64,000 bases of DNA, from positions 1 through 64,000 of the forward strand of contig JBCCYL010000012.1 in NCBI GenBank assembly GCA_039189765.1, read 5' to 3'. Source of the stretch: Cyanobacteria bacterium P01_F01_bin.150. Lineage in GTDB: Bacteria > Cyanobacteriota > Cyanobacteriia > CAKZMO01. Each line of letters begins with the position of its first letter. Position 1 is the stretch's first letter. The notes under the pieces are model-generated. The model ran no database searches. It was not told where the DNA came from and was given only the letters and a program-made list of their open reading frames with translations. Positions 1-64,000 of this stretch are shown here, one piece after another. Both the position numbers and the translations under genes were made by a program.

Positions 1-105
1 ACGTACACCTACGAAATATGGATAGAAGATTCCACCGCTCCAACACTCCGAGCATATCCAATTGAAAATGGGTCATTCACCCTCAAGAAATCGGTTAAAG
101 ACTAG
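1..105 (+). CDS. 3' end of an unknown gene, truncated by the window edge
   Basis: Open frame from base 1 (TYTYEIWIEDSTAP...KKSVKD) ending in TAG at 103-105. Confidence 0.4.
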   Translation, partial: TYTYEIWIEDSTAPTLRAYPIENGSFTLKKSVKD

Positions 106-115
106 AAACCTAAAT

Positions 116-177
116 TCGCAGTAGAGTGACTCGGGCACTGCCGACTACCTTCGCTGCGAACACCCATCCCGTATAAT
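116..177 (+). promoter_or_regulatory. Imperfect inverted repeat and -10 box upstream of the integrase; candidate att site or promoter
   Basis: TTCGCAG (116-122) pairs with CTGCGAA (154-160); TATAAT at 172-177. Confidence 0.35.
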
Positions 178-188
178 GCAGCCGCTGA

Positions 189-1793
189 ATGGTTAGCATT
201 ATGGGCATTATTTTAGGCTACGCTCGGGTTAGCACAGAAGATCAGGCTTACAAAGTCGCGTTGAGCAACCAGGTTGAACGCCTGCTTAACAGTGGCTGCG
301 ATCGTGTGTACTCAGACATTGGCAGCAGGGCCGACGACAACAGAGAAGGGCTAGCCAATGTAATCAGGGATATTGAGTCAGGAGTGGCCGAAGAGATTCG
401 CATTGTTGCCCTTAGTCGCCTAACGTCTTCGCCAACGACTTTAGAACGATTAAGCAAGATAGTTCGAGACTACAAAGTACCTCTAACTGGGTTAGATGAA
501 ACGATCGATCTGTCCAGCGTAGACGGTGAATTTACTGCCATATTGCAAACAGCATTTGCCAAGCGTGAAGTAGGCACAATTAGGCTTAGGTCTGCGCGTG
601 GCCATCAATCGAAAAAGAATCATTCGAGACCTAACGCTTCAGTGCCAGGAGGATACGTTGTTGTTGATCGAAAGTATTGCTTAGATACCCGTTTAATCAC
701 CGAAATAATGCCAGAAGGAACTGATTGCTCCTTGTTTGGCGGAATGACTGTATCTGAATACGCTAGACAATGCATTGAGATACTAATTGATGAAGGTAGC
801 ATCGCCAAAGCGGTAAAAACAATCAATGTAAAATATGACCTATTTCGATTTGAAGGAAAGAAGAGAAAAGAGCTAAAGGCAAACACTTTTGTGATTGAAA
901 GTGTAGAGGATTTAGAAAAGCTTAAAGTAAAGCGTTTTGCTAAGCGAAAACTCTTTTTTTGGACCCACGATAACATGTCTAGATGGTTCCGCGCCCCAGT
1001 CCTCAGAGGGCACACGCCATATAATACCAGATACCTGAAAGGAACTGACAGTGCGGGTCGCAAAATCTATGGGGCATCTAAACCCATCAGCGAATGGGAG
1101 ATACATTACAATACTCACCCTGATCAAATACTGTTAACAGAACTTGAATATCAACAGTTAGAAAATAGAATTTCTCACAATGCCAAAATATGGGCATTTC
1201 ACCTGTTGAAACAACCAGAGAACAGGTACCCGCTATCTGGTTTGTTGCGTTGTGCGAAGTGTGGGCACGGAATGAAGGGGTGTGGAACTAAGAAGCTTAA
1301 AGATGGGTCTACTCGAAGATATTATCAATGTAAAGGCTATACAAAAGGCGTTTGTGATGCTAAAAAAACAGCAAAAGCTGGTGAAATACAAAAAAGTATA
1401 ATTGAGTTCCTGAAAAATGAAGCGCATGTAATGTTTGAGATGCCTGATGCAGTTCAGTTAAAAGAATCCAGTGAAATAATAGAACTCAAGAAGCAGTTAG
1501 ATGGAATTGAAAAGCTAGGTTGCAACCCTGCTCTTTCCCAGGCCATAGCCGACCTTAAAAATCAGATACGCAATTTGCAGATTTTAGAAAAACAAAGCAT
1601 TACCTTGTCAAAGCAAAAACGGACTGAACAACTAGAACTTCTAGAATACGTTCAGTCCATTGAACCATGGGAAGCTCTTGAGCCACAAGACAGCTTCAAA
1701 AAAGACGACTTAATACGGATTTTTCAGTGGCTAATAGATTATGTTGAAATTGAAGACGGCAAAATAAAAGAAATCAAACTTAATCTCTCTTAA
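189..1793 (+). CDS. Large serine recombinase (XisF-like phage integrase)
   Basis: GYARVST catalytic motif, recombinase domain, LSGLLRCAKCG...YYQC...C zinc ribbon and coiled coil. Confidence 0.92.
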   Translation: MVSIMGIILGYARVSTEDQAYKVALSNQVERLLNSGCDRVYSDIGSRADDNREGLANVIRDIESGVAEEIRIVALSRLTSSPTTLERLSKIVRDYKVPLTGLDETIDLSSVDGEFTAILQTAFAKREVGTIRLRSARGHQSKKNHSRPNASVPGGYVVVDRKYCLDTRLITEIMPEGTDCSLFGGMTVSEYARQCIEILIDEGSIAKAVKTINVKYDLFRFEGKKRKELKANTFVIESVEDLEKLKVKRFAKRKLFFWTHDNMSRWFRAPVLRGHTPYNTRYLKGTDSAGRKIYGASKPISEWEIHYNTHPDQILLTELEYQQLENRISHNAKIWAFHLLKQPENRYPLSGLLRCAKCGHGMKGCGTKKLKDGSTRRYYQCKGYTKGVCDAKKTAKAGEIQKSIIEFLKNEAHVMFEMPDAVQLKESSEIIELKKQLDGIEKLGCNPALSQAIADLKNQIRNLQILEKQSITLSKQKRTEQLELLEYVQSIEPWEALEPQDSFKKDDLIRIFQWLIDYVEIEDGKIKEIKLNLS

Positions 1794-2225
1794 TCTCTAA
1801 CATCTTTCGCTTGATTTCTTAGGGCTTCGTTTCTAGCCTTGATTTGCCGTAATCTCCAGAAAAACCATTCTTTATCTGTTGTCGGCGGTCTTTGGTTGTT
1901 CATGTCAGATTCCTGTTACTGAATTGTGGTTGTTACGCGGCATTCGCTCGTCTCTCTCGTCTAATCTGCATCAGCCGCTTATGGTTGCGGATTAGATATT
2001 CTCGTTTCTCAAGACTCATTTGACCTTGGCGTATCTGAAGGCTGTTCAATACTCGAATGGGTATTCATCTCAAGCCCCAGAAATCAGGATCACTAGAATC
2101 GATGTCCCTAGTGTCCACCCACCTGTCACCAATTTTTGAGGCATTTAAGCCTGGGATTGGCTTCAGTGCGCAAGACGGAAATATTGAAGATTGATGATAG
2201 TTTTTTCGCTTGTACTTTCTACTTT

Positions 2226-2708
2226 TCACTCTACCTCCAATGTGTTAATAACAGGCTCCACCCACCACTTTTTTCTCCATGTCCCAGAGTAAACTAATCG
2301 CTTAGAGGAACCGTACCTGACCATTTTTTCGGAGAGAGGAGTTCCTCGGGAAAGTAAGTTAGAGCATTGAGAAGGGGTGAGATTAAGTGCCTTAGAAATC
2401 CGGCTATTGCTAACAGGACCATGCTTTTTGATGAACTCAAATGCTTTCAGGTCATTGCCTCTCAAAAAATATTTTGGATCAGGATTTATAACGTTGATTC
2501 CATACCCAAATCTTTCGAAATTTTGAATCTCCCAACCACTATTTCTAGTGTTTCTAACTAACTGATGTATTCGCCTAACAGGAACTTCTCTCATATAAAC
2601 AGCCTTACCAATTTCATCATATGAAAATGGTCTTTTTTTTGACATAAGTAAATTGACTAATGACCACTGCATTGTTGCTAAGTCTTCAATTGATTTCATG
2701 TCTGTCAT
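2226..2708 (-). CDS. Tandem winged-helix DNA-binding protein
   Basis: SYDEIGKAV...IQNFERFGYGI wing, then a second HTH (SNSRISKALNLTPSQCSNLL); start placed at the ATG just after the nrdJ stop. Confidence 0.55.
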   Translation of the reverse strand: MTDMKSIEDLATMQWSLVNLLMSKKRPFSYDEIGKAVYMREVPVRRIHQLVRNTRNSGWEIQNFERFGYGINVINPDPKYFLRGNDLKAFEFIKKHGPVSNSRISKALNLTPSQCSNLLSRGTPLSEKMVRYGSSKRLVYSGTWRKKWWVEPVINTLEVE

Positions 2709-2709
2709 C

Positions 2710-5700
2710 CTACTTGTAATCTGGCAGTAAACACTTGTCCCCATCACAACCAGCAGGCCCAGCCTCTGCCCCATCCTCTTGATCATGCTTAGTCATCGCG
2801 TCAGCAAAGCTATTCACCGTGCGACGGGCTAACACATCAGCACTCATTTGATCAAACGTCGCCTTATCGATAGGTTCAAAAGGCAAACGTGGGAATGTCT
2901 CATGATCGTCAAACCTCGCCAGAAGAGCAGCGGATATATAACCCTCATCGTCACGAATAGCTTCAAAGATACGAGTGCCCAAAGCTTCTATTTCATGTTC
3001 CCTGAATTCCAAGGTGGCCGATACGTTGTGGCCTGCATAATATTTCTGGACTTGCATATAAAAATCAAATTGTGTTAACGCAGAAAACTGACTGATGTCA
3101 ACTTCGTCAGCACCTGGTAAATTGGCCCATGGCACTTCGGTAGGAATCTCTACTAACCATTCTGTACAGCGCGGGTCCATTGGATCATCCAGCAACCGCC
3201 CGTCTTCGTCTTTGTCAGACTGGCTGGGCACCACTGTGTATCCGTAATCAATGCAAGCCAGCGCTACTGGATCATTCTTGCCAAAGGTGACGCGGCGGAT
3301 GAATCGCTGAGATTTAGGTGGTGCCCAGCCGCTAGAAGCCCCTGTCAGCAAGGACTTGGTATTGTGAGACTTAATCGCCCCCTGCCAATACCAAGAGTCA
3401 TCGTCATTGACACCTTCAACAGCAAAATCATAAGTATGACAAGATTTTCCATATTCAATACTCTCAATTTCAAAAGGATTGAAATTGAATTGCCTTGCAG
3501 GTTTCCGAATCGGACGATCTTGAAGCTTCAAGCTTAAGTTATTCAAAATAACACAGTCTTCCCAATTAGATTTCATCCTAGACAGGTGAACAGACCAAAT
3601 ACTTTTACTCTCTTGAAAGTTTTGCCCTTTGGTATTGTGGCTAATAGCCAGAGACAAGCCAACAGCTTCACCCACTTGCTGTAAATTTCGAATAAATTGC
3701 TCAGAAGCTAAATCAATAGAAAAGCTTCCATTTCTTGGGCATCCATCACAATCAATTAGGCCAGCAAAAAAAGCAAGAATGGATTGTCTAGAGCTAGTCC
3801 TAACTGCATAAGGAATTCGCTCTATATCTTTACTTCGACCATCTTTTTTAAGTTGATTTAATGTAAACCAGTCATAGAGCCTAACGGAAGCATATACCAA
3901 CTCACCACGTCTCCCATCTAAATCAAAAAACAGATTTCCCTCGATTCCAAATAAACGATCTCCAATCGATTTAATATGGCGAAGAATATTCTTGTCGCCA
4001 TGGGTAAACCTGACCCTCTTTTTGCTAAAAGACAAACACCCATTACCAAATAAGGCTCCCAGAAAGTAAGCCAAATCTAAATTCATCGTTTTTGGCGTAG
4101 ATACAGTTTTAGAAATAACACCTCTATTACTTCCTGTAATTAAAAATCTTGATTCTCGACTATATCGATCATCATCCAAAGGGATGAGCTGCGCTTCCAC
4201 TGTTCTAATGTACTGACCAAGAGAATAGTCAATAGGCATGCCCTTAACCATATGATCAGCCCTGACCCACTGACCATTAATTGACAGTCTATGGTCAGGG
4301 GTCATCTTTAGAATTCGACCATTTTTTAGTGTAATCTTCACGACGGGCAAAACGTCATTAGCGATTGCGGTAGAAGCGCCGACCCCAGAACGCACTGAGT
4401 AAGGCAAATCAGTTGTTTCTCCGCTACCTGGAGAAACAACTTCATCGGCATAAATAAGCCCTTGATCAAAAACTCGCAAAGCTGTTCTATCGAGACATCC
4501 AGCGGGCTGCACTGTTGTACTACGATTAGGGCATTTGATATTGTGGCGATTGCAGTACTCTTTAACAGTAGATTCAACGATATCTCGCCATTTCCTCAGG
4601 TATTCTTTTTCTTGTAATCGGAATATTCGGCCAAAATTATTGTCCGGTCTACCTGCTGCCCACCACTTAAGCCAGTCAACGCCAAACGCATTTACAAAGA
4701 AGTCAAACAGACCAGTAAAGGAAACACCCACAATGGGGTCTTCTTCACGCGACTTCTGATAACGTGGCTCAACGAACTGGTGATGAAGAAGAGCTACAAC
4801 ATCCAGGGCACCAGCACGAAATGCCTGCTCCTGCTCTCGCTCATTGTTCGGATCAATCTGATTAAGGTGTACCTCAGATAGATCACAATGAAAATCCTCT
4901 CCAATAATCTCTCCGCAATTGCCTACAAGGATTCCGTTGGCCAACGTAAAGCGATTATTTGTTTCCACTGTACAGCAATAAACCTTGTCGGCTGTTCCTG
5001 CCGATTCTATAGACTTAATAACAGAAAAACCATATCCTCCTGGAAGATAAGATTCACCATTGTTATCCCAGCACCTGACAAGCTTATCGCCTGGATTAAG
5101 CTTGTCGAGCTGAACCTTTACAGACACAGTAGGGTGATCGCCTTCCTCGTAAATCAAAAAATTATGATTGCTCGTAGCGGTCATTGAATGCCCATCTTCA
5201 GTTCTTACGGCAAAAACTGGCTGATTCTCTCCTGTCACCCTAAAATTTTCGCATTTGACCCAGTTGATGCCGTCAAAAACTTTAACCGATTGGCCCACCA
5301 ATTCTTCAATTGGAGCCCTAAAAATATGATCTTTTGCATCTCGACAAACAACCATAGTGCCAGCAGCAAAACATGGATTCAGACCATAGCGATCGTTGCC
5401 TTGTGCTCGTTGCTTTGCCTCCCCTGCCCACTGAATTGCGCCTTCACCAGAGTAGTATTGCTTGCGTACCGATGCGATGCACTCATCTAGCGTAGGCTTG
5501 TGATGAAAGACTCTGGTGTGGTTGGCCATTCTGAGAGCATCACGTTTTGGGTCAACTTTCCACGATCCATCTTCTTGTTGTTGCCAGAGGTTATCCTTTG
5601 CCGTCATGGCTGGCACATCCTCAGATGCAAACTGCCTCATGCCCGCTGATCTTCGCAAATTTCCGGCTACAACTACTACTGCTGCTTCGTCAATTATTAA

Positions 5701-7452
5701 GCAACATTCTAAAGAGGTTAGCTTGCGCCCTACTGCATCGTTAGTAATGGCAGCAACCTTAGCAAACATTTCTTTTAACTTAACCGGGTTAGCCGTGCCA
5801 CCAAATCCCTTTAGCTTCTCCCCCGCAGGACGAACGCTAGAAACATCTACTTCTACCATCAATTCTGAATGGAGTGATTCATCAGATGACAGCTCAAGAA
5901 GTTTTTGGTAGGCGTTACACCAGCCTTTTCGAGAATCCCCGACTGTTATTTTTACTACGTTTCCAATCCTCCTAACAGTGGTGTATTCATCACGAAGATT
6001 TGATGGCACATCCCCATAATCGCCAAGAGTCCTGACATTCAGCGTATTCCGTATCTCTGGCAACTGCGAAATATATCGCTCTTCCAGTACAGCCCCTGTA
6101 CCGCTACCCATCATGGCCAGCTCCATAAGCAGCCCAAACGACCGCCAATCAATGATATTCGAACTAGTGCAATTTCCTGTTTCGAGAAACCCGTCAATAA
6201 CAAAGCCACTTGTGGCGGGCTCCTCACAGCAGAAAACCTCTTCTTCGAGGCCAATATCTTCAACAGAGATAACTGTCCATCTTGCTCTATTTGAGCTTTT
6301 CACCTTAAACCCTTCTTCCTGATCACTGCGAATAAAATCCTCTTTTTTAAGACTATCCAAGGCAAGAGTGATATATCTAGAAGAGACTTTCCTCGCCCCA
6401 TAGTTTGTGATGTAATCATGATCACCAGTGCCACTTACCCTAATCCCTAGCCTCGGTAAATGCTTTTCAAGGAAAGCAACCAATTCATATGGACCTGATA
6501 TTTGGATAAGCTTATTCCTTACTGTACAAGATCCATCAGTAGCCATTAGTCCACGAAAGAAGCCAAGAATATATTCTGGATGAACAGTTGTCGGAAGTGA
6601 CTTTAAGTCGCCTCCTGGTAAAATTTCATCTGGGAACTTATCTGCATAGGCAATTGCATCACCTCCGTAACTAGGAGGGGTAGAGTAATGTGCAGCTTCA
6701 AAAGCTAGATGAGACAACAACTCATTTTTAGCCCCGCACAAACGAATCTGAAAATCCCATCCACTAGTAGTTGTGCGAGTTCCATCACCATAGTAGATGC
6801 CATGAAGCACTCCCCATAAGTACTCCCTCGAATCGGACGAAGGTCGATTTGGATAAACTCTATGGATTTTGTCACCCTTCTTGATTTCTCTGGTAAAAGT
6901 CGCCTCATGCGAACCATCAATAAACCAACGATGATCTGGCGTAGCAAAAACCTCTTGAGTTTTCGTATAGTTCTTAAGAGTGATCTTGAGTAATTTATCT
7001 ACTCCATAACTATTAAATACGACTTCTTGCCAGTTGCCGTTGCGGTCAGAGACTTTTACAGGAGTTCCTACAATTTCGCTAATCTCTTGAAATCCGCTAT
7101 CAGTCAACACTTTCGTAGACGCTCGAAGACAATTATAAGCTCCACTGTAGTTATTGGGGTCTTTAATCCAATCAGTGCCACCTACCCACAGCCAACGCCC
7201 CGACGGTAATGTTTTCTGCGCCAGCGCATAATCCCTGACCAGCTCAGCTTCTGCATCGGTGAACTGACCCAATTCAACGAGGTGGCCAATGCAGCGATCT
7301 ACGGTCTCATGCCACGCTTCTCTATGTTCGTTGCCATCTTCTCCTGCGGCCCTACGGCTATATGTTCTATAAAAAACTGAATCTGCTGCTGGTGCAGAGA
7401 CAGGAAATTGATGATCGGTGTTCTGGGTCTTGTTGTTAAGTGAAAAATTCAT
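2710..7452 (-). CDS. nrdJ: Class II (B12-dependent) ribonucleotide reductase with three inteins; about 729 aa after splicing
   Basis: VFYRTYSR, PSGRWLWVGG, VVAGNLRRSA, GLNP|CGEI and TTVQPAG|TKSLL motifs; extein length = 1580-320-152-379. Confidence 0.95.
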   Translation of the reverse strand: MNFSLNNKTQNTDHQFPVSAPAADSVFYRTYSRRAAGEDGNEHREAWHETVDRCIGHLVELGQFTDAEAELVRDYALAQKTLPSGRWLWVGGTDWIKDPNNYSGAYNCLRASTKVLTDSGFQEISEIVGTPVKVSDRNGNWQEVVFNSYGVDKLLKITLKNYTKTQEVFATPDHRWFIDGSHEATFTREIKKGDKIHRVYPNRPSSDSREYLWGVLHGIYYGDGTRTTTSGWDFQIRLCGAKNELLSHLAFEAAHYSTPPSYGGDAIAYADKFPDEILPGGDLKSLPTTVHPEYILGFFRGLMATDGSCTVRNKLIQISGPYELVAFLEKHLPRLGIRVSGTGDHDYITNYGARKVSSRYITLALDSLKKEDFIRSDQEEGFKVKSSNRARWTVISVEDIGLEEEVFCCEEPATSGFVIDGFLETGNCTSSNIIDWRSFGLLMELAMMGSGTGAVLEERYISQLPEIRNTLNVRTLGDYGDVPSNLRDEYTTVRRIGNVVKITVGDSRKGWCNAYQKLLELSSDESLHSELMVEVDVSSVRPAGEKLKGFGGTANPVKLKEMFAKVAAITNDAVGRKLTSLECCLIIDEAAVVVVAGNLRRSAGMRQFASEDVPAMTAKDNLWQQQEDGSWKVDPKRDALRMANHTRVFHHKPTLDECIASVRKQYYSGEGAIQWAGEAKQRAQGNDRYGLNPCFAAGTMVVCRDAKDHIFRAPIEELVGQSVKVFDGINWVKCENFRVTGENQPVFAVRTEDGHSMTATSNHNFLIYEEGDHPTVSVKVQLDKLNPGDKLVRCWDNNGESYLPGGYGFSVIKSIESAGTADKVYCCTVETNNRFTLANGILVGNCGEIIGEDFHCDLSEVHLNQIDPNNEREQEQAFRAGALDVVALLHHQFVEPRYQKSREEDPIVGVSFTGLFDFFVNAFGVDWLKWWAAGRPDNNFGRIFRLQEKEYLRKWRDIVESTVKEYCNRHNIKCPNRSTTVQPAGCLDRTALRVFDQGLIYADEVVSPGSGETTDLPYSVRSGVGASTAIANDVLPVVKITLKNGRILKMTPDHRLSINGQWVRADHMVKGMPIDYSLGQYIRTVEAQLIPLDDDRYSRESRFLITGSNRGVISKTVSTPKTMNLDLAYFLGALFGNGCLSFSKKRVRFTHGDKNILRHIKSIGDRLFGIEGNLFFDLDGRRGELVYASVRLYDWFTLNQLKKDGRSKDIERIPYAVRTSSRQSILAFFAGLIDCDGCPRNGSFSIDLASEQFIRNLQQVGEAVGLSLAISHNTKGQNFQESKSIWSVHLSRMKSNWEDCVILNNLSLKLQDRPIRKPARQFNFNPFEIESIEYGKSCHTYDFAVEGVNDDDSWYWQGAIKSHNTKSLLTGASSGWAPPKSQRFIRRVTFGKNDPVALACIDYGYTVVPSQSDKDEDGRLLDDPMDPRCTEWLVEIPTEVPWANLPGADEVDISQFSALTQFDFYMQVQKYYAGHNVSATLEFREHEIEALGTRIFEAIRDDEGYISAALLARFDDHETFPRLPFEPIDKATFDQMSADVLARRTVNSFADAMTKHDQEDGAEAGPAGCDGDKCLLPDYK
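3361..4497 (-). mobile_element. Intein 3 in nrdJ with LAGLIDADG homing endonuclease (379 aa)
   Basis: QPAG|CLDRT ... MTPDHR ... KSHN|T; blocks YFLGALFGNG and FFAGLIDCDG. Confidence 0.9.
4918..5373 (-). mobile_element. Intein 2 in nrdJ, a mini-intein (152 aa)
   Basis: NP|CFAAGTMV ... ATSNHNF ... ANGILVGN|CGE; no endonuclease motifs. Confidence 0.9.
6172..7131 (-). mobile_element. Intein 1 in nrdJ with LAGLIDADG homing endonuclease (320 aa)
   Basis: YN|CLRASTKV ... ETGN|C; endonuclease blocks GVLHGIYYGDG and FFRGLMATDG. Confidence 0.9.
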
Positions 7453-7515
7453 TTGTTACTGAGTAATGTGGTTGTTTTGAGATGCTCAACTCTAGAGCCA
7501 TCAGCAGGAAGGATG

Positions 7516-7929
7516 TTATTTGAATCCGGTGATTTGAAATCTCTTAGGTCGAACGCCTGTTTTTTCTATGATTGCGCCTTGACTGCGCAATCGCGACAGC
7601 ATTACTGATGCTGAATTAGATGGATTAGATACTGCGTATTCTTCAGGCCAAAGATATTGAATCAACTCCTTCATCGAACGAGGTTCCTGAAGAAATGATG
7701 CTGCTTTTTGCTGCATTGTCCCCAATATTTGAGGCTTGCGCAATGTATAGCCAAAACCTGAAAGGGTATACACTTTTATTCCTGCTTTTCTGATTGAACT
7801 AATGTGTATTATTAATGCTCTTTCGTCGTTCGAGCGAGGTAAACATTCAATTAATTCATTTTTAGAACAAGCTGGCTTTTCTTTCAGGCGATCAACTATC
7901 CATTGCTCAGTGAAGGTAAGTTTACTCAC
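7516..7929 (-). CDS. OmpR/PhoB-type winged-helix protein with no receiver domain (two wHTH units)
   Basis: LTFTE...ERALIIHISSIRKAGIKVYTLSGFGYTL resembles the OmpR C-terminal recognition helix and wing. Confidence 0.6.
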   Translation of the reverse strand: MSKLTFTEQWIVDRLKEKPACSKNELIECLPRSNDERALIIHISSIRKAGIKVYTLSGFGYTLRKPQILGTMQQKAASFLQEPRSMKELIQYLWPEEYAVSNPSNSASVMLSRLRSQGAIIEKTGVRPKRFQITGFK

Positions 7930-8651
7930 GGCGCTAACCTCGCCTTCTTCGCCCGATTGTCGAAATACCACGCAGCGACAGCCGGAGACCACTCTTTGAA
8001 CCGCTTAAATAGAAGATCACAAAATTGCTGTGCCTCTAACTGTGCGTCTTTTTTCCAGCGCAAATCTAGTAAGTGCATGAGCGATCGCATATTGCAGCTC
8101 AGCATAAAGTGTTGCCGAACATCGAAGGGGATTAGCCCCCTTGCGTGTTCCTCTACCACTCCCTCTTGAACCCGCTGGTAGTAGCGTCCGCAAGCTAACT
8201 CGCACCATTCCAGGTCATCCTCTCTCTGATCTGCGGTGTACTCGTAGTGCTTGCCCTGTCGGTTGTAGTATTTGCCGACAGGGCGAAGATAAAAGACTTC
8301 TTCTACGTCGCGATCGCCCTTTACTACATCAAGGATTCGGGTACCTGTATAGCGAAAGCTTTGACAGTCAAAAGAAATCCCCACCCGATGTCTACTTAAT
8401 TGCTGCATGAATGAGTGGGGGAAATATCCAACATTAAGGATAATCTGAACGTGCTCACAAGGCCCCCAGTGCCCCTTATTTCCCGCCAACAGGTGCTTGA
8501 CTACTAGCTCCCCTGCTTTTTCTTCTCCTGGCCATTCGTGGCAAAAGTCAACTACGAAGTCTTCCGAATAATCTTGGTGCATTGCTGCCCATACTGCTTG
8601 TTGAGGATTAGGCGTTAATCGCACTATTTCTACTCTGAATCTCGAATCCAT
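7926..8651 (-). CDS. thyX: Flavin-dependent thymidylate synthase
   Basis: GHWGPCEH, RHRVGISFDCQSFRY (RHRx7S), EHAR, NMRSLMHLLDLR. Confidence 0.95.
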   Translation of the reverse strand: MDSRFRVEIVRLTPNPQQAVWAAMHQDYSEDFVVDFCHEWPGEEKAGELVVKHLLAGNKGHWGPCEHVQIILNVGYFPHSFMQQLSRHRVGISFDCQSFRYTGTRILDVVKGDRDVEEVFYLRPVGKYYNRQGKHYEYTADQREDDLEWCELACGRYYQRVQEGVVEEHARGLIPFDVRQHFMLSCNMRSLMHLLDLRWKKDAQLEAQQFCDLLFKRFKEWSPAVAAWYFDNRAKKARLAP

Positions 8652-8855
8652 TAGCCCTCCACCATTGCTTGTACTGCCATCAAATACGTTGTAGGGACGA
8701 AATACGATATCCCTGTCCCCACATAATCAGCACGGCACCCGATAACTCCTCGTCGAACCATGTCGTTTCTTGCTTCTGGGGATCTATTGATTACGCTCTT
8801 CCTGAGAAAAACGCGCTCCAAGATGTGAAGTTGCTCCTCTGTCAACACTGGCAAT

Positions 8856-9272
8856 TCACTCACTTTCAATCCCTAACCTCTCTGCTTGATGTACTTCGAT
8901 CGCTGGCTCATATGCCCAAACTTTTACACCCCTCACATCCCAGATATGGGAATCGTCACACTCCGCATCCCTGAACCATGCATCAAGAAATGCTTTGACC
9001 AAGTTGTCTGCATCTGGCCGTTGCTTATGCCCTTGGCCGTTGTTCTCCGCCTTCCACTTCTTCGGTTTTGACTTGGGGAATGGAAGATAGAAGATGACTG
9101 TAAGTCGCTCTGGCAAAGTTTCAGGCTTGATGCTGTGGTCACTCATGAACCGATTAACGCTATCTCTGAATTCTCGGTGACGCTGCACACAGGGTCTTTT
9201 ATTCCATCGGTCCGATACAGTTTCACGCGGCTTAGGGCACGGCTTGATAGGGAGATGGTAGAGCAGTGTCAT
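8856..9272 (-). CDS. rusA: RusA-like Holliday junction resolvase
   Basis: RPDADNLVKAFLDA...DDSHI. Confidence 0.85.
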   Translation of the reverse strand: MTLLYHLPIKPCPKPRETVSDRWNKRPCVQRHREFRDSVNRFMSDHSIKPETLPERLTVIFYLPFPKSKPKKWKAENNGQGHKQRPDADNLVKAFLDAWFRDAECDDSHIWDVRGVKVWAYEPAIEVHQAERLGIESE

Positions 9273-9522
9273 TATCTCCTCACCCCCATAATCCATCCTT
9301 CGTTTATCAAGTCCTGCACTTCTCTGGAGCACGGCTTTTGCTGCGATGTCCAGTAGTCCATTTCAGAGCATCGCTTAAGACGAAATTGCTGTAGCGCTTC
9401 AATAAAACTCTGGGCATAACCCGTGTCCATCAAAGATTCTGCTGTCTGTGCTTTAAGCTTATTCCTCGACTCATCACAAGCAATGATGAGAACACCACCC
9501 CATTCAACTAAGTAAGCTTGCA

Positions 9523-9915
9523 TTACGCCTTCACCCCCATTTCTCGCATCACCTCCCAGTACTTTTCATTTGGCTCAAAAGTGAACCGAACCACTACAAC
9601 TTCCTGGGCAGCGTTGCCCTTAAAGTATTTGCCTATATACTCTTCAACCGTCTCAACCATGTCGCCCTCTCGAACTACGTCCTCATCAGGCATTGCAGAC
9701 AACTTCTGTACCGTAGGAGATTCAATCAAGGTAACTTTGCCAATCTTGTAGCCGCCGTAAGCCATGCATTTATTGACCGCATCGTGAACTAAGCGCCCCT
9801 CGTCCCAAGCCTTCTGCCAGCTCTTCAGCGTGCGCGGCTTCCATATGCGGCGTGTTGTATCCTTACTGCCCAATGGAGGTAGGTATTGTGACGTCCACCC
9901 AAAGCTAATAATCAC
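9523..9915 (-). CDS. ASCH/PUA-like domain protein
   Basis: ISF...GSKDTTRR and DEDVVREG...VVVRF; GTG start overlaps the upstream stop. Confidence 0.6.
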   Translation of the reverse strand: MIISFGWTSQYLPPLGSKDTTRRIWKPRTLKSWQKAWDEGRLVHDAVNKCMAYGGYKIGKVTLIESPTVQKLSAMPDEDVVREGDMVETVEEYIGKYFKGNAAQEVVVVRFTFEPNEKYWEVMREMGVKA

Positions 9916-10907
9916 GCCTTCACCTCCTCTTTTCCCCTCACTTCCTCTAATGACTGCTGATTCGCCTCCAACCACTCTTGTTCTGCTGTAAGAACTTCTG
10001 ATGCCGTTAACTTTGAGTCCAGCAACCTCCGAACAGAAAACCAAAGAATTATCTTGTAACCCGCTAAATATTCAAGAGTTGTTTTTAACGGCAAATCAAA
10101 GTGAACTGCGATCGCTCCAATGTGGGTGTAGGTCAGTTTTCCTTCTAGTTCTGCAATTCGGCTTACCATGTCCCTGATAGGTTGCTCTAGCTCCTCTTCA
10201 ACTCTGAGCATCTCACGCACCCAAGCTTTGCCTCTTAGCCCTGATAGTCGATGTTTGCGTTGCGCTGCATCAATCATGCTTTACCTCCCGATGTCCTCAA
10301 AGTGGCAATACTTGTAAACAAAGATTCCTGAGTAAGTTGCTTATCTCTCTCGTGGGTTGCTTTTATCTGTGCAATCAAATCATCTCTATGCCGATCCGCT
10401 ATATCTGAACTAGAAACATCAAGTTCAAGCTCATCAACAACCTGCATCCAATAATTCCTAGTTGATGCTGGCAGCGGAATAGTCCAAGGCTTCTGAGACG
10501 CGATCAAACCGAGCATCAACCCCATGCGCAAATCTTCATTACGAATTAAGGGCCGAAACGCACAGGCTACCCGATCGCCAGGAAGCAGCATAGCGAAGCA
10601 CCACTCAAACTTATTGCGCTGCAATAGGAACAGTCGATCGACGAAATGATAAGAAGGCGTCATCATCTTATGCCCATTACGCATAGTGATAAAGCGAGTT
10701 TTCTTCTCTGGCAGTATCATCACTCACTCTTCTCCAACTCTAGGCTCAACTGCTCTATCCCAAAGAATTCACTCTGCACCGCTACCGAAAGATTCACGAC
10801 TTTGCACGCTGGCACGTAGCCAAAGACATGCATGTCAAACCCTGCTGGCATTTCTACGGCTTTCCCGCCCATGTTCGTCACACGTTCTGCGGGCAATCGA
10901 TCAAATA

Positions 10908-11657
10908 TCACGCTGCCTCCCGCTCTAATTGCAATACTCTCTGCAATGCGATCGCTGCACATTGAGGCACAACCGCATTGCCTAACCCTCTAAATCTGTC
11001 CAGCCTAGAGGAAATCCCATTACCCCCTCTGCATGAATTGGAAGGCATTTTCCATAATTTTGAGCACAAAAATCCCGGAACCTGTACTGGCACAAAGCCC
11101 CGCTTTTTCGACGACGGCCACGACAATTTATTTTGCTCCCACCCCCTCTTCCCTCGCTTGCAAGCGGAGTTGGGATACGCGACGACAAATACTCTGGCCC
11201 GTAAATGTTCCGCTCCCACGCTTGCCGCCGATACAGTTTGCCACTCCGCATCATACCCGCACTGGGAAAGCTCCCAGAGTACGGCTCCCATATCTCGCCC
11301 TTTTCTCCCAGTAAGGAGCGCGTGAACGTTCTCCAGTACGATGTAATTGGGTCTGCACTCGCTAACAACTCGCATGAGTTCGTAGAACAGTCCCGAGCGT
11401 TTACCTTCCAGTCCTCTACCACTTGGGTTTGCGCTGCTGACATCTTGACAAGGCCATCCCCCTGTAACAAGATCGTATCTTCCTCTATCTCCAGTGAAAG
11501 TTGTGATGTCGTCATGAATTGCTATTCCTGGGAAATTCTTTGCTAATACCTTTTGGCAATACGGGTCAATCTCGACAAATTGCTGAGTTTCAATCCCTAG
11601 CCAATGCGCTGCTAACGCAAAGCCACCAATGCCACTAAATAAGTCAAGGTGCCTCAC
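10908..11657 (-). CDS. dcm: C5-cytosine DNA methyltransferase, alpha chain (motifs I-VIII and X)
   Basis: LDLFSGIGG, GGWPCQ, ENV, HLRARVF, LGNAVVPQ; short (249 aa) and lacking motif IX. Confidence 0.92.
   Translation of the reverse strand: MRHLDLFSGIGGFALAAHWLGIETQQFVEIDPYCQKVLAKNFPGIAIHDDITTFTGDRGRYDLVTGGWPCQDVSSANPSGRGLEGKRSGLFYELMRVVSECRPNYIVLENVHALLTGRKGRDMGAVLWELSQCGYDAEWQTVSAASVGAEHLRARVFVVAYPNSACKRGKRGWEQNKLSWPSSKKRGFVPVQVPGFLCSKLWKMPSNSCRGGNGISSRLDRFRGLGNAVVPQCAAIALQRVLQLEREAA
10982..11515 (-). CDS. Nested out-of-frame beta chain of the C5 methyltransferase (carries motif IX)
   Basis: 177-codon ATG ORF wholly inside dcm in another frame; ends LPIHAEGVMGFPLGWTDL. Confidence 0.7.
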   Translation of the reverse strand: MTTSQLSLEIEEDTILLQGDGLVKMSAAQTQVVEDWKVNARDCSTNSCELLASADPITSYWRTFTRSLLGEKGEIWEPYSGSFPSAGMMRSGKLYRRQAWERNIYGPEYLSSRIPTPLASEGRGGGSKINCRGRRRKSGALCQYRFRDFCAQNYGKCLPIHAEGVMGFPLGWTDLEG

Positions 11658-11857
11658 TCCCTATCCCTCCAATACAAAATCACCTCTCCCCGCACCCCTG
11701 CGAGCCGTTGGCCCTACCAGCCTTATTCGCCTACTCCGCATCCGTTTCTCTGCGGCCCTGACCATTGCTTGGGCTAGGGATGCGTAGTCAATCGGCACCA
11801 GGTTAGTCCTCATTGTGCTGCCTCCATATTCGTGAAACGTCCTTTTTTGCCATTGGC

Positions 11858-12040
11858 TCATTGCACGTCAAATAAACTTGTTTGCACTAAACGTCTTACA
11901 GAATTACCTAGCTGTTCATCTTGTCGTTGGCTTAGCCACTTAATAAAACGCTGGCACTTTTGACAATATAAAGCCGAAAAATGTGGACCTTTACCATCTC
12001 TTATTTCCAGGTTTACTGAGTCGCAATGACTACATTTCAT
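11858..12040 (-). CDS. Small zinc-finger protein
   Basis: CSHC...GPH...CQKC. Confidence 0.6.
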   Translation of the reverse strand: MKCSHCDSVNLEIRDGKGPHFSALYCQKCQRFIKWLSQRQDEQLGNSVRRLVQTSLFDVQ

Positions 12041-14184
12041 GAGACTAAATCCTTGAACTTTGTATATTGCCCATCGAATGATAATCGAACTGTTCCGAGT
12101 GGTCCGTTTCGATGTTTGGTGATAATTACTTCTGCGACGCCTTTATCTAAACTCTCTTTGTTGTGCATCTCATCTCGATAAATCATCATAATGAGATCGG
12201 CATCTTGCTCAATCGCACCTGAGCTTCTCAAATCCGCTGACACAGGGCGTTTGTCGTTGCGCCCCTCTACACCCCTAGAGAGCTGAGATAACACATTAAT
12301 GGGGCAATTAAAGTCCCGTGCAATCGTTTTCAATTGCCTGGTAATTCTAGCCAAGTCGTTAACTACATCTCCATCAATGCCACCCATTATTTGGAGATAG
12401 TCAATAACAACCATACCAATTTTTTGGCCTGTTTGAGAAGTAAAAGTACGCAATCTTTGCCTAATTTCATCAACTCTTATTTCTCCAGTATCTTCAAAAT
12501 ATATTGGAGCATCCATTAGCCTATCTACAGCGCTATAAAGACGATTAGATTCCATATCGGAAAGTCGTCCACTTTTAAGCGTTGTGTTAACAATTTCGGC
12601 CTCAGAGCTAAGGAGTCTATAGACCAATTGTTCTTTGCTCATCTCGATACTGAAGACAATCACGGGCAATCCTTGATCAACTGCAATATTCCGAGCTTGA
12701 TTGATCACAAATGACGTTTTGCCAACACTTGGACGCGCAGCGGTAATAATCAGGCTAGAGTTCTGATACCCCTGAGTCATGAAATCTAGCTCTCGGTAAC
12801 CGACCTTTACTCCGCTAGTAGCGCCCGAGATAGACCGCTCTTCCATCTCCTGGAACACATTCGTGATGACATCTCCCACGGGAGACAACCCCTCGGATTC
12901 TTCACGAGATAGCCGACGGGCTAAAGCTTCAACCTCAGACTTAGATAAGCTCCAGTCACGAGCAATCTGATTCTTAAGAGGGATTGACTGGAACAGATTC
13001 CCCGCATCACAAACTTTGTTGTAGTTTGTGATTGCGACTCTTAACCTCTGCTCATCAGTTGCACCTTCTGGGGCTTCGTCCAAATCCACTGAGCCTGTCA
13101 CCTTGGGCAAGCTCTTCACAATTTCAGTGCCCATTAGCTTGAGGCGTCGCCACTGCCACCCTTTCACGCAAGACTCGATCAACTCCGGCTTCAAAGAAGG
13201 CCCAGGTCGTGACCCTTGGGCTGATTTCCAAATTGAATCCCACTCCCGTTGCGCCCAATCATCAGAGCTGCACTTGCGGCAGTATTCGATAAACAGCGAA
13301 TACGGGTCACCATCGTAACGTTGGCCAATGCCTAACAGGTAATTTGAGGTTCCGATCAGGTCACGGGCCAACGAGGCCCCATTGTCGTTGCGGTTATCCC
13401 TTGCACCCTGAACAAGTAAGTCTCGGTTTGTGCGACTGATGCACACATCGAGCGGGACTCTTTCCTGAATTGGGAGGCTAAAATCACGGTCAAACTCGCT
13501 CCACTTAGGAGATTTAGGGTCAGGACCCTCTTGAATAGCTAGACACCCAAAAAGCGGCTCATCAGGATCAGCATTTGGAACTAACCGACGCAAGCTCTCA
13601 TAGCTATACCGAAATCCCGATGCAGATACGATTGTTGACGGATTCCCTGTCCCAGCATGAAAACACCCAGCAAGCCTCATCACCCGACTAGGGTTTTTTA
13701 GACTACGGTCAGCATCTGCATACTCAAGCAAATCAGCCTGGAGCGATCGCCATTCCCCAACACTGCATGATTCAGCTAACACCCAATAGCTATGGACAGA
13801 CTTCCCGCCTGTATCGACCTGCAAAGTAGGCTCAGGCAAACCCAATGAGGACCACAATGCTGTAGAAACTTCCTTGGATAGCTGGTCGTGCTCATAGAAA
13901 AAAGCACGGCATTCTTTGATATCAGCGTCTTTGTGACCCCCAGGATTCACAACAACGTAGATGCCTCTGCCCTCACGACTCCATTGAGCTAAATCCTGGG
14001 TTGGTAGAGATGGATATTTGAAATTGCACTTGCGCCCCTGGTCGGAATGTTCGCTCTTTGATGGGTAGAAGGCTCTCAGACAGACGTTATCGTTTTTTTG
14101 ATAGCCCAGCGCGTGCAAGTGCGAAATGATGTCCTTGCCGCTTAATTTCTGAGCAGCCGGATTTGCTTCGATGGCCATATTCAT
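12037..14184 (-). CDS. dnaB: RepB-type primase fused to a DnaB-like replicative helicase
   Basis: N-terminal DTGGKSVHSYW and KNPSRVMRLAG; C-terminal ARPSVGKT, VIDYLQ, LSQLSR, DLRSSGAIEQDAD, KHRNG. Confidence 0.9.
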   Translation of the reverse strand: MNMAIEANPAAQKLSGKDIISHLHALGYQKNDNVCLRAFYPSKSEHSDQGRKCNFKYPSLPTQDLAQWSREGRGIYVVVNPGGHKDADIKECRAFFYEHDQLSKEVSTALWSSLGLPEPTLQVDTGGKSVHSYWVLAESCSVGEWRSLQADLLEYADADRSLKNPSRVMRLAGCFHAGTGNPSTIVSASGFRYSYESLRRLVPNADPDEPLFGCLAIQEGPDPKSPKWSEFDRDFSLPIQERVPLDVCISRTNRDLLVQGARDNRNDNGASLARDLIGTSNYLLGIGQRYDGDPYSLFIEYCRKCSSDDWAQREWDSIWKSAQGSRPGPSLKPELIESCVKGWQWRRLKLMGTEIVKSLPKVTGSVDLDEAPEGATDEQRLRVAITNYNKVCDAGNLFQSIPLKNQIARDWSLSKSEVEALARRLSREESEGLSPVGDVITNVFQEMEERSISGATSGVKVGYRELDFMTQGYQNSSLIITAARPSVGKTSFVINQARNIAVDQGLPVIVFSIEMSKEQLVYRLLSSEAEIVNTTLKSGRLSDMESNRLYSAVDRLMDAPIYFEDTGEIRVDEIRQRLRTFTSQTGQKIGMVVIDYLQIMGGIDGDVVNDLARITRQLKTIARDFNCPINVLSQLSRGVEGRNDKRPVSADLRSSGAIEQDADLIMMIYRDEMHNKESLDKGVAEVIITKHRNGPLGTVRLSFDGQYTKFKDLVS

Positions 14185-14747
14185 GATGCGGCCTCCAAAA
14201 GCGAAACAGATTTAAGCTGGCGAAGATACTCAATCCGCTCAGAAAAATCTAGATCGCTGACTAGCATCTTCCCTGGAACCGCATAAGCCTCTGGGATTTG
14301 GGCACTTATGCCTAGGCGATTCATTTCGGAAACAAGCTGTGCGTTAACCTTTTCAATCGTTAAGCGCTCCTGTCCACTAAGGATTGAAGCTCGAATGTAT
14401 TCACGGATAAACTCATCTCGACCTTTGCGATCCGGCCTGCTTAAATAGCTGGGCAAACCCCTGGAGATTTCATCCAAGTCAGAAGAGCCTAGCTCAATCT
14501 TTTCCCATTCCCGCTTAGCCTTGTCCATCGCTTGTGGATTGGACAACTCAATAAAACGCTCTAGAGGTGGGAAAAACCTCTCATGAGCTAACACCCCTTT
14601 GCAAGCCTCTTTAAACTCAGCGGCACTCAAAATGCTCAAAATGTCATACATCCGCATCATCAAGGGCTTAGAGATCTCTTTCCCGTACCATTCAGCGAGT
14701 AGGGCCATCTCAGCCGCAAAATCTTCAAGCTTAAGCGCATCTTGCAT
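14181..14747 (-). CDS. Putative helicase loader (lambda P position)
   Basis: LSAAEFKEAC...RFFPP motif; lies between the initiator and the helicase. Confidence 0.5.
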   Translation of the reverse strand: MQDALKLEDFAAEMALLAEWYGKEISKPLMMRMYDILSILSAAEFKEACKGVLAHERFFPPLERFIELSNPQAMDKAKREWEKIELGSSDLDEISRGLPSYLSRPDRKGRDEFIREYIRASILSGQERLTIEKVNAQLVSEMNRLGISAQIPEAYAVPGKMLVSDLDFSERIEYLRQLKSVSLLEAAS

Positions 14748-15738
14748 TTGTCATGCCCTCCTCTTCGAAATACTGCATGTACTGCCGAAATAGTCTCTCT
14801 GCGTTGCTTTGTGGCGGTGGCAAGTCGTCTTTCGCTCGTGATCGCCATCTTTCAGCCAAGCCCGTTGCCTTGTCGTTGCTCAAGAAGTTTTCCATTGCCA
14901 AGTTCTTGCCCTGATACCAACCCTCAACCGCAGCCTGAGCCAATGCATCCTGCAAGACCGGAAGCGAATCGTCCCCATGGTCTTTGACAAGCTGATTCAG
15001 TTGTCCCACTCTCCGAGAGCTAAGTTTTGAACACCCCGCAAAGCAATCGAGCTTGTGCTCATTCCAACAAATTCGGAACGGCTCCAAATCCTTGGCAGTC
15101 AGTTTTTTCTTTTTGGCGGAACTTTTTCTTTTTTCCGTTCGCCCATTCTCATGAATTAGCTCGTTTCCACTTGGGCATCCCAATTCTTGTTTTTGCCCGT
15201 TATCACTTTTGGGGACTACAGGGGGAATACCTTCATTTGGTACCTTACTTTTAGTACCTTCTATGGGAGTACCTTCGTCAGCCTCTCGCGGTAGGGGTAC
15301 CCCTACCTGATTCGGTACCCCACCCCTACCTGATTCGGTACCCCACCCCTGGCCTGTTTCGGTAGGGGTGTTTTCGGTAGGGGTACCTGATTTGGTAGTA
15401 GACCTTGCTTCTTGCTTGAGAGAAATAAATTCTTCGGGAGACACCCATGCCTCAAAATGATTAGGGTGGATTATTGTACTTTTGCCTGGTCTCTGCTCAA
15501 GGGATAGAAGATTGCCTTTTTGCATTGCATGAATTGCTGCTCGTGCTGTTTTCTCATTCATCCGGCAATGGCTTGCCGTTTTTGCGATCGATTCGAAGCA
15601 TCCTCTATCCGTTCCAGCTCGACGAGAGATGTGACAGAATACCCTGAACTCATTGGCGTTTAGTGGATAGTCATCCAATGCAGCAGGGATAAAAGCGCCA
15701 TAGTCAGGACGGTTGCCCACAGAAGAGTAATCACTCAT
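14731..15738 (-). CDS. Phage replication initiator (lambda O-like)
   Basis: N-terminal wHTH (EFRVFCHISRRA...SIAKTASHCRMNEKTARAAI), low-complexity linker, helical C-terminus; contains iterons. Confidence 0.8.
   Translation of the reverse strand: MSDYSSVGNRPDYGAFIPAALDDYPLNANEFRVFCHISRRAGTDRGCFESIAKTASHCRMNEKTARAAIHAMQKGNLLSLEQRPGKSTIIHPNHFEAWVSPEEFISLKQEARSTTKSGTPTENTPTETGQGWGTESGRGGVPNQVGVPLPREADEGTPIEGTKSKVPNEGIPPVVPKSDNGQKQELGCPSGNELIHENGRTEKRKSSAKKKKLTAKDLEPFRICWNEHKLDCFAGCSKLSSRRVGQLNQLVKDHGDDSLPVLQDALAQAAVEGWYQGKNLAMENFLSNDKATGLAERWRSRAKDDLPPPQSNAERLFRQYMQYFEEEGMTNARCA
15290..15400. repeat. Iteron cluster; probable replication origin inside the initiator gene
   Basis: CCCCTACCTGATTCGGTACCCCA twice in tandem (15300-15345), plus TTTCGGTAGGGGT twice and TACCTGATTTGGTA. 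Confidence 0.75.
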
Positions 15739-16459
15739 TACGCATCCTCCCCTGATCCGAAAAGACTTGCCGTGTAGAATGAGAAAAAGCCCGATGCCTC
15801 ATCAAAGGCCCTAGGAACTTTACCAGAATGCGTTGTTAGTTGTAACCGAAACATGCTACTATTGACTTGCAGCCAATAGAAAGCGAAAGTATTTTTAGAC
15901 ATATTGCTACCAGGTAATTTGTCGTAACCCCTGAGGAATTGCAGTTCCTTGGGGGTTTTAGCTTTCGGTGGCTTGGCGTCCTTTTCGTCTAAAATGCTTG
16001 TATGTCCCATTATAGCGTATTGAGTTGTAACTAGTGACGACAATTAAGGAATCTGAGGCGGTAAACGAGGTCCATGTCGGGTTTGAGTGCACTGATCGGC
16101 AAAGGCGAATTTTGGATGCTTTTGTTAGGCAAAGGGGGTCTAACCTCGCTCATGAGATCCGCCTTTGGATCGAATCCCTCGAACCCGAACTCTACGAGCC
16201 GTTAGACCCTGAAGGCTGAGTCCGCCCCAGTGGGCTGATATCGATGTCCGGTTGTGTTGGCGGCTCGTCGTCGATGTACTCGAAGGTGCCGTCAGAGTGT
16301 TGTTTGGTCACTGACTGCCCCATATTCTCGACGCTGTATCCTGCGTTCTGGATAACTTGCGCACAGCGACCGTTCAGGTCAGCCGCGATAAGTGAGGGGG
16401 TGTCAATGTCAGTAGCATCGATTGTGAAGCTGAGGTGTATTTGTGTGGTGGTCATGGTG

Positions 16460-16798
16460 TTACTCGCTTATCTGTTGTGCGCTGATGATGTTTCTGTAGC
16501 TAGATAGCAATGGGATTCTCCACCCCACTGTTTCGGCCTGGTATGTTCCACCTCCTTTTATTCGCCCATGAAGGTCACTGCTATTAAATTTGCGATACCA
16601 AAGACTGTCTGTGTTTTCGAATGTGCCTTGGTCGGTATAAACCAGATATTTGCAATCATCGCTACCGCTGCACACTCGCTCAGAACTAGTCATATTTAAC
16701 ACCTCGCTTTGATAAGTGGACGTGTAACTAGTTGACAGTCCCCATATCCCGACTGGGACGGCAATGCCTGCGATTAATACCGCTTCCCAAATTTTCAT
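16460..16798 (-). CDS. Conserved phage membrane-anchored protein
   Basis: N-terminal hydrophobic helix; KYLVYTD...FENTDS...GWRIP...YRNII pattern. Confidence 0.55.
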   Translation of the reverse strand: MKIWEAVLIAGIAVPVGIWGLSTSYTSTYQSEVLNMTSSERVCSGSDDCKYLVYTDQGTFENTDSLWYRKFNSSDLHGRIKGGGTYQAETVGWRIPLLSSYRNIISAQQISE

Positions 16799-16932
16799 TT
16801 CGCTTTTCTCCTAGTTCTCTCCAAAAATTGCCGTTACCAGATCCTCTATGGCCCTCGGCGCTCCCGCGACTCCCCACAGAAGGCCGAGGGCAAAGAAGCC
16901 GAGGATGATAATGTGTGAGTGTTGCACAGTGG

Positions 16933-17769
16933 TCATGATGCTCGCACCAGTTGAGGTTGCAATGTTTGCGTTGATGCCTCATATCCATCAACAATCCGTA
17001 CTAAATCCTTGTACTGCTGCAATGAATATCCAGCCGATGGTGGAGGCATTCCTGCATTAGAGGCTAAATCTCTAACCGGGATTTCTTCCTGGTCACACCT
17101 TATGACCAAGTCCTTCACTAACTGGCCAGGGTTTGGCTGCTGAATAACAGTAGTGCTTTGAACCTCAATTACGTCCATCTCTTCTCGGGTATATAACCCG
17201 CTTAGATCGTTGGGGAACGCAGCTCTTAAAGCCAAACTTTCTGCCACTTTGGCCAACATATGAGATGGCATGGACTGCCACATGGGAGATAGCTTTTGAC
17301 CTTTTGTCTTTTTGTCTCGATACGTTTGAGCGTATTCTTTCCACAACGCAACCCTTACAACAGGCTCTCTGAAACCTTGCTTGTGGACTCCTACTTTAGC
17401 TGCTGCTGGGGGTTCATCGCTTAACCAGACATCAACCCATTGGCCATCTTGGCCACACCACAATGGAGCCGTCGCGCCTTCCCATTTCCCTGTCCTTTCA
17501 GCAATTAGCCTAAATCCATCAATAGATGTTTGGATGGACATTTTTGAAACGTAACCGCCAGCTTTCGAGTCGTAAACGTTACGACTGATTGCGTAAATTT
17601 GTCTAGCAAATGGGTCTAGCCCTGTTCGCTCACAAACCGCCATAAATAGCTGCAATTCATCGTTACTGCAATCAGGCGCTATCTGTGATTTAAGAAGCGC
17701 TATCTTACTGTCGTCAAACTCAATAGGCGCTAGCTGCCCTGGCTGGACCAACGCTAATTCACTTGCCAT
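16933..17769 (-). CDS. bet: Phage recombination protein Bet/RecT (ssDNA annealing)
   Basis: GLDPFARQIY, IDGFRLIAERTG, MLAKVAESLALRAAFP..LSGLY..EEM. Confidence 0.92.
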   Translation of the reverse strand: MASELALVQPGQLAPIEFDDSKIALLKSQIAPDCSNDELQLFMAVCERTGLDPFARQIYAISRNVYDSKAGGYVSKMSIQTSIDGFRLIAERTGKWEGATAPLWCGQDGQWVDVWLSDEPPAAAKVGVHKQGFREPVVRVALWKEYAQTYRDKKTKGQKLSPMWQSMPSHMLAKVAESLALRAAFPNDLSGLYTREEMDVIEVQSTTVIQQPNPGQLVKDLVIRCDQEEIPVRDLASNAGMPPPSAGYSLQQYKDLVRIVDGYEASTQTLQPQLVRAS

Positions 17770-17778
17770 TTCGTTCTC

Positions 17779-18516
17779 CTAGAATGGAATTTCTTCAAAT
17801 GCTGCTTGCGTAGGTGCAACCTGATTAGTCATTGGCTCATACACTGGAGTTACAGGCTGAGCTTGCTGTGTATTTTGATGGAATTGGCGATCGCTTGGCT
17901 CACTGTGTCCCCTGCTGCCAGCAAAGGGGTTAAACTTCTCCGCTACAACGACCAACTTGAATCGGTCTTGCCCAGTCGCTTTGTCTTTCCACTGTTGAAT
18001 ATTGATACGTCCTGCGATGGAAACCGTAGCCCCCTTGCTGTTGTATTGAGCCATTAGCTCAGCTTGTTTGCCCCATAGCTCTACGTTTATCCAATAGGGA
18101 GGCTTATCCTTGCCTGCATAGAGAGCTACTGAGTTTTCTGTTTTGCAGCTTCCTGATTCGTAATAGCGAAGGTCTGTATCACGCCCTAGTTTGCCTGTTA
18201 TCTGTGCTTTGAATACTTCAATCAACTGAGAGTGTGGAGCAAGGACAGATAGTTTTCTTGCCACCACTTCAAAGCCGTAACCACGCTCTTTTCCGTAGAC
18301 GCACAACTCGCCCTGCTCTACTAGAAGTAACTGCCCTGGCTGTATTGCTGCGAGCGTTTCGGCTGTCTTACCGTAACAGCTTACGGCAAGACCTACATAT
18401 GAATCTCTGCCGTCAGGGCAGTTCACAAATACTTGCCCTACCGTTGTTTGCCCATCGTTGGCGTATCGTAGTTGCCCAGCCGTTGCTGCCGGAGCCATTA
18501 AAATTACGTTATTCAT
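17779..18516 (-). CDS. ssb: Single-stranded DNA-binding protein with tandem OB folds
   Basis: Two OB repeats; GKLGRDTDLRYYESG, WINVELWGKQAE, C-terminal EEIPF. Confidence 0.9.
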   Translation of the reverse strand: MNNVILMAPAATAGQLRYANDGQTTVGQVFVNCPDGRDSYVGLAVSCYGKTAETLAAIQPGQLLLVEQGELCVYGKERGYGFEVVARKLSVLAPHSQLIEVFKAQITGKLGRDTDLRYYESGSCKTENSVALYAGKDKPPYWINVELWGKQAELMAQYNSKGATVSIAGRINIQQWKDKATGQDRFKLVVVAEKFNPFAGSRGHSEPSDRQFHQNTQQAQPVTPVYEPMTNQVAPTQAAFEEIPF

Positions 18517-19782
18517 CTCTAAAATTCCTCAACCTCGTTATCCAATGTCCCTGTCCCCACCTCAACCCACCCGACCAAGCGCGCCCCGTCGGGGAAACCA
18601 TTGCGCTAGGGCGGTCTTGTGTGGGCATTCGTACAGCCCTGACGTCTTCGATGCCGTTCAGTTCTACTCGGGCCAAATGCAGCCAGTTGCAGCCGTCAGA
18701 CACCCAGGGGAGATAGGCAATCGCGTCATAGGTGGGGACAGCTCGCCCATCTTGCTCTATTAGTTGCTGTTCTAATTGCTGGCTTAGTCGCATCTCTTCC
18801 CAATGCTGCACTGAATATGCGCGGCCTTGCTCAGTGTCGTAGTTGTCGCCCAAGTGAGCGATCGCCGCCGAAACGAATGCCTTACGCTCTATGTCTCTAT
18901 ATGCTGTCGTCAGCCTTCGGTCTTGACGTTTCATTGTCATTGAGTTTCTCTATCCCATTGCGTAGTGTGCTGAGTGCTGCCCAGAATTCGCTCTCGGTCA
19001 TAGTTTGTCAAAACTAATGGTGAGCTGCCTGATTACATCGGGGTAACTGGCAAACCCCGCTTCTTGAAGCTTTGCTAATACGCTCCTGACAGCATTTGCA
19101 CTGGGCGATTTTTCTTTACCCTTGAGAGTCTCGGCTGTCCATTCGAGCTGAAATTGCACTATTTCAAAGTCAGCATTCTCGTCCATTCCGGGCGCATCGA
19201 TCATTAGAGCAAAGCAGATATAAGACGCTTCCTTAATGAGGCCGCTTACCCAGAATTCTTTAAGCTGCTGAGATGACAGCATTAAGGGCTTGCGGTCATA
19301 CTCTGCAAACGTTTTGGCTAACTGTTGCCCGTCTATTTCGAGTTCAGATTGCACTTTTTCTTGCACGGTTCATCTCCCACTTGTAGGCTGAATTGTTAGA
19401 CGGTTCTCTCGCACCAAGAGAGGTGAGTCCAAACACCTTTGCTGCGATACACATGGCCAATAGCTTCTCTCCTATAACGGACAATTCGAGTTCGACCTCC
19501 TGGGGACGCTTTCACCTGTGTTAAATCCACCAAGTCGCTGATTAGATTACTCAATTGAGACTCCTCCAAACGTTGTGGGTCGTCCAGCAGGCGCAGGCTC
19601 TAGATTAGGGATAATTACATCGTCTAGATACTGTCCCATTCCCTCCATAGGCTCGGACACTGTGGCAGCAGGATGTACCGAAGTATCTCGTCTTGGAGCA
19701 AGAATATTAGGCTTTTTAGCCACTCGGATATTTGCACCGCTACTGTTGATAGCGGCTTGTTTTGCTGGGCCTATTTTCATGT

Positions 19783-20484
19783 CTATTTTTTGTTTTTCTT
19801 GAAGTGGAAGTAGCTAACGCATCCGCCTACTTTGCCAGGACGGATGTCAAATACTGCGTCGTAAATCTGACGTTGACTATGTGGCACTCCATCCTTGAGG
19901 TACGCCACGCGCCCCGATATTTTATGGATGTGATGAATGTGACAATCTAGCTGAGAAAACTGCGCATTCCTCCCCTGAGCTTGGTCCCAGTCGTGGGGGA
20001 GCAGATACAATAGGCGCTGGCTTGGAGAACTGCTATCAAGAACTTCAAGTCCTTTTTTAATTGCATCTACAGCCCTGGAGAAGGGCGGGTTAGTGCATAC
20101 AACATCAATGGGCAAACAGGACCAATACTTGAATTCACCCGAAAAGAAATCAGAACAGCTAGGGGGATAAAGGGCAGGAAAACTTACATTCTTTATAAGT
20201 TCTGCATAACGAGCCGGGTTATTCTCGCCGCATATCAACTGCCCTGGTCGAAAAAACTTAGCTATCTGCCCCGTTCCTGCAAAGGGTTCAAGCACCATCT
20301 CATTGGGCTGGACTAAAGCCGCCATAAAAGCGGCTAAGCTGTCAGGCGTCTCCCAATCGTCAGGGGACCAGGCAGGGATGGGGGTAGAATGATGGGATGT
20401 CTCTGTTACTGGAGATAGAGCCGCTCCTAGTTCGTGGTTGGACTGTGATGGAGCGGTTTCTTGCTTTGTGGTTGTTGGGGTCAT
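19783..20484 (-). CDS. Amino (N6-adenine-type) DNA methyltransferase
   Basis: DDWETP, LEPFAGTG, TNPPFS. Confidence 0.85.
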   Translation of the reverse strand: MTPTTTKQETAPSQSNHELGAALSPVTETSHHSTPIPAWSPDDWETPDSLAAFMAALVQPNEMVLEPFAGTGQIAKFFRPGQLICGENNPARYAELIKNVSFPALYPPSCSDFFSGEFKYWSCLPIDVVCTNPPFSRAVDAIKKGLEVLDSSSPSQRLLYLLPHDWDQAQGRNAQFSQLDCHIHHIHKISGRVAYLKDGVPHSQRQIYDAVFDIRPGKVGGCVSYFHFKKNKK

Positions 20485-20735
20485 GCGGCTTCTCTCCTGC
20501 CTCTCGCCCACTTATAAGCAGTTCTCAGTGATATCACCTCTTTACTGTATCGCTGAGTGAGCTGACGGTGAGCATCAGAAACGTTTTGAGCTTCCCCAAG
20601 AATTTCAAAAAAAGTCGGTTTATATCGGGTGGTGGCTTTTGCCACGGTCAACACTCCTTTTGCATTAGTGCAAATTCGCTGCAAATAAAAAGCCCGTGCG
20701 TGGGCTAGCCGAAACTGTTCAGGAAAAGTATGCAA
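20481..20735 (-). CDS. Putative Cro-like regulator
   Basis: First gene after the leftward promoter; C-terminal HTH-like ISLRTAYKW. Confidence 0.4.
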   Translation of the reverse strand: MHTFPEQFRLAHARAFYLQRICTNAKGVLTVAKATTRYKPTFFEILGEAQNVSDAHRQLTQRYSKEVISLRTAYKWARGRREAA

Positions 20736-20761
20736 GACATGCTGTTTGCTGTCTTATTCCT

Positions 20762-20855
20762 AAGATAGTTATTTGTTTTCCTAAAGTCAATAAAGAAATA
20801 TTTATTTTCAGAAAAACAGGGTGTTGTTTCTGAAAATTGTTTTTCGAGAAACAGG
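20762..20855. promoter_or_regulatory. Divergent switch: leftward sigma70-type promoter plus operator-like inverted repeats
   Basis: Minus strand TTGACT(20790-20785)-N17-TATCTT; ATTTTCAGAAA/TTTCTGAAAAT (20804-20837) and related TGTTTT..GAAA sites. Confidence 0.65.
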
Positions 20856-20885
20856 ATGTAAACTAGAACTGGTACTTGATGAGGG

Positions 20886-21566
20886 TTGTCCATGAACAAG
20901 AGAGAGGCGAGATGGAAAGACGTTGTAGAGCTTGCTATGCAGCAAATCGGCGCTGTAAGGGGAGGGGGCTTTAACAATAGTGCGCTGGCAAGAAGGATTG
21001 ATGCGATGCCTTCAACCGTAAGAAAATGGGTTGCGGAAGGTTCTGATCCTGACTCTATTTCTCACGGCACCATAGTTAAGGTTTGTGCTCTTGCTCAGAT
21101 AACGCTTATTCAGTTTCACGATTATATGGAGACTGGGAGTTATGAAAGCCCAAAGCGACAAGCCCTAGTCAATCCTCAACTGGCTAGGGCTATTGCGTTG
21201 CTTAAGGATGAGTCTCAAAAAATAAACTATACAATTCAACTATTGAAAGATGTGAGTGGAGTAATGGATTTTAGCCAGTTTTTTCAAGAGCAATTCAAAA
21301 AAGATGAGCGATCGCTTCAAGCGATCGCTCATCTGACCAATATTCCTATTGAGGCTCTTAAAAAGTTGAACTCAGGCGTTGTTCCTAGCGAAATTAAGTA
21401 TGAGCAATCTTACGTCCTACTTAACGTTTTCAATGTTGCCGAAGATTTTACTCCTCAAGACTTTGGCATATCTAACGATACTTCTATCCTTGATTTAGAG
21501 CAGCAGAATCATACACGCCATCAACAAACTCGACCAGAGACAAACGGCACCTCATCCCAGAAATAG
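20886..21566 (+). CDS. Repressor-like protein with two HTH domains
   Basis: NSALARRIDAMPSTVRKW and SLQAIAHLTNIPIEALKKL; divergent from the replication operon. Confidence 0.65.
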   Translation: MSMNKREARWKDVVELAMQQIGAVRGGGFNNSALARRIDAMPSTVRKWVAEGSDPDSISHGTIVKVCALAQITLIQFHDYMETGSYESPKRQALVNPQLARAIALLKDESQKINYTIQLLKDVSGVMDFSQFFQEQFKKDERSLQAIAHLTNIPIEALKKLNSGVVPSEIKYEQSYVLLNVFNVAEDFTPQDFGISNDTSILDLEQQNHTRHQQTRPETNGTSSQK

Positions 21567-22185
21567 GGTCTACCCAAAGCTGGAAGCTAGTTGTCCAGTC
21601 TTTCATTTTTCCCGGGGTTTGGCAGTGGATGGCTTTATATGAATGTTGACTGATAAACCCGTCTCGCTCTAGATAGTCTTCCATACTCATGAAGTCAGAT
21701 TGGCTCCACCGCCCCTTAGTATGCTCATCCATAAGCCATTGCATCTGACTCTTTCCAGTCATTGAACAATAGCCTTGAGACACCATTATTTTCTTGTTAG
21801 TGGCTGAGTTAATTAGTGCAATAGGGCGCTTATCCTTGAGTAACGCGCTATACCAATCATGCTGTTCCCTAAAGTCAGAAGGGAATTGAGGTAAAATGAG
21901 TGACTGAACTGGCTGCATCTTCTTAATTCGATTTAATATGGCAAGCGCTCGATTGCAAACCTCGCGAGTTCTATAAATCAAGCGCTTTGCCTGTACCTCT
22001 TCAGAATAAATCAAAATCAGCTTAGACTTTTGTATCGCGTCATTACTATATTCGCTTGTAACTCTGTCCCAGAGCAAGAAGAAGTTGTGGCGATATGCTG
22101 AGAATTGGGCCTCGTCACAGAAGACTAATAAAATCTCGCCTTTTTCAATTCTTTCAAGAGTTTTGGGCTTCAAATGTGACGGCAT
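21484..22185 (-). CDS. Hypothetical protein with a possible C-terminal PAS/MEKHLA-like domain
   Basis: PIALI...IMVSQGYCSMTG...LERDGFISQHSY pattern, by eye only. Confidence 0.35.
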   Translation of the reverse strand: MPSHLKPKTLERIEKGEILLVFCDEAQFSAYRHNFFLLWDRVTSEYSNDAIQKSKLILIYSEEVQAKRLIYRTREVCNRALAILNRIKKMQPVQSLILPQFPSDFREQHDWYSALLKDKRPIALINSATNKKIMVSQGYCSMTGKSQMQWLMDEHTKGRWSQSDFMSMEDYLERDGFISQHSYKAIHCQTPGKMKDWTTSFQLWVDPISGMRCRLSLVEFVDGVYDSAALNQG

Positions 22186-22256
22186 CGTAACTCCTGGGCT
22201 AACTAAAAGTATTTTAATGGAACATTAACGAATAAATTTAGTCTTAATGAAAAATG

Positions 22257-22355
22257 TTTCCATCACTCAGATGGAATTCATCATTTCTTCATAAAAAATG
22301 GTGATTTCCATCTGAGTGATGGAAATCACCATTTTTTATGAAGAAATGATGAATT
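22257..22355. repeat. Perfect 38-bp inverted repeat with 5-nt loop, preceded by an inverted copy of the loop hairpin
   Basis: Arms 22275-22312 and 22318-22355; 22257-22276 is the reverse complement of 22306-22325. Confidence 0.9.
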
Positions 22356-22384
22356 AGAAGGAGATTCAGTCAATCTCCTTCTAA
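22354..22384. terminator. 13-bp hairpin at the end of the early leftward operon
   Basis: TTAGAAGGAGATT-CAGTC-AATCTCCTTCTAA. Confidence 0.55.
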
Positions 22385-22615
22385 GGGCCTACTTTTCGAG
22401 CGCGGGTAATCGCTGCTGCGCAAACTTTGCAGTCTGAGGTTCAAGTTGATTATCTCTGCTGAATTTTTCCCATTGCCTAAAAGCGTCTGAGTAGCAAGTG
22501 GCAGGCAATTGCAGCTTGGTATTGCTGCAAAGATGAATTATCAACGTATAGTGCTGATGCTGACTGGCATTGCGAAGGCGCTTTCGCTCTATCGTATATT
22601 GCATCACGCCTCCCT

Positions 22616-22837
22616 TTAGTGTGTCCCAGCATCACTGCTATCATTCGGCCCGCAGTTGTCGGATTGATCTGAGTTTGTGTCGCTGCACCTTGGTGGGACG
22701 TATTCGGCTACTTGTTGCCCTGGTAGTGGCTCCGGAGCGTCTGGGACGGTTGTGGCGATCGCTTCGGCTGCGATGCCTACGCCAAGAGATAGGCCGACTG
22801 TGAGGCCGAGAAGGTGTGAGATTGGTGATAGTTTCAT
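22616..22837 (-). CDS. Small secreted protein
   Basis: MKLSPISHLLGLTVGLSLGVGIAAEAIA signal-like N-terminus; two Cys. Confidence 0.5.
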   Translation of the reverse strand: MKLSPISHLLGLTVGLSLGVGIAAEAIATTVPDAPEPLPGQQVAEYVPPRCSDTNSDQSDNCGPNDSSDAGTH

Positions 22838-23875
22838 GTCTGTTACTGAGTTTGTGGTTGTTGCGGGACTGCTTCGGACTTGCTTGTCTAAATTTCTTCT
22901 AAGGGAGTTACATTTAGCTGGCAAGTCTGAGGAGACTCTCCCAACAGAACGATCCTTTCTTTGACTAGATATTGTTTGCCAGCCACTTGAATCTTGTCTT
23001 TCAATCTAGGAATTTCATTTACTGCGAAAGTTTCGATCAGGTCTTCGTAGCCAGGAATCATTGGATGGCTTTGGCTCATTACTCTAATATCAATCATCGC
23101 CATTTTCCCTTAATCTAAATTCACTAAATGCTTGGCCAATCTCTGACACTCGTCTTTCGGCAGAAACACCCCGACAAAGCTCGTTTCGAATATCAGCCCC
23201 TCGACGAACGGATCGCCATGGTTGGTTCGTTGAATGGTGATGGGGCCTACTACTGCAATAGATACGCCTTCGTTGCCCATCAAAAAAACATCAACAGCCT
23301 CAATGAGAGAGCTTCTCAGCGTCCGATCAAGGTGGGTTAGCTGAGAGTTATCGCTATTGGTAAGCATGATCGCTTCCCGCCATGCAGTGATGGATGTGCC
23401 CTCGTCTGTGCGGTGATGCGATCGGAATTCTTGGCGGTTGGTTAGTAGGCTCATGGTCAATCATCTCCTTGAAAGTGGCAACTGGTCAAATAGTCAAACA
23501 ACGCACCTCCTGTTGCAGACATTCCCAACATCAATAGACTGGCTTCTTTACTGTTTAGCTTGTTGATTGCATCAGAAGTTATACCTGCATCTAAGTCAGG
23601 TCGTAGAAATTGAATTGAGTGATTTAGCAGTTTATCCATTACATTTCTCTGCTAATTTGTACAGGTCTCTTGTCTCGCCGTTGAACCATATTCGGTTGCC
23701 GTCGTATTCGTCATTGTCTAGGCGCATAGATCGCCCTGTTTTGTGGTGAACCATTAGCCCAAATCCTCCTCAACGATCCAGTCTTCATCTCTTGCTGTTT
23801 GCCATATCTGCCGAACAACAGCTACAGGATCAGCGCCCTGGCTGAAATATGGCTGCAAATCAAATGGTGTTGGCA

Positions 23876-24211
23876 TTATTTCTCCTGTGACTCCATTGAG
23901 TCATACCATTCCTTTTCTTGGCTAGTTTTGATCACGCACCCATCTGTTAGCAAGAAGCAGCAGCAGGCCGGGAAGAACCCCATAGCTAGCTCTTGCTCGT
24001 TCACTATCGAATTCTCGTGAGTGTCAATGCATTCCTGCATGTCTTCTCCGAGATACCGCACAACACACTCTCCACAAGCACCTGTATTACAAGACGCTGC
24101 CATTTTCACCCCGCCCTTACGTGCAGGCTTGAGTATGGGCTGGTCTGCGGGGATGGCGATCGTCTTACTGATCCCGCTTGGAGAAACGAAAGTGACGCTA
24201 TAAGTTTTCAT
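23876..24211 (-). CDS. [2Fe-2S] plant-type ferredoxin
   Basis: CNTGACGEC (Cx4Cx2C) plus a distal Cys; YSVTF...IKTSQE ends. Confidence 0.85.
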   Translation of the reverse strand: MKTYSVTFVSPSGISKTIAIPADQPILKPARKGGVKMAASCNTGACGECVVRYLGEDMQECIDTHENSIVNEQELAMGFFPACCCFLLTDGCVIKTSQEKEWYDSMESQEK

Positions 24212-24645
24212 CTGCTAGGACATCTAATTGATGCATCTCTAAAATCGCATCGACCTCAGAAATTATTTGAGCGTCGTCATGACCATACCAAGTACTTCCA
24301 TCCTGGTATGCTGGGACCCAACGGTGATAAGGAATGCCATCGGCGTACCACAAGCCGCGCACCATTTTTACTCGATTTCCGAGAGCTTGAACCGGGATTT
24401 CATCTACGTTCATCTTCATATTGAGCCTCCAATCACTACACTATCTACTACGCCAATACAGTCGCTCCTGCATTGCACAGGGAGGGTGGCGTGGACCGCT
24501 GCAATCGCAGGGCTAATTCACGTACTTTTGCAAACGCCACCCCTGACTATTATTTCTCCATATCGATCCGTCTTGAAGTTCGTAAAACCCATCACCTCTT
24601 TTATTTACTCCAATAGCATTGGCATGTTTTTGCATGTTATATCGT

Positions 24646-25029
24646 TCACAATTTCACCTCAAATCTTTCACTCATTCGCTGCATAATTTCATCAGGTACC
24701 CCATGATCGCTCTTGTTGCCATGGCGATTCTCTATAACCATTGTTACTATCTGTGCGCCGTACTTTTCGGCTAACTCAAAGTACGGCTGCATCTCCCATA
24801 ACTGAGTGAATGTATTAGCCACAGCAATGTTCTGGATGCCTAACTTAAGAGCAGCCTCTACGTTCGTACGGCATTGCTGATGAGCTTCCTTGATCTGGCT
24901 AGCATCGAACCTGTAGCCATCCAATCCCTCAAAGTGATCATCCGCACTCAACACAGTACTGCACAGGGCGCGGGCCGCTGTTGTTTTGCCGGAGCCGGGT
25001 AGGCCACGGAACAGGAATATGGTTTGCAT
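24646..25029 (-). CDS. P-loop polynucleotide-kinase-like protein (AAA_33)
   Basis: RGLPGSGKTT, SADD, VANT, HGVP...RM..RFE. Confidence 0.85.
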   Translation of the reverse strand: MQTIFLFRGLPGSGKTTAARALCSTVLSADDHFEGLDGYRFDASQIKEAHQQCRTNVEAALKLGIQNIAVANTFTQLWEMQPYFELAEKYGAQIVTMVIENRHGNKSDHGVPDEIMQRMSERFEVKL

Positions 25030-25107
25030 TGCTACAAACAGAAATGAATTAATGCGGCAAAGATGAATCCACAAGCTAAACCCCAATAGGCGCTGGGGTG
25101 GTTCCAA

Positions 25108-25563
25108 TCAATCATCTAAATTCTCCAGTAATTGCATTGCCTCTTGAACCGAGGCTGTTATATAGTCAGCCCCTATCTGGACTGACTTTTTTGAGACCGA
25201 TTCTTCTTCGTAGTGCAGCCACTTCCTAGGATCGGATTCAAAAACAATGGCGATATATTCCGTCTGCCCCTTAAGAGCTTTCCACGGCGAAGTGGATAAA
25301 CTCTGAGTCAGGGAGTGTAGTTTCACATTGTAGGCGTAGATGTAGCTGTGCCCGTAAGTCCCAGATATACAGGCACTTGCTGGCCTATCATCGCCAGTTA
25401 GCAAACATCCGGACTTAAGAATGCTTGCTAAATTTTTCCTCAACGTGAAGTGGAGGAAAATGGATTTTTCTCCCAAAAAAATCCATTTTTGTTTACCATC
25501 AAGATAGAACTCTGATGCCCATGGCGTTTTACGCGGCATCAGCAAGCGATCAATAGACATCAA
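25108..25563 (-). CDS. Putative ADP-ribosyltransferase-fold protein (DarT/Tpt1-like)
   Basis: LHFTLRKNLASILKSG motif, YIY strand, late EEE. Confidence 0.5.
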   Translation of the reverse strand: MMSIDRLLMPRKTPWASEFYLDGKQKWIFLGEKSIFLHFTLRKNLASILKSGCLLTGDDRPASACISGTYGHSYIYAYNVKLHSLTQSLSTSPWKALKGQTEYIAIVFESDPRKWLHYEEESVSKKSVQIGADYITASVQEAMQLLENLDD

Positions 25564-26086
25564 AACCTCTTACATCTACATATCTCAATCCTGCATTTTG
25601 GGCAAAGACACGATCGCTGTCTTTGCCGTTGGCGTAGTTGGGGATGCCAGAAAGATCCCCAACGTAGTGCGTTATCTCAAATCCATTGGCCTTGGCTAGC
25701 AAGGCCATTCCTGGAGAAGGCTTCCGAAATGATCCGCCATAGTGAGAAGCGTCAAGTGTCATCACGTGAACGATGATGCCTGACTCCCTTGCAAATCCAT
25801 GGCATTCTGCGCCATCTACCCCATTTTTGGACACGCTCCAATAGCAGCCTTGCAGCCCTGTGATGGATTTCATCAGGTATTCAAACTCTTTCATGACTAG
25901 TCCAACTCCTTTCCTTCGAGTTGGACCATCTTGATTGCTAATGATTATTCCTCCATTTTTGTTTATCCAATCAGCAACAGGCTTGATAATCTTCATATCT
26001 GCGGGGCTGGCCAAATTATTTGGATTGTTGGCAGCGTAGTCGAATACGCTACCGATCACCGTTCCGTCTCTATCGAATGCGTACAT
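25550..26086 (-). CDS. HAD-family polynucleotide 3'-phosphatase-like protein
   Basis: AFDRDGT, ISNQDG, RKPSPGM, YVGD...SDRVFA. Confidence 0.85.
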   Translation of the reverse strand: MYAFDRDGTVIGSVFDYAANNPNNLASPADMKIIKPVADWINKNGGIIISNQDGPTRRKGVGLVMKEFEYLMKSITGLQGCYWSVSKNGVDGAECHGFARESGIIVHVMTLDASHYGGSFRKPSPGMALLAKANGFEITHYVGDLSGIPNYANGKDSDRVFAQNAGLRYVDVRGFDVY

Positions 26087-26097
26087 AGCCCATCCTT

Positions 26098-26478
26098 TTA
26101 GTTGACTGCATCAACAAATCCAATATGGCTGAATTTGTTGACCTTACGGACTTCCCCTGTTTCGTGATCCATGACTTCCTCGGACACTCTTTCCGAAAAA
26201 GAGTAGACCGCCTTAATCCCTTCTTTTGCTAGAGACTTCTCCAGCTCTGACATTAAGTACGGAGCACCGCCAATCATGGCGGAGGAGGCTTTATGACTGA
26301 ATGCGATCGCTGCCAGCGCAGAAGCCCTGTGCTGAATCTCTTCTTTTGAAGGAAGCTCCTCAAAAAGGAGGAGTGCTTTGATACTCCTCTTGCTTTCAGG
26401 CTGGGACTCAATGACTCCAGCAGCGATTTGCTGAGGGGTAGCCTTGTGTTGCGTCAAGTTAATAATCATTCCATTCAT
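26098..26478 (-). CDS. Conserved phage protein, Csx20/Csx15-like (candidate ring nuclease)
   Basis: NLTQHKATPQQ ... MIGG ... YSFSERVSEE...GEVRKVNKFSHIGF. Confidence 0.45.
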   Translation of the reverse strand: MNGMIINLTQHKATPQQIAAGVIESQPESKRSIKALLLFEELPSKEEIQHRASALAAIAFSHKASSAMIGGAPYLMSELEKSLAKEGIKAVYSFSERVSEEVMDHETGEVRKVNKFSHIGFVDAVN

Positions 26479-26813
26479 TACCTCTAATTCAATATTTCAT
26501 CTCAGTCATAGGCTTTCGCCTAAACGAGAACCCTCTCTACTTTTGGCGGTTGCGATTGCCCAAGGGGAGTCTCAACCCCAGGTGACATCCCTGGGCGCAA
26601 AGGCCTGGCCTTTGCCCATGCCTCTTCGGAGGTCTTTTGAGGTGTGGAAGCCCACACCCTATATCCCGAGCCGTTGTCGTAGGTTACAACCCACATTGTT
26701 TTTGCGCTTTCCACGAATTGATTCCTCTTTAATTTTGCCAGTATAAGCCCTGCCGGAAGTGCCCTTTTCCAAGGCAACAACGGGCACTTTAACGGCATAC
26801 CCAGGCCGCTCGC

Positions 26814-27533
26814 CTACGCTACACTCCGCATCGCTCGATAGTACTCGAAGCCGCGAATCTGTCCTAAAGTGACCCACTGAGCATCAACCTCGAAATAATC
26901 ATCCATCTCCGCCACAAAATCATCATGGGTGGCCAACACCACTTCGGCCTCAACAACAGGCTCGGAATGCTCCCTAATATAAGCCGCCATATCTGACTCC
27001 TGAAACTGCGGCTCCAATTCATCGTACGCCCATTCTGCCGTGCGCCATGCCACATTAATGGCTAGTCGAGCCGCCGCCACAATCTCCTCACGATGCTGCC
27101 ATAACCAGTAGCCAGCTCGATAACAATGCAGCCCTAGATAACAGAGTAGCGCCAGAGTGAATCCCACTATCTGGAAATACAGTAACGCAGTACGCTTGGC
27201 GATCGCTCTCCAGTCCCACCCCTGCAACCACTCGAATACGTCGAAGGCTGCGTACATAGCGTGCTCAGCATACGGCGCTGCAATGGTGATTGCCTTGTGA
27301 GCTACAGGGGCAACGATCTCCTCAGTAGCCAAAAGAGTGTCACGGAAGCGCTTGAGTAGCTCTACAGCCACCTCCTCCCAGGTGTTGCGACGGCGAAGGT
27401 CGCCATACTGTGCAGCGAAGGAGTAGAGCGAAACGCCAAGCTTATCGGCAAAGCGTTGAGCGATGGTCTTTAGCACGGACATTTTCTCAGAAGCAATGGA
27501 AGCGAGTAGGTTATTGATGTCAGTAGCAGTCAT
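26814..27533 (-). CDS. Hypothetical membrane protein
   Basis: ATG with GGAG ribosome-binding site; hydrophobic segment LLYFQIVGFTLALLCYLGL. Confidence 0.55.
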   Translation of the reverse strand: MTATDINNLLASIASEKMSVLKTIAQRFADKLGVSLYSFAAQYGDLRRRNTWEEVAVELLKRFRDTLLATEEIVAPVAHKAITIAAPYAEHAMYAAFDVFEWLQGWDWRAIAKRTALLYFQIVGFTLALLCYLGLHCYRAGYWLWQHREEIVAAARLAINVAWRTAEWAYDELEPQFQESDMAAYIREHSEPVVEAEVVLATHDDFVAEMDDYFEVDAQWVTLGQIRGFEYYRAMRSVA

Positions 27534-27874
27534 AATCAATCTCCAAAATTGTGTAAACAAAGCAACCGTGTGGCCTAGCGATCGCCGGGGCTTGCACCCG
27601 GCTGGCGGCGTCAGACCGCGATCGCTTTCGTATCTACTGAGCAGGATTTGAAGGACCAACCATTAAACAGAGCTGATTTACTCCATTTTGATTAATTGTT
27701 CCTGTTAGGATTGACCGGGCTAACCCGTTAGCCCGTAAGGGCGTCATTCCGGTTTTCCTGAAGGCCGCACACAACTGAGCGTGCTGTGCTAATGAGACCT
27801 CTATTCCGTTAATAGTGCGAATTTCAGATTGAGCAGCCATAGCAGAACTCCAAAAATAGACAAAAACAAATAAC

Positions 27875-28278
27875 GTAGAACGCGGAATCCGAACGTGGAC
27901 TCCGGCGTTAGACGCGACCCGGATAACCGAGCCTCTCTCTCACAGTGGAATAACCGATACTGCTTGACCAATCGAGCTGGGATATTTAACGACCCTATAC
28001 CGCTTGGGTCGAAACGCCTAGCCAAGACTCGAATTCGGGCTGACCTCACCATGAGTAGGCGACCAGCAAAGCCCTCCGCTCTGCATTTTTCGCACGGAGG
28101 GGAGCTGGAAAGAAAATTTGCAATCGAAAGCCGAAAGGACTGCGGCAGTTTAGCGACCTACCTAGGTCGGTATATTGTAGGCCTTATCCTCAGTCCTGGA
28201 ACCCATCCCAGCGGGGAGGCCGTTCTCGGTGGCCGCGACCGTATTTGGTTTTCGAGGTGGAGCGGTGTGTCGCTCACA
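27875..28278 (-). ncRNA. Structured leader or candidate ncRNA (about 400 nt) with boxB/boxA-like 5' end
   Basis: Many nested stems; GAGCG..CGCTC hairpin followed by ACCTCGAAAACCAAATA; no credible ORF. Confidence 0.5.
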
Positions 28279-28284
28279 TTTATA

Positions 28285-28334
28285 GTTATAGCAATCAATT
28301 GTTATTAGTGTCAATAGAATGCTAGCAATTGATT
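28285..28334 (-). promoter_or_regulatory. Strong leftward promoter with overlapping operator-like inverted repeat
   Basis: TTGACA(28314-28309)-N18-TATAAC with extended TG; AATCAATTGTTA/TAGCAATTGATT inverted repeat. Confidence 0.7.
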
Positions 28335-28424
28335 GATTCTTTCCTTTTATGGGATGGTGAGTCATTCATAAAAAAGTGCTAACCTACTGCTAGTCGTAAA
28401 GTGTTAGCCTGAGGTTGTCTTGGA

Positions 28425-28658
28425 TTGGAGATTGATACAACAATGAAAACCCTCAGGCTAAGGTCGGGGTTGTCTCAAGAGGCGTTAGCTAAAAGCGTTG
28501 GGAAGACTGTTAGTGCTGTTAGTAAATGGGACCAAGGAAAAAGTTTTCCGGCTCTTTACCCAAGTGAAACAGTTTTGTTAACTCAAGTGCTCGACTGCAC
28601 ATTAGACGAGCTTGTCGAGGCCGAAAGGTTCTGGAGAGCCTCAAAGCAAGCTAAATAG
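28425..28658 (+). CDS. XRE/Cro-family HTH regulator
   Basis: LRLRSGLSQEALAKSVGKTVSAVSKWDQG; likely start at ATG 28443. Confidence 0.9.
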   Translation: MEIDTTMKTLRLRSGLSQEALAKSVGKTVSAVSKWDQGKSFPALYPSETVLLTQVLDCTLDELVEAERFWRASKQAK

Positions 28659-28696
28659 CCAGCAAATAATTACAACCACCAACTCAGTAACAGAAC

Positions 28697-29794
28697 ATGA
28701 ATAAAGACACCCAAATTGCAGTCTCAATAGACGTGCAAGAACTTCTAGATTCTTGGATCGAAGCACATGAAGCTGGAGAAAAATTCCCAGTGCCATTCGA
28801 GCAAGCGTTCCCGATGGCGGGATACAAAAACAAACGGACTGCTAAAGCCAAATTGCCGAAACGCTTGCTAGGAGAGCTTTTTGCAGTATCACTGCAAAAG
28901 TCTACAGGAGGTAGACCGTCAGAATTGATCAAACTCTCCATTGATGGATTAAAGCATCTTTGCCTAATGGCGGACACCGAGGAAGGGCATGCCATCCGTC
29001 AGTATTTTATCGAGTGTGAGAATAGGTTAAAAGAGTTGCAAGCCAGTGAAGAAATCTCTCTTCAACTCCCATCCAAAGAAGACAAGCTCAACCTAATTGA
29101 ACGCGGAATGGGCCTGCTAGAACGACTAGGTGGAATGGATGACCGAACCAAACTGATGTTGCAAGACCAGGTTCGTGACGTACTGATGCAGGATAAGCTT
29201 CAGCGCCCTGCATTGCCCAGTAACAACGACCGCCTAGAGTGGCCCATTAGTGATCGTGCCCGTGAGTTAGGATATCGTCCCAGCAAGAGCGAGTTACAGC
29301 GCATTGGCAAAATTGCGGCTGCGGTGTACAGAGATCGCCATGGGTACAACCCGCCGAAAAGAGAGCAATTTGTAGATGGCACTACGCGCAAGGTGAACTG
29401 CTACGGCAGGAAGGATCTGGATATTGTGGATGATGCGATCCAGTTAGGGGAAGCTCTGGCAGCTCACCGATGCTTTTCCCAGTTGCAGGGGTCTGTGTTG
29501 GGATATGAGCGAATCGTTACAAACAAGCAAGTCGCTGATTTTTTTGATGTTCCTGTCCAGAGCATAAGACAAGCTACCCTTCGGCACTCAATTGATGGAA
29601 TATTTATTGCCGGAGCCACTATGACAAGAAAACTCAGGAGTTTTAATCCTGCCTACGTAGACGTTAATGCAAGTAGATTGACGCTTTGGACTCCGAAGGC
29701 TGTTGCTTCCTATGCAGTTGAGCCAAATGCATTACAGAAATCACCTGTCAAAAGTGCGGTGATTAACAGCATGTTTGAATTTATAAGTGCATAG
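28697..29794 (+). CDS. Phage antirepressor-like DNA-binding protein
   Basis: FPVPFEQA...GY...GGRPS...IRQYFIECE N-terminal domain. Confidence 0.75.
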   Translation: MNKDTQIAVSIDVQELLDSWIEAHEAGEKFPVPFEQAFPMAGYKNKRTAKAKLPKRLLGELFAVSLQKSTGGRPSELIKLSIDGLKHLCLMADTEEGHAIRQYFIECENRLKELQASEEISLQLPSKEDKLNLIERGMGLLERLGGMDDRTKLMLQDQVRDVLMQDKLQRPALPSNNDRLEWPISDRARELGYRPSKSELQRIGKIAAAVYRDRHGYNPPKREQFVDGTTRKVNCYGRKDLDIVDDAIQLGEALAAHRCFSQLQGSVLGYERIVTNKQVADFFDVPVQSIRQATLRHSIDGIFIAGATMTRKLRSFNPAYVDVNASRLTLWTPKAVASYAVEPNALQKSPVKSAVINSMFEFISA

Positions 29795-29862
29795 CATCTA
29801 TACAATTTAGGCTATCTCCTCGAAGAGGCATCAAACAACCACAAACTCAGTAACGGAAAATT

Positions 29863-30630
29863 ATGAACATTATCCAAGTCAAAGAAATTGGCGGATCGCT
29901 AGTTGTAGATTCCCGGCTTATCGCTGCAAAGCTTGACATTAAACATAAGAACTTGATAGGGACGATAAATAAATACAAGAGCGAAGCTGAAGAAGAATTT
30001 GGGGTAATCGCGTTTGAAACGGAGAAACCCCTTAAAGGTACGCAGGGTGGGCGTCCCAGCGAGTGGGCATATTTAAGCGAAGACCAGTCTTTGTACTTTA
30101 TGACTTTGTCAAAAAATACGCCCAAAGTTCGCCGTTGTAAAAGAGAATTGGTTAAAGCATTTTCTGAAGCCAAAAAAATCATTCCTGCCCAACAGCACGA
30201 AATTGAAAAGCTAAAACTTGAACTTGAGTTGGCGAAAGCTCAGCAAGAAAACGCTATGGCTCAGCAAAAGTTGCTTGCCTCAGTGCAGTGCTTAGAGGCC
30301 ATTTCTCCAGGGCTGGCTCCATTGGCTCTTGGGAACCCAGATTCTGTGGTTGAAAGAGTTGAGATAGTGGAGCACCACGCAGCAGTAGACGGCAAAGGGA
30401 AAACTATTGCTGAGACAACGGGCACCAGTAAAACAGCGATCGCAAAATCTCTAGGGATGAAGAAGGCTAAGGATCTGACCACATGGTTGGAGTCTATTGA
30501 CAGACTAGACTTGCTTGACACAGGAATGCGCATCATTTCCTGTGAATACATTCCTCACGAAAGCATAAACGAAATTCGAAGCCTGTGGGCACTTCGTCAA
30601 GGCAACCGCCAGAAGCTGATAGGGGAGTAA
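29863..30630 (+). CDS. Rha-family phage regulator
   Basis: VDSRLIA..LDIKHKNL...GGRP...LSEDQ...NTPKV...LVKAF. Confidence 0.85.
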   Translation: MNIIQVKEIGGSLVVDSRLIAAKLDIKHKNLIGTINKYKSEAEEEFGVIAFETEKPLKGTQGGRPSEWAYLSEDQSLYFMTLSKNTPKVRRCKRELVKAFSEAKKIIPAQQHEIEKLKLELELAKAQQENAMAQQKLLASVQCLEAISPGLAPLALGNPDSVVERVEIVEHHAAVDGKGKTIAETTGTSKTAIAKSLGMKKAKDLTTWLESIDRLDLLDTGMRIISCEYIPHESINEIRSLWALRQGNRQKLIGE

Positions 30631-30634
30631 GCTA

Positions 30635-33281
30635 ATGCAAAATCAGACACCCAACACCCCTAAAGACAAGACATGGACAGTCCAGGAACGCGCTAAATCC
30701 CTCGGGTTTGAACCCAGCGAAGCTCAATTGGCGCAGATTGAAGTACTGGTAGCACAACTGTACAGAGAACGCCATGGTTTCGAGCCATTAACGCAAGAAG
30801 CAAGCAGCATGTCTGCAAAGGATGAAGTGCTTTACGCTTTTGCGGTGGAGCCAATTCAAGACAAAGAAACTCTTAAGCGCTATTTGCGAGACTACCCAGA
30901 ATATGGCAGCGATCTGATCGACCTCTCCTATGAGTTGCATCGCCCCGCGAATGAACCTACCACTGTTTCCGATGAACAGCAAAGAGTGGTAGAGGCGGCG
31001 ATCGCCATACTGGAAGTGAATGAACGGCCATTGGGTGAGGCCCGTAAGGCGCGACTCGATATCGTGCTCAAAGGGGAGGAAGAGGTGGCCCCAACCTTGT
31101 TAAGTCAGTACCTCAGATATCTAAACCAAAATCCTTGCGTAGAAGGATCTAGAGAGAAGTTTCACTGGAATGTTGGCTTTTGGGCTGGCGTTAGGGGTGA
31201 AAAAGCTGATGAGGCTAGATGTACTCCCGCTTATCTTGAAGGGTGGGGAGCTGGAAATAATGCGGCAATAGAGGAGCAGGCTAATGAAATATCGAATTCA
31301 AACCATACTAACCATAATTAGCGGGTATATTTGCGACGATAATCTTGATTATGCAAAGGATGCTATTGAATCAATAACTGGACATAAGTGCTATCCCGTT
31401 AGCTTGTCGAGGCTAAGCGAATATATAAGGCCAATTGTCTTTTCTGTTTATCCAGAGATGAGCAAGGCACGGAGTATGTTTGAAAATGGCAAGACATACA
31501 CAGAGGTCATCGCCCATTTTCAATCCTTGTATGGCGCAACAATTGAATTAGAATCGATACCTTCAGGGAAAATAACATCACTATCCCATACAGAAGAGCT
31601 TTTGTTCTTAGATCCTACTGCTGAGTCAAAAGTGGTTACTTTTGAGGTGAACAATGAAAGCTAACTTCTACACCCAACGGCTCCGCGCTGCGATCGCCTA
31701 CGGTCGCGACGAAAACTACGGCTGGCGAGCCTGGCTGTGGGTGCGTGATGCATGGCACTTGCTGCTGTTTTTGGTGGCGTGGAGGTTCCGAATGTTTGCC
31801 GACATCACTCAATCTTTCGAGGTCTCTGAGGTAATGCTGTCAGGTCCATGGTTTATCGATGAAGATGACAACGACACAGAGTTTTACTGCCATAAATGGA
31901 AGCCCTTAATCATAAAGTCGGTTGACTTAACAAATTGGGTTCCAGAAACTTTAATGTCTGATAAAGAGATTGCGGCGGCATATTTAGAGGGGGAGGGCTA
32001 CGAGGAATGACTAACACAACCTACCGCTACCTCCGATACTTTCGCCACACTGCAACACTGACGGCCCCTGCTGGATGGGTGACTGTGGCTGTGAAAGTGA
32101 GGGATCGTGGGAACGGCTATCAGGACGTCTTTGATGATGACGGTGGATTCTGGTGTTTCAGGAATGAGTTCCACGATGAGTATTTGGATGAGAAATGTCA
32201 GGCTGAATTAACAGCGGTGCCATCGGGTGAGCCGTATCAACATGAAATCCATAACTCTAAGCCAGCGGTAAAGATAACCTGGAGGCCAGCTATTCCTGGC
32301 TTTGGCGGACTTAACCGCATTGCACTAGAAGAGGATGGCTGGTTTCCACTGCGCATCGTGCAGGGCGAACGGCTCCCTAATGGCAAGATGGCTGTGAACT
32401 GGTGGCATGAAGGGGTACGGAAGACGCGGGTCTTGAAGGATGGGGAATATGAGGTTATTTGGGAGGGAAAAAGTCCTGATGGAAATCTACGCAGAAAAAC
32501 AGCCTCACAAGAACGATAGAGGAGAGGATTGGATAGCGTTTGCTTCCACAGACAAAGAAACTTGCTTGTGTTTGGCATGGGGCAAATCTAGATCTGGTGC
32601 TATTGGGCGACTAGTCCTGAGAAGAGCCGACTTGTTTGGGGTAAAAGCCATCACGGGAGACGAACCATAATGCAACGCTACCAACTAGGCAAAATACACT
32701 CAATCCCAACACTAGGTCAATTAAGATCTGAAAGGCTAAAAGCATTTTTGGTAACCTACGAAGATGGCGCAAGAATCGCATTTTCTTCAAAAGCTGAAGG
32801 TTCTGACCTATGGGAAGACTTTGACTACGTTGAATCCGTGAAGAGGGAGCATAGGTACGACGTTTACGCCAACTTAGGTTACGTCCCTGCTGAAATACTG
32901 CACAAAGATGGATGGACGCTGCCTTGTGATGAATGCTATTCCATGTTTGATGTCGAATGCTGGGATTATGAAGAAGATCGGTACGTCGGGCCTCCGGTTT
33001 ACGATGGTACAAGGTTCTGGTGTTGTCAGGAGTGTCACTTCGCATGGGAGAGTCGAGCAACGAAAAATAAAAAAGTTTCATCCCAAGTGAAAGCGTGTAT
33101 TCGGTCCATGTATCCAAGAGCTTACGAGATATCAATCTGGGGCGAAACTTGCAATTTTAAACTTCCTGGCATGGTAGGAAAGGTTGAGTGGCGATTTATC
33201 GAAGATCCTAGTCATGTCTACGTATTGCCTTGTGACATTGATCTGTTTAAGCGATTGTATCCACTTGACCGATCTGATTAG
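30635..33281 (+). other. Run of overlapping hypothetical phage genes (30635-31321, 31284-31664, 31654-32010, 32007-32519, 32440-32670, 32670-33281)
   Basis: Co-directional ORFs with overlapping starts and stops. Confidence 0.6.
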
Positions 33282-33289
33282 CTTTGCTA

Positions 33290-33322
33290 CCCGACCGCCT
33301 AATAGGGCTTGTGGCGGTCGGG
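33290..33322. terminator. GC-rich hairpin between convergent operons
   Basis: CCCGACCGCC...GGCGGTCGGG. Confidence 0.55.
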
Positions 33323-33829
33323 GGTGTCGAAAAGAGGGGTGCTGGGACAGGGGATATAGATTTGCCTTGAAAGACTTTGGTCAGGGATTGAACCTGTTAC
33401 ACCTGCTGCCAACTACCGTAATTATTTATAATGCAGGTAGGTTTACTCAAAGTCCTTCAACGCCACTGGTCGAGAGTGGTCAGCACCTCCCCACTAATCG
33501 CCAAATAAACGCCCAAGACAACTAATACAAAGTGCAGTATCCGTCGTAGATCACTGCACTTTTGTGCTTTCGTGAGTGACATTTTCTTCATCTTTATCCC
33601 TCTTAAAGAACCAACAAAAATGATGTTTCCACAATATTAAGCGGAACATGTTTTCATAGACTTCGATGCCAAATCCCCAGTTAGGCGAGCTGATCACAAC
33701 TCTGAATAGTGAGTTATGCCCAACTATTTTGTGGAGGATGATCTCAGGCTTAAGCTGCATGGTCATCCTCCACAGGAATGCATCGTCTATAGTTGCCAAA
33801 AATAGTTGATTCGCTTCTATCATTTTGTA

Positions 33830-33866
33830 CTTTCAATCCCTAGAAGAAATTAGAGTTTACTTCAAG
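33830..33866 (-). CRISPR. Single 37-bp CRISPR-repeat-like unit (cyanobacterial type) with an upstream leader-like sequence
   Basis: Minus strand CTTGAAGTAAACTCTAATTTCTTCTAGGGATTGAAAG; 3' ATTGAAAG handle, AATTTC/GGGATT stem; no second repeat seen. Confidence 0.55.
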
Positions 33867-35525
33867 ATCAGCAACCCAAAACTCTAGCTGCACATAGTTT
33901 CTAGTCTTCACTTGCGCGGATCGCCTTCCTTTTCTTTTGTTCTTCCCTCTTAGTTGCCCCGCAGGGCTGGATTCCCTTGTCAGTTCAAGGGGTTCCGCTT
34001 GCGCGGATTCCTGCTGCTCCGATCCCATTGCCAAAAGGCTAGAATCCTTCACAGGCTTAAGTTTCCCAGCGAAAGCCGGGTACCTTCTTTTAGAAGCTTT
34101 TTGCATATCCATCGTTCCGCGCATTCCCATTTTGTAACGCTGGGTTAGCTCAGAACGAATGACTACATTTTTAGCTGCATTGATATCTGCATTCTCGCTA
34201 TGCCCACATGCAGTACAAACAAATTCTGATTGCGACTTACGGCTGTTTGCATCGACAGTCCCGCACTTATTACAGGTTTGGCTATTGTAGTGCGATGGAG
34301 TTAACTTAAGCTCAGTGCCTAATGCTTTGGTTTTCGCCTGAAGCATTAACTTAAATTGACCCATCCCAACGTTCAGCAACGACTTATTAAGCCCTGTCTT
34401 TTGCTTAGCTTTATTCGACTCATACCCTTTCCCAACTTTACGCAGTTTAGGCTTAGGACGTTTAACCATGTTTTTGATAGCATTTTCTTCTAGCGCTATC
34501 GCCCCATATCTCTTGGTGATAATACTAGAAATCTCATGGTTGCGGAGCTTTCGTTGTTTGGCAATTCTCTCATGCAATAATTTGATCTTAGCCAATGTCT
34601 TACGGTAGTTTGAACTCCCTTTGATCTGCCAAGATAATTTACGCTGCAACCTTCTGAGACGCTTCTGAGAGTCTTGATAATAGCGAGGGAAATGATAAGT
34701 TCTCCTGTCACTACAAGCAACCCCAACGGCTACACCCGGATCAATGCCAACACACTGGTCGGGATGCTGTACTTTGGCCTCATCTTTTATCTTCCCGACT
34801 AGCATCAAGTAATAGCCAGAAGACTTTTTGAGAATACGATAACTTTTGATTTGCAGATCTTCAGGCCATCGCCCTTCTAAGCCTCTAACCTTTACTTTAC
34901 CTAGCTTTGGCAACTTGATGCATTGAGGGTCAATGAATTTAGCATTGCCCGACTGGGTATTATTAAGAGTTTTATTGCCGCCTCTGCGCTTGAATTTCGG
35001 TGATTTACGCTTCCCTTTTTTATATTCCTGCCAAGACGTTGCCAATAGCTTAATAGTGCCCTGGGTCAGCTTATATGGGCAAGCTTTGAACCATGGCTTA
35101 TCTGGATGCAACTTATGAGCAAACTTAGGAGTTAGTGAATACTCGCTATCCCTGTCAATCCTAGGCTTCACATAACCCTGAGGGCGAGGGCAATGCTGCC
35201 GGAACTTCCCAATTTTGCCGTGACCACTTTCACAGTATGGGATAGGCAAATAAGTAGTGCGAAGCTTATCGTTTACAGGCAAGCTCTCAATAATTGAGCG
35301 ATCACGCCATTCCGTCTCTTCATTTAACGGCACATAACGATATTCCCATGGCACAGGACAGCACGGCGCATAAGCTTTGTCATGCTTATTGTATGTTGCA
35401 AATTTCTCAAATTCTTTGAGCATAGCTAACCCAGAATTCCACACCCAGCGCTGCACATCCAGCCATTGATCAATACTTTGCTGTTGGACGGTATTCAGGT
35501 ATAACTTGCACTCGATTGTTTTCAC
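33840..35525 (-). CDS. tnpB: RNA-guided nuclease TnpB / type V-U2 (C2c8)-like
   Basis: N-terminal K.Y...Q...RWVWN; RuvC GIDPG, ALEE and NADINAAKN; CNKC/CTAC zinc finger; no tnpA nearby. Confidence 0.9.
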   Translation of the reverse strand: MKTIECKLYLNTVQQQSIDQWLDVQRWVWNSGLAMLKEFEKFATYNKHDKAYAPCCPVPWEYRYVPLNEETEWRDRSIIESLPVNDKLRTTYLPIPYCESGHGKIGKFRQHCPRPQGYVKPRIDRDSEYSLTPKFAHKLHPDKPWFKACPYKLTQGTIKLLATSWQEYKKGKRKSPKFKRRGGNKTLNNTQSGNAKFIDPQCIKLPKLGKVKVRGLEGRWPEDLQIKSYRILKKSSGYYLMLVGKIKDEAKVQHPDQCVGIDPGVAVGVACSDRRTYHFPRYYQDSQKRLRRLQRKLSWQIKGSSNYRKTLAKIKLLHERIAKQRKLRNHEISSIITKRYGAIALEENAIKNMVKRPKPKLRKVGKGYESNKAKQKTGLNKSLLNVGMGQFKLMLQAKTKALGTELKLTPSHYNSQTCNKCGTVDANSRKSQSEFVCTACGHSENADINAAKNVVIRSELTQRYKMGMRGTMDMQKASKRRYPAFAGKLKPVKDSSLLAMGSEQQESAQAEPLELTRESSPAGQLRGKNKRKGRRSAQVKTRNYVQLEFWVADLEVNSNFF

Positions 35526-35564
35526 AACGTAAAATCATTTTGTACACCCAGATGGTAGCACAAA

Positions 35565-35855
35565 ATGAAGCGCAATAGACGGTTGAACATTAGGCTGTCG
35601 GAAGATGAGTACCAAAAAATAAAAGCCTATGCTGATGAAAATGATAGGGCTGTATCCGATGTCGCCCGATCGTTTATTGCAGCACTCGATACAGATGGCG
35701 AGCTTAATAGAATGCTCAAGATATCGGAGGAGCAGACGCGAATGGTAATTGAACTTATGCGTATGGCTCAAGCCATAGGAGTAGAACCATCAGAATGGCT
35801 TAAGGCAGAGGCAGAGGCTAGAGGAATTGATCTGGATTTTCGGCAATGCAGCTAG
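35565..35855 (+). CDS. Ribbon-helix-helix (CopG/MobC-like) regulator divergent from tnpB
   Basis: RLNIRLSEDEYQKIKAYA...VSDVARSFI. Confidence 0.8.
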   Translation: MKRNRRLNIRLSEDEYQKIKAYADENDRAVSDVARSFIAALDTDGELNRMLKISEEQTRMVIELMRMAQAIGVEPSEWLKAEAEARGIDLDFRQCS

Positions 35856-36146
35856 GTACAGTAACTCCCAGGGGGGATGCATCACCCCCTCTCCTCCATC
35901 TTTTGCACTACACGAATACCTACAACACAATACCCCTGCCGAATTGCTACCGGATAATCCAACGATCCCATCACACAAGACACCCTGCACCATATCCAAC
36001 GCCCCAATGGGAAACCCGCAACGGCATACTCCACTAGTATTAGCTCATCATTCACCGCAAATAAGCGATCGCAACATGGCAAAAATGAAAGTTGCTGGTC
36101 CCAGATCGACTGAAAGAATTGGGCGTTGTAGAGAGGATGGTGTGAG

Positions 36147-36440
36147 TCACTTCAAATAATCATGCTGCCACTCAAATGTATCATCATCAATCTGTGGGTA
36201 AGGTGTTATGGGTGCCCAGTATTCGAGATCCACCTCTAAGCAAGTATTTCCAGCAAAATCAGCATAGGGGTCTTCCTCAAAAGTATATGCGTCTGCAAGA
36301 TAATCCCATCGGGCAACCCCAATGTGCCTTTGAATTCGCTGATTTCCTCCTACCTCGTAATACGTAAATTTTCTGGAGATCGCCAAAAACACCTCATCTT
36401 TTGGCGGTGGATTGTCGGTTAGTCTTTGCCAGTTATCCAT
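36147..36440 (-). CDS. DUF551-like phage protein
   Basis: W..LTDNPP...YWAPI..P. Confidence 0.5.
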   Translation of the reverse strand: MDNWQRLTDNPPPKDEVFLAISRKFTYYEVGGNQRIQRHIGVARWDYLADAYTFEEDPYADFAGNTCLEVDLEYWAPITPYPQIDDDTFEWQHDYLK

Positions 36441-36867
36441 ACTTACACCAATACCCCTCTATATCACTAAATATATCTTGCACTACATCCCAGTTCCCAC
36501 CCCCTAGACCGCAGCCCATGCCATAGGGAAGATGCACGATCATTTGTCTCTCTGCTAACTTCCCGGCGATCGACTTCAACGCCTCGTAATTTGTATGCCG
36601 TTGCCCACGGCCATACCATAACTGCCCAAACAGATTGAGTACAGTTAGGGTCTCAGAAACCCTAACTGGCTGCACCATACCCAACAACTGGGATGTATCG
36701 CCTACATCTGCTGCTTGCTGCCAAAGCTTTCGATATTCGCCATACACTACTGGCCATTTCTGCCGCATCTTCAGCGCCAGCCCCGTGCCCATGACGCCCT
36801 GGCAGTTTACTTGATGGCCTATGATGCCGTGGGTGACGGTGAGGATGTCTTTGTCTATTATCTGCAT
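36433..36867 (-). CDS. Macrodomain protein (ADP-ribose hydrolase)
   Basis: HQVNCQGVMGTGLA, NLFGQ, PYGMGCGLGGGNW. Confidence 0.9.
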   Translation of the reverse strand: MQIIDKDILTVTHGIIGHQVNCQGVMGTGLALKMRQKWPVVYGEYRKLWQQAADVGDTSQLLGMVQPVRVSETLTVLNLFGQLWYGRGQRHTNYEALKSIAGKLAERQMIVHLPYGMGCGLGGGNWDVVQDIFSDIEGYWCKYG

Positions 36868-37891
36868 CGGTCCTACCACTCAAAAGCGAATGTTAACTGA
36901 TAGTTCACCGGAATAGTCTCGGTCAAACGTTGCCTTAGTTCCTGCTCAAACTCTGGGTTTTCTGGTGCAGCCTCATCAATAAATACGAGAATAGATAGGC
37001 CATCTAAATTGCGGCCTACTATAACGTCTGCACATTTGAGATCGCCCCAGTTAATGGAACCGCTTAAATGTAGCTTTGCACACTTTACGTCTTCCCTGAT
37101 GGCATCAATCGCATCATTCACTGCCTGTTGTATCTTAGTGGGGGTTATGTCGGGTTGTTGAGCTGAGATGGTTTCCACTTGGGTCTTGGACCAAACTATA
37201 TCATCAGGATTATTCTCACACAGCCATCGGAACGACTCTCTAATAGCCGTGTTCGCTACTATCTCTTGCCATTCTCCGTAAGTACAACCATGATGTCCTC
37301 CGTTACTTGGATTGCTGAAAGTCCCAAGACTTTCAATTTTACAAGCCACATGAACGGCCATCTGGGGACAACTTACATTGGAGATTTTTCCACCTGTTAG
37401 CTGTTGGATGTATCGATTAACCATCAACGAATCTGAGTCTATTTGGCTATGCGTCATTAATCAAAATCCTTATCTACAACATCCTTTATAAATCCATTCT
37501 TTACAAACATCTCGGTAAAATCCACTTAACACAACGTCTACGCCAAAACTCTCTGACAGGTTGCAAGCGTGGGAGAAGGCTTTTCTTTTCGATGTAAAAT
37601 GACGGACACTAGAACAATGGTAATGAGGTTGGGCTTGCTCCATTGGCGAAGTTTTGGAATCCACCATAGATCGCCTTTAGGCTCAACCCAGAAAGTTGCT
37701 TTACGTCGCTTCACTGCTTAAACTCCTTGACTACAATGCCCTCTGGGTACGCAACCGCTGCACTCACTTCACCCACTGTATTTTCATGGCCACTGGGGCA
37801 GTAGATGATGTCGCCCTTATTGGGGATGCGGTCGGCAATAGTGAACCAGCGATCGCAGTGGTCACAGGAGAAGTGGCAGAGAAATTCGATA

Positions 37892-38533
37892 CTAACTTTC
37901 ATCTACTAATCCCGATATATCTAACTTGCTTCCAGTATTCGGATCAACCAACTGCCCCTGTAACCCCAGATCAAACAATGCCCGTGTTATTTTTACGTCA
38001 TTTAAGCAATAATCGATCACCTCTTGGCGCTTACCATCCTGCCAAAGCTTAGGAGCTAATTCACCGCTGCCCGTTTTTGGGAACCCGTTGGCTTCGCCAA
38101 TACGGCCTAGTGCGTAGCTATAGCCTTTAGGACAGTCTTGCCATTTAGGTGACCCATAGGCGGCGATGCGGATTAACTCCAGTAAATCGTAATCTGTCGT
38201 GATAGCTTGTCTATCAAACCCTGGATGTATAGTCTGATAGATGCGATTAGCATAAATCAACTTGTCATCAAACGCTTTTGAGTTAAAGCCCACCAACGAA
38301 TGAGAGCCATGATATAGAGTATCGATTGCCATCTCAATCATTTCTTGCCTTGGATCGTCGCAGTCAATCACAATCACGCCCTGGCTGCCATTACTATGCG
38401 CCCAGCCAATACAGGCAATCCCCATATTTGCGTGGTCGTGCCAGCCGTCACAATAGTCATAGTTAGGGTCGTTATCGACTCCCTTCTGTGGAATGCATTT
38501 GATTATCTCGCAGTCATAGACTAAGTAGTTCAT
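37892..38533 (-). CDS. DEDD / RNase H-like 3'-5' exonuclease
   Basis: YDCE, GFNSKAFD, YDLL, YCLNDV. Confidence 0.8.
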   Translation of the reverse strand: MNYLVYDCEIIKCIPQKGVDNDPNYDYCDGWHDHANMGIACIGWAHSNGSQGVIVIDCDDPRQEMIEMAIDTLYHGSHSLVGFNSKAFDDKLIYANRIYQTIHPGFDRQAITTDYDLLELIRIAAYGSPKWQDCPKGYSYALGRIGEANGFPKTGSGELAPKLWQDGKRQEVIDYCLNDVKITRALFDLGLQGQLVDPNTGSKLDISGLVDES

Positions 38534-40028
38534 TGCAGCAACGCCTCCAAGTCAGCCTTAATCACATCAATATTCCGCTTTATAAGCTCATCTCGGCCAA
38601 ACAACTGCTGAGCTATTTTGAACGCTGATATTCGCTTATCTCCATCATCCATAGCCATATATCGCCGCAATGTGTCCACGGATATGGGAGCAAAACTCGT
38701 CCATGCGCGATCACGTTGAACACAAATCGAACAGTACAAGCCCATATCTTTATCCGGCCTAATCGGTTGGCGATCTAAAGTAACAGGCCGCCCTGCAAAT
38801 TCAGTCAAATACTTGCATAAGTGACGAGCTGCATCGCGAATCTGCTTACGTTCCTTCTTTGTAAGGTTGGTGAGCGAACCTCGCTTAGCGTTCTCGATCC
38901 CAGACTGCTTCATCATCTGAACGGCGATCAGATATGCTTCCCAAAGAGGAGGATCGCCAAATCTGCCACCTACGGCATGAGGGCAATGCTCAGCATAATA
39001 TTTCGCTCTGTTATATGGATGACGTTCATTTTTGCAGCGGTCCACTATTCGCTTTGCTATCTCATGATTGGTTAGATTTTTCACTACTGCAAACTGCACT
39101 CCACATCGATTGAACAAAAGTGGTAATAGCTAACCATTGTTACAGTTGTCGCTGCTATCATCGCAATAATTAACACGCAAAGCGTAATGCTAGACCATTT
39201 GTCCATTTGTTTACTCCTTATTGCATATCCAATAAATAAGCGATCGCTTGTTATCTCTTCTTGGCTTAGACCCCCAATCAGCCTGGGGACTGAGGTATTT
39301 CCTTGCGCTTTAGCTTGTTGATCATCTTCTTTTCTCCCTCTCACTCTTCCAAATCCTATCCATCTCCGCTGCTGCCTCACAAATGCGCCTGAGCAGCGCA
39401 AGGCGATCGCTAAGTGTTGTCATGGGGTCAGCTTTTATGTTGCGCACGTACCCCTTAAACGTCTCGGTTCGTGGCTTCACCTGCACTGGGTCACAGCCCA
39501 TCTGCTCTAGCTCATATGCCATATCAATGGCATTGCGTTTATGGAGCTTAAGCGCCCACTCGAAATGCGAGTCTATTTCATTTGTCGTGCATCGCGGATC
39601 ATCGGCCCACAGCTCTGCATTCAGCAGTATGGACTCGGGCGTAATGGTGCTGCCGTCCTGCACGTTACGTTTTGGGTGTGGAGTCATTGTGCTATTCCTT
39701 TCCATTGTTAGCTTTACAGACACTACGCCATCTTCTTCTTTTACAGACTGAGCTACAAACTCAGTCCTCCACTTCACTATCGATTCAGCGCAATCTTGGA
39801 TTAGCAGTTGCTTGCGAAAAGTGGGAATGTGTCCAGGTTCATTCTGTGATGCTGTGCTGATGTGATATATCTCCGCAACTATGCCCATTGGACTTAGACA
39901 GCAGCTCACGTCTATCCAGGAATAATCAGAAGCAGACAACCGTTGCTTCAAAAATGCGCGTATCTCGTTCGCTATCTGGATAGATAGCGATGGCTGCTGC
40001 GTTGTTCTGCCGTACGATATTTCCTGCT

Positions 40029-40613
40029 TCATTGTGCGATCGCCCTCCATAGCCTGTAATTCCAGCGTGCGTCTTCTAGTGCGTTGTGCTGCCCCTCTCT
40101 AGACATAGATCGTGCATCAAACCCAATGCGATCGCACTCTTGCATCAGATCGTTGCAGCGCCTAGGGAGTCCTTTAGGTAAGTCAATTAATCGTCCAAAT
40201 AGCTGATAAAACACTACCCAGTCAGTAGCCGCATAGTATGCCCAGAACTCTGGCTTGGCTTCTGAATCTGGAAGCTCAAAATGCCATTGGCCAGGGATTA
40301 ATGTGGGCGCAACTGACTCCGAGGGAGTATCGATTACTATTTGTAGATTGAAAAATTCAGCTACTTTGCGCACTATGTCACGCTTGGACATCCACACATG
40401 AGGATCGACAGGGCGCATGCAGCCTTCTTTGCCTTGCTTCCTTACGCCTATAGGCATTAAAACGTTTTCCCATACCCATTCGTTCGCTAGCCAAAATTTA
40501 CAATCGTTGTTGCATAGGTAAAGTTCTCGACCATCCTCACAGACAATCCCAATACTTATCAGATCAATGGTTTTCCCATCCTCAATAAACTCAGTGTCCA
40601 AAAAATATCTCAT
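40029..40613 (-). CDS. 3'-5' exoribonuclease (Rv2179c-like)
   Basis: YFLDTEF..DG..IDLISIG, DWV, HNALEDARW. Confidence 0.85.
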   Translation of the reverse strand: MRYFLDTEFIEDGKTIDLISIGIVCEDGRELYLCNNDCKFWLANEWVWENVLMPIGVRKQGKEGCMRPVDPHVWMSKRDIVRKVAEFFNLQIVIDTPSESVAPTLIPGQWHFELPDSEAKPEFWAYYAATDWVVFYQLFGRLIDLPKGLPRRCNDLMQECDRIGFDARSMSREGQHNALEDARWNYRLWRAIAQ

Positions 40614-40761
40614 CGCCTCAAATCCTTTCTATATTTACGTTTCAGGCAAAGTGTCCATAATTAGGGGTTCGTTTACTTCATGCAGCCATGGCCGATGGGA
40701 CAAAACAATGGGTGGTCAGCACCAATTCATCCTCTAGCCCTAAGGGATGCGATCACTTTTT

Positions 40762-41598
40762 CTAAAATGGGTCATACGAAAAATCATCCCCTGGCATTAG
40801 CCTAACTTGCATCCATGGTCGCCATGCCTCAATGTTGCCACCCTTTCTATCCAAATTCTCAATCTGCCAGCGATCGCCATGAATACCCTTTTCAACATTC
40901 GCCCCAAGCTGCTTTACAAAAGGTGCAATTTCTTCTTCTGAGCAATCAACCAGAAAATCATTCAGCCAATCTATGTTAAATGGCCTAGCCTTCGATCCTG
41001 ATTCCCCGCCAATAATGGCCCAATGAATAGCACTGGTTCCGATGACAGGAGCTAGGTTAACGGCCTCCAACAATGGTTCCATGCTTAAAAACCGAGTTCT
41101 AGCAGGAATGCTGATCATTTTGGGAATAACATTGTTCGCTTCAGCCTGAGTGCAAATTGAATGACCAAACCATACATTACGAGGAAATCTTCTACGCCAT
41201 GAATCAGGAACCATATCAAGCAGCTCTGAAGATTTCATAGTATTCAATCTCTTGGTCAGCAATTGCCAATCTAAATTAGAGCATCGCTCAATCAATGACC
41301 ACAGATCATCACGCCACTCTTGAGGGACTTCAGTATCAAACACATCACATAAGCTTGCACAGAACACTTTACGCCTAACGCCTTCACGCTTTGCCTTATT
41401 GTTCCACGTGACAGGCTTCTTCCAGTTAGCCTCACTAGTTCTATGTCGTGGTTTGCCTTTTCCCCAGTCAATGCCCATAAACCTAGAAGGTGTCGCTCCT
41501 TCTGCATAGCAATGGGCACATCCAGGACTTATCTTGGTGCAACCAATCCATGGGTTGAATGTGTGGTCTGTCCACTGTATCTTCGTTGTTTCTGCCAT
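40762..41598 (-). CDS. Phage Gp37/Gp68 (DUF5131) protein
   Basis: TKIQWTDHTFNPWIGCTKISPGCAHCYA, LLTKR, SMEPLL, GGESG. Confidence 0.92.
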   Translation of the reverse strand: MAETTKIQWTDHTFNPWIGCTKISPGCAHCYAEGATPSRFMGIDWGKGKPRHRTSEANWKKPVTWNNKAKREGVRRKVFCASLCDVFDTEVPQEWRDDLWSLIERCSNLDWQLLTKRLNTMKSSELLDMVPDSWRRRFPRNVWFGHSICTQAEANNVIPKMISIPARTRFLSMEPLLEAVNLAPVIGTSAIHWAIIGGESGSKARPFNIDWLNDFLVDCSEEEIAPFVKQLGANVEKGIHGDRWQIENLDRKGGNIEAWRPWMQVRLMPGDDFSYDPF

Positions 41599-41620
41599 AA
41601 TTAATCCTAGATTTAGTACT

Positions 41621-41655
41621 AACCCCGTAAGCAAATAACGCTTATGGGGTTTTAT
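41621..41655. terminator. Hairpin with T-tract
   Basis: AACCCCGTAAGC...GCTTATGGGGTT followed by TTA. Confidence 0.5.
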
Positions 41656-41676
41656 TAATCAACTCAAATCTATGCC

Positions 41677-42666
41677 CTAAGCGGCTTTTACTAATTTGCT
41701 ACTTATATTAGTGGCCTTATACTGCTTTTTGCGCGGCTTTAGCTTTCGACGCTGGTGAACAAGTTCAATATCGAGATAGTAAAGATTGCATTCTGGACGA
41801 AATGTTTTGTTTGAACAAGAAAATCGTCTTTTGCAATAATCAACCATTTCAGAATCGAATTCGTTTTGATATTCACGAATACACTCTTTCCAGTCAACTG
41901 AGCCTTCACCAGTATCTTTGGCAATCTGCACCTTGATCGTGTTCGCTAACCGTCGGGCAATCGTTGAACGATGACGCCCCAGAGATTCTCCAATGCGTGA
42001 TTGGGAAGCGCCAAAAGAATGAAAGCTTGGCTTGACGAAAAGGTAACGCTTTGATCTGAAATAAGCCTGTTCAGCGAGTGCCCCCATGTAGGGGTAACCC
42101 ATCCCACCAGGAGTAGGGTTGCCACAAAACTCACTGCTACCTATTAGATCAGCATAATCTCTTGTCATGCAGGATTCCTGTTGAAAGATTTGCTCAACAG
42201 TTACCATGCTCGCCTTCTCTTGCTTCCTAAGGCTCTTCCTTCTTAGCCAAATTGTTGTATTCTGACATCGCTCTGCCGATGCTTGAGTTGCTTTGCTCAA
42301 TATGATGGGCAACTCATAAGCAAACAAGCGAAACATTGGGGGTAGGTCGTCAATCCCTAAATGATCACGCAACTTGCGGTCCGATCGATACCGCACAACA
42401 GCAACACCGCCGGACACGCTCACTTTATAGAAGCAACCCCGCTTTAGAGCCAGTGACAAGTTCTTGCGAACTGTACTAGCTGCACATCCCAAACTATCCG
42501 CTGCATGCTCCAACGAAAAAGTGGCCCAACCTGAGCCACTCCCATCAAGCATCCGAGCAAAATAATAAACCCCAGCAACACAGCCCAGCGTATCCACCAA
42601 TATCGAACTGGCGATCGCGCTGCTATTTGGGCTTAGTGTCGTCGGGGTCGGGGTCGGGTTCTTCAT
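41677..42666 (-). CDS. Basic two-HTH protein, possible plasmid-type Rep
   Basis: SLEHAADSLGCAASTVRKNL and SQSRIGESLGRHRSTIARRL. Confidence 0.45.
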   Translation of the reverse strand: MKNPTPTPTTLSPNSSAIASSILVDTLGCVAGVYYFARMLDGSGSGWATFSLEHAADSLGCAASTVRKNLSLALKRGCFYKVSVSGGVAVVRYRSDRKLRDHLGIDDLPPMFRLFAYELPIILSKATQASAERCQNTTIWLRRKSLRKQEKASMVTVEQIFQQESCMTRDYADLIGSSEFCGNPTPGGMGYPYMGALAEQAYFRSKRYLFVKPSFHSFGASQSRIGESLGRHRSTIARRLANTIKVQIAKDTGEGSVDWKECIREYQNEFDSEMVDYCKRRFSCSNKTFRPECNLYYLDIELVHQRRKLKPRKKQYKATNISSKLVKAA

Positions 42667-42886
42667 TTAGCAGTCGCTTTATAGCGTCTTCCGCCGAGAT
42701 TCCTTTTAGCCGTGCATAAGAGTCTATTTGCTCACTAATCTCTTGTCGATGAAGCTCCACCCAATCAGTCACAGCTCTGTTAATGGCGGCTGATTTTGAT
42801 TGTCCGTGCAGAGCTGCCCACAACATCAGAAAAGTGTCGTCATATTCACTAAACGGGCTTATCTGGAATCTAGGCTTTGCCATCAA
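42623..42886 (-). CDS. Ribbon-helix-helix-like regulator
   Basis: PRFQIS...LWAALHGQSKSAAINRAV. Confidence 0.6.
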   Translation of the reverse strand: MMAKPRFQISPFSEYDDTFLMLWAALHGQSKSAAINRAVTDWVELHRQEISEQIDSYARLKGISAEDAIKRLLNEEPDPDPDDTKPK

Positions 42887-43077
42887 CTTCTCTCCAACGA
42901 CTGATCAATTATCACATGCAGCAATAATTCCCAGCCACGAACGCACTATGAATGCAATTTGTATCGCTTTTAGATCGATATTGGATCGAAATCAATATGT
43001 TTATGTTAGCATATTGATATGGCACGTGCCACGGCACATAAACATAAGTTCCCGTAGTACATGCCAAGTGATGATGA

Positions 43078-45101
43078 TTGATATTCGATGTAAACCTAAT
43101 GACAGAGAGAGTGGAAGCTAAATTTGATGACACGCCACGGTATGGCCCCGATCAGGTGCGATGGGTGCTGTCACGTGTGAGGGGTAAAACACTGTCCGAC
43201 AGAACCTGGATGCGGTACCTGAAATATGGCCGAGTTTCTAGGGATGAGGATAAGATGTATGGCCCAAGTGAGCTAGTGCATTTGATGGATTTAGCAATAC
43301 ATCTCTTGCATGGCGGGACTTACGGCGAATTTGAAGAGATTAAATTTGGGGGCGGGCCAAAACCAGTTAACCCCGCTCAAGTAGATGTTCAATATGAGGT
43401 GATTTGAAGATGGCGATTAATAAAGGATTCGGTGAAGGCAACAGCGCAACAAAGCAATCTAAGACGGAGCCTAAAAGCACTTCAAAGGCTAGCTCTGAAA
43501 AGGTTTCAGCATCTGCTTTTGACATCGTTAACCAAGGTTCTCAGTCAGCCCAGATGATTGAGGGGTTGCTGCAAAATAACGGTGCAGCACTGAATGAAAG
43601 TGTTGATCGATTGGCGGATCAACGAGAGCAAGAAATAGGGATGAATATGGCCATGAGATTGCATCCTGACGTACAGGCGGCAAGGGCTTTGGGCTACGCG
43701 GTAAATTTTCTCAGCAATTGCGATCGCAGTCCCGTAGATCTTTCGCGTTTGGGGCAGTCGCAGGCGTTGCAACCTGTACAGCCCTTGCAGCTTGCATCTT
43801 TGCAGCACTTGTACGAGGCGAGAGCGTCTCACGGGAAAGCCCAGCAGATCCAGGGCAGCAGCGAACAGAAGTAGAAGCAATCGCACCCGTAAAAAGGTGT
43901 GAGGCAAATAGGCATTCTGTAAATTACAGGTATCAGCTTTTGTCTTGTCGGCAGCTTGAAAAAAATAATTCCGATTTCTGGGATTCTGGGCAAAAATGAA
44001 CGATGCATTGGGGGTTCCAGCCTTTTTCGATGCAGTGATGCAGTGGAAATGCAGTGAATTAAGGAGGTGATTTTGTGGTGAATCGACGCTCAATAAACGT
44101 ATTTTTAGGCGGTGTAGTTGGATGCGCGATCGCCAGTTTTGGGTACTTAGTTTGGTATATGGCAGATGATGGTGAGTTGTCTGCTCGGGGCACAAGAGAC
44201 ATGATTATTTGCATGGTCAGTGTTGGTGGGGGCGCAACGGTTGGATCTCTGATTGGCCATATAGGCACTGGGAAAAAGCTCAGCACAGAAGAAGTGGTTC
44301 GTTATTGGCTTCAACAAAATCAGACTATCTTGTCTCTCAGTCCTGAAGCGATGGCAGAGATTAAGGAGGTTGTCGATGCTTAAGGTATTAGGACTTTTTC
44401 GGCATTGGCCAATCCTTCTTTTGGCCTCGCTGCTTATTGGCTCAGCCATAAATGGGCGCAAGACTGAACAACCAACTGTTGTTAGCCCAGAGATTGATGA
44501 AAGGCTGTTGGACTACGTGGCTGAATCTGGTGAGCGTGGCAAGCAGATTGAGGAGCGCTTAAGTACAATCGAGCAAGCTGCATTGCCTACAGTCCAGCAA
44601 CAGCAAGCCGACCAAAAAGAAATTATGACAACTCTCAATGAGTTCCGTGATTTTGATAAGCACGCCTGGGGAGTTTTTGATGCCATGATCTTGGCTAAGT
44701 CCTGGGAGATGTTTGACGAAGCTGACCGCTTAGCTCGTGAGAATCATCATTCTATTGAATGGGAGATTGCAGCAAAAGCGACTAGTGTAAAGGACCAGTT
44801 ATTCGCTCTATCTAATCCTCAGCAGGGCTTGATATCAATGGCGGATGGTCCGCAAAGAGACCAGTTTAGCGATGTAGTTACAGATGCCTTGGCTCTATCT
44901 GCATTGATGGGGCAATTGATGGCTGACTCTAGCCCTAACCGAACTGAGGTTAATTCAAAAGCATTGGTTAGCGCATCTGAGTCCCTCAGTTCAGCTTTGT
45001 ATAGTACTGCTTATCGCAATATTCCACTAAGGACAGTAGGACTTCCCCAAGTTAAGCCGTTTGAAGAGCAACAGGACGAGGTGCAGAATGCCTCAAACTG
45101 A
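43078..45101 (+). other. Operon start: small HTH-like gene (43078-43407), hypothetical gene (43404-43874), membrane proteins (44075-44383, 44370-45101)
   Basis: Overlapping co-directional ORFs with hydrophobic N-termini. Confidence 0.55.
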
Positions 45102-46338
45102 AGCGAAAGTCCCTAACCCCCATTTAGCGTTGGCCTCTTTAGTTTGTAGTGCATCTGCTGCGTTGATAGGGTGGAATTCATTGGGCACCAGTTTAAACGG
45201 AATCCTTCAAGCGTCTACGTTTGCTGTCCCTCTTCATTATGTTGGAGTTGGCATTCGAAAAAAAAATCAGCTTACATGGTCTGACCATAAGGCGATCGCT
45301 CCTATGATTTGGTCTGCCCTAGTCGATGGAGCTAAAGCTGAACAGCAGTCAACAATTGCTCCGATGATTAAGGAAATGAGGGCTATTCCTGGCGTGGATC
45401 GCATAAACATCCCGTCTTTGGACTTATCTCCATTACTTAATCATTCGACAATTGTCACGGCTCCTACAGGGACAGGAAAGAGCTTTTTTATGAGTTTGTT
45501 GTTAACCGAATGGATTAAAGCAAATCCCGGATGTCCATTAAAGATTTGCACGATTGATACATTCAAACGTAATCAGACTTGGATGGGAATAGGGTTGCAG
45601 CTTTCATGGATTCAGCGAATGTACATTACTCTTGGCTATAAATACAGGGACCATGCTAAAGATTTTTCTACGGCTATTCACTTAGAGACAGTAGACGAGG
45701 TTTCTAGGCTTTATAACCTTATGCAATCTCGTTCGGAGGAAAGGGCACAAGTTGGCCCAAATGGAGAGATGGACTTAACCCCATCTCTTGTAGTCATTGA
45801 TGAACTTCCCGAATTTTTAGGGTTTCTCAATGACAAAGAAAAATTTCCGGAAGGCCCGGAAATTAGGCGTCAATTAAAAATGCTTCTAACCCGTGGTCAA
45901 GGCTGGAATTGCTTAGTTTATGGCATAGCTCAGGATGATGCAGTTGGAATGCTTGGCTTTTCTCAAGCGGAAAAGAAGCAGGTCATGTTATGCAATCTGT
46001 ATAACGAGACTGTTTCTGGCAACGGCGATCGCGCTGCACTTATTAACAGCATTAAAGGTCGTCGGTTCCTTTTGGAGCATGGGGGCAAGGGTGTAGTCAT
46101 GCCCATTCCGCATTTGGACAAAGAACCCGAAATTGACTTTTCACACTTGACAAAGGACGGCAGCTTTTACGCATGGATAGAAGAACTTAAGCCATTGATT
46201 GTCAAGTTCAAAGAGCAAGGGGCATCAATTACTGAGGTTTGGCGTGAGTTAACTAGTCGTGCTGATTTTCCTGGTAAAAAACGTAATGGAACGGACAACC
46301 CCCATTACGCGTATTTCACTGATCAAATCTGGAGATAA
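45088..46338 (+). CDS. FtsK/HerA-superfamily ATPase with N-terminal membrane anchor
   Basis: APTGTGKS, VVIDE, RG...IAQ; two N-terminal hydrophobic segments. Confidence 0.8.
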   Translation: MPQTEAKVPNPHLALASLVCSASAALIGWNSLGTSLNGILQASTFAVPLHYVGVGIRKKNQLTWSDHKAIAPMIWSALVDGAKAEQQSTIAPMIKEMRAIPGVDRINIPSLDLSPLLNHSTIVTAPTGTGKSFFMSLLLTEWIKANPGCPLKICTIDTFKRNQTWMGIGLQLSWIQRMYITLGYKYRDHAKDFSTAIHLETVDEVSRLYNLMQSRSEERAQVGPNGEMDLTPSLVVIDELPEFLGFLNDKEKFPEGPEIRRQLKMLLTRGQGWNCLVYGIAQDDAVGMLGFSQAEKKQVMLCNLYNETVSGNGDRAALINSIKGRRFLLEHGGKGVVMPIPHLDKEPEIDFSHLTKDGSFYAWIEELKPLIVKFKEQGASITEVWRELTSRADFPGKKRNGTDNPHYAYFTDQIWR

Positions 46339-46341
46339 GTT

Positions 46342-46917
46342 ATGAAGTTGGATAAATTTTGCGTGATTTTTGTGGGCGGAGCTTTACTGCTCGGAATTAT
46401 CACCCCCGCTGATTTTACTGAAACACTGAAGGGTATGCTTTGGACTGGGTTCCAAGCAGCGGGGGTGATTGATAAGCAGGTCGAGAGCAGCAATGAAGAA
46501 GTTAAGGAGCGCGATCGCCCATGGAACCAGAAGGTCAAGGTCAACATCAACGAATAGAGCCTAAAACGCCTTGGTTTGTTGATCTGGAAAATACTTTGTT
46601 CTTCCTGATTGGGTTAGCGTGCTTTGTTGTCGGCTGCGACCTGATAGGCGTTAACCCAATCCATTTTATGGGGGATAAGTTAGGAGATTCGTTTGAGTTG
46701 GTGCATGGATGGGTAAAAGATTACGGAGAGGACTCAAGTGATTAGCTTTACCACATTGTTTTGGCGATTACTTTTACTGACCACGATCACGGGGTTTTGT
46801 GGCAAAGACCCGATTACATTTTTTGTCCACATGCCTGAAGATTTCATGGATGGGTTTAACGATCATCCCGCTGAGCTTCGGTATCGTCCCGGTTGGCAGA
46901 ATTGGGGACAGTTCTAA
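46342..46917 (+). other. Three consecutive small membrane proteins (46342-46557, about 46521-46745, 46738-46917)
   Basis: Each has one hydrophobic helix followed by Gx(2-3)PxxF. Confidence 0.5.
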
Positions 46918-48263
46918 TGGAATGGGTAACGATTGATGTTCCGAATGATGTAGAAACAGGACTGACCACTAGAGAAAAGGGTGGTGGATGGGTCTGGGGT
47001 AAAGCAGGATCTCCGGAAGATCGGCAAACTGCACAGAGCAAAAAGCTTACTGAAGAGCAACGACTTCGTGATTTGGCTGAAGCCATGGGTGGGGTAGCAG
47101 CCGCAAAAGTGCAGGACGCAAAATCGGCTGCTGCTCAAAGAGCGATTAGTTTTGCGGCTGCTCCGGTGCGAAGTGTCTGGGAGGCGCATAAGCAAAATTT
47201 GCAACTCACTTGCATGGTTCTCGGGGTGATTGCTATTCATGGTTCGGTTAGCTGGATGCGCCCTGCATTGAATACTGCATTTTCAGTTGCTACGTTTGAC
47301 CCAATGGGTAGGCTTATAGATGAATTTAAGCCTGTTAGCTTTTCCAGCCAAGATACCACCCCACTGAAGAAAGGTGATCGCGTTGGTGAATTCATTGTGA
47401 CCAGTGGATTTGGCCATAGAAATGCACCTACCGCAGGAGCGTCAACATTTCATCGTGGAGTTGACCTGAATACTCCTACAGACACTCCTGTTTATGCCCC
47501 AAAAGCAGGGAATGTAGACTGTCAATACGAAGCTGAAGGTTATGGCCATTACATTAATGCGCAGTGGGGAATGATTGGCCATTTAAGCGAATGTTACGGA
47601 GGATTCAAGCAGCAGGGAGACTTGATAGGATTGACGGGCGCAACGGGGATAGGAACTGGCCCCCATGCTGACATTCGAGAGGGAGCACATCCTAATTTCA
47701 TAAACCCTACGAGGGGCTTTGTAGAGGCAGTGATGGGCATCCAATCTCAAAAAGGGGTAAATCTCACCAGTCATACAATCTCAGCCACCGCCAACACCAA
47801 AGCGTTTCTTGATGTGATCGCATGGGCCGAGGGTTCGGACTACGATACGTTAGTTGGCGGTGGGAAGATCCACGATCTGTCTCATCATCCAAATCAGCGA
47901 GTCTGGATCAACACGATTAACGATTACTCCACAGCCGCAGGCAGGTATCAGTTCATCGATACGACGTGGAATCAATATTCCAGGGATTTAGGTTTACGCG
48001 ATTTTTCTCCAGCGTCTCAAGACAAAGCAGCGATCGCCGTTCTTGCCAACAATGATGTCCCAGGGATGCTGGAGCGCGGAGCTATAGAGCAAGCTTTCTG
48101 TGCAGTGGGCAATGTATGGGCGTCGTTGCCGTGCAATAGCTATGGTCAACCTCAAGAAAACAGTGATGAGCTAGTCCAGAAATATTATGAGTTCGGTGGT
48201 GGGAGCCTGCACCCTCCTCGATCGCGCACGTTGGATTTATTGAATAGAGGAGAAAGGATTTAA
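46917..48263 (+). CDS. Membrane-anchored M23 peptidase fused to a lambda-type (GH104) muramidase
   Basis: TSGFG.R, HRGVD, TGPH; AFLDVIAWAEG, STAAGRYQF, FSPASQD, WASLP. Confidence 0.9.
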   Translation: MEWVTIDVPNDVETGLTTREKGGGWVWGKAGSPEDRQTAQSKKLTEEQRLRDLAEAMGGVAAAKVQDAKSAAAQRAISFAAAPVRSVWEAHKQNLQLTCMVLGVIAIHGSVSWMRPALNTAFSVATFDPMGRLIDEFKPVSFSSQDTTPLKKGDRVGEFIVTSGFGHRNAPTAGASTFHRGVDLNTPTDTPVYAPKAGNVDCQYEAEGYGHYINAQWGMIGHLSECYGGFKQQGDLIGLTGATGIGTGPHADIREGAHPNFINPTRGFVEAVMGIQSQKGVNLTSHTISATANTKAFLDVIAWAEGSDYDTLVGGGKIHDLSHHPNQRVWINTINDYSTAAGRYQFIDTTWNQYSRDLGLRDFSPASQDKAAIAVLANNDVPGMLERGAIEQAFCAVGNVWASLPCNSYGQPQENSDELVQKYYEFGGGSLHPPRSRTLDLLNRGERI

Positions 48264-48624
48264 TGGCATGGGCAAACGATTCGATTAAGCTGCCAGCAGC
48301 ACAACGTATATTTCCGAAGTTTCAGATAGAGCCACACAAGATAGACGGGAATGCCGCATTCTACACTGCTGAAGTGAATGGGCAGATGATGCAGTCTACG
48401 GCGTTAACGGTTTTGTGTGAGCGGATAGTAAAAGTATTGATGGGGGCAGAGGATGAGAATTAGTTTTTGCATCAGTTGCATAGGAATTCCGTTGTTTCAA
48501 CCATTGACTCCATGGGGTAGATTACGGTTTGGCGTTAAGTGGAGGCCAGGGCATTTTTGCAAAGCTTCTCCGAAACCGTATATTTTCTTTTTTGATTCGT
48601 GGATTAAGTATAGAGGCAAAGTCC

Positions 48625-49125
48625 GTGAGCAGCGGTAAAGTGCATGACTTCGCAGGTAAGGCAACGGTAGGCGCAACACTTCCCATTGCAGTGGTTTATC
48701 TCCCCGTGGACCTAGCGATCTGCTACGGCCTGTTTAGCATATTAGGCTTTACTCACCTTGGTCCAGACCTGGACAGCAATAACTTTAGGGCCAACACCAT
48801 CCGCCGATGGGGAAGGGCAAAATGGCTGTGGTATCCGTTCAATCGGTTAGTCAGCCCTCATCGTGGCCCTACTCACGTTCCGCTGTTGGGAGCCGCTTTG
48901 GTTTTGTTTTGGCTACTGTTATTGACTGGGGCAGTTGGGCTGATTGCCGTGATGAATGGATGGGTGAGCTTGCCTAGTTTTGAGGTTCGGTGGCTGTGGT
49001 ATTTGTTTGTGGCGTTTGTAGCGGTGGCTATTCAGCATGTGGTGCACTTGGCCTTTGATGGCTACCGCTTGTGCCAAGTAGCAGTTGGAGTAGGGGGTGC
49101 GGTTGTATTAGGGATGATTTTGTAG
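48625..49125 (+). CDS. DUF2227-family metal-binding membrane protein
   Basis: SGKVHD, GPDLD, RWG..W.P, HRG.TH. Confidence 0.8.
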   Translation: MSSGKVHDFAGKATVGATLPIAVVYLPVDLAICYGLFSILGFTHLGPDLDSNNFRANTIRRWGRAKWLWYPFNRLVSPHRGPTHVPLLGAALVLFWLLLLTGAVGLIAVMNGWVSLPSFEVRWLWYLFVAFVAVAIQHVVHLAFDGYRLCQVAVGVGGAVVLGMIL

Positions 49126-49549
49126 GGGGATGTGATAGATAAAAAGTAACTGGGCAGTATTTCATGGTGCGATCAAAATATCCGGCCACACCAGCAGAGA
49201 GGTGGCCAACATGCATGCTTCAAGGCACCCCAGGTCCGCATTTTGTAAAGTGAAGAGAGTAGGAGGGGAAAGGTGAGTTTTGAAACTATTTATGCATTAG
49301 CAAAGAGTCGCGGACTCAAGTTCTGTTCTTTTCGCGAGTTAGAAGATGACTTTATTTGGGTTTCGTTTGCATGGCCTGGTGGAATGAGACTTGTAAACGG
49401 AGATAATTGGCCAATTCCAGATTATCAGATAAAGAAAAGCGAATTGCTTGATTTAATGAAGCCAATGGCAGGGAGGTGGAGAGATACCGCTTTTGCAAAA
49501 AAGCTAACAGAAAAAGGGTATGCTGTTCAGCCATGGGAGATCAAGCCGA

Positions 49550-50359
49550 TCAAAGATCCTCCTCAAACAAACTCCGCTCCGCCTTCCGCCTCCTAGCAAG
49601 CCCCGGCACTAACTCCAGTTTGCCATCGCCATCTTGATCGCCTTTATTCCATAACTCAAACGCCGCAGCCGCCTCACGGTAGTTGCGGTTATTTATTTCT
49701 CTGAGCACAGTTGAGTCACCGAAGCCACCCGCCCCAATGTTGTAGCAAAGCAACACACAGGCGCTAAACATATTGCTGCCAATGGGGTAATGTAAGCGGG
49801 ACCATACAGCAGACTCGAAAAACTCCAGGTCTTTAGCCAGCAATTTGTTCGCGTCAGCTTCGCTGATTGTCTTGCCGTTGCGAACATCCGCACGGGTGAC
49901 GCTCTTTGTGTGGCCCCATCCAATAGTGGGATGACCAGTGGGGCAGATGTAGGCTGCAAATGGCTTATTAGGGAGGCCGTTACCTTCGAATTCTTTCAAT
50001 ATGGCGATCGCTTTTTCGTTAGTGCGCTGCCTGGGCACATAATGGCCATCCATGATCAGCTTGCCCAGCGCTGCCCCCGTTTGCGGACCAAATACGCCAT
50101 CGGGTTTAACCGAGTAGTTAATACTCAACTTAGTTTGCAGTGCGATCATCTTTGCCCCTGTAGCTGGCAATCGTTGCACCCATTCGCTTGGGAGCTTGCC
50201 GTTAGCGAATACTTCCCCCATGGCTCGGCCTGTTTGGCCCCCAAAAAGCCCATCCTCGGCTAAAGGGTGGGCAGGGAGAACCTTATTTAATGAGGATTGG
50301 AGCTGATGAGCAAGCTTTGGTGTAGCTAGGGACGTTATCAGATGGTCTGCTGCAAGCAT
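49550..50359 (-). CDS. GH24 lysozyme (endolysin) with N-terminal peptidoglycan-binding repeats
   Basis: DGLFGGQT/DGVFGPQT; KEFEG, TIGWGHT, YNIG, GLARRRKAE. Confidence 0.92.
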   Translation of the reverse strand: MLAADHLITSLATPKLAHQLQSSLNKVLPAHPLAEDGLFGGQTGRAMGEVFANGKLPSEWVQRLPATGAKMIALQTKLSINYSVKPDGVFGPQTGAALGKLIMDGHYVPRQRTNEKAIAILKEFEGNGLPNKPFAAYICPTGHPTIGWGHTKSVTRADVRNGKTISEADANKLLAKDLEFFESAVWSRLHYPIGSNMFSACVLLCYNIGAGGFGDSTVLREINNRNYREAAAAFELWNKGDQDGDGKLELVPGLARRRKAERSLFEEDL

Positions 50360-50441
50360 AATTCATCTGCGCTAGAAGTTCAAGTGAATTATTCCCAGGA
50401 ACAGTATTGATGTAGTATTTGACACTTTACTCTACTCTGCA

Positions 50442-51719
50442 ATGATCGTCACTTTAGCCTGTCTAATTTTCGTGCTCTTTCAAAGTGTCATCACGCTAAT
50501 TACTCAGAAATCCAACGCTGAGAATTATGCAGCTAGGCAATATTCAATGGCTCGGTTAGACGAATTGACAGGGCTAGGAAATAGGCGAGCTTTTACGGAG
50601 GCATGCTCAGAGTGGGTGAATAGGGATGACTTTATTGTGGTCAGAATAGATTGCAATGGACTGAAACGCGCCAATGATGTTTATGGGCATGAATTTGGTG
50701 ATCGAATCATTAAAGAGACCGCTCAGAATATTAGTAGGATTTGTCGCACTGGCCAAGCATTCCGTACCGGGGGGGATGAGTTTACGATTTTCTGGGACGC
50801 GGATATCGAGATTAATTCCTTGGCCCAGAAGTTTTCTTACTCCCTGAATGTTTTTGTTGAGGATATGGATTACAAAATTTCTTGTGCAATCGGATTAGCT
50901 CACAAGCATTTATTCGTATCACTCCACGAAGCTGTTTGTGTTGCAGATGAAGAGATGTATCGATCCAAAATAAACAGTCTAGACTGGAGTGTGTGTGATG
51001 ACTTTGACATGAGTCTTTATCGCATTGCACAAGGGCTCAAAACTGAATTTGGCAGCACTCGTCACTTAGAGCTTCATTATCAACCGATAATACATTTAAC
51101 ATCTGGTCAGATTACATCCTATGAGGCGTTGATCCGTTGGAATCGAGACAGCGGATTTGTTGAACCGACTAACATATTGGCTGCGGTAAAAAAGTATCAT
51201 TTATCTGTTGATTTTGCACTGTGGACGCTTCGGCAAGCCCAACAACAATGGGACACTTGGGGACGCCCTCCTATCACAATTGCCGTCAATCTCTCTGGGT
51301 CTTGGTTGTTAAAGCCAGCAGTATTTAATGCAGTGGCCCGTAGTCAGGGATTGACTATTGAAATAACAGAGGATGAGGCTATCGAAGACCCTAAGATCCT
51401 CGATAAAATAGATGAATTGCGCACACTCGGGATAAAAATATCCATTGATGATTTTGGGGCGCGTTGGTCAGCGATTGCTCAGCTAAGCAGGCTCAGTGAG
51501 AGTTGCGATCGGGTGAAGATTGACAAGGCGCTGCTCAAGGATATTCGGTTATTTGAGGGGGCGCACGGCCTGATAGATTCGCTGAATCTGCCGACAGTGG
51601 CTGAGGGTATAGAAACTCAAGACATGTTGATCGCAATTAGGGACGCTGGTGGGCAATTTGGGCAGGGTTACCTGTTGGGCAGGCCGATGAAGGGTAGTGA
51701 TATTGGGATGGGGGAATAG
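50442..51719 (+). CDS. GGDEF-EAL diguanylate cyclase/phosphodiesterase
   Basis: DELTGLGNRR, NDVYGHEFGD, GGDEF; YQPI, EAL, EITE, DDFG, AEGIE, QGY. Confidence 0.93.
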   Translation: MIVTLACLIFVLFQSVITLITQKSNAENYAARQYSMARLDELTGLGNRRAFTEACSEWVNRDDFIVVRIDCNGLKRANDVYGHEFGDRIIKETAQNISRICRTGQAFRTGGDEFTIFWDADIEINSLAQKFSYSLNVFVEDMDYKISCAIGLAHKHLFVSLHEAVCVADEEMYRSKINSLDWSVCDDFDMSLYRIAQGLKTEFGSTRHLELHYQPIIHLTSGQITSYEALIRWNRDSGFVEPTNILAAVKKYHLSVDFALWTLRQAQQQWDTWGRPPITIAVNLSGSWLLKPAVFNAVARSQGLTIEITEDEAIEDPKILDKIDELRTLGIKISIDDFGARWSAIAQLSRLSESCDRVKIDKALLKDIRLFEGAHGLIDSLNLPTVAEGIETQDMLIAIRDAGGQFGQGYLLGRPMKGSDIGMGE

Positions 51720-51755
51720 TCGGGTTAGGGTGCCATTGCGCATACAGGAGGCACA

Positions 51756-51998
51756 GTGGTAAGCAGCAGGGCTAATTTAGTCAGACTTTTACAGAGCACA
51801 AATGGGAACGTTCATTTACTAGCGATTGCCGCTGGTTTTTTGTTCTTTTTCCCAACCGTCACACAGGTGTTAGACCGACCGGATCTGTCTGTTTGGGAAA
51901 GAACCGAAATGCTGTCTATTGCTGTTGGAGAATTGCTTTTTACATTAGGGGCCGCGTCTGCATCCCCTGAAACATTCCTTGACGAGGATGATGATTAG
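51756..51998 (+). CDS. Putative holin (two membrane helices)
   Basis: Two hydrophobic helices and an acidic tail; lies between endolysins. Confidence 0.4.
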   Translation: MVSSRANLVRLLQSTNGNVHLLAIAAGFLFFFPTVTQVLDRPDLSVWERTEMLSIAVGELLFTLGAASASPETFLDEDDD

Positions 51999-52103
51999 CA
52001 TGTTTGCAGTATGGGTGATTGCCTTGCTTGTTCCCTTGGTGTGCATCTCAATTTATCAGGCCGTGAAGACAATCGACGCAACCGACGACTTTGATAAGAG
52101 GCA

Positions 52104-52745
52104 ATGAGCACTTACCCAAACAGGAATGATGTTACATATTCATGGGTCAGGCGATCTCTGGATGGAGCGAATGATGTCCCAAAAGAGGAGCTGAAGCTTT
52201 ACCTGTGTGAACGCAATACAAAGCACATTGTCGGATATCGATACAGAGCTGACAATCGAGACAAATTTGTTTGCACAATGGCCTATGAAAAATTCAAACA
52301 GTCTAACCATCATCTTGAATTTCGCCCCGTAACAGAGCGCCGTGGTTCGCTTGCTGTGGATATGTGGCGAGGCAAAGAGGCCGGATGGCAGTACGTTGGG
52401 ACCGGAATGTACAGCGCCTATTATCGTTTCCCTGGGGTGGCCAAACCTTATTGGAGGAACGACCCAAAAGAGCTGGTGATGGATGAAAAATACTTAGTGA
52501 ATGCTCCCAGCCTATCTGCATTCACTTCAAGCGGGGTGAAAGGTGAATATAGCGCGGTATGGCCAGGGATTTATCTGGGTCAGCCATACCGCAATAATCG
52601 CAACGAACTGAATTGGGCAATTCTCAGGCACCCAGGCTTGTTCTATCGTTCCACTGGGGAATTGGCAGCAAAAGCTGAATGGGCCAATGTAATGAGTCTG
52701 TCTGTTGATTGGTGGATGCCGTTACCGAAGCTAGGGAGGGATTGA
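52104..52745 (+). CDS. Hypothetical protein
   Basis: 213-aa ORF with ribosome-binding site. Confidence 0.55.
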   Translation: MSTYPNRNDVTYSWVRRSLDGANDVPKEELKLYLCERNTKHIVGYRYRADNRDKFVCTMAYEKFKQSNHHLEFRPVTERRGSLAVDMWRGKEAGWQYVGTGMYSAYYRFPGVAKPYWRNDPKELVMDEKYLVNAPSLSAFTSSGVKGEYSAVWPGIYLGQPYRNNRNELNWAILRHPGLFYRSTGELAAKAEWANVMSLSVDWWMPLPKLGRD

Positions 52746-52746
52746 A

Positions 52747-53448
52747 GTGAGAGTTACTGCACTTGTTGATACGTATTTGAAAAAAGATCAGTCGAAACAG
52801 GCTTTTGAGCTGCCTGACAACGAAAAAGTTTTTGTTGAGGCTGGGCGAGTCTATACGGTGGACCCGCTGGAGTTTGAAAACGACGATCACACTAATCCAT
52901 TAGCATATGGCCACGCCAAAATTGACATAAGTTATGGAGCGGGGGAGTGGTGGATATTCCTAGATCATTGGCGATATGAGCATGAGCAATCAGTAGTAGA
53001 AGTCCCAACTGTGTTGCCAGAATGGGACACCGTTGACTGGAATAATTTTGCAGCTCCAGTGTCAAAATACTTCACGGTAGGCGAAGTGATGAACATGTCC
53101 AAAGCTCGCATGCCTAAGGCGATTGAAGTAAAGCGCAATATCATCAAAATCGCCCGTGCTGTTGATCAAGTGAGAGAAGAATGGGGAGGACCTCTAGGCG
53201 TTACATCATTTTATCGTCCGTGGCATATTAACCGGAGAATTGGGTCGAGGTCGAGCAACCATCCAAGGGGTACTGCCATGGATATTCGATGCTTGCGAGG
53301 GAACACAAAGGGGTTGGAGCGAATGGTAGAGAATGACTTTTACAACGCTGGCCGCTGGGATGGCGGGGTCGGTCGAGGCGCTAGCTATAGAGGGTTTGTC
53401 CACCTTGACTTAAACGACGAGTACGGAAAACGCATCTGGAATTACTAG
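52747..53448 (+). CDS. M15A metallopeptidase (endolysin)
   Basis: TSFYRP..N..IG...NH..G.AMDI...FVHLD. Confidence 0.88.
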   Translation: MRVTALVDTYLKKDQSKQAFELPDNEKVFVEAGRVYTVDPLEFENDDHTNPLAYGHAKIDISYGAGEWWIFLDHWRYEHEQSVVEVPTVLPEWDTVDWNNFAAPVSKYFTVGEVMNMSKARMPKAIEVKRNIIKIARAVDQVREEWGGPLGVTSFYRPWHINRRIGSRSSNHPRGTAMDIRCLRGNTKGLERMVENDFYNAGRWDGGVGRGASYRGFVHLDLNDEYGKRIWNY

Positions 53449-53459
53449 GAGCCATTGCC

Positions 53460-53864
53460 ATGACAACACCCGCACATTACAAGAGCGCATCCGAAAAAGG
53501 GCGTCCCTATTTGCAGCTTCTTCTAGGAGAGGCGATCACCAACAAGCGTGGATTCTTTGATGGCGACCTATTCACAGCCATTGATAGGCATGCTCCGTAC
53601 CTCGATAACGACGCCAATGATTTTAACGCAGCTCGCTACTTTTGGAGGCTTGGTCAGAAAATAGAGCAGCAGCCCAATGAACCGATCCATATAGCAGCAG
53701 AACGGGCAGAACGGCAAGACCTGAGCAAAGCCCAACAGTATTTGCAACGGTCACTCAAGTTTCGCAACAGCCCGTGGTACCCAATCGCGCGGTTGTTTGT
53801 GCGGAAGGTGGCGAAACGACGCATAGAGCGGGTGTTGGCTGCTATTGAGGAGAGATTGGGCTAG
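53460..53864 (+). CDS. DUF3310-like phage protein
   Basis: PAHY, NAARYFWR.GQK, DLSKAQQYL. Confidence 0.55.
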   Translation: MTTPAHYKSASEKGRPYLQLLLGEAITNKRGFFDGDLFTAIDRHAPYLDNDANDFNAARYFWRLGQKIEQQPNEPIHIAAERAERQDLSKAQQYLQRSLKFRNSPWYPIARLFVRKVAKRRIERVLAAIEERLG

Positions 53865-54091
53865 CTAGTTCCCAGTGATACTCCTCTCCTCTATCTGTCA
53901 ATATCGTTGTGTTGTCGTAAATCCAGCCCGAGATAAATCCGTTCCAGTGGCCTCTTGGGCCTGATACGTGACTGACAAAGCAGTAGTTATTGATCGGATC
54001 TCCATAACGGCCTTCTAAGTCGCCTGAGTAGTGATGGATAATGCGTACTATGCTGCCATACTGGATATAGTCTCCTGGTTTGAATCGGCGT

Positions 54092-54385
54092 TTAGCTTTC
54101 TTTTTTTTTGACATTGATTTTTCCGTTCGCATCAACAGTCATGATCCCGCCATACTTCATCACGAACCCGATGTTTTGCAACAGCAGTCCGATTGCCCGA
54201 GATGCGTTAGGCTTGCCTCGCATCTCTAGCTCTAACCTTTTAGCTAAAGCGATCGCCGCATCCCACTCTCCAGGGGATAGTGAGAGATTCCGGGGCTTTC
54301 GCCTTTGTTCGACTGGAAGCGGTTGGCGGGGTTGAGGTTGAAGATTGGCAAGAGACTTAGGATGTTGTTCTGCCTTCTTACTCAT
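54092..54385 (-). CDS. Ribbon-helix-helix-like regulator in cassette 1
   Basis: RKPRNLSLSPGEW...LAKRL...NASRAI. Confidence 0.55.
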   Translation of the reverse strand: MSKKAEQHPKSLANLQPQPRQPLPVEQRRKPRNLSLSPGEWDAAIALAKRLELEMRGKPNASRAIGLLLQNIGFVMKYGGIMTVDANGKINVKKKES

Positions 54386-54652
54386 AAAGGTTGCGTCCTT
54401 CCTCTTCCGTCAACATCCGATATGTTTCTGACGTAGGAAATGTACGCCCCATGACTAAATCAAACTCTTTATATCCATAAGTTATCTCAAACAACTGAGT
54501 AGCATAAAAAAATATGCCATTTAATAATTGCGTTTTTTGCTCCCAGGTTTCATCCCCACTGAGGAAATGGAGAAATACCTGATGAATGTCAGTCAACTTA
54601 TCTCCGCTATTACACTTACTTAATTGCTCCAAGACTTCGCATCCTTTAATCA

Positions 54653-55078
54653 TTATTCAAACTCCCTGCGATTATCGATCCACCAAGACGCATCTTTGTT
54701 CGAAAGTATTTCAATTGCGTTGTTTTCTGACACAGAGCCATTGACAATTTGCCTCGACAAGGAACGGCAAGCCGAAGCGAAAATATATGATGCCCATCGC
54801 TTTTGCTTTTGACTGCCCTCTGAGATGCATTCATACATTGAAAGCTGAGCTTCTAGATCTTCTGCACGTTCAGCGTCACTATCATCACAACCCATCAAAT
54901 ATTCAGCCAATAATTCATCTTCTATGCTTTCTACGCTTACCGCCTTTTTGCTTACAAAACGAGGACGACGCCCAACTATAACAACGCACCACACCCAGTG
55001 AAGCTCGGTCACTTTAGCCACTTGATTGGGGCTGACTTCGAGATATTGAGCGATGGATGAGATTAGTGCGGTGTTCAT
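54653..55078 (-). CDS. 'RFVSKK' N-terminal-domain protein 1
   Basis: IAQYLEV...VWCVVIVGRRPRFVSKK; GAGGAG ribosome-binding site. Confidence 0.7.
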   Translation of the reverse strand: MNTALISSIAQYLEVSPNQVAKVTELHWVWCVVIVGRRPRFVSKKAVSVESIEDELLAEYLMGCDDSDAERAEDLEAQLSMYECISEGSQKQKRWASYIFASACRSLSRQIVNGSVSENNAIEILSNKDASWWIDNRREFE

Positions 55079-55095
55079 GGCGTTCTCCTCTGTCT

Positions 55096-55134
55096 ACATC
55101 TCTAATTGTATGCGCATACAATTAGAGATGTCAA
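55096..55134 (-). promoter_or_regulatory. Promoter embedded in a perfect 36-bp palindrome
   Basis: ACATCTCTAATTGTATGC|GCATACAATTAGAGATGT (55096-55131); minus strand TTGACA-N18-TACAAT. Confidence 0.8.
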
Positions 55135-55147
55135 AGAGTTTCTGAAA

Positions 55148-55714
55148 TTAATTTTTCGCCACTTGCCGAGAGCCTCTAATCTCAAGATCCCAATCAATAT
55201 CGCGTTCCCGGCTATTCCAATAGGGCAGCAGTAGAGCAAGATCATCCAGTGCTGCGATCGCCCATCTGTGGAAATTGGCATTGTGCCGTGAACGGAAATT
55301 GAAGTATCCGCTAAACAGCTCTTCTGATTCGAAAGCGCCATTGCGATCACACCAGTGAGAGGTCTTTAATATGGTTACTCGGTGTGTGTTGGCCATTGAG
55401 CGTTGTATCGTGAAGCTGCTACCGTTTGGTTCATTGCGTTCGTTGGGCAGTTTTTCTAGCGTGTCTAGATAGAGGTGGATGTCGTACTGCTTTGCCCGTG
55501 GGGTGTCGCCTCTATGGGGCATGTAGATCCATGTTCGTATCGCGCGGCGGCTTTTTCTCTCTACTAAGGCCACCTGCCCATTAATCGGCTTGCCTTTGAT
55601 TCGAGTAATTCGTTTTAGAATTTTTGGCTGGAAGGAGAGGCTTCGTTGTCCCCTTCTATAAAAGTTTTGACGAATCCATTCGTGTATCGCTGTCAGGATT
55701 CTGTCTATTAGCAT
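55148..55714 (-). CDS. Hypothetical basic protein
   Basis: 188-aa ATG ORF. Confidence 0.5.
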   Translation of the reverse strand: MLIDRILTAIHEWIRQNFYRRGQRSLSFQPKILKRITRIKGKPINGQVALVERKSRRAIRTWIYMPHRGDTPRAKQYDIHLYLDTLEKLPNERNEPNGSSFTIQRSMANTHRVTILKTSHWCDRNGAFESEELFSGYFNFRSRHNANFHRWAIAALDDLALLLPYWNSRERDIDWDLEIRGSRQVAKN

Positions 55715-56235
55715 CTGCTGCTATCCGCTGGCTTATTTTCTTCCATTTGCGCTTATTGTCAGGGTGCAACTCATGCCGTACCCAGTCCCACAGTTCCGCT
55801 ATTTTGAGTGCCACACGCAAGAGGGTGATCATGGCTGCTCCAGAAAAGAAATGATCTGCCTGCGCCCAGTTCCTCTGATGTGACGAGGGTGAGCGCAGTA
55901 GCAGATCAGAGAGAGGCATGCGACGGCGGAGACAACACGAAAGAGCATGGGAACGGGGAAAGCGATATGGTGACTATTCCCTGACTTCTGTCGCTTCTAT
56001 TTCGATTAGAGTATCATCTATCCCCATAGGCAAGCATTTTTTGGCTATTTGTTCAGCGATAGAGTCATACTGATCTGCTGAACAAACTTTGTATTTCCCA
56101 TCTCGCGGGTCTGTATATCCGTAATGATTCAGGTCAAGGGCTTGTTCCCCGACTGTTCTAATAGGCGTAAATTTTATGCCCCCATACGTTATCTTGTCAG
56201 AAACAATGTTCAATTCCCATTCCATAATATTTTCC

Positions 56236-56700
56236 TTAATTTAGTGTTTTCGCCCATTCTTCAACAGCGCTTGCTCCCCCCGCTTTTTTGATAGCGGCGA
56301 TCGCCTTTTTGCTAAGTGTTAACTCATAACGACTCTTTTCTGAGCTTGGCTTGCGCCCTCCATTACGGCCTACTTCGTACTGGTAGGTAATTGCTAGGTC
56401 GAAATCCCAGAGAAAATCGCAGATGTCCGCATGCACCTGCTCAAGCTCACTAACTGCTCCATGAACCACTCCATTGGGCGACACTTGAGCTGTAGAGGTA
56501 ATCCGAAACCAGTTACAGGCGTCGGCAGATGTACCCCGATTAGACCGTCGTCCTACGAACCATTGCGCGGCTTCTTTTGGGGGAGTGACGATCGTTTTGA
56601 TGTTGCCAGTGTGACGGGGGCGATCGCTTCCGATGGGTGCCCAGCCCACTAGGGACTGGGCAGAGATTTTGGTGACTTTAGTTGGCATTATGCATACCAC
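56236..56700 (-). CDS. Hypothetical protein with RHH-like C-terminus (cassette 2)
   Basis: GGRKP...RYELTLSKKAIAAIKKAGGASAVEEWA. Confidence 0.5.
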   Translation of the reverse strand: MVCIMPTKVTKISAQSLVGWAPIGSDRPRHTGNIKTIVTPPKEAAQWFVGRRSNRGTSADACNWFRITSTAQVSPNGVVHGAVSELEQVHADICDFLWDFDLAITYQYEVGRNGGRKPSSEKSRYELTLSKKAIAAIKKAGGASAVEEWAKTLN

Positions 56701-57221
56701 TCCCGAGTTATGTGGACTCCTGGCTCATGCTGACCTTCAGGCGCGATAATCCCGTCTTCATCTTCTTGCATCAACACCTTACCTTTTAGCGAAGTAATTT
56801 TTAACGAGGCTCCCATCTCAGTCAGAATAGGAACAATTAACTCGTTAACCTTGTATTTTTTAGGCACTGAAGTAAACCCAAATTTCCCTTTAATGCCTTT
56901 CATGATTAGAGGGGTATCAATCCTAGTAAAATATATCCTTAGCTCACCTTCCTTTTTGTCCCACAATCGAGCCTTAACAAATCCACCCGCCATTGAGTTC
57001 CACTCAGTTCCTTGGCTGGAGTTCCATTTAGATATAAAACGAGACAAAAAATCTTTACCGCTAACTTCTTCTTTCACGACCTTTTTACTCACGAACCGAG
57101 TGCCAAGCCCCTTCACGATTACCAGCAAAACCCGACCACCAGTCCATGTCCAGAAATCACGAATTTCTTTGATTGCGCTCTCTACAACATTTAGGTGACG
57201 GGCGATTGCTGTGGTATTCAC
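56688..57221 (-). CDS. 'RFVSKK' N-terminal-domain protein 2
   Basis: IARHLNV...VLLVIVKGLGTRFVSKK. Confidence 0.7.
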   Translation of the reverse strand: MNTTAIARHLNVVESAIKEIRDFWTWTGGRVLLVIVKGLGTRFVSKKVVKEEVSGKDFLSRFISKWNSSQGTEWNSMAGGFVKARLWDKKEGELRIYFTRIDTPLIMKGIKGKFGFTSVPKKYKVNELIVPILTEMGASLKITSLKGKVLMQEDEDGIIAPEGQHEPGVHITREWYA

Positions 57222-57235
57222 TGACCTGGCCTTGT

Positions 57236-57282
57236 TGACTTGCACTTAGATTATGGCACGACAAGAATCTAAGTGCAAGTCA
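57236..57282 (-). promoter_or_regulatory. Promoter bracketed by a 17-bp perfect inverted repeat
   Basis: TGACTTGCACTTAGATT-N13-AATCTAAGTGCAAGTCA; minus strand TTGCAC-N17-CATAAT. Confidence 0.8.
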
Positions 57283-57306
57283 GGGCGATGAAGCTGATGT
57301 GAAGAA

Positions 57307-57741
57307 TCAGGTCAGCTTTGTGAAGCGTGGTTTGCCGTTGCGATCGCTCATAAAGTTTTCGAGTGGCCTGCCATAAATGCCTTTCATTTGCCGGGGATGA
57401 ATGCCGTGTTGAGGATAAACAGACTGATAGACTACGAGTGGTGATGGATAAGGATCAGAACTGAGGTCTTTTATTGCCGTACAAACGTCTCCATTCTGAT
57501 AGATGGACAGATCTTCACCTGTCTCCGTGTGAATGGCCACGCCAATAAAATGCAGGTCGTCTAGTGTAGAGAGACTTGGGTCTGTGATGCCTAGAATCGA
57601 ATAAATGTGCAGTGCTTTCGGTGGATCGTGTTTCTGATGCTGCTAGATCTCGTATCGCTTTGGTGGCTGAATGAGTGGGGTTGAGTTTTTTGAATCGGTT
57701 TGGTGAATGATCCTGTTGTGACCAATGAACGGTTTACTCAT
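57307..57741 (-). pseudogene. DUF1653-like gene with an in-frame nonsense codon
   Basis: ATG 57741 ...RYEI*QHQK...AIHTETGE...VVYQSVY...RPLENF; TAG at 57645-57643. Confidence 0.6.
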
Positions 57742-57780
57742 GGGAATGGGTTTGAAATAACGACACTTCTATTATGCCTA

Positions 57781-59484
57781 ATGCCCAGCCTGCCAAGCGA
57801 TCCACAAAAATTAGCTCAGCAGATTAGGGATGCTATTCTCTCGCAGCCATTCGAGGCACGAGTAACCCAGGGGGCAGCAGTCGAAGGCTTCGCAACACTA
57901 ATGCCGACCGATCCGATAGTGGCAGGGCTATTTCCCAGTGGCGTAAGGGCACGGGTAAAGTTGGGCGATCTGCTGAGTGGCACGGCGACGGTGCAGCGTG
58001 TGGGAACCGAATATATTGCGTTTGGTCAACCTGCGCAGTTGGTGAGTCAGCGTGTTGAGGCTGGGTTTAAGTCGGCGGTTGAGGTGCCTGTTACTGTGCC
58101 TGAAGAGAAAGAGTTTTCGCCGATTAAGTTTTTATATATTGACAGCAATGAGCTGTTTGTGTTCGACGGCGAAGAGTACCGCAGCCTGGGCACCCCGTTT
58201 GGATTTGAGGGAGCGATCGCTAATACTGGTTCTGCCACTACTGCGTGGAACGGGTGGGTGGAAACTTCCGGCAGCGCAAGGCCATATATTGAGGGAGTAG
58301 CACAGACAGATCAAAGTATTGATGCACAAGCGGATTTGTTAGCAATTGGCCAAGGGTGGGGGCTGTCTTTTCCGTTCGGTTCATCCTCTGCTGATGGAGT
58401 CACTGGGGATGTCACTCAGGATGTTTCGCAGATATCGTTGTCAAATGCGATCGCCACGCAGATTGATGGAACTGTGGTCACTGAGGAGTTAGGGTCTGGT
58501 TATCCTAACTGGTCACAAAGTACTAGCCACTTTACTGATGAGTCGGCGCAAGAAGCGTTCTCAATGGCGGCTAATAATAATTCCGCTCGTGATGATTTTC
58601 AAAACAACGGACCGTTTGAAACGGACCGCCCTTATTGTCCGCGTGGGGCTGGCGGTGTGAAAATTCATATAATGATTCCTCTTACGAAAAATAATAACCT
58701 TACTCCTAGTCAGCCAAAAGAAGATGACTGGACAAAAGGCCTGAACAGTTTTAATCTGCCAGCACTAACGCCATTCTTGTCTCACACTGTTAGTTTTTTG
58801 GGAAGCAATGGCACCATATATAACTCTTGGGAAAACTGGCAGGTTGACGGATTGGTTAGGCTTAGCGCAACAAGTGGCAATCCGGCCAACCCAGACAACT
58901 CAGTTAACAGCAGCAACCTTTTACCCTGTGGGTTTGACAGGTCTGAATGGGGTCAGGCGGGTAGCTCGTTTTCTGAGGTCCGACTTTATACTCGAACTTA
59001 CGTGTTTGGGGTCGAGGATTTTGGAGGCCCTTTTGACGGGCAATTTGGCCAAACCTACCAATCATTTGAACCCTGTACCTCAGAGGGCTGCGTTAACAGT
59101 TTTCTCAATAACTTTTTGGCTGTAGAAGTTCGCAATGGACCGTTGGACGATGTTTACTCTGTCGTTGAGTTTGACGGAGAATTTATAGAGGGCACTGGCA
59201 TCAATTTTTGTGGCTCTAACTTTCAGTGTCCAGTTGACTGGAATGGACCGCCTCCGCCTCCACCACTCGACAATCTACCCAATTTTTATTGGGAGCAAAT
59301 ACTCCTCAGGTCATTTGAGGGCGCATTGATTCACGCTGAAGTGGCTACTCGTATTGAATTTTTGCCTGAGGAAGAGGACGAGGATTATATCTACATCTTT
59401 GACGTGAAATTTTATCTTGGTAGCACTCAGTTTAAGAACACAGCTCCTGTCGTCTATATTCCGCCATCAGGGGGGATATCGTGA
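57781..59484 (+). CDS. Large acidic hypothetical protein, possibly virion-associated
   Basis: Long ORF rich in G/S/N/D next to tail-like genes; start placed at ATG 57781. Confidence 0.5.
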   Translation: MPSLPSDPQKLAQQIRDAILSQPFEARVTQGAAVEGFATLMPTDPIVAGLFPSGVRARVKLGDLLSGTATVQRVGTEYIAFGQPAQLVSQRVEAGFKSAVEVPVTVPEEKEFSPIKFLYIDSNELFVFDGEEYRSLGTPFGFEGAIANTGSATTAWNGWVETSGSARPYIEGVAQTDQSIDAQADLLAIGQGWGLSFPFGSSSADGVTGDVTQDVSQISLSNAIATQIDGTVVTEELGSGYPNWSQSTSHFTDESAQEAFSMAANNNSARDDFQNNGPFETDRPYCPRGAGGVKIHIMIPLTKNNNLTPSQPKEDDWTKGLNSFNLPALTPFLSHTVSFLGSNGTIYNSWENWQVDGLVRLSATSGNPANPDNSVNSSNLLPCGFDRSEWGQAGSSFSEVRLYTRTYVFGVEDFGGPFDGQFGQTYQSFEPCTSEGCVNSFLNNFLAVEVRNGPLDDVYSVVEFDGEFIEGTGINFCGSNFQCPVDWNGPPPPPPLDNLPNFYWEQILLRSFEGALIHAEVATRIEFLPEEEDEDYIYIFDVKFYLGSTQFKNTAPVVYIPPSGGIS

Positions 59485-60182
59485 CTCTAACAGTTGGGCA
59501 GCAATTTACTTTTAGTAAGCAGCTATTCGCTCCTACTGGCTTTACAAAGGAGGGATTCGAGGCGGATCATTCCCAAGGCGAGTATCCTGAGATTTCAACA
59601 GGAGATATTTTAGCAAGCGCTTCAACCCTGAAGAGGCGATCGCCCAATGCAAATGCTTTTTCCTTAAATGCTCGATACACAGGCACTACTCCTAGCCAGT
59701 TGTGGGGGCATGTGGTGATGGGTACTCCAGCGATTGCTTTTGACAACATCTCTAAGCAACGTGGAGATGGAGCGGTGACGAGTGCTACCCCTAACGCATT
59801 GATAACTGACCCGTTGACAGGCGCTACGACAGCACAGATCGCCATCACAATTACAATCAATTCTGTTATTGACGCTGCCTGGAATTCAGTCCATCACGTT
59901 TATGGCGGTAATCAGATTGTCTACTTAAATACTGGGTCGATCAGTCAGTTCAGTCATGTATTCCGAGGGGGGCTGGGCAAGAACATTACCTATCGGGGTA
60001 ACGATATTTTTATTGCTGCCAACCCAGAAGTGGGCGATACAGAGACTTATGTGGAACGATGGGAGATCTCTATGGATGGTGGACTAGCTTGCATCACGCA
60101 ACAGGAGGGGCGGTTAATTGCTATCCCTGAATTTACAGCTTTATCTCCTAACGTCCTCAGTACTAGTTATTTTCAGGTTTAG
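59481..60182 (+). CDS. Hypothetical beta-rich protein, possibly virion-associated
   Basis: GTGA overlap with the upstream gene. Confidence 0.5.
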   Translation: MTLTVGQQFTFSKQLFAPTGFTKEGFEADHSQGEYPEISTGDILASASTLKRRSPNANAFSLNARYTGTTPSQLWGHVVMGTPAIAFDNISKQRGDGAVTSATPNALITDPLTGATTAQIAITITINSVIDAAWNSVHHVYGGNQIVYLNTGSISQFSHVFRGGLGKNITYRGNDIFIAANPEVGDTETYVERWEISMDGGLACITQQEGRLIAIPEFTALSPNVLSTSYFQV

Positions 60183-61180
60183 AGCGCGTATCTAGCAATC
60201 AATGTGTTTTCTGCTGATTGGCGATCGCTTGTGCTTAATTCAGTTGGCCAGACTAAGAAGTCTGTCACGTCAGCACTTGGGCTGCCTGTGCCGTCCATAA
60301 AGGTAAAGACATTCTCCCAGGAGAATGCACTGCCTAAGAAGCTGGCAGTGTGCCATGATTGGCCGTTTTGGAAAAACGCAACCCCTGCACTGTTGATAAC
60401 AATGCTTATTACAGAGAGTGTAGCATTTTGATCATTAATGGCTGTCTCAGGAGGTGCTGGCGTATTTATCTGCCCCCCAGTGAACCCTGTCAAGTACACG
60501 CGATTGTTGGTCCCATCCATCACGATTTCTTTTGCAGCAGAGTCGCCATTCATCATAAACAATGCTCCCTCAAGGCATGCCCCAACAAATATAATAGTCC
60601 AGTCCGTGGAGGAAGTCGTTGTGATTGGTCTTCCCCCGCTGGTTAGATTCCCATCAAAATAGAAACCGTCCAATCCGTTGAATGCTGCATCAGACAACGT
60701 TGGAATTGAACCACTGTAAGTTAGATTATTGCTGCTAGAGCTTTGGTCTAAGATCTCTGTAATTACGCCTGCAACCCCAGTGGTCGTCACTCCAGCCTCT
60801 GCCGATATCCAAAATTCAGGAGTGCCAGGAATCGCGTACGGGCCTGAGCTTCCTGCGGATTCTGCTACCGATGGTGTCCAGACTAAATTTCCTTCCGTAG
60901 ACAATGCATAGTAAAGCTTTGGTGGGTCTTCCGCCGTGTCTACAATTTGCTGCATCTCGAAAAAGGGAGTGATATTTCCCCGTGGATCTCCCGTTGTATT
61001 CGTTGGTTGTGACGCCACTACGACCCAATCAGTAATAGCACCGGTGCCTGTAGCGATCAATACCGCTTTGCCGTTTGTGTTATTGAGCACATACGCTAAA
61101 TTGACAGCCGTAGGGGCTGCTGTAGGCATTGCTGATTGCACGTTCAGAGCTGTGCTAGTTAACGTATTATGCTCAACCAT
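60179..61180 (-). CDS. Tail-fibre-like protein with a LamG/ConA-like C-terminal domain
   Basis: FWISA..G...DQS..N...FNG...FDG...ELS..DRQ..E.TL..RY. Confidence 0.65.
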   Translation of the reverse strand: MVEHNTLTSTALNVQSAMPTAAPTAVNLAYVLNNTNGKAVLIATGTGAITDWVVVASQPTNTTGDPRGNITPFFEMQQIVDTAEDPPKLYYALSTEGNLVWTPSVAESAGSSGPYAIPGTPEFWISAEAGVTTTGVAGVITEILDQSSSSNNLTYSGSIPTLSDAAFNGLDGFYFDGNLTSGGRPITTTSSTDWTIIFVGACLEGALFMMNGDSAAKEIVMDGTNNRVYLTGFTGGQINTPAPPETAINDQNATLSVISIVINSAGVAFFQNGQSWHTASFLGSAFSWENVFTFMDGTGSPSADVTDFLVWPTELSTSDRQSAENTLIARYAL

Positions 61181-63497
61181 CTGTTACGACATCTCCATTT
61201 TCAGTGATTACGCTGCCATTTTCAGTTACTGCATTTGCCGGAACGCTATTGGACCCAACACCCCATTCAAAGCCCCTAATTACAGAGCTAGTGAAAGACC
61301 TAAACTCATACACGCTCCAGTCACTTGGGGCCTCGGGGACGCTGTCGCCTACCCACGCTATCGAGTTATCCCAGCCTGCCACAGTAAAGCTACTGGGGTT
61401 GATGATTTCCAGGTTGAAGTTAAGCCCTGCTGATATACCCACCAGGTTGATAGCGGTGACATTCTCCGTAAGGGTTAGGGTGTAGAGATTACTCTCAGTT
61501 AAGTCTATGCTCACCACTCCCGCACTACTAGTTAATGCTACAGGCTCAAACTTCTGCCCCTCAGTGAAGATCTGTGACTGATTGAGATAGGCAATATTGG
61601 TGCCAGCGGATTCAGGGATGACCCTAAGATTACCGCTTGCTGTGCTGTGGTCTACGCTTGTGATCTGTGCGCCATCATAGACAGGGGCGATCGCTATCTC
61701 GTAGCTTTCAGCAACCAAACTGCTACTTCCGGCGATGGCGGTACTCGTGAATGAACCATGATCAAAAAGGCTAAACGAGGCATCAGAGCTAGAGTCAGGC
61801 AAAGTGCCAACAGTAGAGCCAATGCTGTTGATAGTGATTGTTTGCGGCGAGGTGCCGACAGCGGCGGTGAGCACTTCATAGACAATCCCTCCAAATCTGG
61901 CAAACACAACATAAGACGCTGCATTGAAGGGTGCAGCCTTGCTCCGTACCTGCTCATCAGGGTAATCAGCTCTGACTGTTGTGGGGTGGTCGATGGTGAC
62001 CTGTATTTGTTGCCCATTCCCAGAAATAGTAATCGGATTTGACCAATCAGAAGCGGTGTATCGCCCTGACGCTGGCCCTAACCCGGTGCCAATCACTGCC
62101 CGTTGCACTTCGCCAGATTCTACTGATCCGGTGCGAACGTTGACCTGGTTAAGTGCTGTGTTTACAGCCACCAATTGATTGTCGGTGGAACTAGAAATGT
62201 TGTTTATATCCTGGGCTACGCTGCTAAATGCTAGATGACCCTGAAATGTGGTCTCATCTAACGATTGAATCGCACCGGAGCTGATAGTGGCTTTTGCCGT
62301 GCCTACCGAGGGCAATACGATTCGCTTTTCGCCGACTGACGCAACACCCTCGCCCGATAATGCAGCAGTGGGCGATCGCTCTCCCAGTGGCGATTGAGCT
62401 TTAGCAAAGTATGTGAGTAAAGAGCCTTCAGTGAAGGTGCTGCTTAGCACAGATGCATCGACATTGAGCTGCACCCGATACAGAAATGCATTTCCGCTGT
62501 CAAGCTGTTCAGGAGTTGTGATGCCACCAAGGCCATCGAGCAATGGGCCAAGTGTTACGGGGTTCCCCACGCCTGCTCCGCTTGTATCGAGAGTGCCAGC
62601 GGACAGGTCAGTCTTGCCCAGGTAAGTAGCCGAAACTTTGCCTGATAACGCCGTGCTTACATCTGCTCCATTCTGACGAAATATAAAGGCGATCGATGAG
62701 TTAACGGGCAATGATGACTGACCCGAAGGGACGACTACCGCCAGTATTGGCGCTTGATTGACTGGCTGGATAACGCCATTAAACAGATAGGGCGCATTTT
62801 GTAGCACTACGTTAGACTCAATGCCCAGCGCTAACTGATTGATCGGCTTAGCGTAACCCTGCTGCCGAGTAGCTGTGGCACCTTGCGCAGTATCCGCCAC
62901 ATACGCAGAAAATCCAGTAAGGTGACTGACCCAAAAGCCTCCTCCGCTGGCAAAGTTTCCTGATGCGGCCAATGGATCGTATCTCCAGTACTCACCCACG
63001 TTTTGGACATAACGGATCATGCCGAATATTGGCGCAGTGGGGAGAGCCGCACTATCGGTTACCGACTGAGAGAGGGCAATATCATCATCAGTGGATAGCT
63101 CGATCACGAGGGGCAGTGATAGATTTGCTCCTGTGCCAGGGTATGAGACGGCCCCGACTGTCGCAGCATCCTTGAACCTCACGCTTGCAAGAATTACCGC
63201 AGTCGTCGGATCGTTGGTTAATGATGCTGCAATCTGTCCTTCCCAAGTGTCTTCACCAGCTAAGCGAGAACCCACGTCATAAGAAACTTGGATTTTATCG
63301 CCAGCGTTGTAATTAACTAAAATACCTGCTTCAGCAGGAGTACTGCCACCATCTCCTAATTTGTTGTAGCCAATTTTGTTACGGGATTGGCCAAATAGAT
63401 AAAGGCTCCCAGCACTAGTAAACGATCCTCCTGAAACGACGGTGACCGTTATATTAGGCGTTAGTTCTCTAATAGGTCCACTCTGAGCCTGGGCCAT
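61173..63497 (-). CDS. Large tail or tail-fibre structural protein
   Basis: S/T/G/A-rich 774 aa; C-terminal SIDL...YTLTLTENVT fibre-type domain. Confidence 0.6.
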   Translation of the reverse strand: MAQAQSGPIRELTPNITVTVVSGGSFTSAGSLYLFGQSRNKIGYNKLGDGGSTPAEAGILVNYNAGDKIQVSYDVGSRLAGEDTWEGQIAASLTNDPTTAVILASVRFKDAATVGAVSYPGTGANLSLPLVIELSTDDDIALSQSVTDSAALPTAPIFGMIRYVQNVGEYWRYDPLAASGNFASGGGFWVSHLTGFSAYVADTAQGATATRQQGYAKPINQLALGIESNVVLQNAPYLFNGVIQPVNQAPILAVVVPSGQSSLPVNSSIAFIFRQNGADVSTALSGKVSATYLGKTDLSAGTLDTSGAGVGNPVTLGPLLDGLGGITTPEQLDSGNAFLYRVQLNVDASVLSSTFTEGSLLTYFAKAQSPLGERSPTAALSGEGVASVGEKRIVLPSVGTAKATISSGAIQSLDETTFQGHLAFSSVAQDINNISSSTDNQLVAVNTALNQVNVRTGSVESGEVQRAVIGTGLGPASGRYTASDWSNPITISGNGQQIQVTIDHPTTVRADYPDEQVRSKAAPFNAASYVVFARFGGIVYEVLTAAVGTSPQTITINSIGSTVGTLPDSSSDASFSLFDHGSFTSTAIAGSSSLVAESYEIAIAPVYDGAQITSVDHSTASGNLRVIPESAGTNIAYLNQSQIFTEGQKFEPVALTSSAGVVSIDLTESNLYTLTLTENVTAINLVGISAGLNFNLEIINPSSFTVAGWDNSIAWVGDSVPEAPSDWSVYEFRSFTSSVIRGFEWGVGSNSVPANAVTENGSVITENGDVVTDG

Positions 63498-63554
63498 GTA
63501 GGGTTGCGGTGTGGGTCAGTGGTAACCGTTCCCTAACTTTTTTTGATCAAAGAG

Positions 63555-63630
63555 TTGACACCACCCGTCACTTTACCCTACACTTAAATCAAGTCAGCGG
63601 GGTTTAATTTCCACATCTCACCCCGCTGAG
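63555..63630 (+). promoter_or_regulatory. Rightward promoter and leader hairpin
   Basis: TTGACA(63555)-N18-TACACT; TCAGCGGGGT...ACCCCGCTGA stem; AAGGAG ribosome-binding site. Confidence 0.6.
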
Positions 63631-63660
63631 TGCCATAAGACACTAAAGGAGCTTAGCATA

Positions 63661-64000
63661 ATGTCTCTTCAAGCTATCGCCAACCGTCCGCAATCTCGTC
63701 AAGTTTTACGCTATCAAGCTGATAATGCAGATGCGTTACAGGAGGTGCGGGATTTCTTGGAGGGAGGATTGGTCTACAATCCTCTTCATTTGAGTAGTGA
63801 TGAAGTATGCCAGATCCCTACATTGTCTGAAGAGGGACTAAAAAGCTTACTTGAAAGAAAAGCCACGTCATCCCGTTGGATTGGTTGGAAACTGTGGCGT
63901 CAGTCTAATGGGTGGGGCGAGTCAGAGTATCGATCCTTTGAGCAGTTGCTGGGGGACTGGAAAACTCGCTCTAACATCCTGCGTTGGATGCGGCAAAACG
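63661..64000 (+). CDS. Unknown gene, truncated by the window edge
   Basis: ATG 63661 MSLQAIANRPQSRQ... open to the end of the window. Confidence 0.6.
   Translation, partial: MSLQAIANRPQSRQVLRYQADNADALQEVRDFLEGGLVYNPLHLSSDEVCQIPTLSEEGLKSLLERKATSSRWIGWKLWRQSNGWGESEYRSFEQLLGDWKTRSNILRWMRQN

What the first reader, a model, noticed from the sequence alone, without database searches (positions are those of the whole stretch)
33790..35855. Phage-borne TnpB/C2c8-like nuclease fused to a CRISPR-leader-like sequence and one repeat: a minimal TnpB-to-Cas12 intermediate
Seen: a 561-aa TnpB with all three RuvC acidic residues intact, a Cys/His-containing N-terminal insertion (YAPCCPVPWEY...), no tnpA, and a divergent RHH gene. 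On the minus strand its 3' end reads: an omegaRNA-like segment (about 34090-34005, ...GCTGGGAAACTTAAGCCTGTG...GCAGGAATCC); two ATCCGCGCAAG direct repeats 87 bp apart (33998-34008, 33911-33921); a boxA-like GACTAGAAACTAT; then the 37-mer CTTGAAGTAAACTCTAATTTCTTCTAGGGATTGAAAG, which contains the stop codon. Recalled knowledge: cyanobacterial type I-D/III repeats are about 37 nt ending GGGATTGAAAC/G with an AATCCC/GGGATT stem (kept here through G-U pairs), their leaders carry CCGCGCAA motifs, and several type V lineages arose from TnpB capturing arrays. Inference: the guide is omegaRNA scaffold plus repeat plus the following TACAAAATGATAGAAGCGAATCAACTATTTTTGGCAA. The leader could let host Cas1-Cas2 reprogram the nuclease against rival phages or host genes, with RHH autoregulation.
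Basis: partly seen in the sequence, partly recalled or inferred. Interest (0 to 1): 0.85.

Follow-up and report, generated by a model that had tools for sequence, protein, structure and literature searches.

The report
Phage C2c8 nuclease with single built-in guide
A phage carries a small TnpB/Cas12-like nuclease of the uncharacterised C2c8 (type V-U2) family whose guide RNA seems to be encoded in and just after the gene's own tail and ends in one CRISPR-repeat-like stub instead of an array, a compact variant of a system already reported in a cyanophage.

Summary
The sequence features are real. The 561-aa ORF (33840-35525, minus) is a C2c8/type V-U2 family member: NCBIfam 374.9 bits against a cutoff of 350, with an intact RuvC triad and zinc finger.

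Its disordered C-terminal tail (residues 472-561) overlaps a conserved RNA scaffold. In 5 of 5 comparable loci, the loop of the first scaffold hairpin pairs with the last 4 nt of the repeat. Two of those pairs show compensatory changes. This resembles the pseudoknot of Cas12p and other tracrRNA-using Cas12 guide RNAs.

The 37-mer sits where relatives start arrays of 2 to at least 23 repeats. Only its last 13 nt (TAGGGATTGAAAG) are conserved, and the window holds one copy. It is therefore an omegaRNA-like single guide.

The "CRISPR leader" reading fails. One ATCCGCGCAAG copy is half of a covarying GNRA hairpin, the other lies in conserved codons, and the published I-D leader motif is absent.

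The new lead is that the first 11 guide nt recur 9 nt upstream of the gene's start codon, preceded by GTG. That is a GTN PAM in related systems.

Phage V-U2, TranC and Cas12p are already described, so this is a new variant and interest is moderate.

The parts
33840..35525 (-). c2c8 (type V-U2 family / TnpB-like) gene, 561 aa, GTG start; stop TAG at 33842-33840
   Evidence: NCBIfam NF038192 V_cas_c2c8 374.9 bits (cutoff 350) and NF040570 guided_TnpB 191.4 bits (cutoff 100). Pfam HTH_OrfB_IS605, OrfB_IS605 and Cas12f1-like_TNB. RuvC D262/E346/D447 and CxxC...CxxC conserved. AF2 pLDDT 82.3.
33843..34112 (-). Codons for the C-terminal tail (residues 472-561), predicted disordered; overlaps the RNA scaffold (dual use)
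   Evidence: pLDDT below 50 for 472-474 and 477-561. The tail stays open in most homologues, with conserved patches YxAxAG, QQE, RRSAQ and QLxxW. These patches coincide with RNA elements.
33830..34085 (-). Predicted guide-RNA scaffold (omegaRNA / fused tracr-crRNA-like), about 255 nt; the 5' end is not mapped
   Evidence: MFE -95 kcal/mol over 33810-34100, z -3.31, 0 of 200 shuffles as stable. Conserved blocks shared with L001, L002, L005 and L006.
34065..34080 (-). Scaffold hairpin 1 (CCCGGC-UUUC-GCUGGG); CUUUC (34075-34071; the 5' C also closes the stem) is complementary to the repeat terminus GAAAG (33834-33830): proposed pseudoknot
   Evidence: stem 92% paired, with 3 of 5 pairs changed on both sides. 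Pseudoknot 4 of 4 pairs formed in 5 of 5 loci, with 2 pairs showing compensatory changes (CG/GC, GC/UA). Slid controls pair at 29-60%.
33994..34007 (-). GNRA-capped hairpin UCCGC-GCAA-GCGGA just after CAGGAA; contains ATCCGCGCAAG copy 1 (34008-33998)
   Evidence: -10.7 kcal/mol, z -3.35. 5 of 5 pairs show changes on both sides in 4 loci, 90% paired, 0 of 500 shuffles reach this.
33911..33921 (-). ATCCGCGCAAG copy 2, inside the conserved RRSAQ codons of the tail
   Evidence: D16. R535, S536 and A537 are invariant in 11 close homologues. L002 has ATCCCGCGAACAG at the same place, where it forms part of its anti-repeat.
33830..33866 (-). 37-mer 'repeat'; only the 3' 13 nt TAGGGATTGAAAG (33842-33830) are conserved. 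It occupies the position of repeat 1 of related arrays
   Evidence: One copy in the window. 12/13 against the L005 and L002 repeat ends but 9/24 and 8/24 in the 5' part. Arrays start at or near the stop codon in L002 and L007.
33810..33829 (-). Predicted guide (UACAAAAUGAUAGAAGCGAA...; true length unknown). It is ordinary flanking phage DNA and covers the ATG (33823) of the next ORF
   Evidence: Position directly 3' of the repeat terminus, as in omegaRNA and crRNA (inference). No significant match in phage or plasmid collections.
35534..35547 (-). GTG + TACAAAATGAT: an 11-nt copy of the guide's 5' end preceded by a GTN-type motif, 9-22 nt upstream of the c2c8 start codon
   Evidence: The exact 12-mer GTACAAAATGAT occurs only at 33819-33830 and 35534-35545 in 64 kb (D10, 49). 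None of 45 spacers and trailing sequences in 4 other loci, nor the L006 guide, has an anchored match of 11 nt or more.
35535..35568 (.). Imperfect palindrome in the 39-nt c2c8/RHH intergenic region (candidate RHH operator)
   Evidence: I5: 16-nt arms, 81% complementary, 2 nt apart.
35565..35855 (+). Divergent 96-aa probable ribbon-helix-helix gene
   Evidence: Sub-threshold RHH, NikA and RelB hits. A divergent CopG-family RHH gene also precedes c2c8 on the Microcystis plasmid, with no detectable sequence similarity.
33551..33823 (-). Downstream 90-aa ORF with no family hit; its start codon lies inside the predicted guide

Best explanation
This is a phage-borne, nuclease-competent member of the C2c8 (type V-U2) branch of the TnpB/Cas12 family. 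It carries a single built-in guide RNA instead of a CRISPR array.

The last 270 nt of the gene code for a disordered protein tail. They also encode an omegaRNA/tracrRNA-like scaffold. The scaffold ends in a repeat stub (UAGGGAUUGAAAG) whose last bases pair with the loop of the first scaffold hairpin, forming a pseudoknot. The roughly 17-20 nt of phage DNA that follow serve as the guide.

The RNP is inferred to recognise DNA carrying that sequence next to a 5' PAM/TAM, probably GTN. The likeliest full-length target is a genome copy that lacks the cassette. Joining the upstream ...GGGTG to TACAAAATGATAGAAGCG... recreates PAM plus protospacer. The cassette would then behave like TnpB, giving selfish retention and homing among co-infecting phages.

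The 11-nt PAM-flanked copy in its own promoter may give cleavage-free autorepression, with the divergent RHH protein as a second regulator.

Shown: family membership, conserved catalytic residues, RNA covariation, positional homology of the stub with repeat 1, and absence of an array. Inferred: transcription and processing of the RNA, guide length, PAM, and both proposed targets.
For: - Family: NF038192 374.9 bits against cutoff 350.
- Catalytic residues: D262, E346, C418, C421, C437 and C440 invariant and D447 at least 90% conserved in 89 homologues.
- Fold: pLDDT 82.3, with 472-561 disordered. Best structural matches are Cas12p-TrxA 9jfs (E 1.8e-20), ISFba1 and ISDra2 TnpB, Cas12f and LaTranC. 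The profile against PDB gives ISDra2 TnpB 5.9e-37 and Cas12p 7.1e-35.
- RNA: the region is more stable than shuffles (z -3.31). The hairpin after CAGGAA has 5 of 5 pairs with double changes. The pseudoknot forms 4 of 4 pairs in 5 of 5 loci, 2 of them compensatory.
- Precedent: Cas12p uses a terminal AAAC:UUUG pseudoknot, a 37-nt repeat, a GTN PAM and a disordered CTD (passages of bioRxiv 10.1101/2025.01.20.633832).
- Positional homology: arrays begin at the stop codon in L007 (8 repeats) and 14 nt before it in L002 (2 repeats).
- A second array-less locus, L006 (Chroococcidiopsis plasmid), has a lone TTGCAAG terminus right after its stop, matching its CUUG loop.
- Promoter copy: the exact 12-mer occurs only at these two places in 64 kb.
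Against: - There is no expression or RNA-end data.
- Covariation rests on only 4-5 loci. I derived the structures by looking at these same sequences.
- L007 was left out of the pseudoknot count because it misaligned. It offers only 3 pairs (GUG:CAC).
- L001 and L007 were left out of the CAGGAA hairpin count because their hairpins are offset.
- The 37-mer shows no significant anti-repeat pairing with its scaffold (cofold z +0.46, duplex z +0.55). L002 and L007 do (z -3.5 and -3.1).
- No element-free sibling phage was available, so the homing target is hypothetical.
- The promoter match is a single, post hoc observation. As an unanchored 11-mer it is at chance level (22.3 bits against a shuffle mean of 20.4 and maximum of 30.2).
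- It is not seen in the other loci.
- The PAM of C2c8 is unknown.
Confidence: 0.62

Rival explanations
1. One reading: a CRISPR leader plus one repeat. Host type I-D/III Cas1-Cas2 can insert new spacers there and reprogram the phage nuclease.
For: - The 37-mer is 37 nt long and ends AGGGATTGAAAG, like I-D repeats (tables seen). By hand it matches 24 of 37 positions of the A. variabilis CRISPR18 repeat printed.
- The Microcystis V-U2 repeat closely resembles the host DR1 I-D repeat.
- Hsieh & Peters propose that I-D adaptation serves V-K and V-U2 arrays (section 12 of bioRxiv 10.1101/2021.02.06.429022).
- Kieper et al. detected rare integration even without a leader.
Against: - There is one copy only and no second repeat.
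- The 'leader' is conserved coding tail and structured scaffold.
- I-D motif I GCCAAA is absent, and only one TTGGC occurs, at -168.
- The 5' 24 nt match V-U2 repeats at chance level.
- The stem is no more stable than shuffles.
- The 24/37 figure is the best of about 25 repeats I compared by eye.
- An insertion at the junction would duplicate the stop-codon-bearing repeat and alter the ORF end.
Confidence: 0.08
2. A decayed V-U2 array. The cassette once had a normal array, as in cyanophage CL131. It lost all but the first repeat, and the 'guide' is just whatever DNA now follows. The nuclease may be idle or serve another role.
For: - Relatives have 2 to at least 23 repeats at the same position.
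- L002's second repeat is already degenerate (80% identity).
- The 5' part of the 37-mer has diverged.
- There is no significant anti-repeat pairing.
Against: - The catalytic and zinc residues are intact.
- The pseudoknot complementarity is exact (5 bp, CUUUC:GAAAG) and specific to this locus.
- The ORF, scaffold hairpins and terminus are all preserved.
- A second array-less locus (L006) keeps the same logic.
Confidence: 0.15
3. The 12-bp direct repeats (33819-33830 and 35534-35545) are merely a scar of how the 1.7-kb cassette entered the phage, by microhomology-mediated or cassette recombination, or are RHH operator half-sites. They have nothing to do with guide targeting.
For: - The repeats bracket exactly the ORF plus scaffold (D10).
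- There is no extended similarity beyond the 12 nt.
- A third, 10/12 copy forms the palindrome partner at the RHH start (I5, 49).
- All three copies contain an ATG. Two of these are ORF start codons.
Against: - The downstream copy starts exactly at guide position 1.
- The promoter copy is preceded by GTG, a GTN PAM in Cas12p, V-K and I-D.
- IS200/IS605 elements make no target duplication (established knowledge, recalled).
Confidence: 0.3
4. The solitary repeat is a phage RNA decoy or regulator aimed at the host's I-D/III CRISPR-Cas. It would be a solitary repeat unit or crRNA-like RNA that soaks up Cas6 or effector proteins, or redirects them.
For: - The I-D-like 3' handle and length.
- Phage mini-arrays and crRNA-like RNAs that suppress host CRISPR are reported (abstract of bioRxiv 10.1101/2023.03.03.530964; listing abstract of 10.1101/2024.10.29.618823).
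- RNA anti-CRISPRs are recalled from memory; no paper on them was seen.
Against: - The terminus covaries with the C2c8 scaffold rather than standing alone.
- It has a weak hairpin.
- It lies inside a gene's end and has no promoter of its own in the scan.
- The host and its repeats are unknown.
Confidence: 0.05

Closest known systems
Type V-U2 (C2c8) locus of Aphanizomenon cyanophage vB_AphaS-CL131 (PMC6293099)
   Same: Phage-borne TnpB-sized C2c8 homologue: 32% identity over 82% of the query. It has no other cas genes. It shares the conserved YRAW.../AAGCCTG scaffold block and the QLxxW motif just before repeat 1.
   Different: CL131 has 11 full repeats of 36 nt plus a truncated terminal copy (10 spacers reported), and its ORF stops about 250 nt before the array. 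Here there is one repeat stub, the ORF runs into it, a divergent RHH gene is present, and the guide is flanking DNA.
TnpB-omegaRNA of IS200/IS605 elements (ISDra2, ISFba1)
   Same: Core fold and RuvC/zinc-finger architecture. The guide RNA overlaps the 3' end of the gene. There is a single guide formed by the DNA flanking the element's end. The TAM-plus-flank logic fits.
   Different: No tnpA, no recognisable LE/RE, and a single copy. The IS605 and IS607 TnpB models score far below their cutoffs (154 against 425; 107.6 against 350). There is an extra about 90-aa Cys-rich REC-side segment (residues about 45-135) and a CRISPR-repeat-like terminus.
Cas12p / 'Cas12 hacker' (type V-P), phage-encoded (bioRxiv 10.1101/2025.01.20.633832)
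   Same: Top structural match (9jfs, E 1.8e-20, TM 0.53/0.56). It is phage-associated, 500-700 aa and described as an early TnpB-to-Cas12 intermediate. It has a disordered CTD, a 37-nt repeat and a pseudoknot between the last 4 repeat nt and the tracrRNA.
   Different: Only 20% identity. Cas12p has arrays, a separate tracrRNA and a thioredoxin-binding insertion. None of these was tested or seen here.
Cas12k (V-K) truncated repeat-spacer units (bioRxiv 10.1101/2021.02.06.429022)
   Same: About 13 nt of the repeat's 3' end plus a short fixed guide suffice. Both are cyanobacterial, with 37-nt I-D-like repeats and a GTN PAM.
   Different: In V-K these units sit beside a normal array and target tRNA attachment sites for a Tn7-like transposon. 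Cas12k is nuclease-dead.
CreR RNAs and tracr-L (Cas autorepression by degenerate repeat plus partially matching spacer)
   Same: [quoted passage not shown]
   Different: Those act alongside full arrays and are encoded upstream of the cas genes. Here the only guide would have this role, and it is unproven.
TranC (transposon-CRISPR intermediates; LaTranC structures 9jfq/9jfo)
   Same: Compact TnpB-derived effectors at the omegaRNA/CRISPR boundary (reviews seen). Structural match E 7.8e-13.
   Different: More distant in sequence (profile E 2.9e-13 over the C-terminal part only). I saw the original TranC paper only through citing papers.

Membership tests
C2c8 protein family (NCBIfam NF038192) | Whole-protein score above the curated cutoff | tested here: met
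   374.9 bits against 350, residues 2-426 on profile positions 1-455 of 457.
C2c8 protein family | N-terminal CCPxPW segment and C112 conserved with relatives | tested here: met
   P57 and W60 invariant, C55, C56 and C112 at least 90% in 27 sequences. W60 and C112 at least 90% in 89.
Type V-U2 CRISPR-Cas locus | CRISPR array (2 or more repeats with spacers) next to the effector gene | tested here: not met
   One copy of the 37-mer with up to 3 mismatches. No tandem or array structure in 64 kb.
TnpB family RNA-guided endonuclease (NF040570) | Subfamily model above cutoff; RuvC D-E-D and zinc finger present | tested here: met
   191.4 bits against 100. D262, E346, D447 and four Cys conserved.
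IS200/IS605 or IS607 insertion sequence | tnpA (Y1 or serine) nearby; family-specific TnpB model above cutoff | tested here: not met
   No tnpA in 88 ORFs. NF038281 154 against 425 and NF038280 107.6 against 350.
IS200/IS605 or IS607 insertion sequence | Multiple copies; recognisable left and right ends | tested here: inconclusive
   One copy in the window. The 90%-identity protein cluster has 1 member on 1 contig.
omegaRNA / tracr-crRNA type guide | Conserved structured scaffold overlapping the 3' end of the gene, with a pseudoknot to the guide-adjacent terminus | tested here: met
   (n = 4-5 loci, compensatory changes). Presence of a transcript was not testable.
tracrRNA:crRNA system | Significant anti-repeat:repeat duplex | tested here: not met
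   Window z +0.46 and +0.55. L002 z -3.47, L007 z -3.06, L005 duplex z -2.49.
Type I-D style CRISPR leader | Motif I GCCAAA about 50 bp upstream; motifs II and III distal; A-T-rich non-coding DNA (PMC6607411) | tested here: not met
   No GCCAAA in 220 nt. One TTGGC at -168. The region is inside a conserved ORF.
Cyanobacterial I-D-type repeat | 37 nt, Cas6 hairpin AATCCC-N5-GGGATT, 3' handle ATTGAAAC/G | tested here: inconclusive
   Length and 3' 11 nt match. The stem survives only with two G-U pairs and is not above shuffles.
Cas12p (type V-P) | Thioredoxin-binding insertion, separate tracrRNA, array, GTN PAM | not tested
   Only fold and profile similarity were measured.
CreR / tracr-L-like autoregulatory guide | Partial guide match next to a PAM in the effector's own promoter; conserved among relatives | tested here: inconclusive
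   11 nt plus GTG at 35547-35534. Not found for 45 spacers and trailing sequences in 4 loci or for the L006 guide. The PAM of C2c8 is unknown.
Ribbon-helix-helix regulator | Pfam RHH model above the gathering score | tested here: inconclusive
   Best scores 22.6 against 27 (NikA-like) and 16.4 against 27 (RHH_7).

The most novel reading that the evidence does not exclude
The single natural guide of this nuclease-competent phage C2c8 has two jobs.

First, loss of the cassette through its 12-bp flanking repeats recreates GTG + TACAAAATGATAGAAGCG.... So would any sibling phage that never had the cassette. That is a perfect PAM-flanked target, which the RNP cuts, driving retention and homing of the cassette in phage populations.

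Second, the 11-nt PAM-flanked partial copy left in its own promoter lets the same RNP bind without cutting and shut off c2c8 and the divergent RHH gene. This would be a CreR/tracr-L-style autorepression circuit built from an omegaRNA.

That would be a first functional assignment for the uncharacterised V-U2 family. It would also be a concrete example of regulation and selfish spread combined in one guide.
Probability: 0.15. Interest if true: 0.75.

Novelty: new variant of a known kind. Interest (0 to 1): 0.5.

Why it matters
In the reviews read here, V-U2/C2c8 is the one original 'V-U' group listed without a Cas12 name (PMC11641405, passages). My searches for 'C2c8', 'V-U2' and 'Cas12p' found no functional study of it.

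This locus packs a likely active effector, its scaffold, one guide, a candidate PAM and a candidate self-target into 2 kb. It is therefore a convenient entry point for RNA-seq, PAM screens and repression assays.

Comparing 7 loci also shows that the family spans array-less single-guide forms, 2-repeat forms and long arrays at the same junction. That spread is what the TnpB-to-Cas12 transition models predict.

It does not show adaptive reprogramming by host Cas1-Cas2. Phage-borne V-U2, TranC and Cas12p already occupy much of the conceptual ground.

Tried and rejected
- Rfam scan of 32500-37000 at E up to 1: no hit.
- Megablast of 30000-40000 against phages: no match.
- Guide plus 37-mer (33770-33866) against phages and plasmids in blastn 'distant' mode: only chance hits, E at least 0.8.
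- Related-locus scan with the 27-sequence alignment failed because no stretch was conserved enough. A narrower alignment gave only 3 loci, of which L003 and L004 are distant and uninformative.
- First AF2 model with 11 sequences was poor (pLDDT 46.8). It was replaced by the 89-sequence run.
- Repeat:anti-repeat energy test: not significant for the window.
- Idea that the DNA downstream of the guide is a remnant of a second c2c8 3' end: rejected, with the best match 22.3 bits against a shuffle maximum of 30.2.
- Composition: no clear island. GC is 0.42-0.46 in the cassette and mostly 0.43-0.52 around it.
- Promoter and terminator scan: counts at or below shuffle expectation and nothing placed usefully.
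- RHH against the Microcystis CopG and against the Gloeobacter upstream protein: no similarity.
- Host inference from the DnaB-like helicase: uninformative.
- 'boxA-like' GACTAGAAACTAT: no test supports it. The AAACTA core lies in a scaffold block shared with CL131.
- Self-promoter matches in other C2c8 loci: none.

Full report
**What is there**

On the minus strand, 35525..33840 is a 561-codon ORF starting at GTG.
- Pfam finds HTH_OrfB_IS605, OrfB_IS605 and the Cas12f1-like TNB zinc ribbon.
- NCBIfam places it above the curated cutoff of the C2c8 model (NF038192, 374.9 bits against 350) and of the general guided-TnpB model (191.4 against 100).
- It scores far below the cutoffs of the IS605- and IS607-specific TnpB models.
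- Among 89 aligned homologues, D262, E346 and the four zinc-ribbon cysteines are invariant, and D447 is conserved in at least 90%.

**Context**

The window looks like a temperate phage or prophage. It carries a large serine integrase, ribonucleotide reductase, thymidylate synthase, RusA, DnaB-like helicase, RecT, SSB, anti-repressors and endolysins.
- All 88 ORFs of 70 aa or more were scanned with PHROGs or Pfam. None is a tnpA or a cas adaptation gene.
- The divergent 96-aa ORF at 35565-35855 gives only sub-threshold RHH-type hits.

**Relatives**

- 324 proteins match at E up to 1e-10. The closest are 44-53% identical. The few that carry names are cyanobacterial C2c8 or TnpB.
- The best phage match is ORF061 of Aphanizomenon phage CL131. 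It was published in 2018 as a phage-encoded type V-U2 system with a 10-spacer array (PMC6293099, abstract and passages).
- I obtained DNA for six related loci:

| Locus | Source | Repeats after the gene |
|---|---|---|
| L001 | CL131 cyanophage | 11 full, plus a truncated terminal copy |
| L002 | cyanobacterial MAG, 47% identical | 2 |
| L005 | Microcystis plasmid | 23 full copies, plus a truncated one |
| L007 | Gloeobacter plasmid | 8 |
| L006 | Chroococcidiopsis plasmid | none |
| L003, L004 | MAG contigs | distant, uninformative |

**The tail and the RNA**

With an 89-sequence alignment, AF2 folds residues 1-471 confidently (mean pLDDT 82.3) and leaves 472-561 disordered. The ORF nevertheless stays open through this tail in most homologues. 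It shows short conserved patches: YxAxAG, QQE, RRSAQ and QLxxW. At the DNA level these patches are RNA elements.
- The 291-nt stretch 34100..33810 folds better than all 200 shuffles (z -3.31).
- Directly after a conserved CAGGAA there is a 5-bp hairpin. Its sequence differs but its pairing is kept in the window, L002 and L006, and partly in L005. All 5 pairs show changes on both sides, 90% of cells are paired, and 0 of 500 shuffles reach this.
- L001 and L007 have an offset hairpin at the equivalent place and were not counted.
- The window's version is UCCGC-GCAA-GCGGA. This means the first ATCCGCGCAAG 'leader motif' is simply one arm plus the GNRA loop of this hairpin.
- The second copy lies in the invariant RRSAQ codons. 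In L002 the same place forms part of a clear anti-repeat.

**The repeat stub**

The conserved hairpin 1 (window CCCGGC-UUUC-GCUGGG, 34080..34065) has a loop complementary to the last bases of the repeat in every comparable locus.

| Locus | Hairpin-1 loop | Repeat terminus |
|---|---|---|
| Window | CUUUC | GAAAG |
| Microcystis (L005) | GUUU | AAAC |
| L002, CL131 (L001) | CUUG | CAAG |
| L006 | CUUG | lone TTGCAAG placed right after its stop codon |

- Counted on a 5-locus alignment, the 4 pseudoknot pairs form in 5 of 5 loci, with compensatory changes at 2 pairs. Slid controls pair in only 29-60% of cells.
- L007 misaligned and was left out. By eye it offers only GUG:CAC.
- This is the arrangement described for Cas12p. 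There, the last four repeat bases (AAAC) pair with UUUG of the tracrRNA, and such pseudoknots are said to be general for tracrRNA-using Cas12 enzymes (bioRxiv 10.1101/2025.01.20.633832, passages).
- Cas12p is also the top structural match of the model (9jfs, E 1.8e-20). It is followed by ISFba1 and ISDra2 TnpB, Cas12f and LaTranC.

The 37-mer occupies the exact position of repeat 1 of the related arrays. Those arrays start at the stop codon in L007 and 14 nt before it in L002.
- Only its 3' 13 nt resemble them: 12/13 against L005 and L002, but 9/24 and 8/24 in the rest.
- Its own hairpin is not above shuffles.
- It lacks significant anti-repeat pairing.
- Functionally it looks like the roughly 13-nt 'truncated repeat-spacer units' of Cas12k or the 3' end of an omegaRNA.

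**The leader idea**

Published I-D repeats do end in AGGGATTGAAAC/G (tables). A preprint has proposed cross-class adaptation of V-K and V-U2 arrays by I-D Cas1-Cas2-Cas4.

The conserved I-D leader motif near -50 is GCCAAA (PMC6607411, read in full). It is absent here. The supposed leader is conserved coding and structured RNA. With a single repeat, nothing indicates acquisition.

**A new lead**

The 12-mer GTACAAAATGAT is the last base of the repeat plus the first 11 bases of the guide. It recurs once in 64 kb, at 35545..35534.
- That site is 9 nt upstream of the c2c8 start codon, inside the palindromic 39-nt region shared with the RHH gene.
- There it is preceded by GTG. GTN is the PAM of Cas12p, V-K and I-D. 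At the guide locus it is preceded by AAG.
- None of 45 spacers and trailing sequences in four other loci, nor the L006 guide, has an anchored match of 11 nt or more in its own locus.
- As an unanchored match, an 11-mer is at chance level. Its weight therefore comes only from its position, and I noticed it post hoc.

There are three readings:
- (a) TnpB-like logic. Loss of the cassette, or a naive sibling genome, recreates GTG plus the full target, which would be cut.
- (b) A CreR/tracr-L-like partial match that represses the promoter without cleavage (precedents).
- (c) A recombination scar or an RHH operator half-site.

**Verdict**

- The identification as a C2c8-like nuclease with an omegaRNA-like scaffold and a repeat-like terminus is supported and sharpened.
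- The leader and Cas1-Cas2 reprogramming mechanism is not supported.
- Phage-borne V-U2 (2018), TranC and Cas12p already describe TnpB-to-Cas12 intermediates. This is therefore a new variant of a known but uncharacterised kind, of moderate interest, with one testable new hypothesis.

Noticed in passing
window 8863-8875 (-) and 11587-11599 (-): Two more 13-mers matching TAGGGATTGAAAS at 12/13 or better (3 in the window against about 0.08 expected by my arithmetic). Both lie in coding sequence and encode LGIE: the end of the RusA-like gene, and the C5-methyltransferase near its DLFSGIGG motif. They are probably codon coincidence.
   Followed up: partly
window 33730-33741 / 33763-33774: A perfect 12-bp inverted repeat with a 21-nt loop inside the 90-aa ORF, 55-100 nt downstream of the guide. 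There is no U-tract. It could end the guide transcript, or it may cast doubt on that ORF (I6).
   Followed up: no
L006 4989-5025 (Chroococcidiopsis thermalis plasmid pCHRO.01): An annotated c2c8 with no array at all. It has a lone TTGCAAG terminus directly after its stop codon, matching its own hairpin-1 loop (CUUG). Its ORF end (..NSSY*) resembles the window's (..NSNFF*). It is a second single-guide C2c8.
   Followed up: partly
Alignment A1; proteins P0089, P0105 and Pfam column: Many named C2c8 proteins (Chroococcidiopsis, Chlorogloea) lack the TNB zinc ribbon and the RuvC-III motif, carrying PF01385 only. They are probably nuclease-dead. The window's protein belongs to the intact branch.
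   Followed up: partly
L005 5690-5841 (Microcystis NIES-2481 plasmid p1): The segment GGGGCGCAATCC...TGGG before the array is duplicated. The first copy is followed by a degenerate repeat-like ...CCTTGAAAAC, as if an old single-guide terminus preceded the present array. A divergent CopG-family RHH gene sits upstream of c2c8.
   Followed up: no
L007 5288-5394 (Gloeobacter morelensis plasmid): Spacers 2 and 3 of the 8-repeat array are identical, which indicates a repeat-spacer duplication rather than acquisition.
   Followed up: no
window 2710-7452 (-): A 1580-aa ribonucleotide reductase ORF matched in 4 separate stretches, which suggests inserted elements such as inteins.
   Followed up: no
window 189-1793 (+): A 534-aa large serine recombinase/integrase, implying a temperate phage or prophage. 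It is not an IS607-type TnpA.
   Followed up: no
window 15299-15364: A 23-nt tandem repeat, 2.8 copies, 93% matches, inside the region of the replication-initiation-like gene. It may be iterons.
   Followed up: no
table: Many close homologues sit on contigs of only 1.6-3.5 kb. This could reflect multi-copy mobile elements or assembly breaks at adjacent arrays. It was not resolvable without their DNA.
   Followed up: no
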